The position numbers were made by a program, and so were the translations under genes. A stretch of 64,000 nt of DNA, taken from sequence record PP680568.1. One strand, written 5' to 3'. This document shows, in pieces, positions 1 through 64,000 of this stretch. The stretch comes from Enterococcus phage VRE9_2. The notes under the pieces were generated by a model. The model had not been told where the DNA came from and did not search any database. It saw nothing but the letters and a program-made list of their open reading frames with translations. How positions within the stretch are numbered: the first letter of the stretch is position 1; every line of letters starts with the position of its first letter.

Positions 1-975
1 ATGGGTGGAACTTGGAGAACTCCTGTTAAAATGGGATTACTAGATCCAGGATTTGTCAATGATTTAAAATCTGATGGTACTTTTGACGAAGTATCATTTA
101 ACCGAGAGTATGAATCTGTTTGGGCTGGTTCTGCAACAGAATCATTTTATAATGGAGATGTTTTTGATAGATGTAGAATTTTAAAACAGGCTGAGTTTAC
201 AAGAAGTGGTCGAGGAAATGATGAAGCTTATTATGTACTTGGAGTCGATGTAGGTCGTAATGGTTGGCAAACTGTTATTACAGTAGTTAAGGTAAATCCT
301 CAGCGTAATGGTGTAGGAATTAAATCTGTAGTTAATATGATTGTTATTGAATCGGAGCATTTTGGGATTCAAGCTAATGAAATCAAACGTCAATATTTAA
401 ATTATATGCCTCGTTATGTTGTAGTCGATGGTAATGGTTTAGGGATTGGATTAGTCGATTATCTAGTCATGCCTTCTTCGGATAGCAAAACAGGAGAAAG
501 TTTTTCTGCTTTTGAGGTTGTTAACGACGATAAAGGTCTTTATAAAAAAATTGATAATCATGGCGATAGCTATGGTAAAGTTTTATGGATTGTCAAAGCC
601 GATTCAGAATTAAACTTTGAGGGTTATACTGCACTACTTCAACAAATGGGTTCTGGTAAAATTCGATATTTACAAAACGAGCGTGATGCAAAAGGTGATT
701 TAGAAAGTAAAAAAGCGTATAAAACAATGTCAGCAGGACAAAAAGCTGATGCTATTAGACCTTTTGTATTAACGTCTACGCTAAAGAATGAAATGATGAA
801 TTTAACTAGACCTGAAAATAATAGTACTAAATTTAGCTTAGATAGAATTAATAAAGGAATGGGTAAAGATAAGGTTTCATCCTTAATGTATGCAATTTAT
901 GTAATTAAGTTACAAGAGGACAAAGAACGGAATAAGAAGAAAAGTAGTCTTGCTAACTTTGCATTCTTTAACTAA
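1..975 (+). CDS. Terminase large subunit, C-terminal (nuclease) part; 5' end lies outside the window
   Basis: ORF is open from base 1. It sits immediately upstream of the portal gene. The conserved acidic/G-rich stretch VVVDGNGLGIGLVDYL is typical of the terminase RNaseH-like nuclease domain. Confidence 0.65.
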   Translation: MGGTWRTPVKMGLLDPGFVNDLKSDGTFDEVSFNREYESVWAGSATESFYNGDVFDRCRILKQAEFTRSGRGNDEAYYVLGVDVGRNGWQTVITVVKVNPQRNGVGIKSVVNMIVIESEHFGIQANEIKRQYLNYMPRYVVVDGNGLGIGLVDYLVMPSSDSKTGESFSAFEVVNDDKGLYKKIDNHGDSYGKVLWIVKADSELNFEGYTALLQQMGSGKIRYLQNERDAKGDLESKKAYKTMSAGQKADAIRPFVLTSTLKNEMMNLTRPENNSTKFSLDRINKGMGKDKVSSLMYAIYVIKLQEDKERNKKKSSLANFAFFN

Positions 976-992
976 CGAAAAGAGGTGGAACA

Positions 993-1361
993 ATGAGTAC
1001 ATTTTCTGGAGTAAGTAGAGGGCATTTAAGAATTCGTCATATTTTAGAAGAAAATGGTTTTAATTGGGAAGAAGAATACAGTTTCCCTGATTTAGTCGCT
1101 TCTAGCGGCCGCCAATTAGCCTTTGACTTTATGGTAATGGATGACGATGGAAATATAGATTTTGCTATAGAGGTCAATGGTGAACAACATTATGAACCAG
1201 TTGCCGCTTTTGGCGGGAAGAATAAATTTAAACGTCAACAATACAACGATCATCAAAAACGTTTATATTGTCATAATCATGGCATCCCATTAGTAGAAAT
1301 CCCATATTGGGAACTTGAAATTGTTGATATTGGATATCTCTTAGAAAAAGCAGGTATATAA
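993..1361 (+). CDS. Small PD-(D/E)XK endonuclease-like protein (DUF559/Vsr-like fold); candidate free-standing homing-type endonuclease
   Basis: Motifs LAFDFMVMDD ... DFAIEVNGEQHYE ... HGIPLVEIPYWEL match the D...(E/D)xDG.QH...RV.R. pattern of DUF559/Vsr-like nucleases. Location between terminase and portal. AAGAGGTGG RBS. Confidence 0.5.
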   Translation: MSTFSGVSRGHLRIRHILEENGFNWEEEYSFPDLVASSGRQLAFDFMVMDDDGNIDFAIEVNGEQHYEPVAAFGGKNKFKRQQYNDHQKRLYCHNHGIPLVEIPYWELEIVDIGYLLEKAGI

Positions 1362-1367
1362 AAACTA

Positions 1368-1397
1368 GAGGCCGATATTGCATAATATCGGTCTTTA
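1368..1397 (+). terminator. Rho-independent terminator after the endonuclease-like gene
   Basis: 10-bp stem GGCCGATATT/AATATCGGTC (one G-U), loop GCAT, followed by TTT. Confidence 0.45.
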
Positions 1398-1466
1398 ATA
1401 TATAGTTTTATAAGGAAAGATTTCATTTTCCAAGAGATAAAATAGAGAAAAGGAGGAATATAATTC

Positions 1467-3044
1467 ATGTTGGACAAATCAAAAAGACAGAGAAGAAAGC
1501 CAACTCCAGTCAAAAAAGAAGAAAGAAAACTTTACGAAAATAAAAAACCTTCAGTAGATTTTTCTTATTATGCTGACAGAAGCTTCACTAATTTTGGCTT
1601 CGGGTCTTATACTTCAGAATTAGGAGAATCATTTGTAACAACTGACGACATTCGTAAAGCTTTGGATAAAGCTTTTAGACGAAAAGATGTTAAAGGCATT
1701 AAAACTTTGTCAAGACATTTTTATAGAGTTTCTGGTGTATATTCTCGTGCGGCTGAATATTTAGCTTACCTTCCAACTTATGATTATATGATTACTCCTC
1801 GTGTAGTAGGCACAAAAATTAATGAAGATACTATTGTACGAGAAGTTGTTAATCAACTATTGTTCTTAGAAAAAGCAAAATTAAAGCAATCTCTTCAATC
1901 AATTTCCTTAGATGTTATTGTAGATGGGGTAGCTTATGTATATTTTAGACGTAGAGGAAAACAAGCAGTTTTTCAAAAATTGCCAACATCATATTGTAGA
2001 ACTAGAAGTGTTCTAAATGGATTCCCTACAGTAGAATTTAATTTAGAGTATTTTGAACAATTTGGAACAGAAGAAGAAAAAGCTATTAAATTAAATAACT
2101 TCCCGCCAGAGATTGTACGTGAATATAATATTTGGAAAAATGATAATCATCGAGGAAGAAACAGTTCTAAGAGACGTCAAAATCAAAGTTTAACCAATTC
2201 TGGTACATGGATCTTATTAAATCCAGATACTTGTACAGCTTTTTATTTTAGTCCTTCATTACAACCTGTATTAGCTAATAGTTTTTTTGCTATTTTAGAT
2301 GTAATGGAACTAAAAGGAATTGAAAAGAAAAAAGCTGAAAATGAACTATATAACTTAGTAGTTCAAAAATTTGATTTCTTGGATGATGGAGAACCTATCT
2401 TAGAATTACCTGAAATGCAAGCCTTCCACGAAAGTGCTAAAAAAATCTTTGAAAACAGCAATCAAACAGACCTACTTACTACTCTTGGAGAAATCAAAAA
2501 TGTTAACTTAAATGAGGCTGCTGCTGATCCAATTAATTTTGAGCCTTGGACTAAATCTATCTATGCAGAACTTGGTGTTTCACCACAATTATTCTCTACA
2601 GAAGGTAATATGGCTTTAGAAAAATCTGTGAATATTGATGAAGCTATGATGTTTACTCTTGTTGAAAAATACCAAAATTGGTTAAATTTCTTGTTAGATA
2701 ATGAGTTCTTGGAAGATGATGATGATATGTTTGATACATCTCTTTGGTTTCCACCTATTACAATTAATAATCGTAATGAATTATCTACAAAATATAAAGA
2801 TATGGCAACTTTAGGATATTCAAAATTATTACCAGCTCTTTCGCTAGGTCAATCACAGCTAGATATTATGGCTTCACCTATCTTTGAAAATTCTATTCTA
2901 AACTTAGGAAGTATTATGAAGCCATTACAATCATCACACACAGCATCAGGAAAATCTAATTCTTCAGGTTCAAGTAGCGGTGGCAGACCACCATTACCAG
3001 ATTCACAAAAATCTGAGAAAACAATTCAAAATGCTGGAGGATAA
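1467..3044 (+). CDS. Portal protein
   Basis: 525 aa. Position directly after terminase. Strong RBS AAAAGGAGG. Size and acidic C-terminal region (EDDDDMFD) typical of siphovirus portals. Confidence 0.75.
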   Translation: MLDKSKRQRRKPTPVKKEERKLYENKKPSVDFSYYADRSFTNFGFGSYTSELGESFVTTDDIRKALDKAFRRKDVKGIKTLSRHFYRVSGVYSRAAEYLAYLPTYDYMITPRVVGTKINEDTIVREVVNQLLFLEKAKLKQSLQSISLDVIVDGVAYVYFRRRGKQAVFQKLPTSYCRTRSVLNGFPTVEFNLEYFEQFGTEEEKAIKLNNFPPEIVREYNIWKNDNHRGRNSSKRRQNQSLTNSGTWILLNPDTCTAFYFSPSLQPVLANSFFAILDVMELKGIEKKKAENELYNLVVQKFDFLDDGEPILELPEMQAFHESAKKIFENSNQTDLLTTLGEIKNVNLNEAAADPINFEPWTKSIYAELGVSPQLFSTEGNMALEKSVNIDEAMMFTLVEKYQNWLNFLLDNEFLEDDDDMFDTSLWFPPITINNRNELSTKYKDMATLGYSKLLPALSLGQSQLDIMASPIFENSILNLGSIMKPLQSSHTASGKSNSSGSSSGGRPPLPDSQKSEKTIQNAGG

Positions 3045-3058
3045 GGAGGAAACAAAAA

Positions 3059-5338
3059 TTGAAAGATGAAAGACTATTATTTTTTACAGATATCCAATTC
3101 TTAGAACCTGTCGCAATTGAAGAAAACCCAATGCTTTCTAAGGTTAAAATTAAAATTGCACAGTCAGGAATTAATAGAAATGGATATGATATTCCTAAAG
3201 CAGTATTAGAAGATGCTGCAAAAACAAGTTTGGGTCTAACACCAATCGTTGCTTATTATAATCAATATAAAGGAGATTTTGGTGAACATGGAACCCAAGC
3301 AGTATATAATCAATTAGGGGAATATGTAACTACAGCCGATACACAAGCAGTAGGTGTAATTCCAGAAAATCCTATTATTTATTGGGACGAAGATAATTAT
3401 TTAGTAACTTATGGCTATTTATGGACAAGTCGATATGCAGAATTAATTGACGCCTTAGATGGACGTCCTCAGTCAATGGAATTAAGCTTTGAAAACACAA
3501 TTATGCACCAAAAGGGCAGAATTATGGAAATTACTAAGACTGCTTTTGTTGGTTTATGTATACTTGGAAATGATGTTACGCCTGCTTTCGCTGATGCCTC
3601 TATTGAGGGAGTTAATTTCTCTTATCAACCATTAACAGAACAGGAAGATAAGGTAGAAGAAGGAGTAGATGAACTTATGGACGCATTAAAATTTGCCCTG
3701 GATAATAATTTTGATGATTCTGCTCTTGGTACTCCTCTTGTAGTTGATACAGATGGGGAAGAGAGAGACAAGGTTAATCGTGAAAAGATTACTGAAGCTG
3801 TTGATTTATTAGATGAAGCGGCTGACTTAGTTGAGGATGAAGAGGCTAGAAATAGAATTGATGATGCTATTTCAGGTTTAGTTGACGCAGAAATTGATAT
3901 GAAACGTGAAGCTGATATAATTCCTGTAACAGAGGCAGCTCATCGTGGACTACAAGGTCAACCAGGCTACAAAGATGGTATTGTTAGTGTAGAAAACCTC
4001 AATTATAAAAAAGCAAGTAATTCTTTATTGAAAAAAAATGAAGATGAAAAAGAGGAGGAAAAGGAATTGGATATCAAAAAGAAAAAAGAAGAAGAAATTA
4101 AAAAAGATCCAGTTACTCAAGAACCTGTAGAAAAGGAAACAAAAGTAGAAACTGAAGTTAATCCTGAAGACAAGTCTACTGAAACCAAACAGGTAGAAGA
4201 AACGAAAGAACCTGTGAGTCAAGAAGAAGACCAACCCAGCGAAGAAGTTCAACCTGGAGGACAGTCTGGAGCAGAGCAGAGAGCTGCTGAACCAGAGAAG
4301 ACAACAGCTGAACCAGAAGCAACGGGAGTTCAAACAGATACAGTTGAGGAAGAAACAGGACAGCCTGGAGAGGAAGTACAAGAAGACCCTCAAGGAGCAA
4401 CCGCTGCTACAATTGCAGAAGAACGTGAAACCGCTAAAGATAAACGTACGAGCGCTTTACTATCTGATGTTGGCGATGATGAATTATTTGATTATCTTAT
4501 TGAACGTGTAGCTGCCGCAGACGAAATGCGTACTAAACTACAAGAAATGTTGGGAACAGCTGTGCCAGAAGGACTGCCAGAAGGTGGAGATGTAACAGTC
4601 GAAGGAGAAACAACTGAAGAAGACTTAGGTACTGAAACAGTAAGTACTCCTGCAGATGCTACAGAACCAGAAATTGATGTTAAATCTGATAAACCTGATT
4701 CAGAACTAGCTGCTGAAGGCGAAGATATGACAGATGAAGAAACTCTTCAAGAAGATGGTAAAGAAGTTGTTAAAGCTGATAAAACTATTGAAGTTACCGA
4801 TGGTGGAGCAACTGATGAAGGTGGAGAAACTTCTCCAGCACCAGAACAGGCAGAAGAAAAATCTGAGAAATCTACACCAGAAGATAAATCTGTAGTTGAA
4901 GAGACAGAAGAAGAACGTAAGAAAAAGAAAAAATTAGATTATAGTTTAGATTTTAAAGCTATTATTGCAGAAAATCAACAATTAACAGTTGAAAATGAAA
5001 ATCTTCGTCAACAAAATGAAGCATTACTACAATTTAAGCTAGAAGCTGAACGAGAAGCAAAAGAAAACTTATTGTTAGAATTCAGCCTTTCTGATGAAGG
5101 AAAAGATAAGATTCGTGCTAAATTTGATGAGTTAACTTTAGAAGAGGTTGAGGCTCAAGCAGCATTAGCTCAACATCGAGAATTTAAAGAAGCTCATGGT
5201 GGTCAAAAAGAGTCTGATGAAGGTATTCAATTTTCACTTGAATCAGAAGAAACTGAACTAGATGCGTTAGATGAAGAAGATAGTTTAGCGCTTTTCTTAG
5301 AAAAAATTTCTAAGAAAAATAAACGTTCACGTTTTTAA
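3059..5338 (+). CDS. Putative prohead protease / scaffold fusion protein with long disordered acidic linker
   Basis: TTG start 9 nt after AAGGAGG. N-terminal ~200 aa globular domain, then ~300 aa of E/K/P/T/Q-rich low complexity (about aa 320-630), then coiled-coil C-terminus (ENENLRQQNEALLQFKLEAEREAKEN). Position between portal and capsid genes. Confidence 0.45.
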   Translation: MKDERLLFFTDIQFLEPVAIEENPMLSKVKIKIAQSGINRNGYDIPKAVLEDAAKTSLGLTPIVAYYNQYKGDFGEHGTQAVYNQLGEYVTTADTQAVGVIPENPIIYWDEDNYLVTYGYLWTSRYAELIDALDGRPQSMELSFENTIMHQKGRIMEITKTAFVGLCILGNDVTPAFADASIEGVNFSYQPLTEQEDKVEEGVDELMDALKFALDNNFDDSALGTPLVVDTDGEERDKVNREKITEAVDLLDEAADLVEDEEARNRIDDAISGLVDAEIDMKREADIIPVTEAAHRGLQGQPGYKDGIVSVENLNYKKASNSLLKKNEDEKEEEKELDIKKKKEEEIKKDPVTQEPVEKETKVETEVNPEDKSTETKQVEETKEPVSQEEDQPSEEVQPGGQSGAEQRAAEPEKTTAEPEATGVQTDTVEEETGQPGEEVQEDPQGATAATIAEERETAKDKRTSALLSDVGDDELFDYLIERVAAADEMRTKLQEMLGTAVPEGLPEGGDVTVEGETTEEDLGTETVSTPADATEPEIDVKSDKPDSELAAEGEDMTDEETLQEDGKEVVKADKTIEVTDGGATDEGGETSPAPEQAEEKSEKSTPEDKSVVEETEEERKKKKKLDYSLDFKAIIAENQQLTVENENLRQQNEALLQFKLEAEREAKENLLLEFSLSDEGKDKIRAKFDELTLEEVEAQAALAQHREFKEAHGGQKESDEGIQFSLESEETELDALDEEDSLALFLEKISKKNKRSRF

Positions 5339-5365
5339 TTTAAAATAGGAAATTATTTCTATCAA

Positions 5366-5425
5366 AATATTGCAATCAAGGTTTACTTATTTTCATTTGA
5401 AAATGAGTAAACCAAGCAATATTTC
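5366..5425 (+). promoter_or_regulatory. Nested near-perfect palindrome (~60 bp) in the leader of gene 5448..6071
   Basis: Inner arms GGTTTACTTATTTTCA / TGAAAATGAGTAAACC (15 of 16 bp complementary, 2-nt centre). Outer arms AAATATTGC / GCAATATTT. Confidence 0.5.
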
Positions 5426-5447
5426 AAAAATAAGGAGGAAATAGAAA

Positions 5448-6071
5448 ATGGCACAACAATTATTAAAAAAAGTCGGCTACGGACAAGTTGAGAAAAACCG
5501 TATTCAAGGTATCCGAGCTGGTCGAGTTTTAGCAGACCTACCTGTTAACCCAGATGTTGTTAAATCTAGCGGAGACCGTATTGAAAATGGTATGTTCTTA
5601 GATGCAGTTTATGGTAAAGGTTTTGAAGGAAACCTAAAAACTGGTCAATTAGAATTGCCAACAGCGGAAAGTAAAAATGTTGGTTTGGTATATAGTGAGG
5701 TTAAATTATATAGTGAATATACTTCAAATAAAGATTTTGCTTTATTTACAGTAAACCCTTCTATTAACCAAATGCGTCAAGCACCAATTTATGATAAAAA
5801 AGAAGCTCCAAAAGCTACAGTTATCCCTCGTTTGATTTTCCCAACGCCTGGTGATATCTTTACTACTAATTTAATCGAAACTGCTGATGGTGAACTTCCA
5901 GAAGTAGGAGCAACATTAAAATTAAATGATAAAGGTATTTTATCTACAGCAGGAACTTTAAACGTTGTTATTGCACAAGTAGTTCAAAAAACAACAATGC
6001 CTGATGGACAAGTTGCAGCAAAACTTGCTATCGTTGAGGTAAATCCAGCAGCTACAGGCGCAGGCGCGTAA
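5448..6071 (+). CDS. Head-associated protein of unknown function (possible decoration or scaffold protein)
   Basis: 207 aa. Strong RBS AAGGAGG. Sits between the protease/scaffold gene and the major capsid gene. C-terminal A/G-rich tail. Confidence 0.3.
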   Translation: MAQQLLKKVGYGQVEKNRIQGIRAGRVLADLPVNPDVVKSSGDRIENGMFLDAVYGKGFEGNLKTGQLELPTAESKNVGLVYSEVKLYSEYTSNKDFALFTVNPSINQMRQAPIYDKKEAPKATVIPRLIFPTPGDIFTTNLIETADGELPEVGATLKLNDKGILSTAGTLNVVIAQVVQKTTMPDGQVAAKLAIVEVNPAATGAGA

Positions 6072-6093
6072 TTAGATAGGAGGAAATGGAAAA

Positions 6094-7191
6094 ATGAATT
6101 TAAAACCTGAACAAATTAGAACTTTAATGTTCCAAGCAGCAGACATTCAAGCTGGAGAATCCATTGAATTCTCAGATAAATCATATGATTCTCATACGTT
6201 GAATGAAGCTCTTCGTGAAGAAATGAATAGTTTAATGAAAAATGGTGGACATCGTTTCACAGCTAACCGTGAGCTAGTTTATGCTTTACTATCAGAAGTC
6301 GTTGATGATTTACTACCTAAACGAGTATTTGATTCAATGAATCGTTTTGCAGAAATTAAAAATGTTGCAGATGGAGATAAAGTAACATTTAAACGTCGTA
6401 AAGGTAATGTCCGTGGACGTAACTTTGTAACACAAGTTGCTCATGCTGGTCTATACGAAGTATTCCGTCTAGACAGAGAAGTATTCGACATGCCAACAAC
6501 AGCTTATGGTGCTGCTGTAGGATTGGATTTAGAAGAATTCTTAGAAGGACGTATTGACTTTGCAGAATTAATCCAATGCATTACTGAAGGCTATGAAGAA
6601 ATTCTTTATAAAGAAATTCTACGCCATATGGTAGCATTGAACTCTAATACAATTTTACCTGCTAACAACATCTATAGTGTAGCTGGTTGGAGCCCACGTC
6701 GTTTTGCAGCATTACTTGGTATTTCAAGTGCTTATGCAACACCAACAATCTTTACTTCATATGTATTTGCTGCTGAAATGATTCCTGAAGGACATTTAGC
6801 AACAGAAAAAATGAAAGAAGAATATAACCGTAATGGTTTCATCGGAAACTATAAAGGTGCTAACATTGTTGTACTACCACATAGCTTCTACAACGAAACA
6901 AACGAAGCAGAAGCAGTAACATTACCATTAGGTATGGCTTGGATCCTTCCAGATGTAGACAACAAACCAGTTAAAATCGCTTTTGAAGGCGGAATGCAGA
7001 CTAAAGAAGTAGACTTAGATGACTGGTCTAAAGAAATGCACTTCTACAAAAAAATGGGTACTATGTTGATGGCTAATCCAGCTATCTGTATCTATGAAAA
7101 TACTGCTCTTAATGAATGGCCTGTAGTCAACGGACCAATTATTCAAGAAACAGAGGGCGCTGTTACACCAACATATACACGTTTAGTTTAA
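6094..7191 (+). CDS. Major capsid protein (HK97-fold candidate)
   Basis: 365 aa. Strong RBS. Canonical position after protease/scaffold. Followed by a strong terminator, which suggests a highly expressed gene. Confidence 0.6.
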   Translation: MNLKPEQIRTLMFQAADIQAGESIEFSDKSYDSHTLNEALREEMNSLMKNGGHRFTANRELVYALLSEVVDDLLPKRVFDSMNRFAEIKNVADGDKVTFKRRKGNVRGRNFVTQVAHAGLYEVFRLDREVFDMPTTAYGAAVGLDLEEFLEGRIDFAELIQCITEGYEEILYKEILRHMVALNSNTILPANNIYSVAGWSPRRFAALLGISSAYATPTIFTSYVFAAEMIPEGHLATEKMKEEYNRNGFIGNYKGANIVVLPHSFYNETNEAEAVTLPLGMAWILPDVDNKPVKIAFEGGMQTKEVDLDDWSKEMHFYKKMGTMLMANPAICIYENTALNEWPVVNGPIIQETEGAVTPTYTRLV

Positions 7192-7207
7192 TATAAACGT
7201 CCAAAGA

Positions 7208-7240
7208 GGTTCGAGTTTAAGACTCGGACCTTTTCTTTTG
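7208..7240 (+). terminator. Rho-independent terminator after the capsid gene
   Basis: Stem GGTTCGAG/CTCGGACC (one G-U), loop TTTAAGA, then TTTTCTTTT. Confidence 0.6.
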
Positions 7241-7320
7241 CTCTTTTGGGGCATATTTGTTTAAGTATAGTTTAGTTAGTTCTAAATAGATTAGAACAGA
7301 GAAAAAGGAGAGAAATAAAT

Positions 7321-7995
7321 ATGAATAATTCATACTTAACTATTGATTTTAGTTATCTTGTCGAGGGATTAAAGGGAGATACAATGATTCCTGTTTCAAA
7401 TATGGGACGAAAAAGAGTTGCTTATATTATTGAAGAAATTGGAGTAACGAGAGATTTTCGTCAATTTCAAGAAGGTCAGCGACCAGATACTAAAAATATT
7501 CCATTCGGAGAACTTTATGCTTTAAGTAATATGCCTGGAGGTATGCAATTAATTTGGGATAATCTAAAAATTGATAGCAATGATGCTCGTCAAGCTTTAG
7601 GATTACCATTAGCAGAAGATACTCCAGAAGTAGAATATGATCGAGAAACTGTAGCTAATATTGTACAAAAAGGTACAGAAGATGAAATCTTAGACATGCT
7701 AGAGTTCGGTCCTTATTATATTGCAGAATGGATTAAAGAAGAAGCTATTAATGTAGATAGTTCTAAACGTCGTCATTTTATTGGACAAGTTCTACAAATT
7801 AATATTGATGCTCTTGAAGAAAACGTCAAATGGGCTGCTGGAGACGAAGATGCTGGACGATTACAATACCAAACAATTAAAGGTATTAAAACTAATACTG
7901 CTGCAAGAAGTGCAGGACGTCGTTCGACTGGGAAACGAGCAGAAGGTAAAACAAAAACTGGAACAGCAAGCTCAGGTCGTAAGCGCAGAACATAA
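7321..7995 (+). CDS. Hypothetical head-completion/DNA-end protein with Arg/Lys-rich C-terminal tail
   Basis: 224 aa. RBS AAAGGAGAG. C-terminus AARSAGRRSTGKRAEGKTKTGTASSGRKRRT is strongly basic. Confidence 0.3.
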   Translation: MNNSYLTIDFSYLVEGLKGDTMIPVSNMGRKRVAYIIEEIGVTRDFRQFQEGQRPDTKNIPFGELYALSNMPGGMQLIWDNLKIDSNDARQALGLPLAEDTPEVEYDRETVANIVQKGTEDEILDMLEFGPYYIAEWIKEEAINVDSSKRRHFIGQVLQINIDALEENVKWAAGDEDAGRLQYQTIKGIKTNTAARSAGRRSTGKRAEGKTKTGTASSGRKRRT

Positions 7996-8011
7996 AAATA
8001 AGATAAAATAG

Positions 8012-8042
8012 AATGGCTGGCTTACGAGCCAGTCATTTTTTT
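8012..8042 (+). terminator. Rho-independent terminator
   Basis: 11-bp stem AATGGCTGGCT/AGCCAGTCATT with TACG loop, followed by T7. Confidence 0.65.
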
Positions 8043-8056
8043 AGGAGGAAAAGGAA

Positions 8057-8632
8057 ATGGAGAACCAACAAGTTGGAACAAGTTTTTTTGAAATTTATTG
8101 TCATTTTTTAGATAAAATTACTGACGATATGTATTTAGAATTAAGTCTTGAAGATACTTTGAAAATTATCGAATCTATTTTTATGGATTCTTTACCAGAA
8201 TATAGTTATCCAAGATTTAGAATTGGATTATATGATCCAGATATTATCACCTCTGATGCTTTGGATGAAGAAGGGAATCCAGTTGTAACAGGAGCTTTTG
8301 TTGATACTTTAACCAACGAAGAAAAAGATATTATTGCTGAAATTATGTTATTAAATTGGTTGAGACGTCAACTGAATACAACTCGTATTATTCAAATGCG
8401 ATATTCTACATCTGACTTCAAACAAACTTCGCAAGCAGCACATATGCAAAGATTAAATGCAGTTATTTTAGACCAACAAAAACGTATTAAACATAAATTG
8501 AATTTATACTCTAAACGTAAAGTTGATAAAGATGGTTATATTGTTCCTAATGCGGATAATCTTTCTGGAGTTGGTCCACGTGCTCGAGATATTATTATCA
8601 CACAGTTAGGAGTTGTAAAACGTCATGACTAA
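8057..8632 (+). CDS. Putative head-tail connector/adaptor protein
   Basis: 191 aa. RBS TTAGGAGGAAAAGG. First of a run of coupled genes between the head and tail modules. Confidence 0.35.
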   Translation: MENQQVGTSFFEIYCHFLDKITDDMYLELSLEDTLKIIESIFMDSLPEYSYPRFRIGLYDPDIITSDALDEEGNPVVTGAFVDTLTNEEKDIIAEIMLLNWLRRQLNTTRIIQMRYSTSDFKQTSQAAHMQRLNAVILDQQKRIKHKLNLYSKRKVDKDGYIVPNADNLSGVGPRARDIIITQLGVVKRHD

Positions 8633-8939
8633 TACAGAATTTAAAAATGGCTTTGGTATTAATGAAGTACCATGGGGAATATATATTAAACAAAAGAAAA
8701 ATCAAGTATTTAAATTACTGCCTCTTAAAGAAGAAAATGGCGAGTGGAAGAAACAATTACAAACTATCCTACTTGAAATGGGAGGAATAATTAATTTGTC
8801 TCCCCAAGAGGAGGTAGTTGCTATAACAATTATGGCTAAATTGGCTGGGCTTGAAAATGAAAATGATTTTATGCTATATCGAAAAACGGTATTTGAAATT
8901 ATCTCGCTCTTGGAGGACTGGAAAAAAGGAGGTAGCTAA
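8625..8939 (+). CDS. Hypothetical head-tail joining protein
   Basis: ATGA start/stop overlap with the upstream gene (translational coupling). Confidence 0.3.
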   Translation: MTNTEFKNGFGINEVPWGIYIKQKKNQVFKLLPLKEENGEWKKQLQTILLEMGGIINLSPQEEVVAITIMAKLAGLENENDFMLYRKTVFEIISLLEDWKKGGS

Positions 8940-8942
8940 TAA

Positions 8943-10004
8943 ATGAAGATCACTGATATTGGTAAAGCAAATAAAGCAAAAGATAATCATGACCATCGAG
9001 TAGAGAGTGGCTATCAAGTTAAACCTAGTGATCCAGTAGACACAAATACTGCTTGGGATTGTTTAAATAATGCAAGAAAACGCATGGATAATAGCTTAAA
9101 ATTAAATATGCTAGATAAAAGTTTTCAGCAAGCATTAGATTCAGCAGAAGGAACCGAACTATTTACAGTATGGGAGAAAGGTGATACTGACGTTTGGAAG
9201 GTTATACTTAAAAATCAAAAGGATAGTTGGCAACAAGATGTTAAATATATTAATGCTTTAAATGGAATTGGTTTTGAAGTAGGCAATACAGTAACTTGGC
9301 AAAGACTTGGAATTAGATGGTTAATTACATGGCAAGATTATAATATAAATGAATTTTTTAGAGGAGAAATCCAAAAAGCTGAGCATGTGATTAGATGGAA
9401 AAATGAGCATGGGCAAGTTCAACAACAGTGGGCTGTAGTTCAAGGACCCATTGAAACTCGTGCTAAGTATGAACAAACTAGAGGAAATACTATTGTAGGT
9501 CGTCAAAATGATACTGTAGAAATATGGATGGGATCTAATAGTCCTAAAGATGTTAATGACTTAACAAGATATGATAAAATAAATATTAAAGGAAGATGTT
9601 GGAGAATTCAAGTAATTGATGATATCTCTAACCCTAACATTTTACGTTTTACATGTGTCGAAGATTTTAACAATCCAGTGACAGATGATATGGTAGCTTT
9701 AATTCCTAATGGTAAAATTGATTTTGCTCCTAATGAAGAAGAACCTAAAGAAAATAAAATTCGTATTGTTGCACCTGCTAAAATTAAAGAAAAATTAGTT
9801 AGCAGAGTTTATGCAATTAACGAAGAGACATCTGAAAAAATTAAAGGAACATGGGAAATTTCTGGCGCAACCTTTAATAAGGTAGATGAATACGAGGTCG
9901 ATGTAAAAGGAACGAAAATTGGAAATATAATTACTATAATGTTTACAGACGAAGAAGGAAATTCTAATATAGTAACAGCTAAAACAGTATCTATGTTTTC
10001 TTAA
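8943..10004 (+). CDS. Hypothetical virion protein (353 aa), beta-rich
   Basis: Begins 4 nt after the preceding stop, in the structural operon. Confidence 0.3.
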   Translation: MKITDIGKANKAKDNHDHRVESGYQVKPSDPVDTNTAWDCLNNARKRMDNSLKLNMLDKSFQQALDSAEGTELFTVWEKGDTDVWKVILKNQKDSWQQDVKYINALNGIGFEVGNTVTWQRLGIRWLITWQDYNINEFFRGEIQKAEHVIRWKNEHGQVQQQWAVVQGPIETRAKYEQTRGNTIVGRQNDTVEIWMGSNSPKDVNDLTRYDKINIKGRCWRIQVIDDISNPNILRFTCVEDFNNPVTDDMVALIPNGKIDFAPNEEEPKENKIRIVAPAKIKEKLVSRVYAINEETSEKIKGTWEISGATFNKVDEYEVDVKGTKIGNIITIMFTDEEGNSNIVTAKTVSMFS

Positions 10005-10036
10005 TAAAATAATGAGTTAAAGGAGAGAATTTTAAT

Positions 10037-10564
10037 ATGCCTATTTATGATAGCAAAACTAAAAAAGCTACAAAAGATATGTATATAAAAGACAGATTTA
10101 TCACAAGCGGGGATAATCTAAACATTATTGCTAATCGCCTTTTGGATAGTGATAGATTAATTAAATTGCTTACTCGCAATGGTTCAGATGTTTTAACAGA
10201 TGATAGACCTGTAACAGATGAAGAACGAGCCGAAGCTATGAAAACTAATATTGGTGTAATACCAATTATAGATAAAGATATTGAAGTAAATACTTTTATT
10301 GCAGTACAAATTACCGATATTGTGCCTACAACACAAGGATTGGCATATAATTTTGTATTTGATATTTTATGTAATACAGAAGTTTGGAACTTAGATGGAT
10401 ATAATCAACGTCCATATTTAATAATGAATGAATTAGACCAACTTTTTTCAAATACTAAGATGAAATCTTTAGGGCCAGCAACATTCTTAGGAGCAACTAG
10501 CTTGAAAATTAATGAAAAAATGCTTGGTTATACTATGATGTTTTCATTTTCGGAAATACAATAG
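10037..10564 (+). CDS. Hypothetical tail-completion/neck protein
   Basis: RBS AAAGGAGAG. Position upstream of the major tail gene. Confidence 0.3.
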   Translation: MPIYDSKTKKATKDMYIKDRFITSGDNLNIIANRLLDSDRLIKLLTRNGSDVLTDDRPVTDEERAEAMKTNIGVIPIIDKDIEVNTFIAVQITDIVPTTQGLAYNFVFDILCNTEVWNLDGYNQRPYLIMNELDQLFSNTKMKSLGPATFLGATSLKINEKMLGYTMMFSFSEIQ

Positions 10565-10566
10565 TA

Positions 10567-11382
10567 ATGGATATTTTAACAAAAGTTGCTGGCACAGACT
10601 TTTATTTTATACCTTTTGCTACATTAATTCATCAACCAACAATAAAAGAAATAGCTTTATTAGGGGAAAGAACTCTATTTGATGCCTTAGCAATCTTTGC
10701 GGGTTCTTCTCCAGACTATTTTAAAAAACAAGTACTTAAAGGAATACCTGAAGAAGAACGTGGTGCAACAGAAGTTGAATTGAATTATACAATAACATCA
10801 GAATTAGATGTTTTTTATAAATATTGTCTGGGAACCCAAGAAAAAAGAATAATTGAATCTTTTTTATATTTAATTTTTGAATCATTACGAGGTGTAAATT
10901 TTATTCCTATCGGAGAAACAAAAATGTTGCTCCAATTATCTTTTGTAGATATTCTTAGTAAAGAAGAAAATAAAATAAATACTGTTACTCTTGACGCAGA
11001 AAATTTCTTAGAATTAAAAGAAACTATTTCTGATATGTTTACTTATCAATCAGAAGAAGATCAAGAAGCTAAACTAAATCCTGCTGGAGAGATGGCTCAA
11101 AAAATTGCTGATAAAATGGCTGCTGCAGCAGAAAGAAGAGCTAAAATTTATGGAAAAAATAAGGCTAAAAAAGATGAAGAATCTGTGATAGGAACAATGG
11201 CTTCAATTTTAGCTACGAGTGATGGTATACCAATAACAGAGGTCTTAAAATTAACATTTCCACAGGTTCTTATTCAGTTAAATCGAACACAAATGTTCCA
11301 ACAATATCGTACACAAATCACACTTGGGGCTTTTGGAGGTTTAGAATCAGATGATGTAGTAAACTGGCAACAGTCAGTTTAA
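10567..11382 (+). CDS. Hypothetical tail-terminator/neck protein
   Basis: Starts 3 nt after the preceding stop. 271 aa. Confidence 0.3.
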   Translation: MDILTKVAGTDFYFIPFATLIHQPTIKEIALLGERTLFDALAIFAGSSPDYFKKQVLKGIPEEERGATEVELNYTITSELDVFYKYCLGTQEKRIIESFLYLIFESLRGVNFIPIGETKMLLQLSFVDILSKEENKINTVTLDAENFLELKETISDMFTYQSEEDQEAKLNPAGEMAQKIADKMAAAAERRAKIYGKNKAKKDEESVIGTMASILATSDGIPITEVLKLTFPQVLIQLNRTQMFQQYRTQITLGAFGGLESDDVVNWQQSV

Positions 11383-11479
11383 TTTTATTATCAAAACTTT
11401 ATAATACAAGCTTGGTTTTTTCTAGATGTATTAGGGAATATAATTCCAAGAACAACTCATATAAGAGGAGGAAAAACAA

Positions 11480-12514
11480 ATGAATGAAAAATTTGGCGTT
11501 CGAGAAATAGTAGACGTAGTATTTAAAGCTAAAAGTGCTATGACTGTTGGTAACACTAAGTATAAAAAAGGTGAACCAGTTATCTACTTCGACTCAGCTA
11601 AAACTTCAACTTTGGAGTCTACAACTGCTACTGTTTACGCTCAAGGTGGACGTGGTAATGCTCGTTTACTTGCTTGGGAAGGTGACAAAACAGTTACTTT
11701 CAACTTTGAAGAAGCTCTATTATCAACACGTAGTTTCGCATTGTTATCAGGTGGTAATTTAACAGAAAATACTCGTGTGAATATGCACGTTACAGAACGT
11801 GTAGAAGTTACAAAAGCATCTATTCAATTAGGTGAAAAAAGTGCTGCTGAAGTACCAGTACTTGATTTAGCTCCATATCTACCTAAAAATGGACAAATCC
11901 TAAGTGCTGCAGACCCTACTTTAGTAACAGAAGCAGGAAATGCTAAATATCCTGAAGCAGGTATCTATGTAATGGAACTTAATGAACATGGCGAAATTAC
12001 TCGTCGTTTTGATGTTACAGCAGGCGCTTTAAAAACAGCTCCTTCTACACCAGCTCTATCTACTTTAGCTGAATCTGCTAAAGGCGACGATACTGAATTA
12101 GATGTAACTAAAAAATTCTATCTAGCAAGCGCTTATGCTGGAGATGAAGCAACTACAGTTGTTTCAGGTCCAAATGCTTTAGATGAATCTAAAGTTTACT
12201 TAGTTGACTTCTATGTAGCTCAACCAGGTTCAAACTTGACAATTACACCAGGTAAATTTGCAGGAAGCTTCTTAATCGAAGCAACAACATTGTTCCGTCG
12301 TCAAGCTGATAGCCGCGACTTCCCAGCTCAATTTACTATTCCAAATGGTAAAATCAGTTCTAACTTCACATTCACAATGGCATCTACTGGTGATCCAAGT
12401 ACATTCCCATTCCAAGTTGAAGCACAACCTGATTATCTTCCATTTAACAAAAAATGTAAAGCATTGTTTGCATTGGATGTTGCTGAAGAACCAATTGGTG
12501 AAAATGAGTGCTAA
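11480..12514 (+). CDS. Major tail (tube) protein, probably with a C-terminal Ig-like extension
   Basis: 344 aa. RBS AGAGGAGG. Followed by a strong terminator. The next genes are a tail chaperone and the tape measure. C-terminal beta-rich segment. Confidence 0.6.
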   Translation: MNEKFGVREIVDVVFKAKSAMTVGNTKYKKGEPVIYFDSAKTSTLESTTATVYAQGGRGNARLLAWEGDKTVTFNFEEALLSTRSFALLSGGNLTENTRVNMHVTERVEVTKASIQLGEKSAAEVPVLDLAPYLPKNGQILSAADPTLVTEAGNAKYPEAGIYVMELNEHGEITRRFDVTAGALKTAPSTPALSTLAESAKGDDTELDVTKKFYLASAYAGDEATTVVSGPNALDESKVYLVDFYVAQPGSNLTITPGKFAGSFLIEATTLFRRQADSRDFPAQFTIPNGKISSNFTFTMASTGDPSTFPFQVEAQPDYLPFNKKCKALFALDVAEEPIGENEC

Positions 12515-12521
12515 TAATTAT

Positions 12522-12557
12522 AAAAGACCTAGTATTTTTGCTAGGTCTTTTTTTTGT
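12522..12557 (+). terminator. Rho-independent terminator after the major tail gene
   Basis: Stem AAGACCTAG/CTAGGTCTT followed by T8. Confidence 0.65.
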
Positions 12558-12617
12558 AAGTATTTCGTATTTTTTATTATTGATAAAGACATATGAGAAA
12601 AAGGAGAGAAACATACT

Positions 12618-13127
12618 ATGAGTAAAATATCTTTTAGTAAACTTAAATTAAAGGTTGATGATAGTGTCAACACTGTAGACATTGAAGGTGCAGATGGTAC
12701 AATTTATGAGATTGAAGTAAGACAATATCTTCCAATTGAAAACAAAATTAAACTTGTTTCTTATGTAATTGCAAAATCTGCGAATGGTGGCGTTATTCGA
12801 GAAGATATGTTAGATGCCTATCTTGGTGTAGAATTAGTTAAAGAATATACTAATTTTTCTTTTACAGAAAAAATGCTTCAAAATGATGCAGATTTATTTG
12901 ATGTGTTGGAATCTAATGATATTGTAGGCAAAGTACAAGATGCAATGAACCCTGCAGAATTAGAAGACATTATTCGTTATATTAATTCTTATTCAGACCA
13001 AATGCAAAAATCTATTCAATCTTCTGTATCAGGATATACTGCTCAAGAGAAAGCTATTGAAGGCATGGTAGCTAAATTTATGAGTGAAATTGTCAGCAAC
13101 GAATCAGAAACAGTGTCAGATAACTAA
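12618..13127 (+). CDS. Tail assembly chaperone (gpG-like)
   Basis: 169 aa, acidic. Located between the major tail protein and the tape measure. Confidence 0.5.
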   Translation: MSKISFSKLKLKVDDSVNTVDIEGADGTIYEIEVRQYLPIENKIKLVSYVIAKSANGGVIREDMLDAYLGVELVKEYTNFSFTEKMLQNDADLFDVLESNDIVGKVQDAMNPAELEDIIRYINSYSDQMQKSIQSSVSGYTAQEKAIEGMVAKFMSEIVSNESETVSDN

Positions 13128-13164
13128 CATTATACCTTCTTATCACAAGGAGGAATGAGTACGA

Positions 13165-13503
13165 ATGTCTTTATCAGATGTTTTAAATGCGGCTCCTGGT
13201 TTGTCAGATTTAACAATTGGAATAGTTGCTATCCTTTTGGTAGTCTGGTTAGTTGGGAAATTTTTAGATAAACAACAAGAACAAACTATGTTACACAATG
13301 AACAAATGGACAAAACGTTCAAAATTATAGCAAGTTTTACCGAAACATTATCTGAACTAGTCGCACTTATCCGAGAAGGAAATGAAAAGACAGACAACGT
13401 TTCCGATAAAGTTGATGAAATAAATCGTAAGCTAGAACACTTTGAAATTCATGACGAAAAAGAGCATAGCGAGAAAAAACAAGGAGACAGGAACGATAGT
13501 TAA
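13165..13503 (+). CDS. Small membrane-anchored protein
   Basis: N-terminal hydrophobic helix LTIGIVAILLVVWLVGKF followed by a charged coiled-coil. Confidence 0.3.
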   Translation: MSLSDVLNAAPGLSDLTIGIVAILLVVWLVGKFLDKQQEQTMLHNEQMDKTFKIIASFTETLSELVALIREGNEKTDNVSDKVDEINRKLEHFEIHDEKEHSEKKQGDRNDS

Positions 13504-13546
13504 TCTATCTCCTGTCTCTATTTTTATCCCAAAAGGAGGGAAGAGG

Positions 13547-14905
13547 ATGGCCGATAATCTGCCAAAAATACCTTATACGTTACAAAACATACGAGACTTA
13601 AAATTTTATTCTGTATATAATTTACAACCTTTACAACCATACTCTTTAAGAGATTTCAGTTCCGGTGATACAAAGCATAGGATATATCAAAATTATATTA
13701 ATGCTTACGAAGCAGATTTTACTTCCAGGGCAGGAATGAATGCCGAAGAATTTTCTAAAAAAGCTGGTCTTCATAGTAAATTAGTTACAGAAAATACAGA
13801 TTTTATTAAAAATTTTAAAATAGCACAAAATAATTTCAGTATAAATAATACAGAGTTAAACAAATATGTTCAAGATTTATTATCTGGAGATTCTGATAGA
13901 TTACAAAGATTAGCTGGCAAAGAAAAAGAAATTATTAAAGTATTAGAAACTTGGGCTAACTCAGTTCAAGAATATCTTGATGTACTTTCAAGAGTAGATG
14001 ATTTATATTATTTTAGAAATATGGATCAAGCTCAGGTAAAAGGTTCTGTTTCTATGGCAAGTGGAAGAAATATTTCCCAAGCTTTTAGATTAGAACGAAG
14101 TGCTATGACAGCGATGCAAAATGCAGACGCCTTGATAGTAGGTTTAAAACAATCTATTGATAAAGTTAATCAAGAAGGATTATCTGTTAAACAATTATCA
14201 AATATGGTTATCACAACTCCTAGTTATGAAGGAGTTAGAGGACAGGCGCCATCAACAACAAAAACATTGGGAAATTTAAAGACAATGGTTGGTTCATTAA
14301 GTAATTTAATGGGGTTTGCCTTTGAAGCACAATTAGCAAGTGGCTTAGAGCGTCAGGTTAATGAAGCGCTATCAGACATTGCTCTCTTGGGAGGAGCAGA
14401 AGGAGTTTCAGTGACCTTAAGTGATGGACGACCTTTTAAGGTTAAACAAAGTAAAACAGACCTTAGAGCAACTGTTGAAGGAGTTGACTTAGGTTTTTCT
14501 TTAAAGAATTTATCTAAAAATGGTAAAACTAAACGAGTTTCATTAAATACTTCTAATACAAATCAGCTTATTGCTTTAATAAGTAATAATCAAGATTTTC
14601 GATCACAATTAGCTGGGACGTTAATGTGGCGTTCTGATTCTATAAAACGAACTAGTGACCAATTAACAATGTTTTTAGCATCCCTATCTGCAGATTATGC
14701 AATTGCAATGGGAGGGAATGATCGTATTGATTACATGGTTTTTAATGATAAAGTTATTAGCTTAGGAGAATATTATTCAATTATGGAGAAAAGACTATCT
14801 CTTAAAATTCATCCTAGCGCTAGTCAAGGTTCTTATCAAAATCAACTTAGAGAGTTGAGAGAGCGGGAAATATTAGCTAATATGCCTGTTAAATTTACAA
14901 CATAA
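13547..14905 (+). CDS. Hypothetical 453-aa protein between the tail chaperone and the tape measure
   Basis: Probable start is the ATG at 13547 (MADNLPK) after AAAAGGAGGG. The ORF tracker's longer ORF from 13442 lacks an RBS. Confidence 0.4.
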   Translation: MADNLPKIPYTLQNIRDLKFYSVYNLQPLQPYSLRDFSSGDTKHRIYQNYINAYEADFTSRAGMNAEEFSKKAGLHSKLVTENTDFIKNFKIAQNNFSINNTELNKYVQDLLSGDSDRLQRLAGKEKEIIKVLETWANSVQEYLDVLSRVDDLYYFRNMDQAQVKGSVSMASGRNISQAFRLERSAMTAMQNADALIVGLKQSIDKVNQEGLSVKQLSNMVITTPSYEGVRGQAPSTTKTLGNLKTMVGSLSNLMGFAFEAQLASGLERQVNEALSDIALLGGAEGVSVTLSDGRPFKVKQSKTDLRATVEGVDLGFSLKNLSKNGKTKRVSLNTSNTNQLIALISNNQDFRSQLAGTLMWRSDSIKRTSDQLTMFLASLSADYAIAMGGNDRIDYMVFNDKVISLGEYYSIMEKRLSLKIHPSASQGSYQNQLRELREREILANMPVKFTT

Positions 14906-14928
14906 GAGAGCAAAAGGAGAGGAATTAA

Positions 14929-17900
14929 ATGGCAAATAATGTAGACGTTGGTTTAAAGTTTAAAACTACCTACGAAGGTCTTGATGCTGGTAAACAAGAC
15001 CTAAAAGAGCTAAAAAATTTAATGGACTCCATTGGTAAAGATGGAGTTAAACTTAATTTAAAAGATGGAGAAATTGAACAAGCCAAATTACAAATTTCAG
15101 CGTTGGAGCGCTCAATTAGAGAAGCTGAACAAAGTGGTGGAGATTTTGGTAGAATTTTCCAGTCTAATTTAAATGCAGTACAAAATGAAGCTAAGCAAAC
15201 TGCAACTAGTGTTTCAAAGGTAGAGAAAGAAATTAAATCTTTAAATCAAACATCTAATAATGGTGGAGGATTTAAATCTATCTCTAATGCTGCTCGCTTA
15301 GCAACAAAAGAAATTCAAGGAACAACAGGTCAAATTGACCAGCTACGAGTGAATTTACAACAAGGTATGGGACAAACTATTGCTTTTGGTGCTATTGGGG
15401 CTGTGACAGGCGCAGTAACTGATGCTTTAAATGTAACAAAACAATTAGATGAAATTTCAACAGATATTAGTATCGTTTCTGGTAAAACTAGAAAAGAGAT
15501 GGAAGGATATCGTGATGCTGCTGTAGATGCTGCTGATGCTTTGGGAACTACAACAAAAGATTATTTGGATGCTTCTTTAATCTTTGAACAACAAGGTGGT
15601 CAAGCAGCTTATTATGCAAAAGAATTGGCAGAAGCTACTGTAACAGCCGCTAATATTTCTAACGTAGCAACAGATCAAATGTCTGAATATCTTACAGCTA
15701 CAATTAATGGTTTCCAACTATTAAAAGAAAAAGGTGGAGAAGCTGGTACTTATATTACTGATGTAATGGCTAAATTAGGAGCTGCATCTGGTTCTGACTT
15801 AGCGGAAATTGCTACAGGTTTAACACGTACTGCTAATACAGCAAAAGACGTTGGATTCCAATTTGAAGAAATAGCAACAATGATTGCTACTGTTTCTGAA
15901 GTAACTCGTCGCACACCAGAAACAATTGGTAATGCGTTTAAATCAATGCTTACTTCATTTACTCAATTGCGTGAAGCTGGTGAAGAGGAAGTAGAGGCTT
16001 TCACAAATAAAGTTCAAGAAGCCTTTAAACTTGGTGGAATTGAAGATATTTCTTTATTTGATAATGGGAATTTAAGAGATGCTGCAGATATCTTTAAAGA
16101 TATTGCTGCTCGCTGGCAAACAATGAATAAAGAACAACAATCTTTAGTTTCTGAAGCTGTTGCTGGTAAGTATCAAGCAGAAACATTCCGTGCATTTATG
16201 AACAACCAAGAGCGATACAATCAATTACTTGGGGAAGCTTATGATTCTGCTGGAACATCGGCGCAACAACAATTAGTATATATGGACTCTTTAAAAGCTA
16301 AAGGAGAACAACTTCAAAATGCTTGGCAAGGCGCTGTAAATACAGTTGTTGACTCAGATATGTTCAAGGGTGTTTTGGAAGATGCTACTAATTTCTTAAA
16401 AATTATTGGTGACGCAAAAAGTGGACTTGGTGGTTTAGCTACAGCAATTGCTCCTATTGTTGGTATTGGCGGACAAATGTTTGGCGCTAACCAAATTGGA
16501 GAATTATATTCTAATAATAGACTAAATAAACAAGCCAAAGAAATTACAGCAAGTTTAGAAAAATTAAAGGTTGCTCAAGAGGGTAATTTAACGGCTCTAC
16601 AAGAAGAGTATAAATCAGCAGCCCAAGTAAATCAAATTATGTCTACTCTTGGACCAGAAGCTGCTAAGAATTACGAAGAAGTAACTAAAGAGATTACTAA
16701 ACTTGATGAAAAATTAAAAGATATTCCTAAAAGTGCAGAAGAGGTAAAAGCTAAAACTGAAGAAGCTGCAAAATCCCTTACTTTAAATGGTTATTATAAA
16801 GGCGTAGATGAAAAAAATGTTACTAGAGCGGCTAAAGGTTTAGAAAATGAAAAAGACCCCCGTATTTTAAGTAATATTAATGAACTTAATAAAGCTAAGG
16901 AAGCCTTACAAAAAGCAGAACAGGTATCTCTTGACCAACTTTCTACTTTAGAAGGGAAAGTTACATTATTAGATAAAAGAGCATCAAGTTCAATTAAAAA
17001 ATTACAAGAAGAACTTGTTATTTGGGAAGATGATTATAGAGGAGCCCTTTATGAGAATAAAGCTTTGGCAGATAAATTCTCTGCGGATATTGACAAAGTT
17101 AGAGAAGGAATAGACCAACAATATGATAGCTATTCTGGATTATTGAAAGTTCGTAAAGAGGCTAAAGTAATCGAAGATCAAATTAGAGATAGTATGAAAT
17201 CACAAGAGTATGAAGCTCTTGATAATGTTTCTAAGGCTCAAAAAGAACTTGAAAATAAAGCTAAAAAAGTAGTATTAGAAGAACAATATACTAATGAAAT
17301 GAAAGAACAAAATAAAATTATTGCTGATAGAACGGTTTTAGAAAATAAAGCTCAAAGTACTGCTCAAATTGCAAAACGAACGGAATTAATTCAAAAAGGC
17401 GTTAGAGGAATGAGTTTAGCTTATAGCACAATAGTTCCTATTATAGCTACTTATAATTCTGTTCAAGAAAAAAGTATTAGTAAACAAGATGGTGTAATTG
17501 CAGGTTTACAAACTACTTCTGCAATGTTGATGGCATCTATGAATCCGTGGGGTATGGCTGCAGGAGCTGCTGCCGGAGCATTTTCATTAATAGTTGATAA
17601 ATTTGATTTATTCAAATCTCGTGGAGAAAAAGCAAAAGAAGTTAATGAACAATTAACTAAAACTTTTATGTCTCTTCAAGAAACAGTTAATGGAAATATT
17701 TCTAACCTAAATGATATTGCAGATACCTATAAACGTTTTGAGGGTGTTAATGCTGAAGCATTTATTAATAATGCCCCAGATCCAAGTGACACAGAAGCTT
17801 TTGAAAAGTATAATAAAAATCTAGAAGACTATGATAATTTAGCTGGTAAAATTGCTCAAACAAATCCAGAATTAGTCAAAGGTTATGATGATACTGGTAG

Positions 17901-20900
17901 AGCAATTATAGACTTATCTAAAGATTTTGAAACTTTAATGGAACAGCAAAAGACTGCCAGAACCGATAATTATCAAATGCTTTCTGCGAACAGAAATTCA
18001 TTCATTGTGCAACAAGTATCTGATTTACAAAATGCTAAATCTAGCATGAATGATTATTCTGTTGAAGTAGCTAAACTTACCAAAGAACTTGAAAAAGCTA
18101 AAAAACAAGGCAAAGGTGAAAAAGTAGATGATATTCTAAAAGATTTAACTAATGCTCAAAATAAAATCTCAGAAGTACAAAAAACTTTCAATGAAACTAA
18201 AGCTAATATTCAAAGTAGTATTGTAGTACCGTTTAATGAAGCAAATGATGAATTTAATAAATTGGTTGATAAAACTCCTGAATTAAAAGAAGCATTTGAA
18301 ACTTTTTCTGATACTTATATGAACTCTAATTTCTTGGCAGGAATGGCATCTGAGAATGATGAAGAAGGAATGAAAAATCTTGTCCAAAATATGAGTCTTA
18401 TTAAGGATAAATTTACTGAAATTGCTCAACAAGACCCTGGAAAGGCTCAAGAATTCTTAGATAAGATTGCTAAATCTAGTGAATGGGCTAAATTAGCTTT
18501 ATACGATGTTCAAGGGAATATTGAAACTCTACAAGAAAAAATGGCAGAAGCTGCAGATCCAATTACAGATGGTGCGCAATCTAGAGCATTAAGTTTTGTA
18601 GATAAAGTAATTCCTGAAAAAGATGTTGAAAAAGCTCAAAAACGTATTGGAGAGCTTGCTTCAGATCTTGAAGAAAAAGTTGAAGACGCTAATAAAATGA
18701 GGTTTGATTTTTCTAAGGCAGAAGGCGCTGACTTTACTGGTGATAGAAAAGAAATCGAAAACATTAATGATAAAATTGAAGATTATGATAAACTTCAAGA
18801 TGTTATGTCTGATGTTTCTGAAGAGTATTCTAGAACATCTAGAACAGTCGAAGGTTTTAATGAAAACTTAGGTCATGTTGGAGATATAGATGCTGCAATG
18901 CAAGCATTGGATCAACTTCAAAAGAATGGTTTGGATGATAACCAATTAGAAGTATTAAAACAAAAATTCCCAGAATTAGAAAAATCTATGAGGGAATCTG
19001 CTGAGAAAGGTACAGAAGCCTTTAAACAAAATGCTTCAAATTTATATGATATTTTGTCAGAGGAACATGAAGCCGCTATAACTGGTATGGTCATGAATAA
19101 TGAGCAGTTTTATGGAGTATGGATGCAAAATAATTCTAAGACAATTAATAAAATTGCTGAAGATTATGGCATTGATGCAGCTAACTACCAAACGTTGGCT
19201 GAATATAAAAATGCTCTACAGTCATTAAGTCTTGAAAACTTACAAGTTATTGCAGGACAAGAAGTAGAAACGAATAATAAGAAAAATAAAGAAATTTTAG
19301 CTGGCGAAGCAGTTCATGTAAGTAACATGATTTCTTTAACCGACATCTGGTCTAATTCAAATCTTACTTACACTCAAAAACTTGTAGCTTCATTTTTAAA
19401 TGCTTATGACGATATGGCTAATGGACTAGGGAACGCTTTAAGTTACATGGAGCAGCTCCTAAAAGGATGGTTAAATACAGCTCATAAAGCATTAGGTGAT
19501 TTTTTTGGAGGTATGATAAAAAAACTTCCAAAAGGAATGAGGGACGCTCTTGGTCTTGATGAGATAGACAAATGGGGCGAAGGTGGAGTTTCTGAAAGCT
19601 TCTTTAAAAAATTAGACCCCTCAACTTTAGCAAAAGATTATGTAGACAAAAAGAATCAAGAAGCCCAAAAAGAACAAGAGAAAAAAGATTCTTTAATTCA
19701 ACAAATTCTTGAAGGTAAATTCAAAAATAAGAACGGTCTCTCAAATGAAGACTTGATGAAAAAGTTAAACCTTGATAAACCACAATCATTAGAAGGTATG
19801 AATGCTATTCCTAGAGACGCAGAGAATAAAGACGTTGAAAAAGATGGTAAAATTGAAAAGAAAGATAAAGACAGTAAAAAAGATGTTGACAATCTAGAAT
19901 TAGAATTAGATAGATATTATAAATTAGACCATATCTTAAGTGAAATTGAAAAACGTTATTCTGAGTTATCTGATGCTAAAGATGCTGCTTATGGTAATGA
20001 TAGATTAAATATCATGAAGCAAGAAGAGCAATTATTAGCTCAAAAAGCGGGAGTATTAAAACAATATACCGCTGAATTAAATAAAGAACAAGACGAGTTA
20101 AGGAATAAACTTGCTTCTCAAGGATTTACATTTACAGCCAATGGAGATATTGATAATTTAAATCAAAAATTAACCGATTTGCAAAATGCCGCAAATTCCA
20201 AAACTGGAGACGCTAAAGAAGATGCAATTGACGCTGTTAAGAAAATCCAAGAAGAAGCTTCTCGTTACCAAGATATTACGTTTAATTTAATTCCAGATAA
20301 ACAAAAAACATTAAATGAAATTAAAAAACAACTTTCTGAAATTGCTAGAGAAAGAATTGAATACACTGTCAAACTTAGAGTTGACAAAGATGAATTCAAA
20401 TCTGATGTCCTAGATGTTATTAAAGAAATGCAAGATTCTTATGCAGACCTTGATGAAAAAGCTCAAATTGTCGGCAAAGAGATGAAACAAGCTTTAGATA
20501 ATGTTTCTTATTGGCAGTCTATGATGAATCAAGTTAGAAACGATCGTGGTTTAACAGATTCTGATAGACAAGATTTATTACAGGAATATAATAAAAACTT
20601 ACTCGATGCAGTTTCAAAAGCAAGAAGTGGCTACAAAGAATTATTAGAAGTACAAGCTGATTTTGTTAAACAATCAGTTGAAGCTATTAATAAGGTCAAC
20701 GATAGATATGATAATTTATTTGAAAAAGCTGGACAATTAGCAGCTAAAACAGAAGAGTTATATGGCACAAAAGCTTATGGTAAAATTGTTGGTTATTTCG
20801 ATACCCAAGAGAAGGCGATTAATGGTCAAGTTAAAAACCTTCAGGAAGCCCAACGTAGAATGATTAAATATCGAAATTCTGTTAAACAAGGATCAGATGC

Positions 20901-22950
20901 TTGGAATGAGGCAAATGATGCTATTAACGAAATGGCTGATTCAATTAGCGACGCCTTATTGAAAAAACTTGAGTTAGCTCAAAAACGTTTTGAATTATTC
21001 ACTCAATCAGTTGAGGATGGATTCCAAAAAATGTTTGGTACTTGGGGATTAGATGGGGTCATTGATGATTTTGATAAACTTACTGAAAAACAAGATAAAT
21101 ATTTCAGTAACTTTGAAAAATTTACAAACATCAGTAGTAAAATCAAAGAAATCAACGACGAAATTGCTAAAACACAAGACCCTGAACGCGCCAAAGAATT
21201 AGCAGACTTTAGAGATAAAGAATTATCTGCTCTCTTGGCTCAAGATAAAGTTTCTCAAGATGATTATGATCGTGCAATGAAAATGTATGATATTAAACAA
21301 AAAGAATTAGCTCTACAAGAACGGGAAAATGCAAAACGTACAGCCCAACTAGTTCGTGATGCTAATGGTAATATGACTTATGAATATGTTAGAACTGAAA
21401 CAGAAGATTTATCAAGTGAAATTGCAGACTTACAGAAACAAAAAGATGAATTATATGCTTTTGATTCTGATAAGGTAAGAGAATCTGCTAAAGGTGTATT
21501 TGATACTATTTCTAAATATCAAGATAAAATAAAAGAATTACAAGATAAAGGATTAGACCCTGCAGAATATAAGAAAGAGTTGCAAAAACTTCTTGATGAA
21601 GCAGAAGATGAAATTAAAGATAAAACTGATGAAATGAATAAATGGTTAGAAAATGCTGGGAAAGATGGATTAAGTAATCTACAAGGTATGATTGCAAATG
21701 GTACTATTACACCAGACCAGTTAGGGGTAGATAAAAATACTTTATCAAGTATTTTCTCAGCAATGAAAGATGGCACCTTGACAGTACAAGATATGTTAAG
21801 CGGAGACTTTGATGATTTTGCAAGTTCTATTGGTATGACAGCCGATCAACTTAGTGGTACAATGGATAAATTATTAGAATTAATCTTAGGAGATAACATG
21901 GATATTGCAGAAGCAATGATGGACGCAAGTAATAAATGGACTTCTACTGCTCAACAAAATGTAAATAACTTAGGAAACGCTTATGCTGAGTATATGTCTC
22001 AAGCTACAAAAGTTTTAAATGACTATAGCAGTTCTACAGGAAGATTAAACGATTTGTTAAATCAAACAAATCAAGCTTCTCAACAAGTTATTTCAACTAT
22101 TGATAAACAAACTCAAGCAATGCTAAGAAGTCAAAGACAAACTGATGCAACATCAAATAGTGTTTTAAATCTTCAAAACAGATTAATTGGTTCAAACGGA
22201 AATTCAGGACTGTTCGGTTCAATGGTTCAGCTACAACGTACTATGAACGAACAATTGCAACCTTCAATGGTAAATACTGGTAAACAAACCGATATATTAA
22301 GTGGAAAAACTTATAATTCAGCAGTAAAATATAATACAATGGGTAATGAAGCTAGATTTGCTTACCAACGAGTTAATGCGTTTAGCGATCAACCTACAAA
22401 AGTAGCAATGTCAAATATTGATAGAATTACTGGTAAAACAAATAACACTGCTGGAGCATTTAGAAATGTTAAACGTGATGCAAACGAAGGTAGAAATAGT
22501 ATTATTGACTTCAGTTCAGCAATTAGTACTTTAGCTGGATATGGTTCTTATAAAGTATCTGGAGGTTCTAAGAAGAAAGCTGCCTCGTTAGATAGTGGAG
22601 GTTATACAGGAACATGGAGTAATTCAACAAATAATGCTGAGGGTAGAATGGCAATTTTACACGAAAAAGAATTAATTCTTAATAAAGAAGATACAAAAAA
22701 TATTTTAGAATCAGTTAAAATGCAAAGAGGACTAATGGAATCTATTAAGGGCAGAGGCTCTTCTGTAAAAAATAGTATTCAAAACATGAGTTCTAATATT
22801 TCTAATATTCAAAATAGTAATAGAATGAGTACAGTTGAACAAAACATTACTCTTTCACCAAGTTTCCCTAATGCTAGAGATCGAAGTGAAATTGAAGCAG
22901 CGTTCGAAGGCTTATTAGGCAAAGCATCAACTTATGTTGGAAAGAAATAG
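14929..22950 (+). CDS. Tail tape measure protein (2673 aa)
   Basis: Largest ORF. N-terminal minor-tail/TMP-type region (AVAGKYQAETFRAFMNNQERYNQLLGEAYDSAGTSAQQQLVYMD, glycine-rich transmembrane-like segments). Long coiled-coil repeats. Position after the major tail gene and chaperone. Confidence 0.9.
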   Translation: MANNVDVGLKFKTTYEGLDAGKQDLKELKNLMDSIGKDGVKLNLKDGEIEQAKLQISALERSIREAEQSGGDFGRIFQSNLNAVQNEAKQTATSVSKVEKEIKSLNQTSNNGGGFKSISNAARLATKEIQGTTGQIDQLRVNLQQGMGQTIAFGAIGAVTGAVTDALNVTKQLDEISTDISIVSGKTRKEMEGYRDAAVDAADALGTTTKDYLDASLIFEQQGGQAAYYAKELAEATVTAANISNVATDQMSEYLTATINGFQLLKEKGGEAGTYITDVMAKLGAASGSDLAEIATGLTRTANTAKDVGFQFEEIATMIATVSEVTRRTPETIGNAFKSMLTSFTQLREAGEEEVEAFTNKVQEAFKLGGIEDISLFDNGNLRDAADIFKDIAARWQTMNKEQQSLVSEAVAGKYQAETFRAFMNNQERYNQLLGEAYDSAGTSAQQQLVYMDSLKAKGEQLQNAWQGAVNTVVDSDMFKGVLEDATNFLKIIGDAKSGLGGLATAIAPIVGIGGQMFGANQIGELYSNNRLNKQAKEITASLEKLKVAQEGNLTALQEEYKSAAQVNQIMSTLGPEAAKNYEEVTKEITKLDEKLKDIPKSAEEVKAKTEEAAKSLTLNGYYKGVDEKNVTRAAKGLENEKDPRILSNINELNKAKEALQKAEQVSLDQLSTLEGKVTLLDKRASSSIKKLQEELVIWEDDYRGALYENKALADKFSADIDKVREGIDQQYDSYSGLLKVRKEAKVIEDQIRDSMKSQEYEALDNVSKAQKELENKAKKVVLEEQYTNEMKEQNKIIADRTVLENKAQSTAQIAKRTELIQKGVRGMSLAYSTIVPIIATYNSVQEKSISKQDGVIAGLQTTSAMLMASMNPWGMAAGAAAGAFSLIVDKFDLFKSRGEKAKEVNEQLTKTFMSLQETVNGNISNLNDIADTYKRFEGVNAEAFINNAPDPSDTEAFEKYNKNLEDYDNLAGKIAQTNPELVKGYDDTGRAIIDLSKDFETLMEQQKTARTDNYQMLSANRNSFIVQQVSDLQNAKSSMNDYSVEVAKLTKELEKAKKQGKGEKVDDILKDLTNAQNKISEVQKTFNETKANIQSSIVVPFNEANDEFNKLVDKTPELKEAFETFSDTYMNSNFLAGMASENDEEGMKNLVQNMSLIKDKFTEIAQQDPGKAQEFLDKIAKSSEWAKLALYDVQGNIETLQEKMAEAADPITDGAQSRALSFVDKVIPEKDVEKAQKRIGELASDLEEKVEDANKMRFDFSKAEGADFTGDRKEIENINDKIEDYDKLQDVMSDVSEEYSRTSRTVEGFNENLGHVGDIDAAMQALDQLQKNGLDDNQLEVLKQKFPELEKSMRESAEKGTEAFKQNASNLYDILSEEHEAAITGMVMNNEQFYGVWMQNNSKTINKIAEDYGIDAANYQTLAEYKNALQSLSLENLQVIAGQEVETNNKKNKEILAGEAVHVSNMISLTDIWSNSNLTYTQKLVASFLNAYDDMANGLGNALSYMEQLLKGWLNTAHKALGDFFGGMIKKLPKGMRDALGLDEIDKWGEGGVSESFFKKLDPSTLAKDYVDKKNQEAQKEQEKKDSLIQQILEGKFKNKNGLSNEDLMKKLNLDKPQSLEGMNAIPRDAENKDVEKDGKIEKKDKDSKKDVDNLELELDRYYKLDHILSEIEKRYSELSDAKDAAYGNDRLNIMKQEEQLLAQKAGVLKQYTAELNKEQDELRNKLASQGFTFTANGDIDNLNQKLTDLQNAANSKTGDAKEDAIDAVKKIQEEASRYQDITFNLIPDKQKTLNEIKKQLSEIARERIEYTVKLRVDKDEFKSDVLDVIKEMQDSYADLDEKAQIVGKEMKQALDNVSYWQSMMNQVRNDRGLTDSDRQDLLQEYNKNLLDAVSKARSGYKELLEVQADFVKQSVEAINKVNDRYDNLFEKAGQLAAKTEELYGTKAYGKIVGYFDTQEKAINGQVKNLQEAQRRMIKYRNSVKQGSDAWNEANDAINEMADSISDALLKKLELAQKRFELFTQSVEDGFQKMFGTWGLDGVIDDFDKLTEKQDKYFSNFEKFTNISSKIKEINDEIAKTQDPERAKELADFRDKELSALLAQDKVSQDDYDRAMKMYDIKQKELALQERENAKRTAQLVRDANGNMTYEYVRTETEDLSSEIADLQKQKDELYAFDSDKVRESAKGVFDTISKYQDKIKELQDKGLDPAEYKKELQKLLDEAEDEIKDKTDEMNKWLENAGKDGLSNLQGMIANGTITPDQLGVDKNTLSSIFSAMKDGTLTVQDMLSGDFDDFASSIGMTADQLSGTMDKLLELILGDNMDIAEAMMDASNKWTSTAQQNVNNLGNAYAEYMSQATKVLNDYSSSTGRLNDLLNQTNQASQQVISTIDKQTQAMLRSQRQTDATSNSVLNLQNRLIGSNGNSGLFGSMVQLQRTMNEQLQPSMVNTGKQTDILSGKTYNSAVKYNTMGNEARFAYQRVNAFSDQPTKVAMSNIDRITGKTNNTAGAFRNVKRDANEGRNSIIDFSSAISTLAGYGSYKVSGGSKKKAASLDSGGYTGTWSNSTNNAEGRMAILHEKELILNKEDTKNILESVKMQRGLMESIKGRGSSVKNSIQNMSSNISNIQNSNRMSTVEQNITLSPSFPNARDRSEIEAAFEGLLGKASTYVGKK

Positions 22951-22963
22951 AATATAAAAACTA

Positions 22964-23000
22964 GGGGCGGAAATACGACTATTTTCGCCCTTTCTTTTTA
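22964..23000 (+). terminator. Rho-independent terminator after the tape measure gene
   Basis: GGGGCGG...CGCCC hairpin followed by TTTCTTTTT. Confidence 0.55.
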
Positions 23001-23039
23001 ATCTCAATAGGAAAAAAGAGAAAAAGGAGCTGACATGAT

Positions 23040-25025
23040 ATGGATAAAAGCCAAGAACTTTTTGATGCGATTCGATTAATTGCAAGGAACGAAATAGAAA
23101 AACAAACATCTACAGATACTGTGATTGGTACAGTAATTGAACGTGTCGAATCAAGTGACGCTTATAAAGTTTCTTATCAGAATATTGAAATTCTGGCAAG
23201 TTCAATGGGTGGACGATACAATGCTGGAGATTCTGTATATGTAATGCTTCCTAAAGGAAGATTAGATGGGGTCAAATTTATTATTGGTAAAACCAATGAT
23301 AGAACTCCAACTATAACAACAAATGCAAATGGACTATCCGATTCTACTCTTGGTATGATTCAGGATATTATTAACAATTTTAACGATTTAATTTCAGATA
23401 ATAAGGTTACTCCAGTAGAAAAACAATCTTTACAAATTCAATGGGAACAAATTAAAAAATCTTATCAAGAGATTTTAAATAACTCTGCACCTTATCCAGA
23501 AATTGATTTAACTGGTTTAAATTCTAAATATAAAACTTTAGAATCATTAATGAATATTATTTTAGAAAATATGGAAACTACTACAGAAGTTGATGGTAAT
23601 ACAGTAAGACAAGTTTTATCTAATTATTTAACTGAAGATACTTCAGTAAGAGTTTTAATCCAAGAGGCACTAAGAGATGAAATTACTTATAAAGCTGATA
23701 TTGTTTCAACAAATGGTGAGAGTTTTAAAAATGGTGTAATTAATACTATTTTACAAGTAATTGCAATGAGGGGTAAAAAAACTATAACTTCATCTTTTGA
23801 GCCAGAAAATATTAGATGGTATAAAATGAAAGATGATGGTTCTATTTTACCTAATTGGTCTAAGACTGGTAGAAGTATTCCTATTACATCAGAGGACGTT
23901 GACATTAAACAAGTATTTGTGGTACAATTATATGTAGAAGAAGCAATGGTAGCACAAGATACAATAACTATAGTTGATTTAAATGATATAGAAAATATTA
24001 AATTAAGTTTAACTCCTAAATTAAGTAGAACTCAAACGTTTGACCCAACCACTAAAAATATTATACCAGATTATACTATACAAAATCAAGTCATTCAAGC
24101 CAAGACTCTAAAAGGAGCAGATGATATTACTTCTTTGGTGACACATCAATGGTATTATAATGGAGAATTAATTACTAATGATGGCAGGTTTGAAATACAA
24201 AATAATGCTTTATTTATCAAAAGAAATCTAATGGATTCAGAAAATCCTACAATGATGATTGATTGTAAAGTATCTTATTATAGTGAAGAATATAAATTAA
24301 CACTTGAAGATTCTTTATCTTTAGACTTTTCTTATGTATCTAATGGAGAAGATGGAGAAGATGGGAAAAACGCCCTTTTAGTTAATGTTCTGCATCCATA
24401 TGGTACAACTATTAAGAATAAACAACAATCTCTTCTCTTGGTGTCATTACAGGCATATTTTGCTGATAAAGACGTTCTTTCTTTGTTAAGTAATAGAAAA
24501 TGGTTTTATGCAGACGAATCCGTTAATTCTTCCAGCCCTTATTATGATAAAGATGGTGGAGTAGGCTGGTCTTTAATTAGCGAGACAAATAATTTGAATG
24601 GAGCTTTAAATGGATATGATACAAATATCCTGTCTATTTCTGGAAATGGCTTTAACGGGAGCATTTCTATCAAGGTGGTAGCTTATTTTGAAGAATTTAA
24701 AGGAGCTGCAACAACTACTTTAATTGATTCTACTGATCCAATTACAGGAGTTATCTTGGGCAATACGCAATTAAAAAATGGTGAGCCAACTTCATTACAG
24801 ATAGAAGCTTATTTAGGACAAATGAAAATAACAGATACTTCTAATTACACTTTTGTGTGGAATTTAGAATTAATAGATAATAGTTCTAGAATGATTGGTC
24901 CGATGGAACCTTTTACCACAAGGACGGTATGGCCCAAATATGGAGAATCTATTATATTAGAATGGGGAGACATTCCTGAAAACGATAATGTTTATGTAAC
25001 ATGTAAAATATATCGTAATGAGTAG
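23040..25025 (+). CDS. Distal tail / baseplate protein (661 aa)
   Basis: First gene after the tape measure. N-terminal small beta-barrel-like domain (VIGTVIERVESSDAYKVSYQNIEILASS...SVYVMLPKG), then a long beta-rich extension. Confidence 0.4.
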   Translation: MDKSQELFDAIRLIARNEIEKQTSTDTVIGTVIERVESSDAYKVSYQNIEILASSMGGRYNAGDSVYVMLPKGRLDGVKFIIGKTNDRTPTITTNANGLSDSTLGMIQDIINNFNDLISDNKVTPVEKQSLQIQWEQIKKSYQEILNNSAPYPEIDLTGLNSKYKTLESLMNIILENMETTTEVDGNTVRQVLSNYLTEDTSVRVLIQEALRDEITYKADIVSTNGESFKNGVINTILQVIAMRGKKTITSSFEPENIRWYKMKDDGSILPNWSKTGRSIPITSEDVDIKQVFVVQLYVEEAMVAQDTITIVDLNDIENIKLSLTPKLSRTQTFDPTTKNIIPDYTIQNQVIQAKTLKGADDITSLVTHQWYYNGELITNDGRFEIQNNALFIKRNLMDSENPTMMIDCKVSYYSEEYKLTLEDSLSLDFSYVSNGEDGEDGKNALLVNVLHPYGTTIKNKQQSLLLVSLQAYFADKDVLSLLSNRKWFYADESVNSSSPYYDKDGGVGWSLISETNNLNGALNGYDTNILSISGNGFNGSISIKVVAYFEEFKGAATTTLIDSTDPITGVILGNTQLKNGEPTSLQIEAYLGQMKITDTSNYTFVWNLELIDNSSRMIGPMEPFTTRTVWPKYGESIILEWGDIPENDNVYVTCKIYRNE

Positions 25026-25055
25026 ATAAATATAGAGATAAAGGAGAAAGATAAG

Positions 25056-28000
25056 ATGGCATTAACTCAAGTAGGTACAGCTTCTGCTGGTATTTCAAAA
25101 GTAATTGATGGACAAAATCAATATATTTTCTGGAGATTCTCAGCAAATCCAGATGGAAATCCTATGACAGAAAAACCAACAGAAGACACAAAATATATGG
25201 GGGTTTATACAAGTACGCAAAATAAACCTTCTGATAACCCAAGTGAATATATCTGGACTAAAATTAAGGGTGAAGATGGTTCAGATGGTCAAAATTCTTA
25301 TAGTGGTATCTTAACAGATGAACTTATTGCTGTTAATACAGATTCAGATGGAAATAACGGCAATTTCTCTAAAGCTAGTACATCAATTATTTTATTTGAG
25401 GGATCAAGAGAAAATACATCAGAGTGGACTATTTCAGTTGAAGTGACTGCAGGAATTCAAGGAAGTTTAACTGCTTCAAAAGATACTTATAAAGTATCAG
25501 CAATGACTGTAGATTCAGGAGAAATAACTTTTACCGCTAAGTATAAAACAATTACTTTAACAAAAGTAGCTAAGATTGTAAAAGTAAAACAAGGAGCTGC
25601 AGGAATCCCTGGGAAAGATGGTGTTGATGGACGTACACAATATACACATATTGCTTATGCAGATAATGAATCTGGACAAGGTTTATCTTTTAATCCAGCT
25701 AATAAAAAATATATTGGTATGTATGTTGATTTTACAGAAACAAATTCATCTGATCCAACCAAATATAAATGGAGTTTAATTAAAGGGGAAGATGGAAAAG
25801 ATGGATTGCCTGGTGCTCCAGGAGAAGATGGACGTACCCCATACTTCCATACAGCATATACCAACAGCACTGACTTCGGTACTTATGATTACTCAGGAAA
25901 CCCCAACTTGATGAAAAATATAACAAACGATAGTTGGACTGCCGAGGGTGCCATGAAGATAACTGCGGCAGATGATTACCTAGAACTAGTAAAAGATACT
26001 GCTGGAAGATTTGGTACTGCAAAGATTCATAATATACCAGCATTACGCACAAACTCACAATATACTACCTCTTTAGAATTTTATCTTAAGTCGGGTACCT
26101 CTACCGAAGATTTAAAAAAATGTAATATTGCTATCGAAGCAACTAATACAAGCGGGCAAGTTTATTATAGTGTTATTTATATGAACAATATACCGAAGAT
26201 GGATGAGTGGGTTGATTTAACAAGTACCTTTACTACAAACACCTATACAGATAATCTTACTAACTGGAAGTTTAGGGTATATGTCCACCCAGATGTTTCT
26301 GTTTCTATGAGAATTAGAAATAGCATTAAGGTTGAAGAGGGTTCAAAAGCCACACCATATCAACCTAACATCAAGGGTGCCCCATGGTACTTTAGTACTG
26401 TTCCTCTTGGAGAAAATATCGCAGATAAAACAGTTAAATTTCCAATTAATGTTAATACGTACAAGGTATATCAAGGAGATATGCTTGAGTCGTTTGAGGT
26501 TGGACAAACATATACTGTAACTATTAAGGGTAGAAAACCAGCTCAAAAAACATTTAGTGCTTACAATGCTGGTACTGTTTTTCTAGGAAATTTAACTCCA
26601 GTAGAAGGATTGTCAGATGTATGGACGAGTACTTTTAAAGTATCATCAATTAATTCTGGTTATCCTAATAGATTACAAATATATCAACTGCCAAATGATA
26701 ATCAATATGGAGACGTTCAAATTGATTGGGTTAAAATTGAAAAAAGTCCAGTTTCAACACCAAATATTGATGCTTATAAATATTTAGGTAATTACACAGA
26801 CTATGAACAAGAAGACTCTTTAAATCCTACTAAATATAAATGGAATTTAATTAAAGGAGAAGACGGTTCAAATGGAACTAATTCATTTCTACATGTAGCT
26901 TGGGCTAATACAAACGAATTTCCTGAATTTGTTAAAAATGCAAGACCAAATGTTCTTAGAACGGCGGATAAAATTTCTATGTTCTCTAATAATGGTGCTA
27001 TATATCCTACAGACAGTTATTGGTTAACTGATGAGGATGGTAGAGTTTTTAATAGGGCTGAAAGAAGTAATCTTGATTTAAATCCTAATAAATTTTCTGT
27101 ATATAATGGTATAGGAACGGTTTATAAATCTACTGACCCAATAAATTCAGGAGACCTAACAATGCCTATCGGTGGAAAGAAAATTGTAATTTCTGGAAAA
27201 TGGAGAGCTTCTAAAGAAGTTAGATTAGTTATAATGGCTAAAGTTATTGCTGATGGAGTAACTAAAGCTCTTCCACGAGATGGAGAAGTTGTTACAGTTT
27301 CAACTGAATGGAAAACTTTTTCAACAGTTCTAGATTATGTTGACCCAAAAACTTCTACTATTAGATTTTTACCTTCTTCAGATACTAATGGATGGACAAG
27401 CGCTGAGGGAGTGCAGTTAGATCAAAAAGATCTTAAAATTGAAATAGTTGAAGAAGGAGAGAGTGAAGAACCAACTCCTTGGGTACCTCCAATTACAAGA
27501 GGACTATTTAATCCTAAAAATATCTTTGAGGGTGGAAATAATCGTCAGCCTAATGCTTATCAAGGAGCAGTAGCAACAGTTACTAAAAATGTAGAAGTTC
27601 CTGAATGGGGAGTCAAAGATGCTTGGACTTTTAAAACTACTGGTGGAACAAATGTCATAAAAGCAACCCTCGGAATTAAGCAAACTGGAGCATCTTTAGC
27701 AGATGGGAATACATTCTACAGAAGTAATTTTCACGTTAAAAATAATCATGAAACTTATCCATTGCATATAATCGCTAATGGTGGAACTTCTGTTGTTATT
27801 CCTCCTAAAAAAAGTGGATATTTTGGAACTCCAATTAATCAACATGCTGCGAAAAATAATCTACAATGGAATTTTCAAGTAGCTGATGCAGCAAGAGATG
27901 TAGATTTTACAATGTGGAACCCAGAATTTTATGCTTATGATATCAAGCATGATTTCACAGAAGAAGAACCAAACGAAAGTAGACTTTATCTTGGAACTTA

Positions 28001-31000
28001 TACAGATTCTAACTTAAATGCTAGCGGAAATCCAGCAGATTATGAATGGAATAAAGTTAAAGGTGATACTGGTGAATCTGCAAAAACGTTAATTTTATCA
28101 GCTTCTTCAAATACTGTTAAAATTAATCAAGATTCTTCAGTCCAATCAGACACTATAACTCTTCAAGCTAATATGCAGAATATGGTAGGAACTGCTACTT
28201 TTAGTGCCATTCCATATATTGGAACAACACCACAAACAGCAATAACATTGGGAGGAGCAGGAAACATAAGAACATTTTCTACTTCCTCTTGGAATAAAAA
28301 TTGGACTTCTTTGGTGGTTACTGCTACTTTCGAATCATTTATTGATAAGCAAACAATTATTTCTGTTAAAGAAGGTAAAGATGGCGCTGATTCAATAACT
28401 GGGTTATTAACAAATGAATCGGTGACATTAGCAGCCGATAAAAATGGTACCGTTGAGAGCTTCTCAGAGGCTTCAGGAACGTTTAAAGTGTTTGATGGAC
28501 TATCTGACGTTACTGGTAAAAACGTTGCTTATACATTAAAGAGTAGTTCAGGAGGAACATTTAATATTAATACTTCTACTGGAGTATATAATATGACTGC
28601 GATGAGCAAAGATTCTGCTACAGCAATCTTTGAAGCTACTTATAAAAATATTAAGATTGAAAAAATATTAAATGTAGCTAAATCTAAAGCAGGGAAAGAA
28701 ACATATACTTATACAAAATATTCTAATTCAAAAGATTTTGGAAATTATGATTATAGCGGGAATCCTAACCTCAGTCCCAGATTGAATGCGGCATGTTTTT
28801 CTTCAGGTACTGGCGCAACAGTTTCAGATGATAATGATGAGATTGTGTTTGCCTTAGATGGCACAAATCAACTATCGAAGTACGCTCTCAGAGCACAAAC
28901 GCCGTTAGTAGAAGGAAAACAATACACGATTAGTTGTGAAATCATGTTAGAAGATGGTTTCACTGGCGATCCGTCCGGAATAAAACTACTACACGCATAC
29001 CTGCCTGGTGGTATCACTGTTTTGCAGACAGATACAGTTCCTAAAAATGAATTGAATAAATGGCAGAAGCTTATTGGAACACGAACGGTAACATACGGTT
29101 CTAGCTTACCAAGTGAATGGTATCCATTATTTAGAGATATTCGAAATCTTAAACCATCTGGTAAAGTTAGGTTAAGGAATATCAAAATTGAAGAAGGTTC
29201 AACAGCCACACCATATCAACCTAACTTATTAGATGAGCCTTACTGGCTAGGTAACACTCCTTTGAATAAGAATATTGCTGATCCTGCAAAAACATTTCCA
29301 ATTAAAACGAGTTCGTACAATATATATCGGGGTAAAAATACTGAAAAATATCAAGCAAACCAAACCTATACGATTACCATGAAGGCAACTAAACCAGCTT
29401 CTCAACAGTTTGGTGTTTATTTGTTAGCTGGTGCAATGGGTGTTGGCAATATGAAGCCTGTAGAAGGTTTAACGGATGTTTGGCAACTAACCTTTAAAGT
29501 TTCACAAGCTCATATCGATGGTGGTATAACTGATGTTTTAGATGTATATCAACTTCCAAACACTAGCGTCGGTGCGTGTCAAATAGACTGGCTTAAGTTT
29601 GAAAAAGGCGATACTAGAACCCCAAATATAGACTCATATAAATATATGGGGATCTATGTTGGAGGAGAAGGCGAACAACCACATGACCCAACCCAATATG
29701 CTTGGAGTCAGATTAAAGGTAATGATTCTACAGCTTATTCATTATTATTAAGCAGTCAAGTAATGTCATTACCAAGAGGAGCAAGTAAACTAGTTCCAGA
29801 AAATATTACTATTTCTGGTATGGCTCAAACAGGCGAAAAATCTATTGAGAATATCAAATCTCGTATTGTTGTAGAAGAAACTACTAATGGAACTACATGG
29901 ACTACAAAGTATGATGCTGACGCATTAACCTATACTTATACTCCTTCTTCATTAAATGTTTTGTCTGCACGAGTTAAAATGTATGTTGCAGGAGCTAAAA
30001 ATGTACAATTAGATCAAAAGAGTATTAATATTGTTAAAGATGGTTCGAATGGTTCTAATGGTTCAAGTAGTTATACATGGGTTCGTTATTCAGAAAATGC
30101 TAATGGTAATCCAATGACTACAACACCTAATAGCAAAACTAAATACATTGGTATCGCTATTACCCAAACTTCAACTGCACCAAGTGCTTATGGTGATTAC
30201 ACTTGGAGTAGAATCAAAGGAAGTGGCGGACTTGTAGCTAAAGTTTATTCTAATGGTGGAACAAACATTGAACAATCTCCAATTCAAATTAATGTAGAAA
30301 CACAATCTGATGGGGATATAGTAGAACCAGATAAAGTAACATGGTATATGTCAAAAGATTCTTCAGTAGAATGGACAGCAATTACAGCTGGAAATGGAAT
30401 TACCTTAAATAAAAAATATATAGTTGTTGAACCAGTAGTATTCTTAGAAGCTAATTCAATTAGTTTTAAAGCTCAAGTAGAATATAATTCTATGGCAGCT
30501 TTTGATTATATGACTGTAAACAATGGAAGCTTCGATGCAATGAAACCATTAATTTTACGACAACCAACTGCCCCACTTAATCCTTATCCTGGATTATTAT
30601 GGCTAGATACTTCTAGTGGCAGTGGTGATCCTTTAGATAAAACTAATCCAAGTTTAGTTTATCGTTGGGGTAAATCAGCAGTTGAAAGTGTAATTGGAAC
30701 TGAATATGCACATTATGCTTATGCAAATACACCAACTGGATACCAGGAAGATGGTGTTACACCAGACCCAAGTTTTAGTGTTACTTATAATAGTAGTCAA
30801 AAACCTATGTATATTGGATACTGTGTAACTGATACAGAACCAGACCCAACTACCCCTAATTCCTATAATTGGAAGTCAATCACTACAGAAGATGGTAGCG
30901 AAGACGTTAATGGCGCCAAAGGTATTGCGCAAGAGAAAACTGAAACAACTTACGAATGGGGATGGGTTGTTCTAAGTGCTTCTGATTTAGAAATGCTTCC

Positions 31001-32657
31001 TTGGTTAAATAATGAAGATGGTTCTACAATCATTGACTGGATTTATCAAATTACCCAAAAAACTTCTGATGATTCTATTGTTCAAACTGTAGTGGGTTCA
31101 GAAGATATGTCGAAAATATATGCTAAAACTGATGCGGTTGATGAATTAAGTAATGCTAACCATGAATTATCAGATAAATTAGAAGAATACAATAAACAAA
31201 TGCAAGATGCTTTTGCTGGAATTGATACAACGTATGTAAATAAATCAGAATTTGAACAAGAAATGAATAAATTCAATTTTGGTATTGATAAAGCTGGTGG
31301 GGTTAACTTAATTAGAAACTCAACAGGTTTCCAATGGGAAGATACAGCACCTAGTGATGAAATGTTAACAAATCCTAAATTTGAAGGAACGATTTCAACT
31401 ACTGGATTAGATAATGGTTGGGTGTACAATGCTGCAGGTATAGGTCAAGTTATAGGAGCAGAAAGCGATTTCCCAGAAAATAAAATTATGCGTATTGGTG
31501 GAACAAATTCGCCAACTAAATACAGCTATAGTAAAAATGTTCCTGTCTCACCAGGACAGTTAATTAATATTTCTGGACAAGTACGTATTCCAAATACAAT
31601 TGGAGATACCAAAAATGCTTATCTATCAATTAGATTTTATGCTGCTGGAAGTGATCCATCATTTAATGCTGCTTCACAAACAATTGGCAATGGACAAGGT
31701 GTTATTACTCTATTTACAGATAAAACAAATTTTGCTGGAACAGTATTTGGAACAGACTCTTATACTGTAAAAACAAATAATATTGTTCAAGATATCTGGA
31801 GTAATTACTCTATTAATATAACTATACCAACTGGAGCAGCATTTATGAAAGTATTGTTATACAATGATTCAACAACTCCTACTAATTATTTTGACTTCAG
31901 AAAACCTAGCGTAGTTTTATATTCTGGAATGTTTGATTTCTGGCATAAAAATGATTCAGCTAATGCCCAAATTAGACAAATTTTAGGTGACGAATCACTA
32001 GAAGAACTTGGTTTAATTGCTGGTTTTGAATTGAAAGGTTTAAGATATAAACTAGACCAAGATATTCTTTTACCTAACCCAAATACAGAATATACTCTAA
32101 GCTGGTATGCTAATAAAATTAGTCAAACAGGAACAAGCAAATACTATGTAAAAGTATTAAATACAAAAACTGGAGCAGAAATAGCTGTTTCAGAAGCTTC
32201 TGCTGACACTATTGGATATCAACGAATGTCTGTTACTTTTTCAGTAACTAACACAAGTGCAGTTACTATTAGAATTGGTTTAGAAGGAGAAGGAAGCGCA
32301 GATGCAACATTATCCGCAGCAGGATTAATGATTAACATTGGTCCATATCCTCTCTCTTGGCAGTCTCATCATGAAGAAGTATATTCTACAAATGTTCGGA
32401 TTGATAGTAGTGGTTTGAAAGTATTTAATTCTGATTACGATGGATACAATGTAATGACTCCTAGAGAGTTCGCAGGTTATTATCGTAATGGAGAAGTTTA
32501 TGAAAGAGTATTTACTCTAAACAAAGATACAACGAAAGTTAAAAAATTAGAAGCGCAAGAAAGATTTATGATGAGACCTGTGCAAATTGTATCGGTTGAT
32601 TCTCCAACTATTCAAGGTTGGGCCTTTGTTGGATACAATGGTGAAGATACTGACTAA
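25056..32657 (+). CDS. Giant tail fibre / adhesin-like protein (2533 aa) with repeated modules
   Basis: At least 8 repeats of a Y-x-G-x-Y...dP(s/t)xYxW(s/t)xIKGEDG motif. Short collagen-like GXY runs (GIPGKDGVDG, GKDGLPGAPGEDG). Three EEGxxATPYQPN / EEGESEEPTPWVPP junction motifs. An internal ~180-aa module duplication. Confidence 0.7.
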   Translation: MALTQVGTASAGISKVIDGQNQYIFWRFSANPDGNPMTEKPTEDTKYMGVYTSTQNKPSDNPSEYIWTKIKGEDGSDGQNSYSGILTDELIAVNTDSDGNNGNFSKASTSIILFEGSRENTSEWTISVEVTAGIQGSLTASKDTYKVSAMTVDSGEITFTAKYKTITLTKVAKIVKVKQGAAGIPGKDGVDGRTQYTHIAYADNESGQGLSFNPANKKYIGMYVDFTETNSSDPTKYKWSLIKGEDGKDGLPGAPGEDGRTPYFHTAYTNSTDFGTYDYSGNPNLMKNITNDSWTAEGAMKITAADDYLELVKDTAGRFGTAKIHNIPALRTNSQYTTSLEFYLKSGTSTEDLKKCNIAIEATNTSGQVYYSVIYMNNIPKMDEWVDLTSTFTTNTYTDNLTNWKFRVYVHPDVSVSMRIRNSIKVEEGSKATPYQPNIKGAPWYFSTVPLGENIADKTVKFPINVNTYKVYQGDMLESFEVGQTYTVTIKGRKPAQKTFSAYNAGTVFLGNLTPVEGLSDVWTSTFKVSSINSGYPNRLQIYQLPNDNQYGDVQIDWVKIEKSPVSTPNIDAYKYLGNYTDYEQEDSLNPTKYKWNLIKGEDGSNGTNSFLHVAWANTNEFPEFVKNARPNVLRTADKISMFSNNGAIYPTDSYWLTDEDGRVFNRAERSNLDLNPNKFSVYNGIGTVYKSTDPINSGDLTMPIGGKKIVISGKWRASKEVRLVIMAKVIADGVTKALPRDGEVVTVSTEWKTFSTVLDYVDPKTSTIRFLPSSDTNGWTSAEGVQLDQKDLKIEIVEEGESEEPTPWVPPITRGLFNPKNIFEGGNNRQPNAYQGAVATVTKNVEVPEWGVKDAWTFKTTGGTNVIKATLGIKQTGASLADGNTFYRSNFHVKNNHETYPLHIIANGGTSVVIPPKKSGYFGTPINQHAAKNNLQWNFQVADAARDVDFTMWNPEFYAYDIKHDFTEEEPNESRLYLGTYTDSNLNASGNPADYEWNKVKGDTGESAKTLILSASSNTVKINQDSSVQSDTITLQANMQNMVGTATFSAIPYIGTTPQTAITLGGAGNIRTFSTSSWNKNWTSLVVTATFESFIDKQTIISVKEGKDGADSITGLLTNESVTLAADKNGTVESFSEASGTFKVFDGLSDVTGKNVAYTLKSSSGGTFNINTSTGVYNMTAMSKDSATAIFEATYKNIKIEKILNVAKSKAGKETYTYTKYSNSKDFGNYDYSGNPNLSPRLNAACFSSGTGATVSDDNDEIVFALDGTNQLSKYALRAQTPLVEGKQYTISCEIMLEDGFTGDPSGIKLLHAYLPGGITVLQTDTVPKNELNKWQKLIGTRTVTYGSSLPSEWYPLFRDIRNLKPSGKVRLRNIKIEEGSTATPYQPNLLDEPYWLGNTPLNKNIADPAKTFPIKTSSYNIYRGKNTEKYQANQTYTITMKATKPASQQFGVYLLAGAMGVGNMKPVEGLTDVWQLTFKVSQAHIDGGITDVLDVYQLPNTSVGACQIDWLKFEKGDTRTPNIDSYKYMGIYVGGEGEQPHDPTQYAWSQIKGNDSTAYSLLLSSQVMSLPRGASKLVPENITISGMAQTGEKSIENIKSRIVVEETTNGTTWTTKYDADALTYTYTPSSLNVLSARVKMYVAGAKNVQLDQKSINIVKDGSNGSNGSSSYTWVRYSENANGNPMTTTPNSKTKYIGIAITQTSTAPSAYGDYTWSRIKGSGGLVAKVYSNGGTNIEQSPIQINVETQSDGDIVEPDKVTWYMSKDSSVEWTAITAGNGITLNKKYIVVEPVVFLEANSISFKAQVEYNSMAAFDYMTVNNGSFDAMKPLILRQPTAPLNPYPGLLWLDTSSGSGDPLDKTNPSLVYRWGKSAVESVIGTEYAHYAYANTPTGYQEDGVTPDPSFSVTYNSSQKPMYIGYCVTDTEPDPTTPNSYNWKSITTEDGSEDVNGAKGIAQEKTETTYEWGWVVLSASDLEMLPWLNNEDGSTIIDWIYQITQKTSDDSIVQTVVGSEDMSKIYAKTDAVDELSNANHELSDKLEEYNKQMQDAFAGIDTTYVNKSEFEQEMNKFNFGIDKAGGVNLIRNSTGFQWEDTAPSDEMLTNPKFEGTISTTGLDNGWVYNAAGIGQVIGAESDFPENKIMRIGGTNSPTKYSYSKNVPVSPGQLINISGQVRIPNTIGDTKNAYLSIRFYAAGSDPSFNAASQTIGNGQGVITLFTDKTNFAGTVFGTDSYTVKTNNIVQDIWSNYSINITIPTGAAFMKVLLYNDSTTPTNYFDFRKPSVVLYSGMFDFWHKNDSANAQIRQILGDESLEELGLIAGFELKGLRYKLDQDILLPNPNTEYTLSWYANKISQTGTSKYYVKVLNTKTGAEIAVSEASADTIGYQRMSVTFSVTNTSAVTIRIGLEGEGSADATLSAAGLMINIGPYPLSWQSHHEEVYSTNVRIDSSGLKVFNSDYDGYNVMTPREFAGYYRNGEVYERVFTLNKDTTKVKKLEAQERFMMRPVQIVSVDSPTIQGWAFVGYNGEDTD

Positions 32658-32661
32658 AAAT

Positions 32662-32704
32662 AAATGGTCATTCCTAATTATTTGGGAGTGACCATTTCTT
32701 ATTT
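32662..32704 (+). terminator. Rho-independent terminator after the fibre gene
   Basis: Stem AATGGTCA/TGACCATT with a long loop, T-rich tail. Confidence 0.45.
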
Positions 32705-32739
32705 CCCAAGAGAGAAGAGGAAAAGGAGGAAATTTAATA

Positions 32740-35118
32740 ATGGCAACAAGTGGAGAGAAATATACTGCTTTTGCTCGACATCGTTTAAATTGTAGATGGT
32801 CGATAAATCGACAAGATATTGCTGGTAACTATACCATTGTCACCGGTTTTTTATATTTACAATCTATGGACGCTTACGGAGCTATTCAGGCTTCTGCTGT
32901 AGGTCAAGCACAAGTTACAATTAATGGACAAAAACAAACTGAAAACGCAACTTCTCAATTAAGTGCGCGTCAAAATAAATTATTACTAGCTAAAGATTAT
33001 CGAGTAGGACATAATAATGATGGTTCAAAAACGACTACTGTTTCTGGGAGCTATTTTGTAAATGTTACATTCGCAGGAGTTTATTATGGAACAATATCGG
33101 TTGGGAATTTCAATGCAAGCTTACCTAAAATTCCTAGACACAGTTCTTTGAATGCAGTACCAACATTTACAGTTCCTAATGGATGTTCTTTTTCTATTAG
33201 TAGACAATCTAATTTTACTCATAATCTAACTTTTTGGGTCCAAAATAGAGCAAACCCTAATTTATCAGATGATAGTCATTGGACTTATTTAACTAATGTA
33301 GATAATGTTGCTACAAGTGGTAAATTTAATTTTACAGATGGACAACTAGCGACTATTGCACAAAGGATTAAACAATTTGCTGGTAATGGTGGAAATATCC
33401 TAGGAAAAGTTAAATTATGGACGAATGGCGTATCCGGTCTTAGCCAACAACGAACAGTTCAGATTGCTCATCCAGCACCAGTAACACCTAAGTTAGCAAG
33501 CTTTAAATTAACAGCAGGAAACAAACTTGCTATACAATTAGATAATTTTCAATCAAACAATAAATTTAAATATGATATTACATTTAAGTGCGCAGGTTGG
33601 ACTAAATCTTGGAATAATGTAACTACTAATAAAATAGATTGGACTCTAACCCAAGACGAAGTTAACAATATACTTCAAAGATTTACAGGCGCTTCAAAAA
33701 ATGGTTTTGCTATTGAGGCAAATTCAAAATTAGCTGGGAGCCAATATAGGAACACTGTTGGTTCTAGTGGTTCTGCAGAAGTAGATACAAATACAGCATC
33801 TCCCTTAATAACCGAAGGTTTTTCTCATGAAGATACAAATCAGGTGTCTATTGCTATAACAGGTAATAAAAAAATACTTTTAGATAAAAATTCTACTTTA
33901 AGAGTAACAGTTCCTAGTTCAATAATAACAACTAGAGACTATGGTAAGCCAGCTAGTGTTGAGGCATCATTTGCAGGAACCAAAAAAACAGTTAATTATG
34001 CAGAAGGAAATATGGTTTTAGACTTTGGTATTATTACAGGAACAACAGGGAACTTAACTGTGACTGCTATTGACAGTCGAGGATTAAAGGGGAGTGCTTC
34101 TTATGAAGTTACGGTACTTCCATATAATATGCCTGTAATTAATTTTAATGTAAGAAGAAATAACAGTTTTGAAACAGATACTTTAGTTTCAGGTACTTCT
34201 ATTTGGTCTCCTGTTGATGGAAAAAATAAAATTTTATCTGTACAATATCAAATAAGTGGTTCAGACAAGGTAGATATTCCTTTTACTACAGCAGCAAATG
34301 TTTTAAGTATTACAGCGCAAACATTGCCACTGGACAATTCTCAATCTTGGACAGTTACGATATTTATTACAGATAAAACTGGAACATATTCTAGATCGTA
34401 TAATATTACAGAAGGTAAACCCCTAATGTTTATCGACCCAAACCGCAAATCTGTTTCTTTTGGAGATTTTCCAACAACTGGTGAAGAAAGAGGATTACCT
34501 GGCGTTATAGAAATTGAGGCAGAAAGATATCATGATTCAGGCAAAACTGGTATTCAAATGAATAATAGTGATATCTCTGGTCTAAATGGAATATTCTTTT
34601 CTAATGATACAATGAATAATCATGGAGAAGGCTTACATTTTATTAAAAGTGGTAAACCTGTTAATTCTAATAATTTAGATGATTACGACTATGTTTATAT
34701 GAGAGATGGCTCTCTCTATATTAATAATGATAGCGTTCCACTCTTTACTATCAATCCAGAAAAATCTGGTTTTGTAGAGAAAAAATTATGGTCTGGGGCT
34801 TGGTATATCGGTAATACTCAAAGAACAACTATATCTAAAAGTATTTATGCTTGCCCGAATGGTTGGGCATTATTCTTTTCTAAATATTCTAATGGAACAG
34901 CGTCTGATGTAGACTCCGTATGCGTACTTCTTCATAAAGCTACCATACAATCGACCGGTACTAATCATAAACGTGTACTAGTTTCGACATATGCTAATAC
35001 AATAGCAGTTAAAGCTTTTCATATCGAAGACCACGGAAAAACAATTGTAGGTTCTAATGACAACAATAATTCAGGAGAAGGTGCTAAAACAGTATTAAGG
35101 GCGGTGTATGAATGGTGA
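32740..35118 (+). CDS. Putative receptor-binding / tail fibre protein (792 aa)
   Basis: Beta-rich and N/T/S-rich. Follows the giant fibre. Last gene before the small accessory genes and the lysis cassette, which is a typical RBP position. Confidence 0.45.
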   Translation: MATSGEKYTAFARHRLNCRWSINRQDIAGNYTIVTGFLYLQSMDAYGAIQASAVGQAQVTINGQKQTENATSQLSARQNKLLLAKDYRVGHNNDGSKTTTVSGSYFVNVTFAGVYYGTISVGNFNASLPKIPRHSSLNAVPTFTVPNGCSFSISRQSNFTHNLTFWVQNRANPNLSDDSHWTYLTNVDNVATSGKFNFTDGQLATIAQRIKQFAGNGGNILGKVKLWTNGVSGLSQQRTVQIAHPAPVTPKLASFKLTAGNKLAIQLDNFQSNNKFKYDITFKCAGWTKSWNNVTTNKIDWTLTQDEVNNILQRFTGASKNGFAIEANSKLAGSQYRNTVGSSGSAEVDTNTASPLITEGFSHEDTNQVSIAITGNKKILLDKNSTLRVTVPSSIITTRDYGKPASVEASFAGTKKTVNYAEGNMVLDFGIITGTTGNLTVTAIDSRGLKGSASYEVTVLPYNMPVINFNVRRNNSFETDTLVSGTSIWSPVDGKNKILSVQYQISGSDKVDIPFTTAANVLSITAQTLPLDNSQSWTVTIFITDKTGTYSRSYNITEGKPLMFIDPNRKSVSFGDFPTTGEERGLPGVIEIEAERYHDSGKTGIQMNNSDISGLNGIFFSNDTMNNHGEGLHFIKSGKPVNSNNLDDYDYVYMRDGSLYINNDSVPLFTINPEKSGFVEKKLWSGAWYIGNTQRTTISKSIYACPNGWALFFSKYSNGTASDVDSVCVLLHKATIQSTGTNHKRVLVSTYANTIAVKAFHIEDHGKTIVGSNDNNNSGEGAKTVLRAVYEW

Positions 35119-35864
35119 CAAAAGAGAATGAATATAAAGATATAGTGCTTGTTTTAGACGAAAATAATTTTGTTGAACAATGGGCGGAGAATTTGAGTGG
35201 AGAAGGAAATTTTTTTCCGATAACGCTTCCCTCAGATCATCCTTTTTTCTATAATAACATAGCTTCTTTTAAACTTGAAAATTCTGAATTAGTTTTTGTT
35301 GAAGATAAATATATTGAGAATACAAAAAAGATTCAAAAGAATAATTTAGAGATAGCCTGTAAAGAAAAAATTTTAGAAGGTTTTGAATATGAATTTGAAG
35401 GAGAATTTTATCATATAAGTTATTCTGAAAATAAACAAAGTAGGTTTGAAGAAACAAAAACCCTTTTTTCTACAAAAACAATAAACATTATTGATTGGGA
35501 ATTTATTCAAAATAATGGTACTATAGTTATTAAAACATTAGATGAATTAGAATTTTTAACTTTGTATACTTTTGCTAGTATGGTAAAAATGAATAAAATC
35601 AATAAGTTAAATAATAATTTATTCTCTCTTATTGATAATGCAAAAACAGAAGAAGAGATATTGTCGATAAACTGGAATTCTGTGAAAGACGTCTTACCTG
35701 AAAAACCAATTATTGATTTAAATGGAGATGGCGAGATTAGCCAAGAAGAATTTGATGCTTTGATGAAAGAAAATAAAGAACTTAAACAAAAAGTAGAATT
35801 AAATGAAATGGCTTTAGTTGATGCTATTAATATGTTATCTAATATGATTATCGGACAATCTTAA
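35112..35864 (+). CDS. EF-hand-containing protein, translationally coupled to the RBP-like gene (possible fibre chaperone/assembly factor)
   Basis: ATGGTGA overlap with the upstream stop. Canonical 12-residue EF-hand loop DLNGDGEISQEE followed by FDALMKENKELKQKVELNEMAL coiled-coil. Confidence 0.45.
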   Translation: MVTKENEYKDIVLVLDENNFVEQWAENLSGEGNFFPITLPSDHPFFYNNIASFKLENSELVFVEDKYIENTKKIQKNNLEIACKEKILEGFEYEFEGEFYHISYSENKQSRFEETKTLFSTKTINIIDWEFIQNNGTIVIKTLDELEFLTLYTFASMVKMNKINKLNNNLFSLIDNAKTEEEILSINWNSVKDVLPEKPIIDLNGDGEISQEEFDALMKENKELKQKVELNEMALVDAINMLSNMIIGQS

Positions 35865-35879
35865 AGGAGGTGATTATTA

Positions 35880-36032
35880 ATGTATCCATATTTAGCAATT
35901 TTTTACGCAAGTCTTATTATCAAAGACCCAGAAGGTTGGAAAGGAAAAGAAAACCAAATTCCGGCTATGATTCGAGAAGATGTTATGAAACTTGTAGATG
36001 AAATGACAAAAAAAGACGTACCCGCCGAGTAA
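35880..36032 (+). CDS. Small 50-aa protein upstream of the holin
   Basis: RBS AAAGGAGGTG 7 nt before the ATG. Not in the ORF track because it is under 60 aa. Confidence 0.35.
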   Translation: MYPYLAIFYASLIIKDPEGWKGKENQIPAMIREDVMKLVDEMTKKDVPAE

Positions 36033-36119
36033 TATTATTTGGTTTAGGAATGCTAGTAGGTTTTTTATTAGCTCTTCTACTCTTTTAATCTCGGCAAAAA
36101 TTAAGGAGGAAATAAAATT

Positions 36120-36449
36120 ATGGCAAATATTGATATGAGTCAAATTCAAGATGTTTTCGCTGCTTTAGTAGCATTTGGTGGTATCTTGGCACCAATCGTA
36201 TTTTATATTATTCAATTAATCAAACCTTTTATCCCTAGCGATTATACTAAATTAATCGCAGTAGTTTTAGGAGGAGGTATCGGAGCAGTATTAGTAGCAA
36301 TTGCTCCTGCTCTTGGAATTGTAGGACTTAACTATATTGTTGGTATAATTGGTGGTTTAATCGGTGGTTATATTGCAACTAACCAATTTGATACTGCTGC
36401 TAAAAAAGGCTTTGAAAAAGGTCTAGACGAAACTAAAACAGAAAAATAA
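36120..36449 (+). CDS. Holin
   Basis: 109 aa. Two or three predicted TM helices (ALVAFGGILAPIVFYIIQLI; LIAVVLGGGIGAVLVAIAPALGIVGL; IVGIIGGLIGGYIA). Charged C-terminus. Immediately upstream of the lysin. Confidence 0.7.
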   Translation: MANIDMSQIQDVFAALVAFGGILAPIVFYIIQLIKPFIPSDYTKLIAVVLGGGIGAVLVAIAPALGIVGLNYIVGIIGGLIGGYIATNQFDTAAKKGFEKGLDETKTEK

Positions 36450-36463
36450 ATAAAATAAATCAA

Positions 36464-36492
36464 TAGGCTGTCATTGTACAGCCTATTTTTTT
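36464..36492 (+). terminator. Hairpin plus T7 between holin and lysin (probable attenuator/terminator)
   Basis: Stem TAGGCTGT/ACAGCCTA, loop CATTGT, then TTTTTTT. Confidence 0.5.
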
Positions 36493-36526
36493 ACATTAAA
36501 GAGAGTATTTATAAGGAGGTATATAA

Positions 36527-38959
36527 ATGGCTTTTACAGATGATTTTTTAAAAAAGATAAAAGGCGGAGCTTATGCTAGTTGGAAAAACTACAAAGTTTT
36601 ACCTTCTGTTGTTGCCGCTCAGGCAGCATTAGAATCAAACTGGGGTAGAAGTTCTTTAGCAACCCAAGGGAAAAATCTGTTTGGGGTAAAAGGAAGCTAT
36701 AAAGGGCAATCTATTGTTTTTCCTACCCAAGAGTGGACTGGTGGGGGATATGTAACTATTAATGACGCCTTTGCTAAGTATCCTAGCTGGGACGTTTCCA
36801 TTGTAGAACATGGTAAATTAATTGCAGAAAATGCTCGTTATCGTGCTGCTATTGGGAAAACAGATCCTTTAGCCCAAATTACAGCAATTTGGAGTGCTGG
36901 TTATGCAACAGACCCTGCTTATCCAAGCAAAATTATGTCAGTTATTAATGCTAACAATTTAAGGGCATGGGATTTAGACGCTTTTTCTGGTGGAGATGGC
37001 GGAGGATTTAGTGGAGATATAGGTGGAGGAAATGGTTATAAAAATTTTTCTGAAAATCTTATCAAGAAAAATGGCACTACAAGACCAGGATTCAAATTAG
37101 AAGCCATGCAAGCAATTGTAGTTCATGATATTCAAAGCAGTTCTAATTTAGGTGGAATAAGAAATATTCTTAATTCTGGAAATGGTGGACAAAAAATGGG
37201 CTATCACGTTATTGTATCAGAGAATGATGCCCAGTTAGTAGTACCTTTTACAGAAGGAGTTTATCATGCAGAGAGAGGCAAAAGCTTAGTTGCTGGTATG
37301 AGCAATCCAAATAAAAAAACTATCTCTATTGGAGTAGTAACAAAACGTTCATTATCTAATTTTTCTACTAATTTAAATATTAAATTAGCCTTAGTTATTG
37401 CAGAAATATGTAGAACATATAAAATACCTGCAACCGCTGTTTTACCAGCTTGGCAAGTAGATGGTGTAAACGAACCTATTAGCTGGTATAATAATCCTTT
37501 CTTATATACTGCTTTTGTAGGAATGGTAAGTGATGCGATTGAAAAGGGAGAAGATGTAATCACAAATCCTGACTACAATAGTGGCGGAGGAGGAACTGGC
37601 GCTGATGGTTTAATACCAAATGGAGAAGGCGCAATTAAAAATATTATTAAAGAAGCTAATGATTTACTTGGTTCAATGACTTATTCTTGGACAAGACCTG
37701 CTCAAATAAGAAAGGGAGGTTTTGGAGACTGTTCTTCTTTTTGTCAATATTTATATCAAAAACACGCAAATGTTGATATAGGAAGTTATACTGATGCCCA
37801 ATGGTTCGGAAGCTGGGGTAAAAAAGTAGATGTTAAAGATGCTAGAGCAGGAGATTTAATTTTCTTTGCTGGAACATATGCAACTAATATGACAACTACC
37901 CATATTGGTATTGTAATTGGTGGAGGGAAGATGATTGATTTTGGTTCTACACCAGGTCCAAAATTAAATAATTATAATGATAGTTATTGGGGACCAAAAA
38001 TTTATGGCGTAAAACGAATTTTTTCCGATGCAGATTATAATCAATCTCAATCAGGCGGAGAAGATTCTTCAAAACCTACAATCGATCCTAAAGGAACTTA
38101 TGTTGTGAATGTTAAAAAATCAGTTGTTGCAACCAATGCTGATGTTGGTGGAGTATCTCAAAGAAGATTATCTTCTAATGAAGTTTATAGAGTACAAGAA
38201 ATTGGTAAAACTAGTTTACAATTAGCTTCTAATGAATTATGGGTGCCTAAGAGTAGTGACGCAATAACAGTTTCACGATTATCTACACCATCATCTCCTA
38301 TTGGGGCTATTTCAACTAAATTACCTACAAAGGTATATTCTGCTCCTACTTATGTAGCTGAACCAGCAATGGAGAAAGGAACACCAAGAATTCTTCCTGA
38401 AAAAACAAGTATGAATATTTACGCTGTAGAGAATGGTTTCGCTCAAGTGGATTTAGAAAAAAATCATTGGGCTGTAGCTAATTCTACATATGCGACTTTG
38501 AATATTGATTTATCTGAAGAGTTTGTAGAGGATATTAATTTTGAGCAAGGTATTCCAACCTCAACCACTGTAAGAGGACGTTATGAACCAGAAGACTTTA
38601 TTACAGTAGAAAATAGTTTACCAATTAAAAATGGACTAGCTGTAATTGCTCATCCAGATTTATTAGATATTGGTTCAGTAATTAATATAGAAATTCCATC
38701 AGCAACTAAATATAATAGAAAAGCAGTTGTTGTATCAAATAAATTAAACGATTCAGATGGAAATGTATTAGAATTGATATTTACAAATCAAGGAGATCAA
38801 TATAATTTTGGAGGAAGAACTGGAATTATTACATTATTAGAAGTATTAGACAATGATGTAGATATTACAAAATTTATGAATAATCCAGAAGATTATGAAC
38901 AAACTAAAGCTATTCCTCCGAAAACTCCAGAAGGAGGTATGTTAGGTGAGCCAAAGTAA
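36527..38959 (+). CDS. Multidomain peptidoglycan hydrolase (endolysin): glucosaminidase + amidase_2 + NlpC/P60, with C-terminal cell-wall-binding region
   Basis: aa ~25-150 resemble a mannosyl-glycoprotein endo-beta-N-acetylglucosaminidase domain (AAQAALESNWGRSSLA...LFGVKG...YATDPAYPSKI). aa ~195-300 look like amidase_2/PGRP (GYHVIV...VPF...YHAERG...NKKTISIGVV). aa ~395-475 look like NlpC/P60 with Cys/His (GGFGDCSSFCQYLY ... THIGIVIGGG). The final ~300 aa are probable SH3-like binding repeats. Confidence 0.8.
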   Translation: MAFTDDFLKKIKGGAYASWKNYKVLPSVVAAQAALESNWGRSSLATQGKNLFGVKGSYKGQSIVFPTQEWTGGGYVTINDAFAKYPSWDVSIVEHGKLIAENARYRAAIGKTDPLAQITAIWSAGYATDPAYPSKIMSVINANNLRAWDLDAFSGGDGGGFSGDIGGGNGYKNFSENLIKKNGTTRPGFKLEAMQAIVVHDIQSSSNLGGIRNILNSGNGGQKMGYHVIVSENDAQLVVPFTEGVYHAERGKSLVAGMSNPNKKTISIGVVTKRSLSNFSTNLNIKLALVIAEICRTYKIPATAVLPAWQVDGVNEPISWYNNPFLYTAFVGMVSDAIEKGEDVITNPDYNSGGGGTGADGLIPNGEGAIKNIIKEANDLLGSMTYSWTRPAQIRKGGFGDCSSFCQYLYQKHANVDIGSYTDAQWFGSWGKKVDVKDARAGDLIFFAGTYATNMTTTHIGIVIGGGKMIDFGSTPGPKLNNYNDSYWGPKIYGVKRIFSDADYNQSQSGGEDSSKPTIDPKGTYVVNVKKSVVATNADVGGVSQRRLSSNEVYRVQEIGKTSLQLASNELWVPKSSDAITVSRLSTPSSPIGAISTKLPTKVYSAPTYVAEPAMEKGTPRILPEKTSMNIYAVENGFAQVDLEKNHWAVANSTYATLNIDLSEEFVEDINFEQGIPTSTTVRGRYEPEDFITVENSLPIKNGLAVIAHPDLLDIGSVINIEIPSATKYNRKAVVVSNKLNDSDGNVLELIFTNQGDQYNFGGRTGIITLLEVLDNDVDITKFMNNPEDYEQTKAIPPKTPEGGMLGEPK

Positions 38960-39161
38960 ATCTTTAATTTTAAGAGACCCAAAAGGACAGAATTGGTTGG
39001 TCCGAGTGTATCATGAAGATGGTATCCGTCAATTATACACAACAAAAACTGACGAAGAGGGAGAAAATTCAGTAAGAATTAAAACCTATCAAGGATATTA
39101 TAAACTTAAAATAAGTACTAAAGGACAATTAATAACATTTCCAATTGATTCAATTGGGTAA
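38946..39161 (+). CDS. Small 71-aa protein translationally coupled to the lysin
   Basis: GTG start 7 nt after AGGAGG, overlapping the last codons of the lysin. Confidence 0.4.
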   Translation: MSQSKSLILRDPKGQNWLVRVYHEDGIRQLYTTKTDEEGENSVRIKTYQGYYKLKISTKGQLITFPIDSIG

Positions 39162-39176
39162 TATATAAAAAGAATT

Positions 39177-39214
39177 AGAGGGTATGCAATAACAATGTGC
39201 TTATCCTCTTTTTC
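39177..39214 (+). terminator. Rho-independent terminator after the lysis cassette
   Basis: Stem AGAGGGTA/TATCCTCT (one G-U), then TTTTT. Confidence 0.5.
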
Positions 39215-39253
39215 AATACTTTTAGAGCAAAAAACAAAAGGAGGAAAAGGATA

Positions 39254-40369
39254 ATGGAAGGATTTAAAAAACACACTTTTCGTGACCATCAAGGGAATAT
39301 TATACTTCCTGAAACAGTCTCAGAAATGGTAAGAGAAACGCCAGATAGACGTTTTGTAGATAATTCTGAAAAACAAATTTTAACTAGATTCGGTGGTAAA
39401 ATTGATATCGTCGACATGTTGATTACTAATGCAGAAGCTATTAGAGCATTGGCTACTCAAGAAGTTGCCTTAACTCAATTAATTGATAAAGTGCCAAATA
39501 ATTTCGAGGACATTGTTTTAACTACAGATGAACTATCACGTTTAGTTCCTTATATTTCACAATTAATTGAAAACTTAAGTTATCCACCAGTTGTAACTTC
39601 TACAACTTCAGGTTTATCTTACGCTTTACAAATTGATGATACAGATCCAAATAATTTAAAACTTAAATTTGCACAACAATCTATTAACACAGGTCAACCG
39701 TTAACTTATGTTAAGGGAGATAAATGGAAAGTACAACCAGGAGTTCCAGATGTATTAGTTGAATTAGTACCAACTCATATAGCTTTTGATAATTCCAGAA
39801 AAACTGTTTTAGTCTTTAACGAAGGTAAAAATTTGGTGGACGTACCAGAAGATGTATTTACAAATATAGTTAATGGTGTTCAAGAAGAAACTGTTGTTGC
39901 AGAAGATGATAATATTCCACAAGCATTTGTACGATTTGCAGTTCGTCATCAATTGCAGGAATTATTCGCTACTTCTAAAAGTTTAGAAAATACTATTTCA
40001 AACTTTACCATTGAAGTATTATCTCAACCAATGGAAGGTACAACAAGTGCATTAACGCAAGCTTATATGAACGGCAATGTAGTACAACCAGTGCGAGAAG
40101 CAAATAAAAAAGAAGATTATACTGCTAATACTTTCCAAAATATTACATGGACAAATAGTTTAGACACTAACTTTATTAGAGAATGGTTAAATGATTCTGG
40201 TGAAGCAGCATTAGTCACTTACGGAAAAGCTAATAATTCTATTAGTATCGCAAAACCAACATTAAAAGTTTATATTAAAAATCCATATATTGGAAAAACA
40301 TTAGTTGCTCAAAATGATATGGATGGTAAATTTAATATCTTAGATTGGGCTATTAGTGAAGAAGAATAA
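39254..40369 (+). CDS. Hypothetical structural-like protein (371 aa)
   Basis: Likely start is the ATG at 39254 (MEGFKKH) after AAAGGAGGAAAAGG. The tracker ORF from 39197 lacks an RBS. Confidence 0.4.
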   Translation: MEGFKKHTFRDHQGNIILPETVSEMVRETPDRRFVDNSEKQILTRFGGKIDIVDMLITNAEAIRALATQEVALTQLIDKVPNNFEDIVLTTDELSRLVPYISQLIENLSYPPVVTSTTSGLSYALQIDDTDPNNLKLKFAQQSINTGQPLTYVKGDKWKVQPGVPDVLVELVPTHIAFDNSRKTVLVFNEGKNLVDVPEDVFTNIVNGVQEETVVAEDDNIPQAFVRFAVRHQLQELFATSKSLENTISNFTIEVLSQPMEGTTSALTQAYMNGNVVQPVREANKKEDYTANTFQNITWTNSLDTNFIREWLNDSGEAALVTYGKANNSISIAKPTLKVYIKNPYIGKTLVAQNDMDGKFNILDWAISEEE

Positions 40370-40394
40370 AGGAGAAAAAGGAGGAAAGAACTAA

Positions 40395-42593
40395 ATGGCT
40401 ATTTATTATAATATTTTATATCCACCATTAGTTCCTATTACGCATCCTGCCTTTGAATTAGGAAAACCAACTGACACGTTTAGACTTTTTTTTGAACCAG
40501 CAGTTGGTAATAAAATTTCTGATTTTAAAGGAGGATTTATTAGAATCAGAAATGCTGAGACAGAAAAAAGTGCGCTATTACCAGTTGGAGAAGGATACCT
40601 AGATGATTTTATTCCTTTTAGAAATCCATTTGCTGAATATATTGATTTAAAAGATCCTTCAAAAAATATAATTCAGCCAACTGGATATAATACTACAATG
40701 CCTTATGTACAAAAAAATACTAATGGAGAATATTTCATTGATATAAAACAAGAAGCTTTTACTATGTCTGGCGCAGAAAAAGATGTTAGATATAAAATGC
40801 AAATTATGTTAACAACAGACTGGCTTTCTTCTACTAAGCCAAATGGAAGAGGAAATATTCAAACTTATTCTAGTGATGTGCAACAATATGTAAATATTGA
40901 TAAAACAACATACTTTGGAGGAAATTTAATTTCTAAGGGATTGTCTGAGTGGTCTACTATTTCTTTAATTTCTCCTGTAAGTGAAGCAATCTATGAATTG
41001 CAATTTGATGGAGATAATATTTTCTCACCAATATTTGAGTTTGTTGGTTCTAATATCCAAGAAAATATTAGAAATAATACAATGGCTAATTATCTTAAGG
41101 CTTATAGAATTGATATTTATAGAGCTAATGGAGACGAAAAAGAACTCTTTATTGATTCAAGTGATTGGATTATCGGTCAAGAGCCTTCTAATATTGAAAT
41201 CAGATGGCAAAATGTAGTAGAATTAGAAGATAAGAATAAGTATATAGTTGAATTATCAATACAAACTGCCTGGGACTTAAGAAAAACATTTACTTACCAT
41301 GTTACAACACAATTTGAAGGAAGCTTATTTAGAGGTACAGTTAGTGTTGAAAACGATCATGATAATGCTCGTTCTAAAATCAAACTAAATATAAAAACAC
41401 CTCTACAATGGGGACCAAAGGAAAACTTTGAAATTTCTCTTAACGATAGAGAATTTGCTGACGCAACTGGAGAAGTATCTGTGCTTGAAGGGATAGACTT
41501 CTTTAATAAACAAGCTGCTATAGCAGGGGAAATGATAGTTTCTGGAATTAACCCAATAAAAACTTGGGAGGCAAAAGAAGACCGGTGGTTCTTCAGGCTC
41601 AAGGGACCAGAAATTTCTACAATAAATCCCTATCAAGAAGAATATCTAATGTATGCTCATACTGCTCCTCTTGGGAAAGATAAGGCTTCTGAAGGTCCAT
41701 ATGAAGACGATATTATTATTAATCCTGTTATTGAAAGTCCATCAGGAGATATATATCTAACTTACCTAGATAGTTCTAAAACTCCTACAACAGAAGGAGG
41801 AATTGTTGGGGGCATGGGAGGTATTGTTACTATTCCAAGCGAAGATTTACCAAGTTCGCATACTTTCTTCTATTTAGAAGACGAAAATCAACAATTATGG
41901 AAAACAACTGTTACAATTAATGGAGAATTCGTTACAGAACAATCTCATGAAAAAGATCCAACAGAATTTTTAAAACCCGTTTGTTTCTTTGATTCCTATC
42001 ATAATATTTTAGTGGTCCCAAGAGTAGAGACAGATGGAACCATTATCCTTGATACAATTTATGAAAACTATGTATTGGGAGAAAATGTTCGTCCGATGTA
42101 TCTTAATGAGTTTAGATTTGTTAAACGAGTTTACGCTCTTGAGCTTGGAAGAAAAACTCTATTAACTACACAAACTTACAAGGCTTACATGAATGATTTT
42201 AATAAGAAATTAAATAAGTGGGTTAAAATACAACCAACAAGAAAATATTACATGTATTTCTCTTGTATTGATGGACAGATAAGATTAATAGTACGAGACC
42301 TATCTGCTGATGATAGTCAAAATAGTTTAGATAGATTTACACTAACTTATTCTGAAGGATTTATGAATAGTGTAGGAATAAGTTCCGATATGTTCTTAAC
42401 GACAACTGGTTTAGGTTCAGATTTCCTACCAAAAGTGGATTTAAGTGGTAAGGAAGTTCCTTATACAATTACAGCAGATGAACGAGGAGTCTTAGGAACG
42501 GACGTTGGAAACATCTCTGCTGCAACAACACGTTCGAGAGATTTATTAACCAGTGACATTGAAGAATTAAAGAGTAAAGGAGAAATAGAATAA
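40395..42593 (+). CDS. Hypothetical large beta-rich protein (732 aa), probable virion/baseplate component
   Basis: RBS AAAGGAGG. Aromatic-rich composition typical of tail proteins. Confidence 0.35.
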   Translation: MAIYYNILYPPLVPITHPAFELGKPTDTFRLFFEPAVGNKISDFKGGFIRIRNAETEKSALLPVGEGYLDDFIPFRNPFAEYIDLKDPSKNIIQPTGYNTTMPYVQKNTNGEYFIDIKQEAFTMSGAEKDVRYKMQIMLTTDWLSSTKPNGRGNIQTYSSDVQQYVNIDKTTYFGGNLISKGLSEWSTISLISPVSEAIYELQFDGDNIFSPIFEFVGSNIQENIRNNTMANYLKAYRIDIYRANGDEKELFIDSSDWIIGQEPSNIEIRWQNVVELEDKNKYIVELSIQTAWDLRKTFTYHVTTQFEGSLFRGTVSVENDHDNARSKIKLNIKTPLQWGPKENFEISLNDREFADATGEVSVLEGIDFFNKQAAIAGEMIVSGINPIKTWEAKEDRWFFRLKGPEISTINPYQEEYLMYAHTAPLGKDKASEGPYEDDIIINPVIESPSGDIYLTYLDSSKTPTTEGGIVGGMGGIVTIPSEDLPSSHTFFYLEDENQQLWKTTVTINGEFVTEQSHEKDPTEFLKPVCFFDSYHNILVVPRVETDGTIILDTIYENYVLGENVRPMYLNEFRFVKRVYALELGRKTLLTTQTYKAYMNDFNKKLNKWVKIQPTRKYYMYFSCIDGQIRLIVRDLSADDSQNSLDRFTLTYSEGFMNSVGISSDMFLTTTGLGSDFLPKVDLSGKEVPYTITADERGVLGTDVGNISAATTRSRDLLTSDIEELKSKGEIE

Positions 42594-43186
42594 TGGATAA
42601 AGTAGACTTAAAAATACAAGTACCCAGACGATTAGAAATTGATCCTCCAGCTAATGTGGGACCTTCTAAATTCCCTAGTGTTGTAGATCAATTAAAAGTA
42701 ATTGAATATTCAAGTGTCCCTTCTGGCGGACAATTAGAAAAAGATTTACATGATTATTATGCTATCTTAGCGAATGTATCAAATAATACAGCGTCAGAGC
42801 AAGACTTTGTAAAACTTAAAGAGTTAATGTTAAGGGTTCGTAATTATGTTTTAACAGAAGATGATTTCAATCTAATGGCTGATGCTGTTAGAACTACACA
42901 ATCTTATTTAAAGGCATCAATTGAAGCCGCAGATGGCAACTACGAACTAATTTCAATCGTTGCTCAACAACTAGTAGACCAAATTAATGAATGGAGTCTA
43001 TGGCTTCAAGATGAACTAGCAAAAGTAGCAGCTAATAAAAATTGGGGTGCGCCAGTAATTTACAGTGAAAATAGTCCAGGCCCTTCTGCTCTTGGATATT
43101 TATGGGCTCAACCACAAGACGATACCTACATTGCTCCGGCAATCACTTTTAACCCTGATGAAGACTTAAATGATTATCCACAATAA
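42593..43186 (+). CDS. Hypothetical protein (197 aa)
   Basis: Start overlaps the upstream stop (coupled). Confidence 0.35.
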   Translation: MDKVDLKIQVPRRLEIDPPANVGPSKFPSVVDQLKVIEYSSVPSGGQLEKDLHDYYAILANVSNNTASEQDFVKLKELMLRVRNYVLTEDDFNLMADAVRTTQSYLKASIEAADGNYELISIVAQQLVDQINEWSLWLQDELAKVAANKNWGAPVIYSENSPGPSALGYLWAQPQDDTYIAPAITFNPDEDLNDYPQ

Positions 43187-43200
43187 GGAGGTAGATATAA

Positions 43201-45054
43201 ATGGCAGTACCATTTGCTTCGTTTAAAGAATATGGTAATGACGACTTACAACTATACTATCCCTTATTAATGACTTCTCCAGCTATTCCACAGGCTGGAG
43301 ATAGTTATCTTTCTGATATAGCTTTAAGAGATATTTCAATTAAATCTATATATATGGAAGGTGGTCATATGGAACCTAATTTAGATTGGGATGGTAGTCG
43401 TTATGATTGGGCTTCTGGAGTTACAGAAATACAGTCAGATTTTGTTGATGCAGGAGGAGAATCTCCAACAGGCAATTTTAACTTATTAAAGAATACAGCT
43501 TTGTCAACTTTCCAAAGTACTTATTGGACTTCAGTTTTTGAAAAACCTTATGTAGAGGGCTCTGATGATATTGAACAACCTTATAATTGGATTTATTCTA
43601 ATTCTGAACCTTCTGACCATAGTAAAATTTGGGTTGATACAAAGGAAGAAACTATAGAACCTAAATATTATCAAGATGGCTGGAAAAATTATTATGATTT
43701 TAAACAAGAAGAGTTTAAGGGTGAGGTTGGATTAGTAGAAAATAAAAGAAATGGAAATGCCTTTAGAATTTATAAAGCTCCTAAAATTAATGCTAACGTA
43801 GGTATTGCTCAGTTTGTGCCATTAAAAATAGTTTTATGGCAAGGAGATGCTATCACAGTTGGCTTTAATCTTAGTGAAAAAACCGATTCAGGTGGAGCAG
43901 TAATTCGTATAGAATTCTATGATAATAATAGACAGTTAATTCAAACAAAATATTCTCCTAGATTCTTTAATAAAACTGAAGAAAGTAAACATTTTGGACA
44001 TCCTTTTATTTTTACGGATCGAACAAAAGCGGCAGCTTTTATTAGAGTTTCTATTCTTGGAGTAGAAGACCGAAAAAGTGAATTACAAGTAAATAGAATT
44101 AAAGCAGAAACAGGTATGGAAGATACAGGATGGAATTTACACGAAGAAGAATTATTGTTAAATCTTAATGCAGGAGAAATAGATATTCCAATGCTTAATG
44201 GAGAAGTTGATAAATCTAAATTAATTTCTGAAATTGCAATATTGCGTTCTGTTTTGGGAGAAGGATTATTAAAATGGGAAGAAGTAACTAGACTAAAATC
44301 TAGTTCAGTACAAGAAGCGATTTTGTATGATTATTTTATAGAAAATGGTAATTATTATCGCTATGCTTTGCAACCTATATTAGCAAATGGAATGAAAGGT
44401 GCTATTACATCATTTTTTGATACTGTAACTACTTTTGATGGTTTCTGGTTGTTAGGAGAAAAAGATGAACAATTCTCATTTATTTACAATGGTAAAATTG
44501 GAGAAATTTCCTATGTAAAACCTAGAGATGTTATTCAAACTATTGCAGGACAATATCCATATTTTGTAACCTCTTCTGAATTAGATTATAGAACATATCA
44601 ATTTTCTGGTACATTAACTTATCATCAAGATGTTCACAAATTACTTACTTCTGATAGTTATTCTGTAGCGATATCTCCAGATCCAACTATTCCTATTAGT
44701 TATGTAGAACTAAAATATGGAGATGAAATGTTACTCAATATGAAGAATGATTTAGAAGAAGTACAAGATGGCATGGTAATGCAAAGAATTTGGAGAAATA
44801 AAATTCTAGCATGGTTAAATGATGGAAAACCTAAAATTCTTAAATCAGAAGCTCAAGGAAATATGTTAGTAATGTTAACAAATATTAAGGTTACCCCAAA
44901 TGAACCAACATTTGGTTTAATTTCTGATTTTGAATGTACTGTTACCGAAATTGGAAAACTTGATGAAAAAGCATTACAAAAATATAAACTTCGTAAATCT
45001 TCTATTATGAAAGATGAACTTGTAAAAGAAGCTATGAAAAATACTTCATTCTAA
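43201..45054 (+). CDS. Hypothetical large protein (617 aa), probable virion/baseplate component
   Basis: RBS AAGGAGG. Beta-rich. Confidence 0.35.
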   Translation: MAVPFASFKEYGNDDLQLYYPLLMTSPAIPQAGDSYLSDIALRDISIKSIYMEGGHMEPNLDWDGSRYDWASGVTEIQSDFVDAGGESPTGNFNLLKNTALSTFQSTYWTSVFEKPYVEGSDDIEQPYNWIYSNSEPSDHSKIWVDTKEETIEPKYYQDGWKNYYDFKQEEFKGEVGLVENKRNGNAFRIYKAPKINANVGIAQFVPLKIVLWQGDAITVGFNLSEKTDSGGAVIRIEFYDNNRQLIQTKYSPRFFNKTEESKHFGHPFIFTDRTKAAAFIRVSILGVEDRKSELQVNRIKAETGMEDTGWNLHEEELLLNLNAGEIDIPMLNGEVDKSKLISEIAILRSVLGEGLLKWEEVTRLKSSSVQEAILYDYFIENGNYYRYALQPILANGMKGAITSFFDTVTTFDGFWLLGEKDEQFSFIYNGKIGEISYVKPRDVIQTIAGQYPYFVTSSELDYRTYQFSGTLTYHQDVHKLLTSDSYSVAISPDPTIPISYVELKYGDEMLLNMKNDLEEVQDGMVMQRIWRNKILAWLNDGKPKILKSEAQGNMLVMLTNIKVTPNEPTFGLISDFECTVTEIGKLDEKALQKYKLRKSSIMKDELVKEAMKNTSF

Positions 45055-45060
45055 TGAAGA

Positions 45061-45105
45061 ATCAAACTGGGGAACTTGTAATAGTACCCAGTTTGATTTT
45101 TTTAT
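45061..45105 (+). terminator. Rho-independent terminator
   Basis: 11-bp stem ATCAAACTGGG/CCCAGTTTGAT followed by T6. Confidence 0.65.
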
Positions 45106-45150
45106 ATAAAAAAGAGAAACTTACATACCAAGAGCAAAGGAGAGAAACTA

Positions 45151-47916
45151 ATGAATGAAAATATTAATATTAAGCAGTACCCTACTTCTTTTTTAGAAGA
45201 GCTTTTCGAGCATAATATTAGAGTAGTGCATACTAAGATACAGTTACTTAATTGGGACGAACAAGTTTTAAGAGAAATACAAGGTATTGTAAAAAGTGGA
45301 AGTTATAATGCTGATGGAACAAGTCGAGTAAGAAGAAATCTATCTCTAACTTTTAGTGTAAAAGATAGAGACGATGAATTGGTCTATAAATATCTAACTC
45401 CAGATAAAAAAATAAAATTATATATAGGATTGGAAAATCAAACTTCTCGTTATCAAGAAGATGAAATTATATGGTTTAATATGGGAATTTTTATTTTAAC
45501 CGAACCATCTTATTCTCATTCTGTTGACACAGCGACTATATCAATTAATGCACAAGATAAAATGACTATGCTAAATGGTACATTAGGAGGTCGCCTTCCA
45601 GCCCCAGTAAGTTTTGTAGAAAAAAGAAATGGCAAGAACTATTCCTTCTCTTGGAGAGATATTTTCTTAAGTGCAGCAGTAAATTTTGGGAATGAGAATC
45701 CAGCAAAGGTTATTATTGATTCTGTTCCAGATTATATAAATGAATATACGCAAGTAAAAAATGTAGCTGGATTAAAAGATAAATTTATTCATATTAATGC
45801 TCCTGCAGATATAGATGGAGAAAGAATTATTACTAGAGCTTGGAGTCCAACAGTTCCAGAAACAGAAATTAATTTTTCAAAGGGTGATAGAATCTATAAA
45901 TTGCGCAGATTTGGTCCACCTGATCCATCAGCAGGAACGGTAAGTACTCAAGAATCTTATCAAAAGAATGTAAATGAACCATTAACCTCTATTTTTGAAG
46001 ATATTGTAGAAGCTATGAGTAATACTCATGAATATTTTTATACTCGTGATGGAGATTTAATGTTTCAACCTATTAAGAATTATGTTAACGAGGTATTTGA
46101 CCCTGAAAAAGATACAGATTTAGGATATTTCGCTTATGAATTAGATATGGATGATTTTATTCCTAATTATCTAGGTCTTCCTTTTACCTATAATTTTGCC
46201 GATAAAAAAACTATTATTAGATATAACAACAATCCTAGTTATACAAATATCAAAAATGATTTTATAGCAACTAGAGAAACAGGAGAAATTTTAGAAATAG
46301 CAATAGATCATAAACCAACAATTAGAGAGATCAAGGAATGGTTTATTGGAGTTGCAGAAGATTTTAATATGGATTCTCCAGAAATGGATTTTTTAGCAAA
46401 AGATGGAAAAAGAAGAGAGCCATATAATCCTCAAACTAATACAGTTCCCTTTGAATTTAAAGAAGCCACAGCAGGAAAACCAACACAATATGTTGAAGTT
46501 CCATTAGATAAAATTCCATGGCAAATTGGTTTGGGACTTAAAAATTATTTTATTAGAAATATTTATGGTGCTTCTACTGCAAGAGTTCTCCCTAGATGGG
46601 GAAAAGAATGTGAATCTATGATTTTTAAATGGATTGCATCTGAAGATAAAAAAACTTTGTTGCCAAACACTGGAATTTTTAATCCATCTTTTATTTCTGT
46701 CGGAACTCCGTGGTTAGCAGGTTATCCTATGGCTGCAAGCGCAAACACAGAAAACGATGTTGAATCTTTAGATAAACAGAATCCTATTTTTACTGATAAG
46801 GGTGATTCGGCTTATTGGACTTACTTTCTTGATATTATACCAACAGAATCTAAATTGGGCAAATATTCTATTGAGTTAATTGGTAAACGTTCAATTGGTG
46901 TTTCTAATAAACAGGCAACTACCCTTTTTAGAACAAACCCTAAAGAATTAATTGTTATTACAGAAACAGAATTACAAGATTTAGGCGGAGATATGATATT
47001 AGATAATTTAAAAGCACAAGGAGAAGCTTATGCAGTAATTAGAGATATACAAGATCAATTTTTTATGCCAACAGCAATAACAAAAAATAAAAATGTTATG
47101 CCTTATAGTGCTATGGTTGGAGACCCAGGACGGTTTGAACAATTACGATATATGTTTGCAGAAAGCAATGGAACAGTTCACGAATATCTAGTTGGTGGTA
47201 AACATACTGGTACTATTGGGACAAATAAGAATATGCAAGACCAAGATAAGCCTGGATATGTTACAATTTCTGCTGGTGTATATACTAATCCAGTTACAAA
47301 AAGACAATTTACACAAACAGATTTTGCAACCATAAATACTCCTTTTGGTAGTGAAACAGATTTAACAGAATATGGTTTTATTGCTTATTTATTAAATAAA
47401 AACAGTCGTTGTCCTGACAGTGGAAATCATAATTATTTTGCTGTAGTTAAAAATATAGGTACTCAATGGTACTATGCTAAACAAAATAATGGAAAACCTG
47501 CATGGACTAAATTTAATTGGGATAAAACTAATGACTTTTTGGTAGCAGTATTAAGTAAAACTGTTTATAAAGGGAGCGCAGATTTTCCTGATTGGTCAAG
47601 TGGCAGAATTGACGATTTTCAAGAATTATTTAATATTAGAGATTCTGAAATGGATAATTTATTTACTATTGATGGAGCAGTTGATTTATTTTCTTCTGTC
47701 AGGAATTTAATTTATCAGCATACAAATACTTCAGATGTAGTAACAATAGATGTATTACCAGTTTATCATTTAGAACCAAATACATTAATTTATGCAGAAG
47801 ATGAAATCTCAAATATATCAGGAATGTTTATGATAACAGGATATTCTATACAATTAAACACAGAAGGAAGTCCAACAATGAATATTTCTGCAATACAAAC
47901 AAATCCAGCTATATAA
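45151..47916 (+). CDS. Tal-like baseplate hub / minor structural protein (921 aa)
   Basis: N-terminal ~150 aa resemble the 'phage minor structural protein N-terminal region' / tail-associated-lysin hub pattern (ELVYKYLTPDKKIKLYIGLEN ... WFNMGIFILTEP ... ISINAQDKMTMLNGTLGG). Called by eye only. Confidence 0.4.
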   Translation: MNENINIKQYPTSFLEELFEHNIRVVHTKIQLLNWDEQVLREIQGIVKSGSYNADGTSRVRRNLSLTFSVKDRDDELVYKYLTPDKKIKLYIGLENQTSRYQEDEIIWFNMGIFILTEPSYSHSVDTATISINAQDKMTMLNGTLGGRLPAPVSFVEKRNGKNYSFSWRDIFLSAAVNFGNENPAKVIIDSVPDYINEYTQVKNVAGLKDKFIHINAPADIDGERIITRAWSPTVPETEINFSKGDRIYKLRRFGPPDPSAGTVSTQESYQKNVNEPLTSIFEDIVEAMSNTHEYFYTRDGDLMFQPIKNYVNEVFDPEKDTDLGYFAYELDMDDFIPNYLGLPFTYNFADKKTIIRYNNNPSYTNIKNDFIATRETGEILEIAIDHKPTIREIKEWFIGVAEDFNMDSPEMDFLAKDGKRREPYNPQTNTVPFEFKEATAGKPTQYVEVPLDKIPWQIGLGLKNYFIRNIYGASTARVLPRWGKECESMIFKWIASEDKKTLLPNTGIFNPSFISVGTPWLAGYPMAASANTENDVESLDKQNPIFTDKGDSAYWTYFLDIIPTESKLGKYSIELIGKRSIGVSNKQATTLFRTNPKELIVITETELQDLGGDMILDNLKAQGEAYAVIRDIQDQFFMPTAITKNKNVMPYSAMVGDPGRFEQLRYMFAESNGTVHEYLVGGKHTGTIGTNKNMQDQDKPGYVTISAGVYTNPVTKRQFTQTDFATINTPFGSETDLTEYGFIAYLLNKNSRCPDSGNHNYFAVVKNIGTQWYYAKQNNGKPAWTKFNWDKTNDFLVAVLSKTVYKGSADFPDWSSGRIDDFQELFNIRDSEMDNLFTIDGAVDLFSSVRNLIYQHTNTSDVVTIDVLPVYHLEPNTLIYAEDEISNISGMFMITGYSIQLNTEGSPTMNISAIQTNPAI

Positions 47917-47944
47917 AAAAAGAGACCATATAGGTCTCTTTTTA
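47914..47944. terminator. Bidirectional rho-independent terminator at the convergence of the two arms
   Basis: A7 - AGAGACC ATATA GGTCTCT - T5. Overlaps the stop codons of both flanking convergent genes. Confidence 0.75.
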
Positions 47945-48427
47945 GTTCCAATTAATTTCTTGGTGTGAAGCATAATAGCCAATCATAATTGCATCGGCTT
48001 CGTCTTGTGTTGCAGTAATATCAAATATTTCTAACACTTTAGCTTGAGCATTTCTTTTTTGTTCTATTCTATTTTTACCTTTAATCTTAGCAAACCCCTT
48101 CCATTGAGAAGCATATATAAAATCAAAATGAATTTCTGGATGAGCTTCTAAAACTCCAACAGCAAGAACACCTTGTAATTGGGCTAATTGTTTAAAAGTA
48201 GTTTTATTTTGTTGCATTTGAATATCTTCAAACATTATTTTTATTTCTTCTTTAGGATATTTTTCTTTAGTATATTCAATTAAGGCTAATACATTTGCTT
48301 TCTGTTTTGAATATCTTGAAAAATCGTCTCCTTCAGCAGAAAATTTTCCATAGGCAATTAATTCTTGATTCTTATAAACAGAATAACCTGTTACAACTGT
48401 TGCTTGGTCTAAACCTATAAAAATCAT
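47942..48427 (-). CDS. RuvC-like Holliday junction resolvase
   Basis: N-terminal MIFIGLDQATVVTGYSV is the RuvC motif I, with acidic residues spaced as in phage RuvC-like resolvases. 161 aa. Confidence 0.7.
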   Translation of the reverse strand: MIFIGLDQATVVTGYSVYKNQELIAYGKFSAEGDDFSRYSKQKANVLALIEYTKEKYPKEEIKIMFEDIQMQQNKTTFKQLAQLQGVLAVGVLEAHPEIHFDFIYASQWKGFAKIKGKNRIEQKRNAQAKVLEIFDITATQDEADAIMIGYYASHQEINWN

Positions 48428-48487
48428 ATTAAAACACCTCCCTACTAATAAGTAGCAAAGAGGTGAGACATGTTGTCTTTTTTTGTC

Positions 48488-48751
48488 CTATATAAGAGAT
48501 GTATCAATTAAAAACGTGAAGGATGTTCCAGTCGCTCTATAAAAAAGAATATCTTTTTTTACATGTTGTAAAGATTCTTCATTTAGATTCAGAGGATTTG
48601 TTTTCCAGAAAGTTTCTAATCTAAATTTTTGAGCTTTTTTAGGTTCATCTGCTACTTCTCTTTTATAAGTTTTAAATGCTTCGTCTTCGTTACGAGCAAA
48701 GATAGCAGCAGAATAAGGGTTTTCTTCTACACTAAAAATAAATACATTCAT
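48488..48751 (-). CDS. Hypothetical 87-aa protein
   Basis: ORF in the replication arm. No recognisable motif. Confidence 0.35.
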   Translation of the reverse strand: MNVFIFSVEENPYSAAIFARNEDEAFKTYKREVADEPKKAQKFRLETFWKTNPLNLNEESLQHVKKDILFYRATGTSFTFLIDTSLI

Positions 48752-48753
48752 AA

Positions 48754-49551
48754 TTATTTTACCCCCGTACTTCCGTGCCCACCAAGACGTTCTCCTTGAG
48801 CATTATCGTCGTCTACTAACAAGAATTTTGAAAATACTCCTTGTCCAATACGTTCTCCTTTTTTAATATAGATGGTTTCAGGACCAAAATTTAGAAATTG
48901 GAACATGATATGACCATCATTATCAGGGTTGCTATAGTAGTCACCGTCAATAACTCCCACACCATTTGTTAAAACTAAGAAACGTTTTAATGGGTTTGAG
49001 GAACGATTGAATAAAGCTAAATATTCATCTGGTTCCATATAAGCTTTTACTCCTGTTGGAACTAAAACTGGTTTAAATTGCTTACTTAAAGTTTTAATTT
49101 CTGAAATAGCTTCATCACTTAATAGCTCTTTTAAAATTTCATTATTTTGATTTTCTAAATTTAGAGTATTAAATAATGCTGTATAAGAAGCAGGATCTGA
49201 TGCTAATTCTTCTAAATCAATGCCTTTGTCTTTTAAAAGTTGAGTAATCTTACTAAGGAAATCTGTAACTTTAGAGAATAATTCTAAAGACTCAACTTCT
49301 GTTAAATGTTCCATAACTTCACTAATCGAATTTGGATCTTGTAAATCAATATTAAAACCAAATAAATCTTTAGAAAGAATACTTGAAATTGATTTTTTGT
49401 GAATTTCTTTAATATCCCAAACCGAAGGAATTACAATATCATCTGATGCTTCAAAATCATATCCTGCTGCACGAGCAGTTGCTCGAACAGGCAGGTTAAT
49501 ATTTTTATCTTCAAAACCTTTTGCTACTTCAAATCCACGTACTTTTGTCAT
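48754..49551 (-). CDS. dut: dUTPase (trimeric type) with a large insertion between motifs I and II
   Basis: Motif I AAGYDF, motif II NRSS, motif III GVIDGDYY, motif IV GERIGQGVF, motif V RLGGHGSTG. 265 aa versus ~150-170 typical. Confidence 0.75.
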   Translation of the reverse strand: MTKVRGFEVAKGFEDKNINLPVRATARAAGYDFEASDDIVIPSVWDIKEIHKKSISSILSKDLFGFNIDLQDPNSISEVMEHLTEVESLELFSKVTDFLSKITQLLKDKGIDLEELASDPASYTALFNTLNLENQNNEILKELLSDEAISEIKTLSKQFKPVLVPTGVKAYMEPDEYLALFNRSSNPLKRFLVLTNGVGVIDGDYYSNPDNDGHIMFQFLNFGPETIYIKKGERIGQGVFSKFLLVDDDNAQGERLGGHGSTGVK

Positions 49552-49553
49552 AA

Positions 49554-50015
49554 TTATTTAGTCTCCTTTTTATCTTTTTGTGTAAAATCTTTAATTGACT
49601 CAACAATCCAATCATTGCTAACTAATTTAAAATAAGTAAGTCCAATATAAAGTCCAAGTTCATCATGAGAAGTATTATCAATATCTCGTACATCCATCAT
49701 ATCAATCATATCAGCTTCTACAATATCATTTTCATTTTTGTCTTTAATATTTTCTTTTGGTTGGCAAAAACTAGAATCTTTTAAATAACCTAATATATGT
49801 TGAGCTACTTCTTTATCTGTAGATTCAGTTCGATCAAAAATTACATTATAATTAATATCTCGTGAATTAAGCCAAAAATATTTTCCAAAAGACTTTCTAA
49901 CAAAAGTTAAAATAGCTTGATAAATATCTTCTTCTGATAATTTAGGTGCGTCTTTTAAAGCTTGTGTAATTAAATCCGATTTTTTCATTGTGTGTCCATC
50001 ATTTTTCTTTTTCAT
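49554..50015 (-). CDS. Hypothetical 153-aa acidic protein
   Basis: Coupled to neighbouring genes. No recognisable motif. Confidence 0.35.
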   Translation of the reverse strand: MKKKNDGHTMKKSDLITQALKDAPKLSEEDIYQAILTFVRKSFGKYFWLNSRDINYNVIFDRTESTDKEVAQHILGYLKDSSFCQPKENIKDKNENDIVEADMIDMMDVRDIDNTSHDELGLYIGLTYFKLVSNDWIVESIKDFTQKDKKETK

Positions 50016-50016
50016 A

Positions 50017-50598
50017 TTAATTATTCTCCTTTAATTTTTCCATAATTTTATCTTGTAAAGCACTTAATGCCATCCATACGAAAGGTGTATCTGAAAAATA
50101 GTAAGCATCTGGTTTTCTATCAATTTCAGCATAATCTTTTTTATCTGCTTCAATCCGTCGTTTGATTTCATTTACGTCAGGGTTCTTTTGTCTACCCTTT
50201 GCTCGCTCTATTCTGATCTTTTCATCTGCTACGATTTCTATTAACATAACATTTGTATCATCTGATTTACCTACCCAATCAGCTACTTCAAACGCGGTTT
50301 CTTTTTCGCAAGTCATTAAATAAATAGATTCTTTGTCTCGGGCTTGAGCAGTAATACCAAAGTAAACACCATAATTCCAATTATTAAATACCTTAGGAAA
50401 TAGAATTTCTTTTTTTTCTACTCCTTTTTGAAAAGCTTCATCAGTTAAAAATTGATAATAAGCTTCTTCTTTATCAGAACGTTTAGGTCTTGTTGTTGGT
50501 CGTTTGGCTAAATAAGCGTCTACACCAAGAGAGCCAAGTAATTTCCTTGCAATATAATCTTTACCAGCTCCTGTTTGTCCATATAAGATTACTAACAT
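50017..50598 (-). CDS. P-loop nucleotide kinase (dNMP kinase-like)
   Basis: Walker A YGQTGAGKDYIARKL at the N-terminus. 193 aa. Lies in the nucleotide-metabolism cluster. Confidence 0.55.
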   Translation of the reverse strand: MLVILYGQTGAGKDYIARKLLGSLGVDAYLAKRPTTRPKRSDKEEAYYQFLTDEAFQKGVEKKEILFPKVFNNWNYGVYFGITAQARDKESIYLMTCEKETAFEVADWVGKSDDTNVMLIEIVADEKIRIERAKGRQKNPDVNEIKRRIEADKKDYAEIDRKPDAYYFSDTPFVWMALSALQDKIMEKLKENN

Positions 50599-50629
50599 TT
50601 TATCTCTCCTTGTTTTAACTTTATAATTA

Positions 50630-50658
50630 ATTATAACATATTATATATTATTTGTCAA
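50630..50658 (-). promoter_or_regulatory. Consensus SigA-type promoter for the kinase operon
   Basis: On the minus strand: TTGACA - 17 nt - TATAAT, ~30 nt upstream of the RBS AAGGAGAG. Confidence 0.6.
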
Positions 50659-50723
50659 TCTTTCGCCAAGATCCCAGTTTTAAGCGCTGAGACCTTTAAC
50701 GTAAGATAATTAACCTCGTCGGA

Positions 50724-53700
50724 TTAAGCTGCTCGTTCTGTTTTCAGAACAATACTTCCATCATCACGAGTTTCAGTAATTAATCCAATTTTTGGAGTTG
50801 CTGTATCATTATATGCTCTAGGAATAAATTGATCGTCACGTCTAAAACCAGTAATAAATAGTTTGTTTCCTCTTTCAAAGAAAGATTTTTCTACAACAGT
50901 TTTCTTTCCTGTTGATGTTCTTTCTGAAATTTGTTTATCCCAGTAAGAAAAATCTCCTTTGTACATTTTAACTAAAACAACAGTTCCTTCTGGAGTCAAA
51001 ACATCAATACTTGCTTTAACCTTATTTTTACCAATAATAGTTCCAACAATTCTATTCAATTTTAACTTAGAAAAACTTGCATAAGGATTAATTTTTTGTG
51101 CCTCTCTTGAAAGAAGCTCAAAATTATCAATTCCATATCTATCTACATCCACACAATTTAATTCGTGTTCTGTATAATAGAAGTTCATAGATTCCATTTC
51201 CCATCTTGCATATGAATCGTGACCACCATATGAATCAAATAATTCTAACATTTCATCAAAAAATATTTCTTCTAATAAAGACTCTTTATTTTCTCTTAAC
51301 CAATTTCTAACAGTATCCATTTTTTTATCATAAAACTTACTCCATCTATCTCGACTCATCACAGTCCAATAACGATCCTCATCACTAAACGTTTCAATAA
51401 ATTCATCCAAACCAATCGAAGATAAAAAGTTTTGCGCCCTATCATCGAGTCTAACAATTTGTCCGCTCTTGGTTAAAATTTCATTTATATAACGATTAAA
51501 CTCATAAATTCGTTTTTCTTCTTGTAACGATTCAGGGAATCTATTAATTTTCATAACTAATGGAACCTGTGTCATTGTGAGATTTTTTCTAAGTCCTGTC
51601 ATCATTTTAGCATATTTTGCTAAAGTAATTTTTCTATCAGAACTATCTATTTGTCTAAAAGCTCCTGCCTTAATTAATGTTAACATTTGCATTTTATTTG
51701 GATTTGTTTTTCTAACAAAATCTGCTAAAGAACTAAATGGTCTTCCTTCGAAGATTTTCTGAATAAATTCATAACCAATTCCAGTTAATGGTCTTAAACC
51801 GTAAGAAATAAAGTTACCTTCTACATTAGGAGAAAAGTTTGATTCTGATTTATTTATATCTACCATTTCTACTTTAATCCCATGTTTAATAGTATTTCCT
51901 AACGCTACCGCCATTTTAGAATAATCTGTTGAAGTTCCTGTTTCATCTCCTGAGTTGACAATCAAACAGCCACAGTTCCAATAAATAGATGGATAATGAT
52001 TAAATAAATTTAATTCTTGTAGTGCAATAATTGTATATCCAATTGTATGCAAAATTGAGAAACTATATCCCATTTGAACACTAACGGCTGAATCCCAAAT
52101 ATAATGAACAGTTTCATTTGAACATACTGCCTGTTCAAAAATCTTAGCTCTAAGCTCTGGAATTTTATCCATTAGTTTTTTACCAATAATTTTACGTGCT
52201 GCATTAGCTTCTGTTTCTGTAAAATTACAAATGTTTTCATCCATTAAAATCAACATTAATTCTTCCTGCGTATTTGGAACTCCATAAGAAGACAAGAAAT
52301 GTTTTTCTAAAATAGGAATTTCATCTGCTGGGATATTATATTTTTCTAATTCTTCATACCAAAGTTGAATATTTTCCTTAAATCTTGCATATTTTTCTAG
52401 CGGCATTTCACCATTTTCAGTTGCCATAAGTCTCATTAAAGAGTTCAATGCTGCTGCATCTTTTACATCTTCTGGTTTACCCTTCCTTACAGCTTCTTTT
52501 CCTACCGGTGTATCAAGCTGAAAAATATCCAAAACTTTGTTATCCCACGTTGGTTCCCACAATTCTTTACTATAATCTAATACATCAGGGTGTAATGTAT
52601 TAAAATACGTTTCTTTTAAAGAACCTTTCCATTCCATTCTATTATCTTTAATCAACAAATCCATTGTTTGACGAATTTTATCTAAAGCTTCGATGGACAA
52701 CATATCCATTTTTAATGCTCCCATATCATCGCTATCATGATAATCCCATTGAGTTACTTCTAAGTCGTTAGGAGTTTTCATCATAGCATTAATATCTGTA
52801 TAAGGATGATTAAAAATATAAACTCCTGAAGCATGAGAACCTCTACTTTTTACCATTCCTTCAATCGCTAAAGCTGTCTCTAAATAATTTTCATATTTAT
52901 TAATTTCATTAATAAATTCAGAAACTGGTTTACGACCTTTTTCTGGATTCCCATAAACCATATCTTTTAAATTCCAATCAAAACCACGTTCATTTGGAAT
53001 TAAACCACTTAAATAACTTGAAACATCATCGCTTATACCAAGTCCTCGTGCAGCAGTAGCTAATGCTGATTTTGCTTTTTCAGTTCCAAAAGTTGCAATA
53101 TTTAAAACTCTGTCATGTCCAAAAAAGTTTTTTAACGCCAATAAAATTTGTTCTCGCTTAGAACCTTGTGAATCTATATCAACATCAGGTAATTCTGGAC
53201 GACTTTCAGCTAAGTGTCTCCAGCTCATATCTCCTACATATGGAATAGGATCTACTTGTGTAACGTCCAACAACCAGTTTGACATAAATCCCATAGCTGA
53301 ACCACGAGATACTCCAACTAATGAATCTCCTTCGTCCCAAATTAATTCAATAATTTTTTGAGCTGTATTATAATAAGACGTCATAGGTTGTTTTAAACGT
53401 TCAGAAATTTTTACTAGTGTAGTAGCTTCAATTTCTAATTGTTCTAAATATCTTTCATTTAATACATTCCTAATTTCTAATTGGTTCAAACAAGTTCTGC
53501 TCCAATATAAATCTTGGTCTTCATCAGAATTTAGCAACATTGTTAAATATTTATATTTGCTTAAATCAATATTATTATATGTTTTGCTTAATTCTGGTAC
53601 ATTAACAGGAACATATGGAATTTCTTGCTCCTTAAACAAGGAATAATGTTTGATCCCACTTCTAATTTTTTCTAAGTTATCTAACATTTCCTGAAATTCT

Positions 53701-54578
53701 TCTTCTGAAAAATCTAATAAAAAATATTCCTTAACTTGTTCAGGTGGCATCATATAGGCAGTATAATAGAAATCATCAACTTCACGCTCTGCTTGCTTAC
53801 TATTCAAATAAGCTTTATGAATTTCTCTATCTGCTTCAGTAAGATAATGACTGTCTGTACTAAATACAACTGGAACATTCATTGCCTTTCCAAGTTTCCA
53901 AACTCTTCTATTTATATATCTTTGTTCTTCTGAAGTATTTGGAGCAATTTCTAAATAAAAATCTTCTTCACCAAAAACTTCTTGATTCCACAAAACAAAA
54001 TCAACAATTTTTTGTTTTTCTTCTAAGATTTTTTCTTGGTTAATTTTTTCTCCAAATGGAACTTCTTCTGCCGCTTTAATTTTCAAAAAAGCTTGAGCTT
54101 CAAAACTTCCAAGACAAGCTGTAGAAGATACAATATGTCCTTTTCCATTTTCCTGTTCCATAATTTCTTTTACTTGTTCACGAGTAATTGGAGTTCGTTG
54201 TAAGCCTCTATCCCAATAACTATTTTCCCAAGCTTTAGAAGACAACATTCTTAAAATTTTATGTCCTTTTTTGTCTTTTGCAATCAATAAATGATGATAA
54301 TATTTTTGTCCCATTTCTAAATCTTCGACTAAATAAATTTCATCTCCAAAACCAATTGTAAAAGATTCATGGTCTATACGACCTTCTTTTTCTAATTTAT
54401 CTCTATAATGCATTAATTGAGCGTGACCAGATAATCCTTCGTGGTCTGTTAAAACATAACCGCTTAAACCTAAATCTAAAGCATAATCAACTGATTGTTT
54501 AATATCATTAATTGAATCAGCGAATCCTAATAATGCATTACTAAAACTACTATGATTATGAATTGAATAGTATCCCAA
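50724..54578 (-). CDS. DNA polymerase III alpha subunit (DnaE/PolC-type, PHP domain)
   Basis: N-terminal PHP motif YSIHNHSSFS...LTDHEGLSGH. 1284 aa. Probable TTG start 9 nt after AAAGGAG. Confidence 0.85.
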   Translation of the reverse strand: MGYYSIHNHSSFSNALLGFADSINDIKQSVDYALDLGLSGYVLTDHEGLSGHAQLMHYRDKLEKEGRIDHESFTIGFGDEIYLVEDLEMGQKYYHHLLIAKDKKGHKILRMLSSKAWENSYWDRGLQRTPITREQVKEIMEQENGKGHIVSSTACLGSFEAQAFLKIKAAEEVPFGEKINQEKILEEKQKIVDFVLWNQEVFGEEDFYLEIAPNTSEEQRYINRRVWKLGKAMNVPVVFSTDSHYLTEADREIHKAYLNSKQAEREVDDFYYTAYMMPPEQVKEYFLLDFSEEEFQEMLDNLEKIRSGIKHYSLFKEQEIPYVPVNVPELSKTYNNIDLSKYKYLTMLLNSDEDQDLYWSRTCLNQLEIRNVLNERYLEQLEIEATTLVKISERLKQPMTSYYNTAQKIIELIWDEGDSLVGVSRGSAMGFMSNWLLDVTQVDPIPYVGDMSWRHLAESRPELPDVDIDSQGSKREQILLALKNFFGHDRVLNIATFGTEKAKSALATAARGLGISDDVSSYLSGLIPNERGFDWNLKDMVYGNPEKGRKPVSEFINEINKYENYLETALAIEGMVKSRGSHASGVYIFNHPYTDINAMMKTPNDLEVTQWDYHDSDDMGALKMDMLSIEALDKIRQTMDLLIKDNRMEWKGSLKETYFNTLHPDVLDYSKELWEPTWDNKVLDIFQLDTPVGKEAVRKGKPEDVKDAAALNSLMRLMATENGEMPLEKYARFKENIQLWYEELEKYNIPADEIPILEKHFLSSYGVPNTQEELMLILMDENICNFTETEANAARKIIGKKLMDKIPELRAKIFEQAVCSNETVHYIWDSAVSVQMGYSFSILHTIGYTIIALQELNLFNHYPSIYWNCGCLIVNSGDETGTSTDYSKMAVALGNTIKHGIKVEMVDINKSESNFSPNVEGNFISYGLRPLTGIGYEFIQKIFEGRPFSSLADFVRKTNPNKMQMLTLIKAGAFRQIDSSDRKITLAKYAKMMTGLRKNLTMTQVPLVMKINRFPESLQEEKRIYEFNRYINEILTKSGQIVRLDDRAQNFLSSIGLDEFIETFSDEDRYWTVMSRDRWSKFYDKKMDTVRNWLRENKESLLEEIFFDEMLELFDSYGGHDSYARWEMESMNFYYTEHELNCVDVDRYGIDNFELLSREAQKINPYASFSKLKLNRIVGTIIGKNKVKASIDVLTPEGTVVLVKMYKGDFSYWDKQISERTSTGKKTVVEKSFFERGNKLFITGFRRDDQFIPRAYNDTATPKIGLITETRDDGSIVLKTERAA

Positions 54579-54613
54579 TAAATATAACTCCTTTCATAAT
54601 TCCTTATATATTA

Positions 54614-54660
54614 ATTATATCATTTAAAATATAAAAAGTCAAGTAAAATAATTACTTGAC
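54614..54660 (-). promoter_or_regulatory. Composite terminator-promoter cassette (copy 1) upstream of the polymerase gene
   Basis: Minus strand: GTCAAGTAATTATTTTACTTGAC hairpin directly after the TK stop. Its CTTGACT arm supplies the -35 TTGACT, then a 17-nt T-rich spacer, then TATAAT. Confidence 0.65.
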
Positions 54661-55239
54661 CAATTCATTATAATTAAAATAACATTTTCTACATACAGGA
54701 ATATATTCGTTGTCTCCAATTAAAATTTGTTCACCCCTATAAATAGCTTCTCCATTAATTGTACGTAAATTCATAGTTGCTTTTTTATCGCATAATGTAC
54801 ATACAGTTTTTAACTCTTCTAATTTATCTGCAAATTCTAACAATGCTTGAGAACCTTCAAATAAATTATTTTGAAAATCATTTTTTAAACCCCAACAGAG
54901 AACAGGAATATTTCCCTCATCTACTACTCCTGCTAAGGTAATTACCTGTTCTCTTGATAAAAACTGGGATTCATCCACTAGGATAGCATGGACTTTTTCT
55001 TTTTTAGCTTTTTCTAAAATTTCTTCTCTGCTATCATTTAAGTATTCTGCCTCAATATTAAAGCCAGTTCTAGAAACGATCTTTTTAAAACCGCTTCTAG
55101 TATCTAAATCAGAAGTATAAATTAATACATTTTTGCCTTGTTGAGCATAATTATAAGCAGTTGTAATTAAAGATAAACTTTTTCCTGAGTTCATAACTCC
55201 ATATTTAAAATATAATTTTGCCATTTTCATTTCTCCCAA
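54652..55239 (-). CDS. tdk: Thymidine kinase
   Basis: P-loop GVMNSGKS, DESQF, C-terminal CxxC...CxxC zinc ribbon (CTLCDKKA ... CRKCY). 195 aa. Confidence 0.85.
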   Translation of the reverse strand: MGEMKMAKLYFKYGVMNSGKSLSLITTAYNYAQQGKNVLIYTSDLDTRSGFKKIVSRTGFNIEAEYLNDSREEILEKAKKEKVHAILVDESQFLSREQVITLAGVVDEGNIPVLCWGLKNDFQNNLFEGSQALLEFADKLEELKTVCTLCDKKATMNLRTINGEAIYRGEQILIGDNEYIPVCRKCYFNYNELVK

Positions 55240-56408
55240 ATTCCACTATTTTTATCATAAGCTAATACTAATTTTTCCGAAGCTCTAGTAACCATTGTAT
55301 ATAACCATTTTCTATGATTTTTTCCATTTAATCGTTCCTCGATTCCTAAAACCTTAGAGTATTCACTACCTTGAGATTTATGTGTAGTAATACAATATCC
55401 ATAATCAATATAATTAACTCTAGCATCACCTTTTGCAAATTGATTTACAATATAAGATTTTTGGTTTTCTTTAATAAAAGGAAGCATATCATACTTGATA
55501 GAAAACTCTCCACCACCAAATTCTGGAACAAAACGAACTCGAGCGATTTCAATATCTTTTCCCATTGCATTCCCCATTAATTTTTCACTTTTAAATACAC
55601 CACTAGAAAAATTAACTTCGCCTAACATGCCATTAATAAGAGGAAATCCTTCTTCATTTAAAATATCCCAATTATTATTAGTTACAATAATTTTATCTCC
55701 TTCTTGAGGGGTAGGTGAAACAAAACCCTTAGCTAAACGAATTTCATCGTTGTAAAGTTTTCTTGTTACATTTCTTCCACACAAAACTTGGTCTGCCCAC
55801 AAAAGCATACCTACAGAAACTTCTTCTTTTGGAACCATTTTAACAAAATCATCAGAAAAAGGTTTTATAATTTCCCCTTCACGAATCATTTTAGATAATT
55901 GAATAATACTATTCCCTTCCTCTTGGCGCATGATTTCATCTAAGAAAATATGGGGATTTTTTAACATACCATTATCTGCTCCTACAGGAGGTAGCTGCCC
56001 TGGGTCTCCAAGCATTATAATATGAATACCTAAATCTGCTATATCTTTTAATAGGTCTTCTGGAACCATTGAAATTTCATCTATTAAAATTAATTTAATC
56101 CCCTGATAATTTTCAACAGGAAGCTTTTGATGAATAAAATTATTATTAATTTTGATAGACTTGTATCGCAATTTGTGTAAAGTTTGAGCTGCTGGGAATC
56201 CTGTTTGTTGAAGACGATAAGCTGCCTTACCTGTAAAAGCTCCAACCATATATTGTAATGGTGATAGCTCTAGTGCATTAATAATTTTTTTTGCTAAAAA
56301 AGTTTTACCTGTTCCAGCAAAACCAGCGATTGTAGTATAACGTTCTCCACTTTTATATCGTTCTACAGCAATTTCTAAACCTTGTTTTTGTTTACTTGTT
56401 AATGACAT
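55227..56408 (-). CDS. Dda/RecD-like SF1 DNA helicase
   Basis: Walker A AGFAGTGKTF, Walker B LILIDEISMV, C-terminal TTHKSQGSEY motif. 393 aa. Confidence 0.75.
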   Translation of the reverse strand: MSLTSKQKQGLEIAVERYKSGERYTTIAGFAGTGKTFLAKKIINALELSPLQYMVGAFTGKAAYRLQQTGFPAAQTLHKLRYKSIKINNNFIHQKLPVENYQGIKLILIDEISMVPEDLLKDIADLGIHIIMLGDPGQLPPVGADNGMLKNPHIFLDEIMRQEEGNSIIQLSKMIREGEIIKPFSDDFVKMVPKEEVSVGMLLWADQVLCGRNVTRKLYNDEIRLAKGFVSPTPQEGDKIIVTNNNWDILNEEGFPLINGMLGEVNFSSGVFKSEKLMGNAMGKDIEIARVRFVPEFGGGEFSIKYDMLPFIKENQKSYIVNQFAKGDARVNYIDYGYCITTHKSQGSEYSKVLGIEERLNGKNHRKWLYTMVTRASEKLVLAYDKNSGIWEK

Positions 56409-56440
56409 TTAATCATTCCTTTTTTATTCATTATATTTAT

Positions 56441-56488
56441 ATTATATCATTATAAAAATAAAAAGTCAAGCTATTTACTTGACTTTTT
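56441..56488 (-). promoter_or_regulatory. Composite terminator-promoter cassette (copy 2) upstream of the helicase gene
   Basis: Minus strand: AAAAAGTCAAGTAAATAGCTTGACTTTTT hairpin, then -35 TTGACT, 17-nt spacer, TATAAT, RBS AAAAAGGAATGA. Confidence 0.65.
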
Positions 56489-56599
56489 ATTTTGTTTAAT
56501 TTTAATTTGTTCCCAAGCAATTAAAGCATTTTTCATTTGACCTGGGTTACGAGCTAAATATTCTGAAACAAATTCTTTTTTAGTTATTTTACGTTTCAT
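56471..56599 (-). CDS. Small basic 42-aa ORF (MKRKITKKEFVSEYLARNPGQMKNALIAWEQIKIKQNKKSSK)
   Basis: AAGGAG 8 nt upstream of the ATG. Its stop lies in the loop of the cassette hairpin. Not in the ORF track because it is under 60 aa. Confidence 0.3.
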   Translation of the reverse strand: MKRKITKKEFVSEYLARNPGQMKNALIAWEQIKIKQNKKSSK

Positions 56600-56662
56600 A
56601 TCTATCACTCCTTAAATTTGTATGTATAGGGGGGGTGGGTTTTAGGAAAAGAAAAATAGGTA

Positions 56663-56701
56663 GAAGGTAAATATGGTTCAATTCAAAAAATAGCATGAAC
56701 C
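56663..56701. repeat. 12-bp perfect inverted repeat AAATATGGTTCA ... TGAACCATATTT (15-nt loop) in a long intergenic region
   Basis: Read directly from the sequence. Lies 50 bp downstream of the DHH gene stop, adjacent to a G7/C7 homopolymer at 56631-56637. Confidence 0.5.
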
Positions 56702-56749
56702 ATATTTTTCTCCTAGATTAGCGTCCGTAGACGATAAAATTCTTTAATA

Positions 56750-58489
56750 TTAGAAAATGTATTTTTGTGCAGATTTCAATTCTAAATCTGCAACAAACAT
56801 TTGTAGGAACGTGCGACCTCTAAAAGTACTCATTTTAATAGTTCCAACTACATCAATTTTTGATTGCTGATTTTTCATGAGTTTTTGTGCTGTTTCAGTA
56901 CTAACGCCCTTAAACTTAATAAATTCCAGTCCCCCAGCAGAGAATGTTATCTTGTGGTTATCAAATTCTCCACCTACAACTATATCATCTTTTTTAACAG
57001 GGACGTCTCTTAAAACAAAGGTAGGCTCTTCTAAACCTTTTCCCCAGAATGTAGCATAACGAGTAATTTCTGTTAAATTTTCTTTAGACATTTGTTGCCA
57101 AGAAATATCAAAATCTACAGAATATATTGGCTCAAAGACAATCTCTGATAATTGTTTATTAAAATATTCTATAATTTCATTCTTTTTATCAGCAGCAAAA
57201 GCAAATCCGTGAGCTCCTTCATGACCTTCTGCGAATTCAAATAATCCACTTTCTTGCTCAAACCGTTTTAATTCTGGTAAATCAGACTTATCATCTCCAC
57301 GAGCCGACCCACCAAAAAAAGTTTTTCCATCTTTTTCAAAATACGTCCCTACTAAAGTTGGCTTTTTATATTTTGAAACAAATTGATTAGCAATTAGTCC
57401 TGTAAAGGTTTTTGGAAATTCATTTTTTGTATCTAAAATTAGAATCTGGTTGTCAGTTAATTTATTTTCTTCAATTTGAGTTTCTAATGAATTAAAGGCA
57501 TTATCTCTCAATCTATCTTGCCGAGCTTTAATATTATTCATTTTCCTAACAACTGCTTCATGGAATACTTCTGTATCTCCCTCTTTAGCTCCACGTTTTG
57601 TTGAAGGTACATCATAAGGTTTATCACTAACCATAGCTTTAGTAACTTCTTTTTTCTCATCCATCGTTCCTACTCGTGTTACTGCATTAATCATTGGGAC
57701 AATAGAAAAAGATAAACCAATCGGTGTTACTTGTCCTCCAAGATTAAATGACTTAGCCTTATATAGTGCTTTTAAAAAAGTATTGTGAATATTTCTCATT
57801 CCTTGTTGAACAATATAAATTGTTTCTAAAGTATTAATTTCAATCATATCTCCTACAATCCCAATAGCAGCAAGATCATAGTATTTTTCTGAGTGGTCGA
57901 AGCCATACATTTTATCATACAACGCAGCAAACTTTAAACAAACTCCTGCACCTGATAATTTCTTATTAGGGTAATCATCTAAAGAAATATTTACCATTGT
58001 AGCATATTCTGAAAATTTAGGAGCGTCATGGTGATCCAAAATTACAATAGGTATATTCAATTTTTCTACAATATACTTATGAACATCATATTCATTCGAA
58101 GAACAGTCAGGAGCTATAATTAAATCTACATTATGTTCCCCCATAATATCTTCCACTGTTTTTACAGGAATTCCATGTTCTTTGTTCTCTTGGAAAACAA
58201 TTATTATTCTATTTGTTATTTCTTCTTTATAACAATCTTTTAAATAATTATAAACAATAGCTGTAGAAGTATAACCATCTGCGTCAGGGTCTTGAATTAA
58301 TAATATTTTACCTTTTGAATTTACAATTTTGTTGTGAATAATTTCAGCAACCTCTTTCAAATTTTTTATTAAAAGAGGATCGTGTAACGCTGAATCATTT
58401 AATCTAAAAATTTTATCTGGGTTTATCCCTCTATTTATGAAAATGTTAATAATGTTGTCATCATTTTTTCCAATTAGTTGCGTTCTCAA
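56750..58489 (-). CDS. DHH-family phosphoesterase (RecJ-like ssDNA exonuclease)
   Basis: DHH motifs LIQDPDADGYTS and VILDHHD. 579 aa. Lies in the replication arm. Confidence 0.65.
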   Translation of the reverse strand: MRTQLIGKNDDNIINIFINRGINPDKIFRLNDSALHDPLLIKNLKEVAEIIHNKIVNSKGKILLIQDPDADGYTSTAIVYNYLKDCYKEEITNRIIIVFQENKEHGIPVKTVEDIMGEHNVDLIIAPDCSSNEYDVHKYIVEKLNIPIVILDHHDAPKFSEYATMVNISLDDYPNKKLSGAGVCLKFAALYDKMYGFDHSEKYYDLAAIGIVGDMIEINTLETIYIVQQGMRNIHNTFLKALYKAKSFNLGGQVTPIGLSFSIVPMINAVTRVGTMDEKKEVTKAMVSDKPYDVPSTKRGAKEGDTEVFHEAVVRKMNNIKARQDRLRDNAFNSLETQIEENKLTDNQILILDTKNEFPKTFTGLIANQFVSKYKKPTLVGTYFEKDGKTFFGGSARGDDKSDLPELKRFEQESGLFEFAEGHEGAHGFAFAADKKNEIIEYFNKQLSEIVFEPIYSVDFDISWQQMSKENLTEITRYATFWGKGLEEPTFVLRDVPVKKDDIVVGGEFDNHKITFSAGGLEFIKFKGVSTETAQKLMKNQQSKIDVVGTIKMSTFRGRTFLQMFVADLELKSAQKYIF

Positions 58490-59643
58490 TATATATCATA
58501 CTCCTCTTCATCTGTTCCTATGGAATCCCATAGCTCTAATTTTTCTACAAAATTTTCATCTATCTCTTTGTATGTTTTTCGTTCTCCATATAATTCTGCA
58601 AAAACTTCAAAACCACAATCTACTGGAGAATCCTTATATCCCGAAATCATATTAGTATCTAAAATAAAACTTATTTTAATACCATCTTCATTCGTTCCAA
58701 ATCGCTCTTGTATTGTTTTAAAAATTCCTACTAAGTTATCATATTCTCTATCATACTTCATAGATTGAAATTGTCTATCAAAAGCAAAAATAATTTCTTC
58801 TACACCTAATTTTTTTAATGCTTCATACTGATGCCGTGAAAAGTGCATACCAAATGCTGCTACACCAATATTTTTTTTCGGAGATAATAAATCATCCATT
58901 TTCATAACCGATTTTTCTCCTTCAAAAACAATGGCTTTTCTTTCTCTTCTAATATTATTAGCATTAAAAAATAAACCGAATAAATAAAATGATAGTGGCG
59001 AAGAATATAGTATTCCTTCACGTTCAACAGGTCTATATTTTCCATATCGCTCTATCATTTCTTTATTAGCTATTCTTTGTCGTATACCTAATAAATTTCC
59101 TTCTTCGTCTAAATGAGGAAACATTAAACCAGTTGTCGCATAATTATATCTGATATTATATTTATGTTGAGTTTCTGCTGATATACCTTCTCGTTCCCAA
59201 TCATTTACAATAATTCTAGGATAACGTAAATAAGGTTTTTTGTCATAAAACATAAAACTTGGCTCTTGATATTCAATATCTAAATCATCATTATGCAACA
59301 TATCATTGTCGCCTAAAGTCATAAACTCTTGTGATTGAATATAAATATCAATAGCCTCTTCTAATAAAAGTTCTTCGTGATATTCATTCATATACATTTT
59401 AGACAATAATTCAAAAATATCAAATCTACCACAACCAGTGTAACAATTAAATAATTTTGTATTATCATAATAATAAAGTTTATGACTACCCTCACCTTTA
59501 TGATTATGACAGACAGTCTCAAAGACTAATTGGTGTTCGTCAACCCAGTTACCTTGAATACCTTGTCCTACTAAAAAATCATATACTTGTTGAATAGACA
59601 TTCCAGCTTTTATAGCATTCTTATCACGTCCATATTCTGCCAT
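58486..59643 (-). CDS. DnaG-like DNA primase (zinc-finger + TOPRIM)
   Basis: CHC2-type zinc finger CHNHKGEGSHKLYYYDNTKLFNCYTGCG near the N-terminus, with acidic TOPRIM-like residues downstream. Overlaps the DHH gene by 4 nt. Confidence 0.65.
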   Translation of the reverse strand: MAEYGRDKNAIKAGMSIQQVYDFLVGQGIQGNWVDEHQLVFETVCHNHKGEGSHKLYYYDNTKLFNCYTGCGRFDIFELLSKMYMNEYHEELLLEEAIDIYIQSQEFMTLGDNDMLHNDDLDIEYQEPSFMFYDKKPYLRYPRIIVNDWEREGISAETQHKYNIRYNYATTGLMFPHLDEEGNLLGIRQRIANKEMIERYGKYRPVEREGILYSSPLSFYLFGLFFNANNIRRERKAIVFEGEKSVMKMDDLLSPKKNIGVAAFGMHFSRHQYEALKKLGVEEIIFAFDRQFQSMKYDREYDNLVGIFKTIQERFGTNEDGIKISFILDTNMISGYKDSPVDCGFEVFAELYGERKTYKEIDENFVEKLELWDSIGTDEEEYDIY

Positions 59644-59685
59644 ATATCTATAACCTACTTTTTTAATTATTTTTTATACATTTAT

Positions 59686-59728
59686 ATTATATCACAATAA
59701 AAATAAAAAGTCAAGCAATTAGCCTGAC
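59686..59728 (-). promoter_or_regulatory. Composite terminator-promoter cassette (copy 3) between the DnaB-like and primase genes
   Basis: Minus strand: GTCAGGCTAATTGCTTGAC hairpin immediately after the DnaB stop, then TTGACT - 17 nt - TATAAT. Confidence 0.65.
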
Positions 59729-59729
59729 T

Positions 59730-61325
59730 TTAAAAAGCACTTTTTCGATCATCTACTGTTTGATTACGACGCTTAACATTTTTTTCTGCTGCTTTTTGAA
59801 CTTTAATAGATGTAGCATCAATTCCAATAGGGATATTATTACTATCTGTAATAAATAAACCCTTACATCTACAAGTTCCCAAATCTACATCACACCACAA
59901 TTTAACACCAGCATATTTACCTCGTCGTACCTTATAAAAGCTAATAATATAATTTGGACGAAAATATCCTTGACTTACAAACGTTTCTACAGCTTGTTCA
60001 TCAATAGGTCTAATTTTAACTGCAATCATTCCTACATCAATACGATCCGCAATAGCTTTAGACCCACGAAGCAGATTTTGATTAAGTTCCCCCTCAAGAT
60101 AATCTCCATTTACCTGAGTTCCTGACTCAATAAAAATTCCTAGTTGATTTGCTAAATCTTTTAATTTAGTTGACAACATAAATAATACCTGGTCTTCACG
60201 TAATTTCATACCATTTGAAATAGAAGCAATTTCTGCTAAAAATTTCATAGATGTATGAATATAATCAAAACGGAAATATTTAACATCATGTTCTCGATAA
60301 TATTTTCTGATAGTAGCTTCAATTTCTGTAACGGAAAAATCTGAAATAATTTCAAAATACAACGGAGCTTCAGACATAATTCTAGCTCCTTCTCTTAATA
60401 CTTTTTCTTGGTCTTCATCAAATTTACCATCTAAAATGATATCTTCAGGAATTCCTGTAAGAAATGCTAATGCCATTGTTTGACATTCTTCTGAATCTAA
60501 CTCTGTAGAAATAAATAAAGAACCTTCTGCTTCTCCGTTGTCAACCCAAGCTTGTTTATGTTGGTCATAAATTACAGGAAAGGCAGAATAACAAGCTCGA
60601 GACATCATAATACGAGATTTCCCATTTCCTGTTGGAGCTGAGTACAAATAAAATTTACCTAACCGATCTCCACGAGTTATCGTATCCATCATTGCAATTG
60701 GGGAAGGAGAACCAAAATCTGGAGCTTCTTTAAAAGAATCAATTAAATTTAATAGACCTTCGCCAGCCTGAATGCTTTCAGAAGCTACATTACTTGCAGA
60801 AGTATCCATAATGTGTTGAATATTATCAGAAATTTCATTTGCCATATCCTTTAAAGAAGTATGTTCAAACCAATTTTGTTGATAAGCAATTAATTCTTGA
60901 TTCTCTGTGTCCCAATCATAAAATTGTTTTACAGACACTCCATTTTTCTCAAGAGAGCGAAGTAGAGTTAATTTTTTAATTGTGTCTAGGGCTGGTTCAA
61001 AAGCTGTTGGATCTCCTACTTGTGATAGTTTGTCAAAAAAATATTCTCCTTGTCTAGCATACTTTCCTTCAGCAATTTCTATCTCTTCGTCAAATAAAGT
61101 ATTAATTTGAGGACGACCCTGAATATAACTTTCTATGACGCCCAAACTAAATTTTGGATGCCCCATTGAATAGAGATTATACATAATAGCATAAGAAACT
61201 TTTTGTAACCCATCAACAAAATCAGCTTCATTTACTGCAGCCATCTTAGGATGGTCAAATAATGTTGGTTGTACATATAAAGCTCCTAATAACATATTAG
61301 CAATATCTTTGCGATAATACTTCAT
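59730..61325 (-). CDS. DnaB-like replicative helicase (SF4)
   Basis: Walker A YSAPTGNGKS. 531 aa. Adjacent to the primase gene. Confidence 0.65.
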   Translation of the reverse strand: MKYYRKDIANMLLGALYVQPTLFDHPKMAAVNEADFVDGLQKVSYAIMYNLYSMGHPKFSLGVIESYIQGRPQINTLFDEEIEIAEGKYARQGEYFFDKLSQVGDPTAFEPALDTIKKLTLLRSLEKNGVSVKQFYDWDTENQELIAYQQNWFEHTSLKDMANEISDNIQHIMDTSASNVASESIQAGEGLLNLIDSFKEAPDFGSPSPIAMMDTITRGDRLGKFYLYSAPTGNGKSRIMMSRACYSAFPVIYDQHKQAWVDNGEAEGSLFISTELDSEECQTMALAFLTGIPEDIILDGKFDEDQEKVLREGARIMSEAPLYFEIISDFSVTEIEATIRKYYREHDVKYFRFDYIHTSMKFLAEIASISNGMKLREDQVLFMLSTKLKDLANQLGIFIESGTQVNGDYLEGELNQNLLRGSKAIADRIDVGMIAVKIRPIDEQAVETFVSQGYFRPNYIISFYKVRRGKYAGVKLWCDVDLGTCRCKGLFITDSNNIPIGIDATSIKVQKAAEKNVKRRNQTVDDRKSAF

Positions 61326-61326
61326 T

Positions 61327-61512
61327 TTAATACTTCACTCCACTCATATCAATAGTAATTGTTTTAGTTTTGTCTTCTTGTAAATCAGAAATAATTGTAT
61401 TAAATAGTTTTTCTGGATTATCTTTTTCTTTCCCTTTAATAAAAATTAACTCTACTTGATTTGTATCTATAGTGTTATCTTTTACGTAAATTTGAAAACA
61501 TTGCTCAAACAT
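61327..61512 (-). CDS. Hypothetical 61-aa protein
   Basis: Coupled between the Zn-ribbon protein and the helicase. Confidence 0.3.
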   Translation of the reverse strand: MFEQCFQIYVKDNTIDTNQVELIFIKGKEKDNPEKLFNTIISDLQEDKTKTITIDMSGVKY

Positions 61513-62005
61513 TTTTATCTTCCTCCTCTAATAATAAAGAATCTAAATCAATTAATTTTTCTAGCCGTTTAGTTTTTTGTGGAGAAACAATAACCTCATT
61601 TGTCTTGTATTCTATTTTAGTAACCTGCTCTAAGTGTTCTAATCCTTTATAATAATCTCTCGCCTCATTGTAAAAATAAGGAACTAAAGCGATACCACTC
61701 TCAGGAGTTAATCGTTTCTTTTTAATATCAATTAAATAATAAAGTGTTCCCAATAGACCAGATTCAGTGTAATTAAATTTTTCTGTAAATTCTTTAATTT
61801 GTTTTTGAACGAGAGGATAATTGACTTTGCCAGGCGTCAACTGCTCCAATAAATCAGTTATACCCGCTCTCTTGGCTCTCTCTTCTTGCATTGTATCATA
61901 ACAAGTTTTATGATAATAGCCCTTAGAGGTATGCTCAAATAATTCTTCTTCTCTGCTAAAACGCTGTCTGCAATATTGACAAATAACTTTTCTTTGTTTA
62001 GCCAT
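61505..62005 (-). CDS. Zn-ribbon protein (CxxC...HxxC), possible helicase loader or regulator
   Basis: N-terminus VICQYCRQRFSREEELFEHTSKGYYHKTCY. 166 aa. Immediately upstream of the DnaB-like gene. Confidence 0.35.
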   Translation of the reverse strand: MAKQRKVICQYCRQRFSREEELFEHTSKGYYHKTCYDTMQEERAKRAGITDLLEQLTPGKVNYPLVQKQIKEFTEKFNYTESGLLGTLYYLIDIKKKRLTPESGIALVPYFYNEARDYYKGLEHLEQVTKIEYKTNEVIVSPQKTKRLEKLIDLDSLLLEEEDKNV

Positions 62006-62030
62006 TATATGTATCCTCCTTAAAAAAGAA

Positions 62031-62066
62031 AAGCGAGGAAGTTATTTCCTCCTCGCTCATCAAATT
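62031..62066 (-). terminator. Rho-independent terminator (minus strand) after the ATPase gene
   Basis: Minus strand: GAGCGAGGAGGAAATAACTTCCTCGCT hairpin followed by TTTTCTTTTTT, then RBS AAGGAGGA. Confidence 0.55.
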
Positions 62067-62070
62067 AATC

Positions 62071-63078
62071 TTATTGTTGTGAAGCAGCCAAATCTTTTAA
62101 GTTTGTAATTGCTAGATCTACTAGTTCAGCTTGTTCAGGTGTAGCATCTGCTACTTTATTATCATGACCTAAAGCTTCATTTACAATTGTACGAATACGA
62201 GGACCATAGAAATCAGCATTAGCTTCCATCAATTCTCCAGCAAGATTATTGAATGTTTCAATTAATTCTTCGATAGGAGTATCAATTTTATTGTATTTAT
62301 GAACCGTAGAAGAATTATCTGTTACAGAATCAATTCCAAATTGTTGCTCTAAATGAGAAACTGCATCACTAATTGCTCCTACTAAATTATCATAATTAAA
62401 TACAATGTAATCAGGAGTGCTATCAAAACGAGAACCAGCAACAAAACGAGGTGTTCCTCGCATGTATAGACGAGTTTCTAAACCTTCTTCTGTATTAACT
62501 GCTCGTGAATAACCAATGATATCAGCCATACGAGTAATAATTTTATTCCCACGTTTATCTAATGTTGGAATAATTTGATTATATTCTTCACCAGATTCAT
62601 CCTTAAAGACTTTATCTTGAGAATGAGAAATCATAACTAATCCATAATCTTCAGCCATGATAGAACGTAATTGTTCATCAAATTCTTTTTCTACTAATTG
62701 ATATCCTTTACCATAAGGTAATTTCTTTTGGTCTGCAATATCTGATGCACCGTGTTGATTAACAATAAATTTTTCACATAGTCCATATGCAATATCTACA
62801 GTATCAATAATAATATTATCATACATTTCTTTAGCTTGATCTGTTTTTAATTGCCGCAAAACTTTTTTAAATTCAGACCAGCTATTAATTGGCAAGGCTC
62901 TTACACCAGGAATTGCAGAATAACCTTTTTCAAAAGCCAATAGCAAAGACTTAGGGAATCGTGTTGCTGTGGTAGTTTTACCTGATTTAGGTTCTCCGTA
63001 AAACATTACTGCATATCCTTTTAAATCTTTAGAAACTTTATGAGGCTCAACATTAAAAATATCAATTGTATTTGCCAT
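62071..63078 (-). CDS. Sak4-like RecA-fold ATPase (AAA_24 family) with C-terminal extension
   Basis: Walker A MFYGEPKSGKTT. Hydrophobic Walker B IIIDTVD. 335 aa. Confidence 0.6.
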   Translation of the reverse strand: MANTIDIFNVEPHKVSKDLKGYAVMFYGEPKSGKTTTATRFPKSLLLAFEKGYSAIPGVRALPINSWSEFKKVLRQLKTDQAKEMYDNIIIDTVDIAYGLCEKFIVNQHGASDIADQKKLPYGKGYQLVEKEFDEQLRSIMAEDYGLVMISHSQDKVFKDESGEEYNQIIPTLDKRGNKIITRMADIIGYSRAVNTEEGLETRLYMRGTPRFVAGSRFDSTPDYIVFNYDNLVGAISDAVSHLEQQFGIDSVTDNSSTVHKYNKIDTPIEELIETFNNLAGELMEANADFYGPRIRTIVNEALGHDNKVADATPEQAELVDLAITNLKDLAASQQ

Positions 63079-63171
63079 TGTATCACTATCCTTTTCTCTT
63101 TTTATTTTATTTTATTAATGTTTCCAACTAGAAAGAGAAACCGAAGCTTCTCCTCCTAAGTAGAACATTAA

Positions 63172-63945
63172 TTAGAATTCAAAAGTTTTTGCTTTATCAA
63201 CTTTTGGCGCTGTATCTTTTTTAGATGTATCAGCCGCAAATCCACTTTTACGTTGTTGATTATCCAAAGCTGCAATTGAAACTTCATAAGCTTTACGTCC
63301 ATCTTGAATTGTTTTAAATAATTCATCTGTAATTTCTTTTGGTTCAATAGCCGCACCAGTAATTACATTTTCTCGTTTTGTACTTTCAAAGATTTCAATA
63401 CGAGTATCACCAAACGCTGATTCTGTTTCACGTTCTTCATGAATTAGATTATTAATCACTTTACCCCATACTTCAATTAAAACTGGGTTTGTTTGACTTG
63501 CGTCAAGCTGAACGAAATAATCATAAGCAGCTTCAGTTTCAATAATAAATTTAGCTGGGAAACAAACGTCACGATAATCAAAAATATTTGCATTCAATAC
63601 ATATCGTCCAGTAGGCTCATCTTTATAAACTTCTTCTACAGGTTGAGCTGTTAACAACAAGTCTGTTGTAAATTCTGCTCGAGGAACACCTGTGTTTCGA
63701 TCATTTAAGAAGCTTGCTCGAATTTGAGTTGCTTCAATTAAATCACCAGCTTGATTTTTAAAAGCACTTGAACTAATAGAAGTTGTCGTCATATAATTTT
63801 TTCCAATAAATGCTTCTGGATTTTGTAACCAATTGCTGATAGTTGCGAACTGTTGGTTTGTAGAACCATCTTTATTCAATTCACGATAAAAACCTTGAAG
63901 ATTTACAGATTGATCTCCAGTATTTAAAGTTAATGATCCAACCAT
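63172..63945 (-). CDS. Hypothetical recombination/ssDNA-associated protein (257 aa)
   Basis: Immediately upstream of the Sak4-like ATPase. The acidic C-terminal peptide ...KVDKAKTFEF ends in an aromatic residue, as SSB-like partner proteins do. The start may lie further upstream. Confidence 0.3.
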   Translation of the reverse strand: MVGSLTLNTGDQSVNLQGFYRELNKDGSTNQQFATISNWLQNPEAFIGKNYMTTTSISSSAFKNQAGDLIEATQIRASFLNDRNTGVPRAEFTTDLLLTAQPVEEVYKDEPTGRYVLNANIFDYRDVCFPAKFIIETEAAYDYFVQLDASQTNPVLIEVWGKVINNLIHEERETESAFGDTRIEIFESTKRENVITGAAIEPKEITDELFKTIQDGRKAYEVSIAALDNQQRKSGFAADTSKKDTAPKVDKAKTFEF

Positions 63946-64000
63946 TGCATTGTAAGGTTCACCAGAGCTTTTATCTGTATATTCCTTAACTGTGAAATCG

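Follow-up and report, generated by a model that had tools for sequence, protein, structure and literature searches.

CBM-like domain cassettes with breakpoints at short conserved junctions in the modular tail fibre of Enterococcus phage VRE9_2

A tandem CBM22-like domain has been described in phages phiSHEF13 (ORF 41), phiSHEF14 (ORF 15) and phiSHEF16 (ORF 178) (Alrafaie et al., Virus Res 2024, PMC11269942). That article shows that SHEF13 depends on the enterococcal polysaccharide antigen (EPA); it describes the domain as conserved, with binding to EPA only proposed, and states that the SHEF14_15 group lacks the residues by which CBM22 binds its ligand (PMC11269942). A module of the VRE9_2 tail fibre belongs to the same domain family: its second copy gives tblastn matches in all three phages (44-46% identity over 89-95% of the query, E 1e-69 to 2e-85), and all three junction motifs described below, left, anchor (IKVERGSTATPYQPN) and right, are present in SHEF14_15. 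VRE9_2 differs in having the module twice in one 2533-aa protein and in belonging to a different phage group. A search of PMC11269942 for selected terms found no sub-domain reassortment, breakpoints or insertion into a small repeat.

Exchange of adhesin segments at short conserved motifs is known from T-even phages, where recombination at His boxes and glycine-rich motifs of gp37/gp38 swaps adhesin specificity (Tetart et al. 1998, as summarized in Trojet et al. 2011, PMC3157838). VRE9_2 follows this principle, with variable specificity segments and breakpoints at short conserved flanking motifs. The two systems are unrelated in protein, fold, host and motif, and the T-even exchanges were shown by crosses whereas those of VRE9_2 are inferred from sequence comparison only. 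For the S. thermophilus phages DT1 and DT2, Duplessis and Moineau are said to have found in 2001 that collagen-like repeats flank variable region VR2 of the ORF18 antireceptor. The segment 25560-25870 of VRE9_2, which holds a fibre repeat (R2) and collagen-like runs, shows 71% identity along 150 nt with the DT2 host-specificity gene and with further RBP genes of S. thermophilus phages, but the VRE9_2 cassettes are tandem CBM pairs with non-collagen borders, and collagen runs are one of several junction types. CBM insertions are also known from the adhesion devices of lactic-acid-bacteria phages, as evolved Dit, Tuc2009 BppA and Tal or neck-passage CBMs (compare PMC4742702, PMC6669499 and PMC7291167). 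VRE9_2 shares with these phages the placement of CBM-like jelly-roll domains in tail-protein loops; Foldseek matches the Tuc2009 tripod chain 5e7t_B and, in BFVD, the Lactococcus P078 Dit, the BK5-T RBP and the S. thermophilus TP-J34 host-specificity protein, and Enterococcus siphophages of ~42 kb carry the same module within Dit-annotated genes. Identity is only 12-18%, however, and the VRE9_2 scaffold is a ~55-aa fibre repeat rather than the Dit galectin domain. Neither the tandem CBM domain, reported in 2024, nor recombination of adhesins at conserved motifs, a classic paradigm, is new; the VRE9_2 fibre is a clear new Gram-positive example of conserved-motif adhesin shuffling and leaves the rule unchanged.

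We analysed a 64-kb stretch of the VRE9_2 genome (the window), in which the fibre gene lies downstream of a 2673-aa tape-measure gene (14929-22950) and a 661-aa tail protein (23040-25025). PHROG matches of the fibre protein belong to tail fibre, tail protein and host range/adsorption families. Megablast of the gene returns mosaic matches only, from Enterococcus phages VRE9_4, H1, VRE9_3 and EF1/EF5, and no megablast match spans at least 80% of it; the C-terminal part is 88-93% identical in nucleotides to relatives. We found no description of the VRE9 phages in the literature. A Pfam scan of the whole fibre protein at E<=0.1 gave SH3DP and BppU-like_C only, both below cut-off, with no CBM family and no match to PF10651, the N-terminal BppU domain that many prophage homologues of the A-B module carry. 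The fibre protein is not a BppU, although the A-B module is common to both. The features of the gene are collected in Table 1.

Table 1. Features of the VRE9_2 fibre gene (positions in the window)
Feature	Position	Strand	Basis or remark
Tail-fibre/adhesion protein gene, modular, 2533 aa	25056..32657	+	ATG start; PHROG and megablast
R1, uninterrupted, YxFWRF...YxWxxIKGEDG	25116..25292	+	chunked BLAST, motif search
Two collagen-like G-X-Y runs (25593-25637, 25785-25838) flanking R2	25593..25838	+	motif search
R2, uninterrupted	25638-25805	+	repeat alignment
Left junction motif 1 (PYFHTAYTNSTDFGTYDYSGNPN), N-terminal half of R3	25839..25907	+	change-point cluster, longest exact matches
Domain A1, CBM-like beta-sandwich	25908..26330	+	AF2 pLDDT mostly 85-95; Foldseek CBM22, CBM16, CBM15
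Anchor 1 (VEEGSKATPYQPN)	26331..26369	+	last beta-strand of A1 and start of A-B linker
Domain B1, second CBM-like beta-sandwich	26370..26756	+	AF2 model, Foldseek
Right junction motif 1 (TPNIDAYKYLGNY...YKWNLIKGEDG), C-terminal half of R3	26757..26876	+	repeat alignment
R4, split by 334-aa insert (26955-27956)	26886..28082	+	repeat alignment
Third motif EEGESEEPTPWVPP, inside R4 insert	27450-27491	+	motif search
Left junction motif 2 (TYTYTKYSNSKDFGNYDYSGNPN), N-terminal half of R5	28701..28769	+	repeat alignment, homology breaks
Domain A2, CBM-like, divergent paralogue of A1	28770..29186	+	sequence comparison
Anchor 2 (IEEGSTATPYQPN)	29187..29225	+	exact occurrence of quoted 39-mer
Domain B2, cassette replaced relative to otherwise ~91%-identical VRE9_3	29226..29618	+	identity profile
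Right junction motif 2 (TPNIDSYKYMGIY...YAWSQIKGND), C-terminal half of R5	29619..29735	+	repeat alignment, VRE9_3 profile
R6, uninterrupted	30057-30239	+	repeat alignment
R7, uninterrupted	30702-30905	+	repeat alignment
C-terminal ~545 aa, conserved in relatives	31023..32654	+	phrog_2929, phrog_6613 (tail-fibre/tail-protein families)

The scaffold of the protein consists of seven copies of a small repeat unit of ~55 aa (R), three of them carrying loop insertions. Self-BLAST of the whole protein returns the identity match only, and the repeats become visible after chunked BLAST. Two of the three insertions, in R3 and R5, are A-B cassettes, and the split units align with intact ones; R units show weak, below-cut-off Pfam similarity to BppU-like_C PF21470 and SH3DP. 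The initial annotation had counted at least 8 YxWxx repeats, which we reduce to 7 clear copies of YxWxx(I/V)(K/T)G and one degenerate candidate, whereas the short collagen-like runs it listed are present as G-X-Y runs of 5 and 6 triplets at 25593 and 25785. Over 25593..25838 VRE9_2 is unlike all four relatives: two genes that are separate in them are fused here, and homology breaks at the collagen-like runs (25594-25604 and 25827-25836).

The modules had been taken to be ~180 aa long. Their homology stands, but the true repeated unit spans ~355 aa (aa 251-607 and 1205-1560), and the shorter segments are its B halves, whose 58% DNA identity agrees with the ~60% given for them. Between the two A-B copies the first halves have 31% protein identity and the second halves 43-50%; at the DNA level A1 and A2 are 35% identical. 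An AF2 model of A-B contains two beta-sandwiches (mean pLDDT 82) joined by a linker whose residues 184-190 fall below pLDDT 50, with the anchor residues KVEE as the last strand of A. Foldseek matches include the tandem CBM22 structure 4xup (among the top, E=2.8e-9), CBM16, CBM15 and Tuc2009 BppA, a CBM likeness of A and B at the level of fold alone, with 9-17% identity. On this model, A-B is a predicted pair of CBM22-like beta-sandwich domains that are putatively sugar-binding. EEGxxATPYxP, described as a module-boundary motif, does mark a domain boundary in the model, but it is the A-B junction in the middle of the unit and not a module start. The anchor is the junction of two separately exchangeable domains: A-only and B-only natural proteins exist, tblastn matches start or stop at or near the anchor, and Zip gp08 lacks A between the same flanks as SHEF14_15. 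Two further junctions border the cassette, YSNSxDFGxYDYSGNPN on the left and IDWLKIEKGxxxTPNI on the right. We found no mention in the literature of the motif strings ATPYQPN, YDYSGNPN and TATPYQP.

The halves of each cassette have different relatives. In nucleotides, A1 matches H1 at 93% and the baseplate proteins of Schiekvirus A2 and Kochikohdavirus Riverwalk at 88-90%, while B1 is 90% identical to H1 and 80-100% to VRE9_4; the Herelleviridae modules with A1 in common reach only 51-59% in B1. For A2 the values are 89% (prophage-like contig L058), 88% (VRE9_3) and 85% (Kochikohdavirus ECP3), and B2 best matches a 42-kb prophage-like contig, L042 (85-87% over 29179-29645). The close relatives of the halves are thus Herelleviridae myophages, prophage-like contigs and large relatives of VRE9_2. 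At least five kinds of Enterococcus phage carry cassettes of the form R(A-B), which are found in Herelleviridae baseplate proteins, Minhovirus podophage appendages, the Dit of ~42-kb siphophages, the BppU of temperate phages and the VRE9_2 group.

Whether mosaic breakpoints fall at the anchor was a test set beforehand, and they coincide with it in related and in unrelated phages. Herelleviridae matches at gene nt 802-1314 stop exactly at the end of anchor 1, and a second set covers gene nt 3691-4180, where anchor 2 occupies gene nt 4132-4170. Identity to Schiekvirus A2 and Riverwalk is 77-100% across A1 (mostly >85%) and ~50% after 26385, and the profile against VRE9_4 runs the other way, from 30-47% before 26316 to 80-100% after 26364. 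At the second copy, ECP3 is mostly 77-100% identical across A2 (28740-29220) and ~45% after 29280. VRE9_3 is at least 90% identical up to 29229, 50-80% over 29230-29619 and at least 90% again from ~29620; the replaced B2 cassette is 85% identical to L042 from 29179. Breaks are also seen at the outer junctions: homology to relatives is broken at 26859-26888 (right motif 1), and at left motif 2 the homology of H1, EF1 and VRE9_4 stops at 28742-28768 and that of ECP3 begins at 28746. The joins are in register and seamless, without indels at the junctions.

The same three zones stand out across the wider family. Loci were retrieved by the peptide patterns YDYSGNP and ATPYQPN, a choice that favours junctions conserved at the protein level, and yielded 80 modules, 72 of them unique, with a relaxed right-motif regex (31 with the strict one). 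An unsupervised change-point scan over all pairs replaced a circular choice of A/B-discordant pairs. Among the 2556 pairs of the 72 unique modules, which are not independent, we found 300 strong steps: 74 at the left motif (alignment nt 30-119), 149 at the anchor and the start of B (540-719) and 72 at the right motif (960-1049). Of the only 5 steps outside these zones, 4 lie in the interior of A and 1 immediately precedes the anchor; the interior of B has none. It is within the same zones that diverged modules have their longest exact matches (median 22 nt). At 80% nucleotide identity the A halves fall into 22 types and the B halves into 26, which occur in 54 combinations, and the graph of A and B types has a cycle rank of 11. 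Individual pairs illustrate the uncoupling of the halves at the protein level: P0011 and P0043 are 23% identical in A and 100% in B, and phage A2 and ECP3 27% and 83%.

We then considered the conservation of the anchor itself. Both 39-mers are present exactly where they had been placed, identical at 36 of 39 positions, and they are the only copies in the window at up to 3 mismatches (0 expected from 100 shuffles). In the codon alignment of the two module copies, 36/39 is the highest value among all 13-codon windows, and codons for identical amino acids are the same at 10/11 sites in the anchor and 58/121 elsewhere (Fisher p=0.009). In 2090 module pairs of other phages, all diverged to either side of the anchor, the two anchors agree at 30.6/39 positions on average and at 36/39 or more in 4.9% of the pairs. 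The VRE9_2 value therefore lies in the upper tail of the family without being extraordinary, and its excess over chance depends on the null. The conservation of the anchor in DNA, as initially claimed, is real but is mainly due to protein constraint; the synonymous excess is modest (1.35x the codon-usage expectation) and common to all junction zones.

Building on the architecture, fold, distribution and breakpoint positions of the cassettes established above, we consider it probable that A and B reassort independently by recombination at the three conserved junction zones of a long R-unit fibre. The gene encodes a very long adhesion fibre of an Enterococcus phage of ~135-140 kb, built of R units, with each A-B cassette seated in the loop of an R unit whose two halves form the left and right junctions. 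Crossovers would resolve in the three zones, the sole places with 20-35 nt of uninterrupted identity between diverged cassettes, most likely during co-infection or infection of a lysogen. The A and B domains may bind enterococcal cell-wall polysaccharide, and new combinations of cell-wall-glycan specificities would be the likely outcome; such swaps would then alter host range.

The same pattern of breakpoints could arise by selection only. Recombination would then be illegitimate or independent of homology and occur anywhere, with only chimeras joined at domain boundaries folding and surviving, and the anchor would be purely structural, with no role as a recombination substrate. Since the anchor is a domain boundary that coincides with conserved DNA, this reading needs no homology; moreover, the VRE9_2 anchor is in the top 5% of the family distribution and not beyond that distribution, and we found no special synonymous conservation of the anchor relative to the left and right motifs (1.35x, with 1.39-1.48x at the other junction motifs). 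All junctions nonetheless exceed the domain interiors (1.07-1.12x), as expected under repeated exchange, although a preference for certain codons at conserved residues could also produce this excess. The breakpoints also coincide with the zones of longest uninterrupted identity, the junctions are clean as described, and a RuvC-like resolvase and a RecJ-like exonuclease are encoded within the window. None of these four points is decisive. We regard an origin by selection only as unlikely, and infer that homology, beyond selection for foldable chimeras, guides the crossovers.

Much less probable still is a recent duplication within the gene, in which the A-B module was copied, the copies diverged and gene conversion kept the anchor similar. 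The modules had initially been read as an internal duplication; two homologous copies are indeed present, in frame and 2856 bp apart, but this reading is misleading, the halves being 82-93% identical in nucleotides to those of other lineages, including Herelleviridae and prophage-like contigs, and the two copies themselves so diverged. Relatives, in addition, carry 2-3 modules of different types at corresponding positions. We rejected a recent duplication as the origin because the half-modules are far closer to modules of other phages than to their partners. The donor-like similarity is itself only 82-93%, and therefore no event is recent and no parent is identified. What speaks for conversion is confined to the anchor: anchor 1 has 9/39 mismatches to its H1 orthologue and 3/39 to anchor 2, and anchor 2 has the anchor 1 base at 7/9 of the sites that distinguish anchor 1 from H1, as against 29/74 outside the anchor (Fisher p=0.036). 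The mismatch cluster is not significant by permutation (P=0.27), and 3-5 module pairs across the family are orthologue-like. This weak signal of a conversion patch in anchor 1 is suggestive only, and anchor-limited conversion is a possible minor addition to reassortment at the three junctions.

A more speculative extension, to which we assign little weight, is that the R unit with its G-N-P-x / T-P-N loop serves as a standard socket. The three junctions would form a recombination interface that at least five unrelated Enterococcus phage lineages share (myo-, podo-, small and large sipho-, and temperate) and that is kept in part by second-order selection for exchangeability, and CBM specificities would constitute a common pool. 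The two in-frame anchors would then allow unequal crossover or short-patch conversion, producing A1-B2-type chimeras and fibres of varied length.

A third junction motif had been placed near 27450. It is present and starts at 27450, but no breakpoint occurs there in the four relatives. The R4 insert cassette that contains it is common only to VRE9_4, at 57-80% identity, and the VRE9_4 profile has a conserved island at 27428-27487 with no sharp step. The surrounding domain (aa 604-1010) shows no similarity to the A/B profile (hhalign probability 0.4%) and no database homologues at E<=1e-3, and its single-sequence AF2 model has a pLDDT of 41.

Host range is the main limitation of phage therapy, for which E. 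faecium and E. faecalis, vancomycin-resistant strains among them, are prime targets. The left motif, anchor and right motif offer base-precise natural splice points for engineering fibres of new specificity, and the combinations of A and B types provide a framework for host-range prediction. The module analysis also accounts for the frequent breaks of prophage BppU genes at the ends of assembly contigs.

A ~55-aa unit (YxHxAY...YxWxxIKGEDG) occurs seven times in the fibre protein, as R1 to R7, and two of these copies house the modules under study. The intact copies R1, R2, R6 and R7 follow the pattern YxHxAY...G-N-P-x...T-x-x-P...KYIGxY...YxWxxIKGEDG, and three of the seven are interrupted by large insertions at one loop, between G-N-P-x and T-P-N. 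R3 and R5 are each split there, between G-N-P-N and T-P-N, by a CBM-like domain A, a conserved 39-bp stretch (the anchor) and a CBM-like domain B, and R4 is split at the same loop by an unrelated 334-aa insert. Concatenated halves of the split units align with intact ones. Because this holds for R3 and R5, we infer that A-anchor-B is flanked by the two halves of a host R unit, the motif YSNSxDFGxYDYSGNPN being the left half and TPNIDxYKYxG...YxWxxIKG the right.

Features of the fibre gene and of other genes in the window.
Feature	Position	Strand	Remarks
Tail-fibre ORF	25056-32657	+	2533 aa, single ORF
R1	25116-25292		unit alignment
R2	25638-25805		unit alignment
R3	25839-26876		unit alignment
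R4	26886-28082		unit alignment
R5	28701-29735		unit alignment
R6	30057-30239		unit alignment
R7	30702-30905		unit alignment
Anchor 1	26331-26369		39 bp
Anchor 2	29187-29225		39 bp
250-aa protein	35112-35864	+	tail-fibre PHROG family; EF-hand-like calcium-binding loop aa 201-220, just under Pfam cut-offs
810-aa protein	36527-38959	+	glucosaminidase, Amidase_2 (just under cut-off), NlpC/P60; PHROG endolysin/tail lysin
RuvC-like Holliday-junction resolvase	47942-48427	-	
DNA polymerase ORF	50724-54578	-	1284 aa; thirds match phrog_7513, phrog_21652 and phrog_20695 separately
Dda-like helicase	55227-56408	-	
RecJ-like ssDNA exonuclease	56750-58489	-	

The initial annotation was right that the modules are homologous, but they span about 355 aa each (aa 251-607 and aa 1205-1560, with the anchor in the middle) rather than ~180 aa; the stretches it had described, at ~60% DNA identity, are the B halves. 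Both quoted 39-mers are present exactly, and the 64-kb window holds only these two matches at three or fewer mismatches, against none in 100 shuffles. With 36/39 identical nucleotides, 11/13 identical residues and 10 identical codons, the anchor ranks top among all 13-codon windows in the codon alignment of the two copies. A third motif, EEGESEEPTPWVPP, starts at 27450 as reported, and the short collagen-like runs are two, of 5 and 6 triplets. The repeats are likewise real, although "at least 8" was too many: there are seven clear copies of YxWxx(I/V)(K/T)G and one degenerate candidate.

Using an AlphaFold2 model of aa 254-610 (47 sequences, mean pLDDT 82), we found two beta-sandwich domains; KVEE of the anchor forms the final strand of domain A, which GSKATPYQPNIKGAP links to domain B, and pLDDT in this linker falls below 50 at model residues 184-190. 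Foldseek searches of the PDB matched the Xyn10C tandem CBM22-1/CBM22-2 (4xup), CBM16, CBM15, Vip3A CBM domains and one chain of the Tuc2009 BppU-A-L tripod. In BFVD, close matches were Enterococcus phage baseplate, Dit and BppU proteins, and remote ones (12-18% identity) were tail proteins with CBMs from phages of Bacillus, Lactococcus and Streptococcus. The fibre protein sequence matched no Pfam CBM profile.

Upstream of the fibre gene lie a 2673-aa tape-measure gene, then a 661-aa tail protein, and the gene itself matches PHROG families for tail fibre, tail protein, and host range and adsorption protein. By megablast, the nearest records to the window are the 134-142-kb Enterococcus phages VRE9_4, H1, VRE9_3 and EF1/EF5 (local identity 88-93%). 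In all four sequenced relatives the equivalent region comprises four CDSs, of about 279, 371, 50 and 2100-2570 aa. Compared with these, the ORF in the window is a fused gene: it joins the N-terminal 186 aa of their first CDS, R2 flanked by the collagen-like runs, and the body of the fourth CDS, with the fusion segment at 25560-25870 (locus positions ~3540-5170 in the relatives). Neither the 371-aa nor the 50-aa CDS has an orthologue in the window, where the only related sequences are distant paralogues inside 23040-25025. A precedent comes from antireceptors of Streptococcus thermophilus phages, in which a variable region is flanked by collagen-like repeats. The fusion segment is 71% identical over 150 nt to the host-specificity/antireceptor genes of such phages (DT2 AF348739, P7602, D1811). 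Its identity to tail-fibre genes from Enterococcus hirae phages of 68-72 kb, and from a Ruminococcus gnavus phage, is 67-70%.

No megablast record spans 80% of the fibre gene, indicating that it is mosaic, and the breaks that the initial annotation anticipated at the anchor are there. One set of Herelleviridae matches (gene nt 802-1314) ends exactly at the end of anchor 1 (gene nt 1276-1314), and a second covers gene nt 3691-4180, where anchor 2 occupies 4132-4170. In sliding comparisons, identity to phages A2 and Riverwalk is 77-100% over A1 (domain A of module 1) and about 50% beyond 26385; to VRE9_4 it is 30-47% upstream of 26316 and 80-100% downstream of 26364; and to ECP3 it is mostly 77-100% at 28740-29220 and about 45% beyond 29280. 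The cleanest case is VRE9_3, otherwise ~91% identical over 28068-35200: identity is at least 90% to 29229, 50-80% over 29230-29619 and at least 90% thereafter. Judged from these sequences, the B2 cassette has been replaced between the two phages, with edges at the end of anchor 2 on the left and the right motif on the right. A three-way sequence reading puts the crossover at most ~15 nt past anchor 2, and the best match of the replaced cassette, a 42-kb prophage-like contig (L042), begins at 29179. Elsewhere in the gene, homology is also broken where the collagen runs lie, where R3 and R4 end, and in module 2 at its left motif.

Both copies have much closer relatives outside this gene than each other. 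A1 is nearest to H1 (93%), Schiekvirus vB_EfaM_A2 (90%) and Kochikohdavirus Riverwalk (88%), and B1 to H1 (90%); A2 is nearest to contig L058 (89%), VRE9_3 (88%) and ECP3 (85%), and B2 to L042 (87%) and a 135-kb contig, L073 (83%). Each half is thus far closer to domains elsewhere (83-93%) than to its partner copy (35% for A, 58% for B, in DNA), which contradicts a recent internal duplication of A-B and makes the "internal module duplication" proposed initially a misleading description. Anchor 1 differs from its H1 orthologue at 9/39 positions, between flanks 90-93% identical, and from anchor 2 at 3/39. A short patch of gene conversion may be the cause, but the statistics are weak (cluster P=0.27, site-pattern p=0.036).

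The module is widespread among Enterococcus phages. It has 185 protein matches, nearly all from Enterococcus and many annotated as BppU family, and occurs in 287 IMG/VR stretches. Of 50,697 phage records 111 contain it, and 106 of those 111 are from Enterococcus phages. Its contexts are Herelleviridae, Minhovirus, ~42-kb siphophages (within genes annotated Dit), 72-86-kb siphophages, temperate phages and the VRE9_2 group. At 36-41% identity it is also found in OR846730.1 (Listeria phage LM 4-11-1) and PQ554527.1 (Acinetobacter phage D2SVT), unexpected hosts for a module otherwise restricted to Enterococcus; it may have spread across genera, or the prophage sequence may be mislabelled or a contaminant. 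Among the homologues in Enterococcus faecium prophages, most are annotated "partial" and lie on short contigs, which suggests that draft assemblies tend to break within these repeated, mosaic BppU modules.

We codon-aligned 72 unique modules from 90 loci and ran an unsupervised single-step change-point scan on all 2556 pairs. Nearly all of the 300 strong change points fall in three zones: the left motif (alignment nt 30-119, 74 steps), the anchor (555-593) with the conserved start of B (540-719, 149 steps) and the right motif (960-1049, 72 steps). Five lie outside, four within the A interior and one immediately before the anchor; none is in the B interior. At 80% nucleotide identity, 22 A types and 26 B types occur in 54 combinations, and the cycle rank of 11 of the bipartite graph means that many independent reassortments are needed. 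Discordance is also seen at the protein level, where domain A is 23% identical in one pair whose B is 100% identical, and 27% in another with B at 83%. Natural A-only and B-only proteins exist, and their matches stop or begin at the anchor or close to it. Of two Minhovirus proteins with identical flanks around A, phiSHEF14_15 (locus 1045-2904) has the domain and Zip gp08 (locus 1012-2406) lacks it; the left motif of Zip continues straight into post-anchor sequence (DNPSLLDAPYY), joined at PNL, a tripeptide that occurs in both the left motif (GNPNL) and the anchor (QPNLL).

The reading best supported by these comparisons is cassette exchange: CBM-like cassettes would be swapped among co-infecting phages and resident Enterococcus prophages by recombination resolving in the three conserved junction zones, with the anchor as an internal junction letting A and B reassort independently. 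The main rival explains the breakpoint positions by nothing more than selection for chimeras that fold, and it stays viable because conserved DNA and domain boundaries coincide. At the DNA level, codon identity at identical amino acids, observed against that expected from codon usage, is 0.58 against 0.43 in the anchor, 0.66 against 0.44 in the left motif and 0.63 against 0.46 in the right motif, compared with 0.41 against 0.39 in the A interior and 0.47 against 0.42 in the B interior. The junction zones as a class thus have a modest synonymous excess over the domain interiors, which is consistent with junction DNA having been shared repeatedly through exchange and could also come from codon preference at conserved residues. 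The anchor is not special among them, since the left and right motifs have a comparable excess; in the 2090 pairs whose A and B domains have both diverged, anchors share a mean of 30.6/39 nt and 4.9% reach 36/39. The longest exact matches of diverged modules (median 22 nt, 90th percentile 34) are located in the three breakpoint zones. As general context, the window also has genes for a RuvC-like resolvase, a RecJ-like exonuclease and a Dda-like helicase.

Carbohydrate binding by A and B and an effect on host range are probable from, among other bases, the fold and the finding that adsorption resistance to two E. faecium phages, Aramis and Athos, is linked to epa (PMC11210271); dArtagnan, which is related to Aramis, has the module in its Dit. 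The tandem CBM22-like domain was previously described in three Enterococcus phages (PMC11269942), and domain shuffling in Enterococcus phage receptor-binding proteins has been reported from Efquatrovirus (PMC13517437). As in the classic T-even paradigm, where adhesin specificity is swapped via recombination at conserved motifs (PMC3157838), sequence comparison suggests that the CBM-like domains of the fibre are exchanged at conserved motifs. What appears new is the fine map of independent A/B reassortment with three base-precise junction zones, the loop insertion of A-B in a small repeat unit and how wide the exchange network is. These results should be of practical use in engineering phages.

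Elsewhere in the window, the 810-aa protein combines three cell-wall hydrolase domains. Because its thirds match separate PHROG families, the DNA polymerase gene may be split in other phages. At about 48 kb, where the structural module gives way to the replication module, both strand and GC skew switch.

Follow-up and report, generated by a model that had tools for sequence, protein, structure and literature searches.

A predicted gp27/Tal-type hub and a split pre-hub protein encoded downstream of the holin and lysin genes in an Enterococcus siphophage

The tail-tip complexes of long-tailed siphophages are exemplified by T5 (pb9, pb3 and pb4) and lambda (gpM, gpL and gpJ), in which a large hub of ~900-1100 aa with extra domains is found together with accessory proteins, a central fibre and a very long tail. 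The gp27-type baseplate hub, or siphophage Tal N-terminal domain, is represented by T4 gp27, Mu gp44, P2 gpD, 80alpha Tal, Listeria prophage gp18 and the N-terminus of VgrG. In Lactobacillus and Lactococcus siphophages the "evolved" Dits and other baseplate proteins carry inserted carbohydrate-binding modules. The locus described here shares with T5 and lambda the large hub with extra domains, the accessory proteins, the central fibre and the very long tail (its tape measure protein has 2673 aa). It differs in that no sequence similarity to either system was detected, the gene order is not the same, and the role of the protein encoded before the hub has no established counterpart.

Enterococcus phage VRE9_2 is a siphophage of ~138 kb that is ~96% identical to phages H1, VRE9_3 and EF1. 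The window, that is, the whole stretch of 64,000 nucleotides analysed here (PP680568.1), covers the entire tail gene region from the tape measure gene onward. Downstream of the holin and lysin genes is a block of five plus-strand genes, the counterparts of which are all annotated "hypothetical" in H1, VRE9_3 and EF1. The original prediction, made from the sequence alone, offered two alternatives for this block: baseplate genes located after the lysis cassette, or a host-takeover apparatus. The features discussed below are as follows.

23040..25025, plus strand: p661, first gene past the tape measure gene; the N-terminal ~100 aa are conserved in the family and the rest is fibre-like
36120..36449, plus strand: holin gene (PHROG 1299, 4.8e-17)
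36462-36487: hairpin plus T-run between the holin gene and lys810
36527..38959, plus strand: lys810, with which the conserved module begins; its 810-aa product is a peptidoglycan hydrolase that has three catalytic domains
38946..39161, plus strand: p71, encoding a small conserved protein, between the lysin gene and A371
39172..39214, plus strand: hairpin before A371 (-16.8 kcal/mol, z -2.5) followed by TTTTT, terminator-like or an attenuator
39254..40369, plus strand: A371, 371 aa counted from an ATG (390 aa in the list of open reading frames, from an upstream GTG at 39197); putative accessory tail-tip protein, restricted to the clade; ~130 aa at its N-terminus are conserved, and short forms lack its C-terminal part
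40395..42593, plus strand: B732, 732 aa; the N-terminal 334 aa are the N-terminal part of the pre-hub protein and the C-terminal half is clade-specific
42593..43186, plus strand: C197, 197 aa; small protein gene between the two pre-hub halves
43201..45054, plus strand: D617, 617 aa; aa 323-607 are the second part of the pre-hub protein and aa ~90-320 are an inserted CBM-like jelly-roll
43468..44160, plus strand: the CBM-like beta jelly-roll within D617 (aa ~90-320; AlphaFold pLDDT > 90, Foldseek matches)
45056..45102, plus strand: hairpin plus T-run, strong (-23.3 kcal/mol), separating D617 from E921
45151..47916, plus strand: E921, 921 aa; gp27-like baseplate hub/Tal by predicted fold; it has additional domains in the middle and ~70 conserved aa at the C-terminus

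We read this block as the core of the distal tail tip (baseplate), displaced and split, in which E921 is the hub, B732 and D617 derive from a pre-hub protein, A371 and C197 are accessory, and lys810 is a probable tail lysin. The probability of this reading is put at about 0.8.

The coordinates of the open reading frames agree with the five genes, of 371, 732, 197, 617 and 921 aa, that had been proposed. From A371 to E921 the successive intergenic gaps are 25, -1 (an overlap), 14 and 96 nt, so the earlier description of the block as mostly translationally coupled is a fair one. A GGAGG-type Shine-Dalgarno sequence is present at normal spacing before all five starts. These sequences and the codon composition of the block match those of the other late genes, as do its GC and GC3. 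The five proteins had been said to carry no assignable motif, and database searches agree: none has a Pfam match or a meaningful NCBIfam match, PDB sequence searches returned no match in support of any of them, and their top PHROG matches are full-length families of unknown function. No virion proteomics or imaging of this phage or its close relatives was found in the literature searched.

The proposal that the N-terminus of E921 resembles the hub/Tal family is borne out by three kinds of match. Residues 26-142 match PHROG 1887 "tail protein" (3.8e-9), and tblastn finds a "baseplate hub" of PMBT24 and the tail protein gp45 of Geobacillus phage E3. The AlphaFold model of E921 (pLDDT 84.1, pTM 0.65) has the four-domain fold of the gp27/gp44 hubs. 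Foldseek aligned it with 35 PDB entries at E <= 1e-3, the matches listed being hubs from phages, tailocins, contractile injection systems and T6SS; among them are Mu gp44, the MuSo2 43-kDa tail protein, T4 gp27, diffocin, monocin, AlgoCIS, phi812, Douge and 80alpha Tal. Against BFVD there were 381 matches at E <= 1e-3, largely named tail protein, "43 kDa tail protein" or "late control GPD". The predicted fold can be aligned with the gp27/Tal N-terminal domain over ~350-400 columns, with TM-scores to known hubs, normalised to the target, of 0.4-0.47 at a probability of 1.0. By predicted fold, then, E921 is a gp27/Tal-type hub, and it would form a trimer that closes the tail tube.

E921 differs from the gp27-type hubs in several respects. 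It is much longer, the middle of the protein holding ~450 aa of additional domains, and conservation within its own family is confined to aa ~10-390 and ~830-918. It matches none of the curated hub, GPD or prophage-tail models (Pfam E <= 0.01, NCBIfam E <= 0.1); DUF5048 gives weak scores at the C-terminal ~70 aa in some shorter homologues. Its gene is also in an unusual location. Rather than lying just downstream of the tape measure gene, it starts 22.2 kb past the end of that gene, and genes for fibres, holin and lysin occupy the interval.

Is E921 then a hub of the virion that has changed its place? Or does the block encode something other than a tail? The atypical position, beyond the lysis cassette and bordering the replication module, and the annotation of all five proteins as hypothetical would fit an intracellular or secreted apparatus (for host takeover, superinfection exclusion or as a tailocin-like remnant) that reuses a hub-like fold. 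We consider this most improbable. When hub HMMs were run against all six-frame open reading frames of the window, a test at the level of sequence, the only match was 45097-47913, which is E921, and so no other hub-like frame is seen in a window that spans the whole tail region. In Geobacillus phage E3, PMBT24 and the related locus L005 the E921 homologues are found two to five genes after the tape measure gene. The synteny comparison proposed with the original prediction thus places the hub and pre-hub genes a few genes past the tape measure gene in distant relatives. Pre-hub and hub genes are adjacent in ~40 of 80 related loci, modules have been exchanged with a fibre protein (see below), and strand and codon composition are those of the late genes. 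No support was found for host takeover, whereas the first of the two alternatives is upheld by the hub fold of E921 and the pre-hub homology of B732 and D617.

At least 361 IMG/VR contigs carry an E921-related hub gene, and the hub module holds the last late gene in many relatives. A second explanation of the position is that a foreign tail-tip module was acquired recently, by horizontal transfer rather than by rearrangement within the family. The restricted distribution of some genes is what such mosaicism would predict: homologues of A371, C197, p71 and lys810 occur only in closer relatives (L001, L006-L008 and L088), apart from one C197-like domain in L010/L011. This explanation is nevertheless very unlikely, since homologues of E921, B732 and D617 are graded across the family, in 361 IMG/VR relatives at 25% to 99% identity, the composition of the block is that of the neighbouring genes, and L010 and L088 have intermediate architectures. 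Under our reading of the block as a tail tip, "displaced" is better read as the insertion of genes upstream of the hub module: the block would follow the holin gene because genes for fibres, holin and lysin separate the hub module from the giant fibre genes.

The relatives also explain two of the remaining genes. In ~40 of the 80 IMG/VR loci a single pre-hub open reading frame of 560-1030 aa ends at the start of the hub gene, and a pre-hub-like frame is present in nearly all of the 80. In distant relatives this homologue of B732 and D617 is immediately 5' of the hub gene. The two proteins correspond to contiguous, non-overlapping halves of the pre-hub protein, B732 with its aa 1-334 and D617 with its aa 323-607. 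In hmmsearch the B732 segment matches pre-hub HMM positions 1-291 (E 3.5e-31) and the D617 segment positions 280-552 (E 5.3e-54). With hhalign, B732 aa 1-338 aligns with the pre-hub alignment at a probability of 99.4 (E 3.9e-21), and D617 does so at 99.95 (E 3.5e-38). On these profile matches B732 and D617 are derived from the gene of one ancestral pre-hub protein. The same B-C-D-E split is seen in L010/L011, where no lysis genes accompany it. Together the two halves probably form an adaptor layer leading from the tube to the hub.

Insertions are seen in both proteins or their homologues. The jelly-roll of D617 has Foldseek matches to CBM4, CBM11, CBM16, CBM61 and an alginate CBM at E 2e-6 to 2e-4, and in the same range to phage tailspike and fibre domains (CBA120 TSP4, Kp7 gp52 and K2-2 TSP). 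Homologues of D617 of 381-389 aa are without aa 86-318; a CBM fold has thus been inserted into a conserved structural scaffold. In another homologue, P0085, the insertion site holds a module 32% identical to aa 822-954 of p2533, a fibre protein with which a module is shared. B732 has its own insertion hot spot at ~aa 465-480, where homologues of 1004 and 1179 aa have large insertions, and the L088 homologue (1205 aa) contains a Metallophos phosphoesterase domain. The CBM-like domain of D617 would be displayed on the tail tip, probably for binding of cell-wall polysaccharide during adsorption.

Like the "evolved" Dits and baseplate proteins, D617 is a conserved scaffold, encoded directly 5' of the hub gene, in which a CBM-like jelly-roll occupies a variable site. 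It differs from the evolved Dits in that its scaffold shows no sequence relation to Dit, as judged by the lack of a Pfam Sipho_tail match, and is half of a larger ancestral protein now split into two genes. Could the pre-hub protein itself be an evolved Dit, with D617, or B732 and D617 together, as a hexameric Dit ring above the Tal E921 in an ordinary decorated Dit-Tal pair? The adjacency to the hub gene is that of Dit, the insertion is of the kind seen in Lactobacillus and Lactococcus, and no canonical Dit or other candidate for one was identified anywhere in the window. Several observations weigh against it. Neither p661, B732, D617 nor 30 pre-hub homologues match Pfam Sipho_tail, the 30 pre-hub proteins, B732 and D617 have no other consistent Pfam match, and no PDB sequence match was returned for any of them or for profiles A2, A4 and A5. 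The pre-hub protein is far larger than Dit, and the core of D617 (aa 340-600) is modelled at pLDDT 35-80 only, with no usable fold match. Furthermore, in this phage family it is a giant p661-like protein, and not the pre-hub protein, that follows the tape measure. We regard an evolved Dit as a real possibility, albeit one with rather less than an even chance.

The genes after the tape measure gene bear on the same question. The N-terminal domain of p661 recurs in PMBT24, phAss-1 and L005, there too in the first protein encoded past the tape measure gene, and it is also present in proteins of 1000-2400 aa in IMG/VR relatives; aa 115-659 match PHROG 3267 and fibre PHROGs. As far as tested, it was correctly predicted that 23040..25025 and 25056..32657 are not canonical Dit or Tal genes: they have no Dit or Tal Pfam match, their PHROGs are of fibre type, and there is no second hub-like frame in the window. 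Here p661 adjoins the tape measure gene and D617 adjoins the hub gene, and no single gene adjoins both, either in this phage or in its relatives.

The other two proteins of the block, A371 and C197, may be clade-specific accessory proteins of the tail tip. A371 has 23 representatives in a library of 1.84 billion proteins, as full-length and N-terminal-only forms. The L006 homologue, of 144 aa, is one of the short ones, with conservation limited to A371 aa 4-130; in L088 the protein encoded at the equivalent place has 419 aa and is 21% identical over the full length. C197 is 56% identical to its homologue in L006 and 47% in L088, and the 340-aa frame between the pre-hub halves of L010/L011 contains the C197-like domain. 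Upstream of A371, p71 is 36% identical to a 77-aa homologue in L006; L088 has a 76-aa frame at the same place, in which similarity to p71 was not detected.

The order lysin-p71-A-B-C-D-E, with a small frame at the place of p71, is kept in the divergent relatives L006 and L088, where these are the last late genes. Because of this conservation, lys810 probably forms part of the tail-tip module, not of a lysis cassette; as a virion-associated tail lysin it would open the peptidoglycan locally. In Pfam searches it has a Glucosaminidase domain (aa 15-145, 6.5e-34), an NlpC/P60 domain (aa 400-497, 6.7e-15) and, just below its cut-off, Amidase_2 (aa 194-303, 2.2e-5), and no wall-binding domain was found by Pfam in aa 500-810. 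It is thus like the tail-associated lysins of Gram-positive phages in having several hydrolase domains, no recognised wall-binding domain and synteny with tail-tip genes, and unlike them in being free-standing, directly after a holin gene and annotated as an endolysin.

These differences mean that lys810 could be the true endolysin of the phage. In that case an ordinary holin-lysin cassette would end at the hairpin 39172-39214, and A371 to E921 would be a separate downstream tail-tip operon with no lysin. The gene is only 77 nt past the holin gene, it strongly matches endolysin PHROG families, it is called an endolysin in VRE9_3, and a hairpin plus T-run does follow p71. We hold this to be a credible reading that is somewhat improbable on balance. 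The holin gene and lys810 likewise have a hairpin plus T-run between them, and the PHROG matches of lys810 include families named tail protein with endopeptidase or lysin activity. In L006 a separate, conventional endolysin of 618 aa (Glucosaminidase, Amidase_3 and PG_binding_1) is encoded between the holin and the lys810 homologue. VRE9_3 likewise has another annotated endolysin, of 406 aa, elsewhere in its genome. In L088 the place of lys810 ahead of A-E is taken by a different lysin with NlpC/P60 and Phage_lysozyme2, the latter presumably being the domain that Pfam describes as phage tail lysozyme. The domain content, three catalytic domains without any recognised one for wall binding, also speaks for a tail lysin. 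Of the predicted lysis cassette, then, the holin stands, and the 810-aa lysin is probably to be assigned to the tail-tip module.

The terminator that had been placed ahead of the block is present as a hairpin and T-run at 39172-39214. It does not mark a module boundary: many late genes are followed by hairpins of this kind, and one of them, between D617 and E921, is inside the block itself. At least nine such elements punctuate the late region, this one included; comparable or stronger hairpins follow the genes ending at 1361, 7191, 7995, 12514, 22950 (the tape measure gene), 32657, 36449 and 45054. The late region would thus be read across its many hairpins, with the block at its end.

Through its tail tip a phage makes contact with the host cell wall and opens it. 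A tentative and rather speculative proposal is that the pre-hub protein, here split as B732 and D617, represents a kind of distal-tail adaptor not described before. It may stand in for the canonical Dit in a large family of siphophages that infect gut Firmicutes, have genomes of 80-150 kb and are for the most part uncultured. In the Enterococcus branch of this family it would have been split around a small gene, and the holin and tail lysin genes would lie inside the tail-tip region.

Five large plus-strand genes lie 3' of the holin and lysin genes of Enterococcus phage VRE9_2, and minus-strand replication genes converge on them. They encode proteins of 371, 732, 197, 617 and 921 aa (A371, B732, C197, D617 and E921), as the original prediction had stated and an ORF check confirmed. 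The genes are mostly coupled, as had also been claimed, with intergenic gaps of 25, -1, 14 and 96 nt. A GGAGG-type ribosome-binding site precedes each ORF, and base composition and GC3 are those of the other late genes. The holin and lysin expected 5' of the block were found, the latter an 810-aa protein (lys810) with Glucosaminidase, Amidase_2 and NlpC/P60 domains.

Features of the VRE9_2 window
14929-22950, tape measure gene, 2673 aa
23040-25025, p661, first gene after the tape measure gene
25056-32657, p2533, giant fibre-like gene
35112-35864, p250, fibre-type gene
35881-36033, short ORF (50 aa) that has a GGAGG site of its own and lies between p250 and the holin gene; annotated in VRE9_3 (PHROG 1382) and under the ORF length cut-off used here
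36120-36449, holin gene
36527-38959, lys810, hydrolase gene
38946-39161, p71, small ORF
39172-39214, hairpin and T-run before A371
39254-47916, plus strand, A371, B732, C197, D617 and E921

The block has 95.5–95.9% nucleotide identity to the Enterococcus phages H1, VRE9_3, VRE9_4, EF1 and EF5 (134–142 kb), and all five genes are annotated as hypothetical in the deposited relatives. The authors of a study of phAss-1, a recoded gut phage, assign EF1 and Enterocloster phage PMBT24 to a possible new family, made up of large siphophages whose tape measure proteins are very long (PMC10607447). PMBT24 has siphovirus morphology and a tail tip with globular appendages (PMC11035940). No virion proteomics or imaging of EF1, EF5, H1 or VRE9_3 was found in the literature searched. 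As predicted, the five proteins carry no assignable motif, with 0 of 5 having a Pfam match or a meaningful NCBIfam match. Their best PHROG matches are full-length and to function-unknown families, with the exception of E921 aa 26–142.

From its predicted structure, E921 is a baseplate hub. The proposed likeness of its N-terminus to the hub/Tal family is borne out by PHROG 1887 "tail protein" (3.8e-9, aa 26–142), with which the tblastn and fold matches agree. In tblastn this N-terminus is linked to the "baseplate hub" of PMBT24 and to tail protein gp45 of Geobacillus virus E3, both encoded a few genes 3' of the tape measure gene. The AlphaFold2 model (mean pLDDT 84.1, pTM 0.65) has 35 Foldseek matches in the PDB at E <= 1e-3. 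Those listed are hub proteins from the centre of phage tails or of related machines, among them the AlgoCIS hub, diffocin, Mu gp44, the MuSo2 43-kDa tail protein, the monocin tip, Listeria prophage gp18, phi812, the siphophage Douge baseplate, T4 gp27 and 80alpha Tal. About 350–400 columns align with the PDB hubs, at target-normalised TM-scores of 0.4–0.47. Against predicted viral structures there are 381 matches at E <= 1e-3, and the named entries among these are mostly tail protein, 43 kDa tail protein, late control GPD and DUF5048 protein. Seventy-three homologues were gathered and aligned. Across the family, aa ~10–390 and the last ~70–90 aa are conserved and the middle ~450 aa are more variable. 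Hub HMMs found no second hub-like ORF in the window.

An IMG/VR scan with the hub alignment identified 361 relatives, of which 80 loci were fetched (L-numbers below). In nearly all of these 80 a second family, here called the pre-hub, adjoins the hub, and in about 40 it is a single ORF of 560–1030 aa ending at the hub gene start. Additionally, several IMG/VR relatives (L020, L021, L023, L057 and others) have their tail genes in many short ORFs under genetic code 11, which fits TAG-recoded phages (code 15) of the kind described with phAss-1.

By sequence comparison, B732 and D617 are identified as two parts of this one ancestral gene. In profile-profile comparison B732 aa 1–338 corresponds to the N-terminal ~330 residues of the pre-hub (probability 99.4, E 3.9e-21) and D617 aa 345–599 to the next ~260 (probability 99.95, E 3.5e-38). 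Likewise, B732 aa 1–334 covers positions 1–291 of the pre-hub HMM (3.5e-31) and D617 aa 323–607 covers positions 280–552 (5.3e-54), contiguous ranges with hardly any overlap. Intermediates exist. In L033 the two parts are adjacent genes. In L010 and L011 a 758-aa protein matching positions 8–295 only, a 340-aa protein with a C197-like domain, a 730-aa protein matching positions 299–556 only and the hub follow one another, which is the B-C-D-E layout. B732 and D617 have no similarity to each other (hhalign probability 0.1), so only the relationship of contiguous halves is claimed and not an origin by duplication. The D617 N-terminus matches that of the pre-hub only at E 0.19, though an "LYxPL..SPA"-like motif is common to both, and the C-terminal half of B732 matches neither the pre-hub alignment nor D617. 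Thirty pre-hub homologues scanned with Pfam and PHROG gave only function-unknown PHROGs. PDB sequence searches with the D617, pre-hub, hub and p661 N-terminal profiles, and with single p792 and p2533 (fibre-type proteins), gave no match.

Could the block instead encode a split multisubunit RNA polymerase? This reading was prompted by five large unannotated genes and by a "QFDGDN" sequence in B732 (~aa 203–208). Three results led to its rejection: the pre-hub alignment does not conserve QFDGDN, the fold of E921 is that of a hub, and the family searches matched no polymerase.

In distant relatives the gene order is tape measure, giant protein, a membrane and coiled-coil protein of ~150–180 aa, pre-hub and hub. 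The giant protein (1000–2400 aa) has an N-terminal ~100 aa in common with p661. In 27 of the 76 loci with sufficient downstream flank, the plus-strand genes end with the hub and minus-strand genes follow, as in VRE9_2. In L010, B-C-D-E lies directly 3' of a p661-like gene, without lysis genes. On the simplest reading, the Enterococcus branch has the fibre-type genes p792 and p250, the holin, the lysin, p71 and A371 between its fibre genes and a hub module that comes last. The suggestion that baseplate genes lie past the lysis cassette is supported: the hub module follows holin and lysin. The hub itself probably did not move.

No canonical Dit (distal tail protein) was found in the window. The first 100 aa of p661 (23040–23340) form a unit conserved family-wide, a helix and then a small beta-barrel motif, at the head of proteins of 169 to ~2400 aa. 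The P2 gpV spike OB domain was considered as a counterpart. The match is co-linear but falls short of significance (hmmsearch with one target, E 0.036; hhalign, probability 0.3). Scanning IMG/VR for relatives of gpV gave only near-identical sequences, and Pfam showed nothing consistent in the p661 N-terminal family. The membrane and coiled-coil protein is a conserved ORF of ~145–180 aa directly 5' of the fused pre-hub gene (L009:6853-7365, L012:6887-7393, L013:7570-8058 and ~30 other loci). Its product starts with a transmembrane helix and also has a coiled coil and a conserved C-terminal domain. The search for a counterpart in the window found none; a match of C197 to this ORF vanished when the alignments contained no common sequence.

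D617 and B732 also carry variable modules. D617 homologues of 381–389 aa are without aa 86–318, and in homologue P0085 the site is filled by a module 32% identical to part of p2533. The D617 model has a pLDDT of 66 overall (poor) and above 90 in the insertion, whose fold matches are CBM4, CBM11, CBM16, CBM61, an alginate CBM and phage tailspike and fibre domains; the conserved core is modelled at low confidence, and the fold search returned only the CBM-like insertion. B732 homologues of 1004 and 1179 aa have large insertions near aa 465–480. A 1205-aa homologue (L088:3525-7139) contains a calcineurin-like phosphoesterase domain (26.4 bits; Pfam cut-off 21.5), which could provide a wall-polymer-degrading activity on a tail-tip protein. 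Such insertions and module swaps look like signs of exposed, modular virion proteins.

Among the fibre-type genes, p2533 is one 2533-aa ORF here versus four annotated ORFs at the matching stretch of VRE9_3. The N-terminal pieces and the C-terminal half of p661 match the same PHROG (3267), which suggests repeated modules. p250 matches a tail-fibre PHROG and has an EF-hand-like calcium-binding loop (aa 201–220) slightly under Pfam cut-offs.

A terminator had been proposed between the lysin gene and the block. A hairpin with a T-run is present, but such elements recur after many late genes and within the block itself. Hence the hairpin before A371 gives no ground for seeing a separate functional unit there.

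Gaps with a hairpin and T-run 3' of late genes
Gene end 1361, gap 1362-1466
Gene end 7191, gap 7192-7320
Gene end 7995, gap 7996-8056
Gene end 12514, gap 12515-12617
Gene end 22950 (tape measure), gap 22951-23039
Gene end 32657, gap 32658-32739
Gene end 36449 (holin), gap 36450-36526, hairpin at 36462-36487
Gene end 39161, gap 39162-39253
Gene end 45054 (between D617 and E921), gap 45055-45150, hairpin at 45056-45102, -23.3 kcal/mol

In nearly all of the longer late-region gaps the hairpin and T-run are followed, after ~30–45 nt, by a strong Shine-Dalgarno sequence. The hairpins may be attenuators or RNA stabilisers along one long late transcription unit, and in this genome they cannot serve to delimit modules. 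Ten copies of the motif TYCCAAGAR are present versus 3.1 expected by chance, with sites at 1428, 11444 and 32704; ACCAAGAG lies near 45127. Three of the plus-strand copies are in 5' leaders just before ribosome-binding sites of late genes.

Does lys810 belong with lysis or with the tail? In L006, whose hub is 49% identical, the holin is followed by a conventional endolysin of 618 aa (Glucosaminidase, Amidase_3, PG_binding_1), a lys810 homologue, a 77-aa protein and homologues of A to E, that of A371 at its N-terminus only. L088, with a hub 35% identical, has a different lysin (Phage_lysozyme2 and NlpC/P60), then 254- and 76-aa ORFs, homologues of A (21%), B (31%), C (47%), D (35%) and E (35%), and finally convergent replication genes. 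VRE9_3 (L087, PP680569.1) has another annotated endolysin of 406 aa (92854-94074), far from the block among nucleotide-metabolism genes, so lys810 need not be the lysis enzyme. The same genome has an annotated 'transglycosylase' at 71114-71698. lys810 carries three catalytic domains without a recognised wall-binding domain, and its PHROG matches include tail proteins with endopeptidase or lysin activity. Given this synteny, the second endolysin, the domain set and the tail PHROGs, lys810 is somewhat more likely a tail-associated lysin belonging to the hub module. A371 and C197 have no similarity to each other, and in the representative library A371 forms a small family with no informative domains.

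For these proteins we infer roles in assembly and infection. E921 trimers would form the tail-tip core with B732 and D617, on which the tape measure and tube would assemble, and A371 and C197 would be accessory components. At adsorption the D617 module would bind wall polysaccharide, and during infection lys810 would cut peptidoglycan locally.

What is new here is the setting of a hub of standard type: its place in the genome is unusual, and it lies beside an unannotated, locally split partner family. The pre-hub may be an evolved Dit or a new adaptor, and its family offers structural biology a defined target in a widespread, unstudied group of gut phages. The graded series from one fused structural gene, through two adjacent genes in L033, to two genes with another between them in L010 makes a case study of baseplate change. 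Taking holin and lysin as the end of the structural module can mislead annotation. The relatives include phages isolated on vancomycin-resistant E. faecium, which are of therapy interest, and the determinants of adsorption and wall penetration are probably to be sought at the hub, at the CBM-bearing D617 and at the insertion hot spots of B732 and D617.

Follow-up and report, generated by a model that had tools for sequence, protein, structure and literature searches.

Predicted promoter-coupled terminators between transcription units in the replication module of an Enterococcus siphophage

Can a single stretch of about 45 bp end one phage transcript and begin the next? The replication genes of Enterococcus phage VRE9_2 (PP680568.1) raise this question. 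The window that we analysed, 64,000 nucleotides long, comes from an Enterococcus siphophage of ~135 kb that is ~96% identical to VRE9_4, H1 and EF1. Three cassettes, each of ~45 bp, lie on the minus strand within its DNA-replication gene block, at 54614-54661 (cassette 1), 56441-56493 (cassette 2) and 59686-59731 (cassette 3). An earlier note on this DNA had proposed that each unit is both an intrinsic terminator and a strong promoter, and had described a fourth, consensus promoter nearby. All four sites proved to lie on the minus strand where the note had placed them, and the dual role is supported in silico by the promoter match, a stable hairpin with a U-rich tail, pairing retained through G.U pairs, covariation and precedent.

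In each cassette, the 3′ arm of a stable hairpin is CTTGAC, the source of the -35 hexamer TTGACT. Next come a T-rich spacer of 17 nt, beginning TTTTAT(A/T)TTT, and an extended -10 element (TGnTATAAT, which reads TGATATAAT in all three); the downstream arm is itself the -35 in cassettes 1 to 3, as had been claimed. In RNA, the tail directly after all three hairpins is U5AU(A/U)U4. The hairpins are present only in the upstream transcript, and a Shine-Dalgarno sequence and start codon lie 25-40 nt downstream of the promoters. Between the core arms there are 11, 7 and 7 nt in cassettes 1, 2 and 3, while the extended stems close 5-nt loops (9-10 bp in cassette 1, 7 bp in cassettes 2 and 3). Thus, the 5-7 nt between the arms given in the earlier note fits the loops of the extended stems but not the core arms.

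The hairpin of cassette 3 (59707-59731, minus strand), AAAGTCAGGC-TAATT-GCTTGACTTT, folds with 10 bp including one G.U (-13.1 kcal/mol, z -3.2), is kept in relatives, and starts inside the TAA stop (59730-59732) of a DnaB-like helicase gene. Its promoter (59686-59714, minus strand) has the -35 TTGACT at 59714-59709, in the 3′ arm of the hairpin, a 17-nt T-rich spacer (TTTTATTTTTATTGTGA) and, after TG, the -10 TATAAT at 59691-59686. The predicted start site, ~59679, would serve a unit made up of a gene for a 385-aa hypothetical protein (ATG 59643), a RecJ-like gene and orf42.

In cassette 2, the hairpin (56455-56493, minus strand; -17.9 kcal/mol, z -7.6) has the core GTCAAGT-AAATA-GCTTGAC at 56465-56483. 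Since pairing between an A-tract and the U-tract extends its stem to 17 bp, this hairpin looks like a terminator on either strand. The 5′ arm is coding, forming the C-terminus of orf42 (42 aa, ATG 56599; listed ORF 56471-56608; stop TAG 56471-56473). The promoter (56441-56469, minus strand) consists of TTGACT at 56469-56464, a 17-nt spacer and a -10 at 56446-56441, with a start predicted at ~56434 and a predicted downstream unit of a Dda/RecD-like helicase gene (ATG 56408) and a thymidine kinase gene.

The stop codon of that kinase gene (TAA, 54652-54654) lies within the 5′ side of the cassette 1 stem, in the context GTC AAG TAA. This hairpin (54637-54661, minus strand) is GGTCAAGTAA-TTATT-TTACTTGACT (-13.5 kcal/mol, z -5.6). 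Its promoter (54614-54642, minus strand) has TTGACT at 54642-54637, the spacer TTTTATATTTTAAATGA and TATAAT at 54619-54614 with TG, and the start predicted at ~54607 would precede a gene for a DnaE/PolIII-alpha-type DNA polymerase (TTG 54578). As the 5′ arm is coding in cassettes 1 and 2, ribosomes could disturb folding there. The idea that a stop codon immediately precedes each hairpin therefore holds only for the core of cassette 3, where the TAA still overlaps the extended stem; in cassette 1 the stop is in the stem, and in cassette 2 the ORF crosses the 5′ arm.

The fourth promoter (50630-50658, minus strand), TTGACA-17-TGTTATAAT, matches the consensus at 12/12 hexamer positions and is predicted to drive the guanylate kinase gene (ATG 50598) and the genes downstream of it. 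It has no hairpin-plus-T-tract terminator; the upstream region at ~50665-50712 is structured and lacks a U-tract. Taken in order, the cassettes delimit tandem units as ...DnaB | hyp385-RecJ-orf42 | Dda helicase-TK | PolIII | gmk.... They bound units of one to three genes rather than single genes, whereas the note had proposed that transcript levels would be reset gene by gene.

These arrangements are not expected by chance. TTGACT-N16-18-TATAAT has three matches in the window compared to 0.17 expected, a count reached in none of 100 shuffles, and GTCARG-N3-13-CTTGAC matches at these three sites only (0.07 expected). In a consensus scan of 46-64 kb, the three cassettes (11/12 hexamer positions) and the fourth promoter were the only sites to match at 11 or 12 of 12, and all four have 17-bp spacers and TG before the -10. 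The four sites thus show the features of sigma-A (sigma-70-type) promoters: a TTGACA-like -35, a spacer of 17 ± 1 bp, TATAAT, and TG at -15/-14.

A terminator scan independently flagged all three cassette hairpins, which are stable, lie on the coding strand at gene 3′ ends where they overlap or follow the stop codons, and are succeeded by a U-rich tract, as expected of intrinsic terminators. Their stems are AT-rich, with 3-4 G-C pairs, and the U-tract is interrupted. A T-run also follows TTGACT at three promoters that lack a hairpin, so the T-tract alone is no evidence of termination. The module also contains stand-alone intrinsic terminators, one GC-richer and without a coupled promoter (62031-62058, minus strand; -19.8 kcal/mol) and one just upstream of a Holliday-junction-resolvase gene (48435-48465, minus strand; -18.8 kcal/mol). 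Since the cassette hairpins are weaker than these (-13 to -18 compared to -19 to -20 kcal/mol), termination at the cassettes may be partial. An Rfam search of 46-64 kb at a permissive threshold gave no match at the cassettes. The sole match in that interval, a sub-threshold L20_leader at 62019-62162, is probably just the stand-alone terminator.

We examined the pattern across the complete genome of VRE9_4. It contains exactly three copies of the strict cassette, which lie at the junctions seen in the window and run in the direction of the genes. Hairpins of -10 kcal/mol or stronger lie over the -35 of 13 of the 27 sigma-A-type promoters, compared to 8.5% of random segments (binomial p = 8e-8). 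Their register varies: the -35 is the 3′ arm in 3 cases and lies at the apex or in the 5′ arm in at least 11, a terminator abuts the -35 in 2, and the arms flank the -10 in 1. Beyond the three cassettes, the promoter-overlapping hairpins have unrelated stems with nothing in common beyond TTGAC, and many of those in the early region lack a good U-tract.

Comparison with relatives is of limited use, as all cassette-bearing relatives are at least 95% identical and conservation among phages that are ~96% identical is weak evidence. Two stem substitutions specific to the window both produce G.U pairs on the sense RNA, keeping the pairing. In the next PolIII relatives (34-38% amino acid identity: IMG/VR L010-L013, Enterocloster phage CB457P2 and Staphylococcus SEP9), the fetched flanks contain no such promoters. 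For these reasons, we assessed covariation using independent instances from a pattern search.

Searching IMG/VR for a complementary arm upstream of CTTGACTTTTTAT recovered 39 stretches, compared to 11 and 6 for control arms of the same composition. One control arm, AGTCGA, was partly contaminated by genuine hairpins containing G.U pairs, making GAACTG the cleaner control. An exact TATAAT at 16-18 nt was present in 9 of 28 distinct non-relative instances and in none of 10 truly non-pairing controls. The seventh, inner stem pair formed in 23 of the 28, with all pair types represented, and the eight instances with TATAAT whose context was examined are all flanked by tandem ORFs. The same design is present in at least 9 unrelated phage contigs, and the scan suggests that many phages of low GC content carry the variant whose 3′ arm serves as the -35.

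The pattern in the window is real, but belongs to a design that has already been described, in two forms. Promoter-coupled terminators were reported in an August 2026 preprint (Fletcher, Forrest, ... Grainger; bioRxiv 10.64898/2026.08.19.745784). In these elements, as in the window cassettes, the same DNA carries an intrinsic terminator and the promoter for the tandem gene that follows: the stem-loop sequence doubles as the -35, and the T-tract falls in the spacer upstream of the -10. They too are sited between tandem, functionally related genes, their mean hairpin stability is below that of stand-alone terminators, and a transcription factor may bind the palindrome as well. However, they were found in bacterial chromosomes (A. 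baumannii, E. coli and B. subtilis, with predictions in others) rather than in phages, and their ends were mapped experimentally, while those of the window cassettes are predicted. The modal distance from termination to start in the bacterial elements is ~10 bp, with a limit of 35 bp. In the window, the predicted termination and start sites, between tandem genes, are ~19-24 bp apart, inside that limit but off the mode; with only the 3′ arm serving as the -35, a spacing of ~20 bp is predicted.

The second form, the promoter-early stem-loops (PeSLs) of T4-like myoviruses, joins a near-consensus sigma-70-type promoter to a stem-loop, acting as terminator or attenuator, at junctions of small tandem genes, is repeated many times per genome, and includes subclasses in which the stem-loop overlaps the -35 (Arbiol et al., 2010, PMC2839356; Comeau et al., 2014, PMC4122927). 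The VRE9_4 genome likewise contains a repeated promoter and stem-loop in variable register. Crossovers in PeSLs delete or swap the genes that they flank, and this is matched in the early region of the relatives, outside the window, where indels are flanked by cassettes and the crossovers that deleted genes lie inside them. So far, PeSLs have been described solely from T4-like phages that infect Gram-negative hosts, where they cluster in hyperplastic ORFan regions, whereas the window cassettes occupy a conserved replication module in a siphovirus of a Gram-positive host. Both functions of the layout have been demonstrated experimentally elsewhere, for PeSLs (PMC2839356) and for promoter-coupled terminators (bioRxiv 10.64898/2026.08.19.745784).

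Lambdoid morons are also autonomous units, bounded by a promoter and a terminator, within a larger block of co-oriented genes; however, their promoter and terminator flank the gene separately, with no overlapping 45-bp unit and no repeated family. Passages of a Kayvirus RNA-seq paper found by a term search report a promoter immediately after a terminator and mention no overlapping elements. Literature searches by accession or name found no transcriptomic or promoter study of the phages analysed here.

We consider it likely that host sigma-A RNA polymerase uses the three units as composite promoter-coupled terminators, or PeSL-like cassettes. Transcription arriving from upstream would copy GTCA(A/G)G...CTTGAC as an RNA hairpin followed by U5AU(A/U)U4, and part or most of it would stop ~7-9 nt beyond the stem, in the spacer of the next promoter and some 20 bp short of the start site that it serves. 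As duplex, the same DNA would present the -35 TTGACT of the 3′ arm, the T-rich 17-bp spacer and the extended -10, giving rise to a new mRNA with a short leader. The replication module would thereby be divided into insulated units, each with a strong promoter of its own that sets its level. We infer the actual 3′ and 5′ ends, the efficiency of termination and the interference between polymerases. By analogy with the bacterial elements, where a roadblock or collision effect of promoter-bound polymerase on termination has been demonstrated (bioRxiv 10.64898/2026.08.19.745784), termination is probably also made more efficient by polymerase bound at the coupled promoter.

Could the cassettes instead be promoters only, with the complementary arm and the similarity between copies as by-products of duplication, gene conversion or PeSL-type recombination, and with little or no termination? 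From CTTGAC to ATAAAT, cassettes 2 and 3 agree at ~40 of 43 positions, which exceeds what a promoter requires; the hairpins are weak for terminators, and crossovers do occur within such cassettes in the relatives' early region. Nonetheless, the 5′ arms lie in three unrelated coding or intergenic contexts and thus were not simply co-duplicated with the promoter. Moreover, loops and stem extensions differ while pairing is kept, hairpins are statistically linked to promoters across the genome, and complementary arms are enriched over non-complementary ones in other phages. We therefore regard this alternative as unlikely.

We think it quite unlikely that the hairpins act mainly after transcription, by stabilising the 3′ ends of polycistronic read-through mRNA or by providing sites where RNases process it, rather than in releasing polymerase. 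Such a role would account for the many early-region hairpins over a -35 that are retained where canonical termination looks poor. In the window, however, all three hairpins run directly into a canonical intrinsic-terminator tail, and equivalent elements terminate in vitro with pure polymerase (bioRxiv 10.64898/2026.08.19.745784).

The earlier note had also raised the possibility that the palindrome is an operator for a phage or host regulator. On this reading, a dimeric regulator would bind GTCAAG-N-CTTGAC and repress the three promoters, with the RNA hairpin incidental. In its favour, repressors classically bind inverted repeats over the -35, genes for a small 'transcriptional repressor' and a sigma factor are present in the relatives, and the palindrome of a terminator has been shown to serve as a LexA site as well (bioRxiv 10.64898/2026.08.19.745784). 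We nevertheless rejected this very improbable reading because the half-sites are 11 or 7 nt apart and share no sequence with the arms at a dozen other promoters of the genome beyond TTGAC, the 3′ half-site is fully accounted for by the -35 itself, one half-site in the window has an A-to-G change and the other a change beside it, both tolerated with only RNA pairing kept, and the stem covaries in unrelated phages. Hairpin promoters of the coliphage N4 type, alike only in that a hairpin is associated with a phage promoter, were rejected because those are extruded DNA hairpins read by the virion RNA polymerase without -35 or -10 elements, whereas the window has textbook sigma-A hexamers with an extended -10.

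The overlap of terminator and promoter could also be a timing device and not just an economy: weak hairpins that end transcription in the spacer of a consensus promoter would terminate efficiently only while host sigma-A holoenzyme holds that promoter, by the roadblock or collision effect, and would turn leaky once the phage redirects or depletes sigma-A polymerase. If so, the replication module would shift from insulated short units to long read-through transcripts, but we hold this extension to be improbable. The relatives encode a sigma factor of their own, a possible means of redirecting polymerase. Relatedly, a terminating polymerase may be handed off to the overlapping promoter.

The cassettes do not overturn current understanding. 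They provide a predicted map of transcription units across the replication module in ~135-kb Enterococcus phages, a group that has received little study, and would extend PeSL shuffling cassettes and promoter-coupled terminators, both recently described, to a Gram-positive siphovirus. For phage engineering, the 45-bp units are compact candidate insulator-plus-promoter parts. They are also likely recombination points. Among seven relatives, there was no crossover or shuffling at the three window cassettes. In VRE9_3, the early region, which lies outside the window, has a chimeric junction precisely where two VRE9_4 cassettes share AAAAGGGTTGAC / AGGGTTGAC, and the gene between those cassettes has been lost.

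Three cassettes on the minus strand of the replication block (c1, 54661-54614; c2, 56493-56441; c3, 59731-59686) have one common layout on sequence inspection, as the earlier note had described. c1 reads GGTCAAGTAA-TTATT-TTACTTGACT, then TTTTATATTTTAAATGA and TATAAT; c2 has the core GTCAAGT-AAATA-GCTTGAC with flanks AAAATAAAAA and TTTTTATTTT, then TTGACT-N17-TATAAT; and c3 reads AAAGTCAGGC-TAATT-GCTTGACTTT, then TTGACT-N17-TATAAT. In all three, the -35 hexamer TTGACT sits in the 3′ arm CTTGAC, the 17-nt spacer starts with a T-run, and the -10 has the extended form TGATATAAT. The fourth consensus promoter, P4 (50658-50630, minus strand), reads TTGACA-17-TGTTATAAT and has no hairpin-plus-T-tract terminator. 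Two details of the earlier description required adjustment. The arm separation of 5-7 nt does not hold for the core arms, which lie 11, 7, and 7 nt apart in c1, c2, and c3, while the extended stems do have loops of 5 nt. A gene stop precedes the core hairpin only in c3, and even there it overlaps the extended stem. In c1, the thymidine kinase stop is within the stem (GTC AAG TAA); in c2, a 42-aa ORF (orf42) with a good Shine-Dalgarno spans the 5′ arm and ends at TAG 56471-56473.

These features are not expected by chance. TTGACT-N16-18-TATAAT occurs three times (0.17 expected), and the palindrome GTCARG-N3-13-CTTGAC matches only at c1-c3 (0.07 expected). A generic consensus scan of 46-64 kb returned promoter-like sites at background (93 versus 96), with c1-c3 and P4 the sole 11-12/12 matches, all four containing TG. 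All three hairpins were picked up by a terminator scan and folded stably as RNA, with energies of -13.5 (z -5.6), -17.9 (z -7.6), and -13.1 kcal/mol (z -3.2) for c1, c2, and c3. Stand-alone terminators in this module are stronger (-19.8 and -18.8 kcal/mol) than the coupled hairpins (-13 to -18 kcal/mol). A sub-threshold Rfam L20_leader match at 62019-62162 (minus strand; 28 bits, gathering score 58.7, E = 0.06), which overlaps the stand-alone terminator at 62031-62058, is probably spurious, and a -35-like palindrome at 63493-63521 (plus strand; TTGACTTGCGTCAAG-N-AATAAT), on the non-coding strand inside a 257-aa ORF, is probably a chance match.

The minus-strand order is DnaB-like helicase, c3, 385-aa protein, RecJ-like exonuclease, orf42, c2, Dda/RecD-like helicase, thymidine kinase, c1, DnaE-type polymerase, P4, and guanylate kinase with downstream genes. 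Since each of the four promoters precedes a Shine-Dalgarno and start codon by ~25-40 nt, the cassette hairpin is confined to RNA that enters from the preceding unit, and belongs to the 3′ end of that unit rather than to the leader of the gene that follows. A second conserved element downstream of the -10, TATAAT-N5-7-TATA(A/G)A(A)G, leads directly into the Shine-Dalgarno (minus strand, 50610-50630, 54595-54614, 56425-56441, and 59670-59686) and is present at all VRE9_4 promoters, suggesting that leaders are very short and that the start region is under constraint. Just 5′ of P4, 50665-50712 (minus strand) is structured (-20.4 kcal/mol, z -3.2) and lacks a U-tract; its 3′ arm contains TTGACG in VRE9_4 and an IMG/VR contig (L008), creating a second, tandem TTGACG-18-TATAAT promoter, while the window has TTGGCG. 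Between the RecJ-like gene and orf42 (56602-56750, minus strand), a 12-bp hairpin (AAAUAUGGUUCA...UGAACCAUAUUU) lies within a larger fold (z -3.5) and is followed by a pyrimidine-rich stretch including CCCACCCCCCC. This hairpin may attenuate or end transcription of the RecJ-like gene.

The whole-genome search proposed in the earlier note was carried out on the complete VRE9_4 genome, put together from four pieces. That genome contains three strict cassettes and no more, each at the junction seen in the window and pointing in the direction of the genes. Consensus sigma-A promoters numbered ~25 genome-wide, none of them in the 50-kb structural block, and many were overlapped by hairpins in registers other than that of c1-c3. 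Across the early region (116-127 kb; L003:16000-27000, minus strand), a consensus promoter of its own precedes almost every small gene, and for at least 11 of these genes a G/C-rich hairpin holds the -35 TTGAC at its apex or in its 5′ arm (for example, GTAAAGGGTT-GACA-AACCCTTTAC, ATAAGCC-TTGACG-GGCTTAT-T7, and AAAAGGG-TTGACT-CCCTTTT). The stems all differ in sequence, and only some precede a U-tract. Two promoters abut canonical terminators, and in one promoter the hairpin arms flank the -10. Quantitation revealed a hairpin of ≤ -10 kcal/mol within -28 to +24 of the -35 at 13/27 promoters (binomial p = 8e-8); among random genomic 52-mers and TTGAC sites lacking a -10, the proportions were 8.5% and 9.6%, respectively. 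As TTGACTTTTT is also present in three VRE9_4 promoters without a hairpin, the T-run is a promoter-class feature that doubles as a U-tract in c1-c3.

An exact scan of IMG/VR for GTCARG-N5-11-CTTGACTTTTTAT recovered 39 stretches, while non-complementary 5′ arms of the same composition gave 11 (GAACTG) and 6 (AGTCGA). An exact TATAAT followed at 16-18 nt in 9/28 distinct non-relative instances with complementary arms, most with TG, and in 0/10 truly non-pairing controls; the two AGTCGA matches with TATAAT were G.U-containing hairpins. The position immediately internal to the fixed 6-bp arms is paired in 23/28, as A-T, T-A, G-C, C-G, or G.U, so that at the sequence level this inner pair covaries across independent phages. 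All eight TATAAT-bearing instances examined had an upstream ORF end within ~20 nt of the 5′ arm, and seven had a Shine-Dalgarno and ORF after the -10. Thus, a cassette whose 3′ arm serves as the -35 appears to be a recurrent solution in low-GC phages.

The window phage, an Enterococcus siphophage, is ~96% identical to VRE9_4, VRE9_3, H1, EF1, and EF5 (134-142 kb), and two IMG/VR contigs show ~96% DNA identity over the cassette region, with PolIII proteins 99-100% identical. c1-c3 and P4 are kept in every relative, which at 96% overall identity is weak evidence. Two informative stem changes are specific to the window (c3, GTCAGGC versus GTCAAGC in relatives; c2 3′ arm, GCTTGAC versus ACTTGAC); both replace a Watson-Crick pair with G.U on the sense RNA and would give a C.A mismatch on the opposite strand. 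The remaining differences are in loops or synonymous codons. In metagenomic contig 3300045988_171352 (L029, ~9700-9774, minus strand), c3 has a 6-nt spacer deletion (TTGACT-11 nt-TATAAT), with the hairpin, T-run, and TGATATAAT intact; this variant is either a promoter that depends on its extended -10 alone or the product of assembly slippage at the TTTTTA repeat. The polymerase and 385-aa genes, unsplit in the window, are split in some relatives by ~1-kb insertions (EF1, L006:4724-10402 and 14308-16429; IMG/VR contigs L008 and L009), one annotated as an HNH homing endonuclease/phage intron.

A side idea of the earlier note, that the palindrome is an operator, was rejected because half-site spacing varies and the other promoter hairpins have unrelated arms. 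The note's main reading, a combined terminator and promoter, is probably correct, and the architecture is already described. PeSLs combine a sigma-70 promoter with a stem-loop in one cassette and fall into five subclasses by position, which include overlap with the -35; lacZ assays demonstrated both functions, genes are shuffled through recombination between PeSLs, and reports so far concern only T4-like phages of Gram-negative hosts (PMC2839356, PMC4122927). Fletcher et al. describe promoter-coupled terminators in A. baumannii, E. coli, and B. subtilis, predicted also in S. aureus, S. pneumoniae, and others, with termination sites ≤35 bp from the next start site (mode ~10 bp) and the -35 coinciding with stem-loop DNA (bioRxiv 10.64898/2026.08.19.745784). 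There, a T-tract 5′ of the -10 boosts the promoter, the promoter boosts termination via proximity, the palindrome is sometimes a transcription-factor site (LexA), and coupled hairpins likewise tend to be weaker than stand-alone ones (bioRxiv 10.64898/2026.08.19.745784). Judged by sequence, c1-c3 would qualify as both, and are an instance of this architecture in a Gram-positive siphovirus. Host sigma-A polymerase would terminate, probably partially, ~7-9 nt beyond the stem, a predicted ~20 bp short of the following start site; the new transcript would begin ~7 nt after TATAAT, and occupancy of the coupled promoter may raise termination. The cassettes mildly extend the known range of the architecture, will not surprise a specialist, and are useful for annotation and engineering.

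Among the relatives compared, we saw no shuffling at c1-c3. The early region is mosaic (VRE9_4 query coverage 47-87%, in 7-12 aligned pieces), with breakpoints that coincide with promoter cassettes and overlapping homology. VRE9_3 tracks one VRE9_4 cassette to the common AAAAGGGTTGAC (or AGGGTTGAC) and then switches to the following cassette's downstream half, losing the gene between. Comparison of VRE9_4 119440-119900 and 120160-120700 with VRE9_3 (L014:4945-5440) shows such single-gene deletions, with the crossover exactly in the (AAA)AGGGTTGAC common to two neighboring promoter-hairpin cassettes. This gene loss is the behavior described for PeSLs.

The structural (late) block of the window (1-48000, plus strand; gaps at 1362-1466, 5339-5447, 11383-11479, 32658-32739, and 45055-45150) has classical GC-rich stand-alone terminators and no sigma-A consensus promoters. 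Several of its upstream regions carry (T/C)CCAAGA(G/A) 15-30 nt before the Shine-Dalgarno (13 matches window-wide versus 5.9 expected), which may be a late-promoter element for the phage's sigma factor, whose gene lies outside the window.
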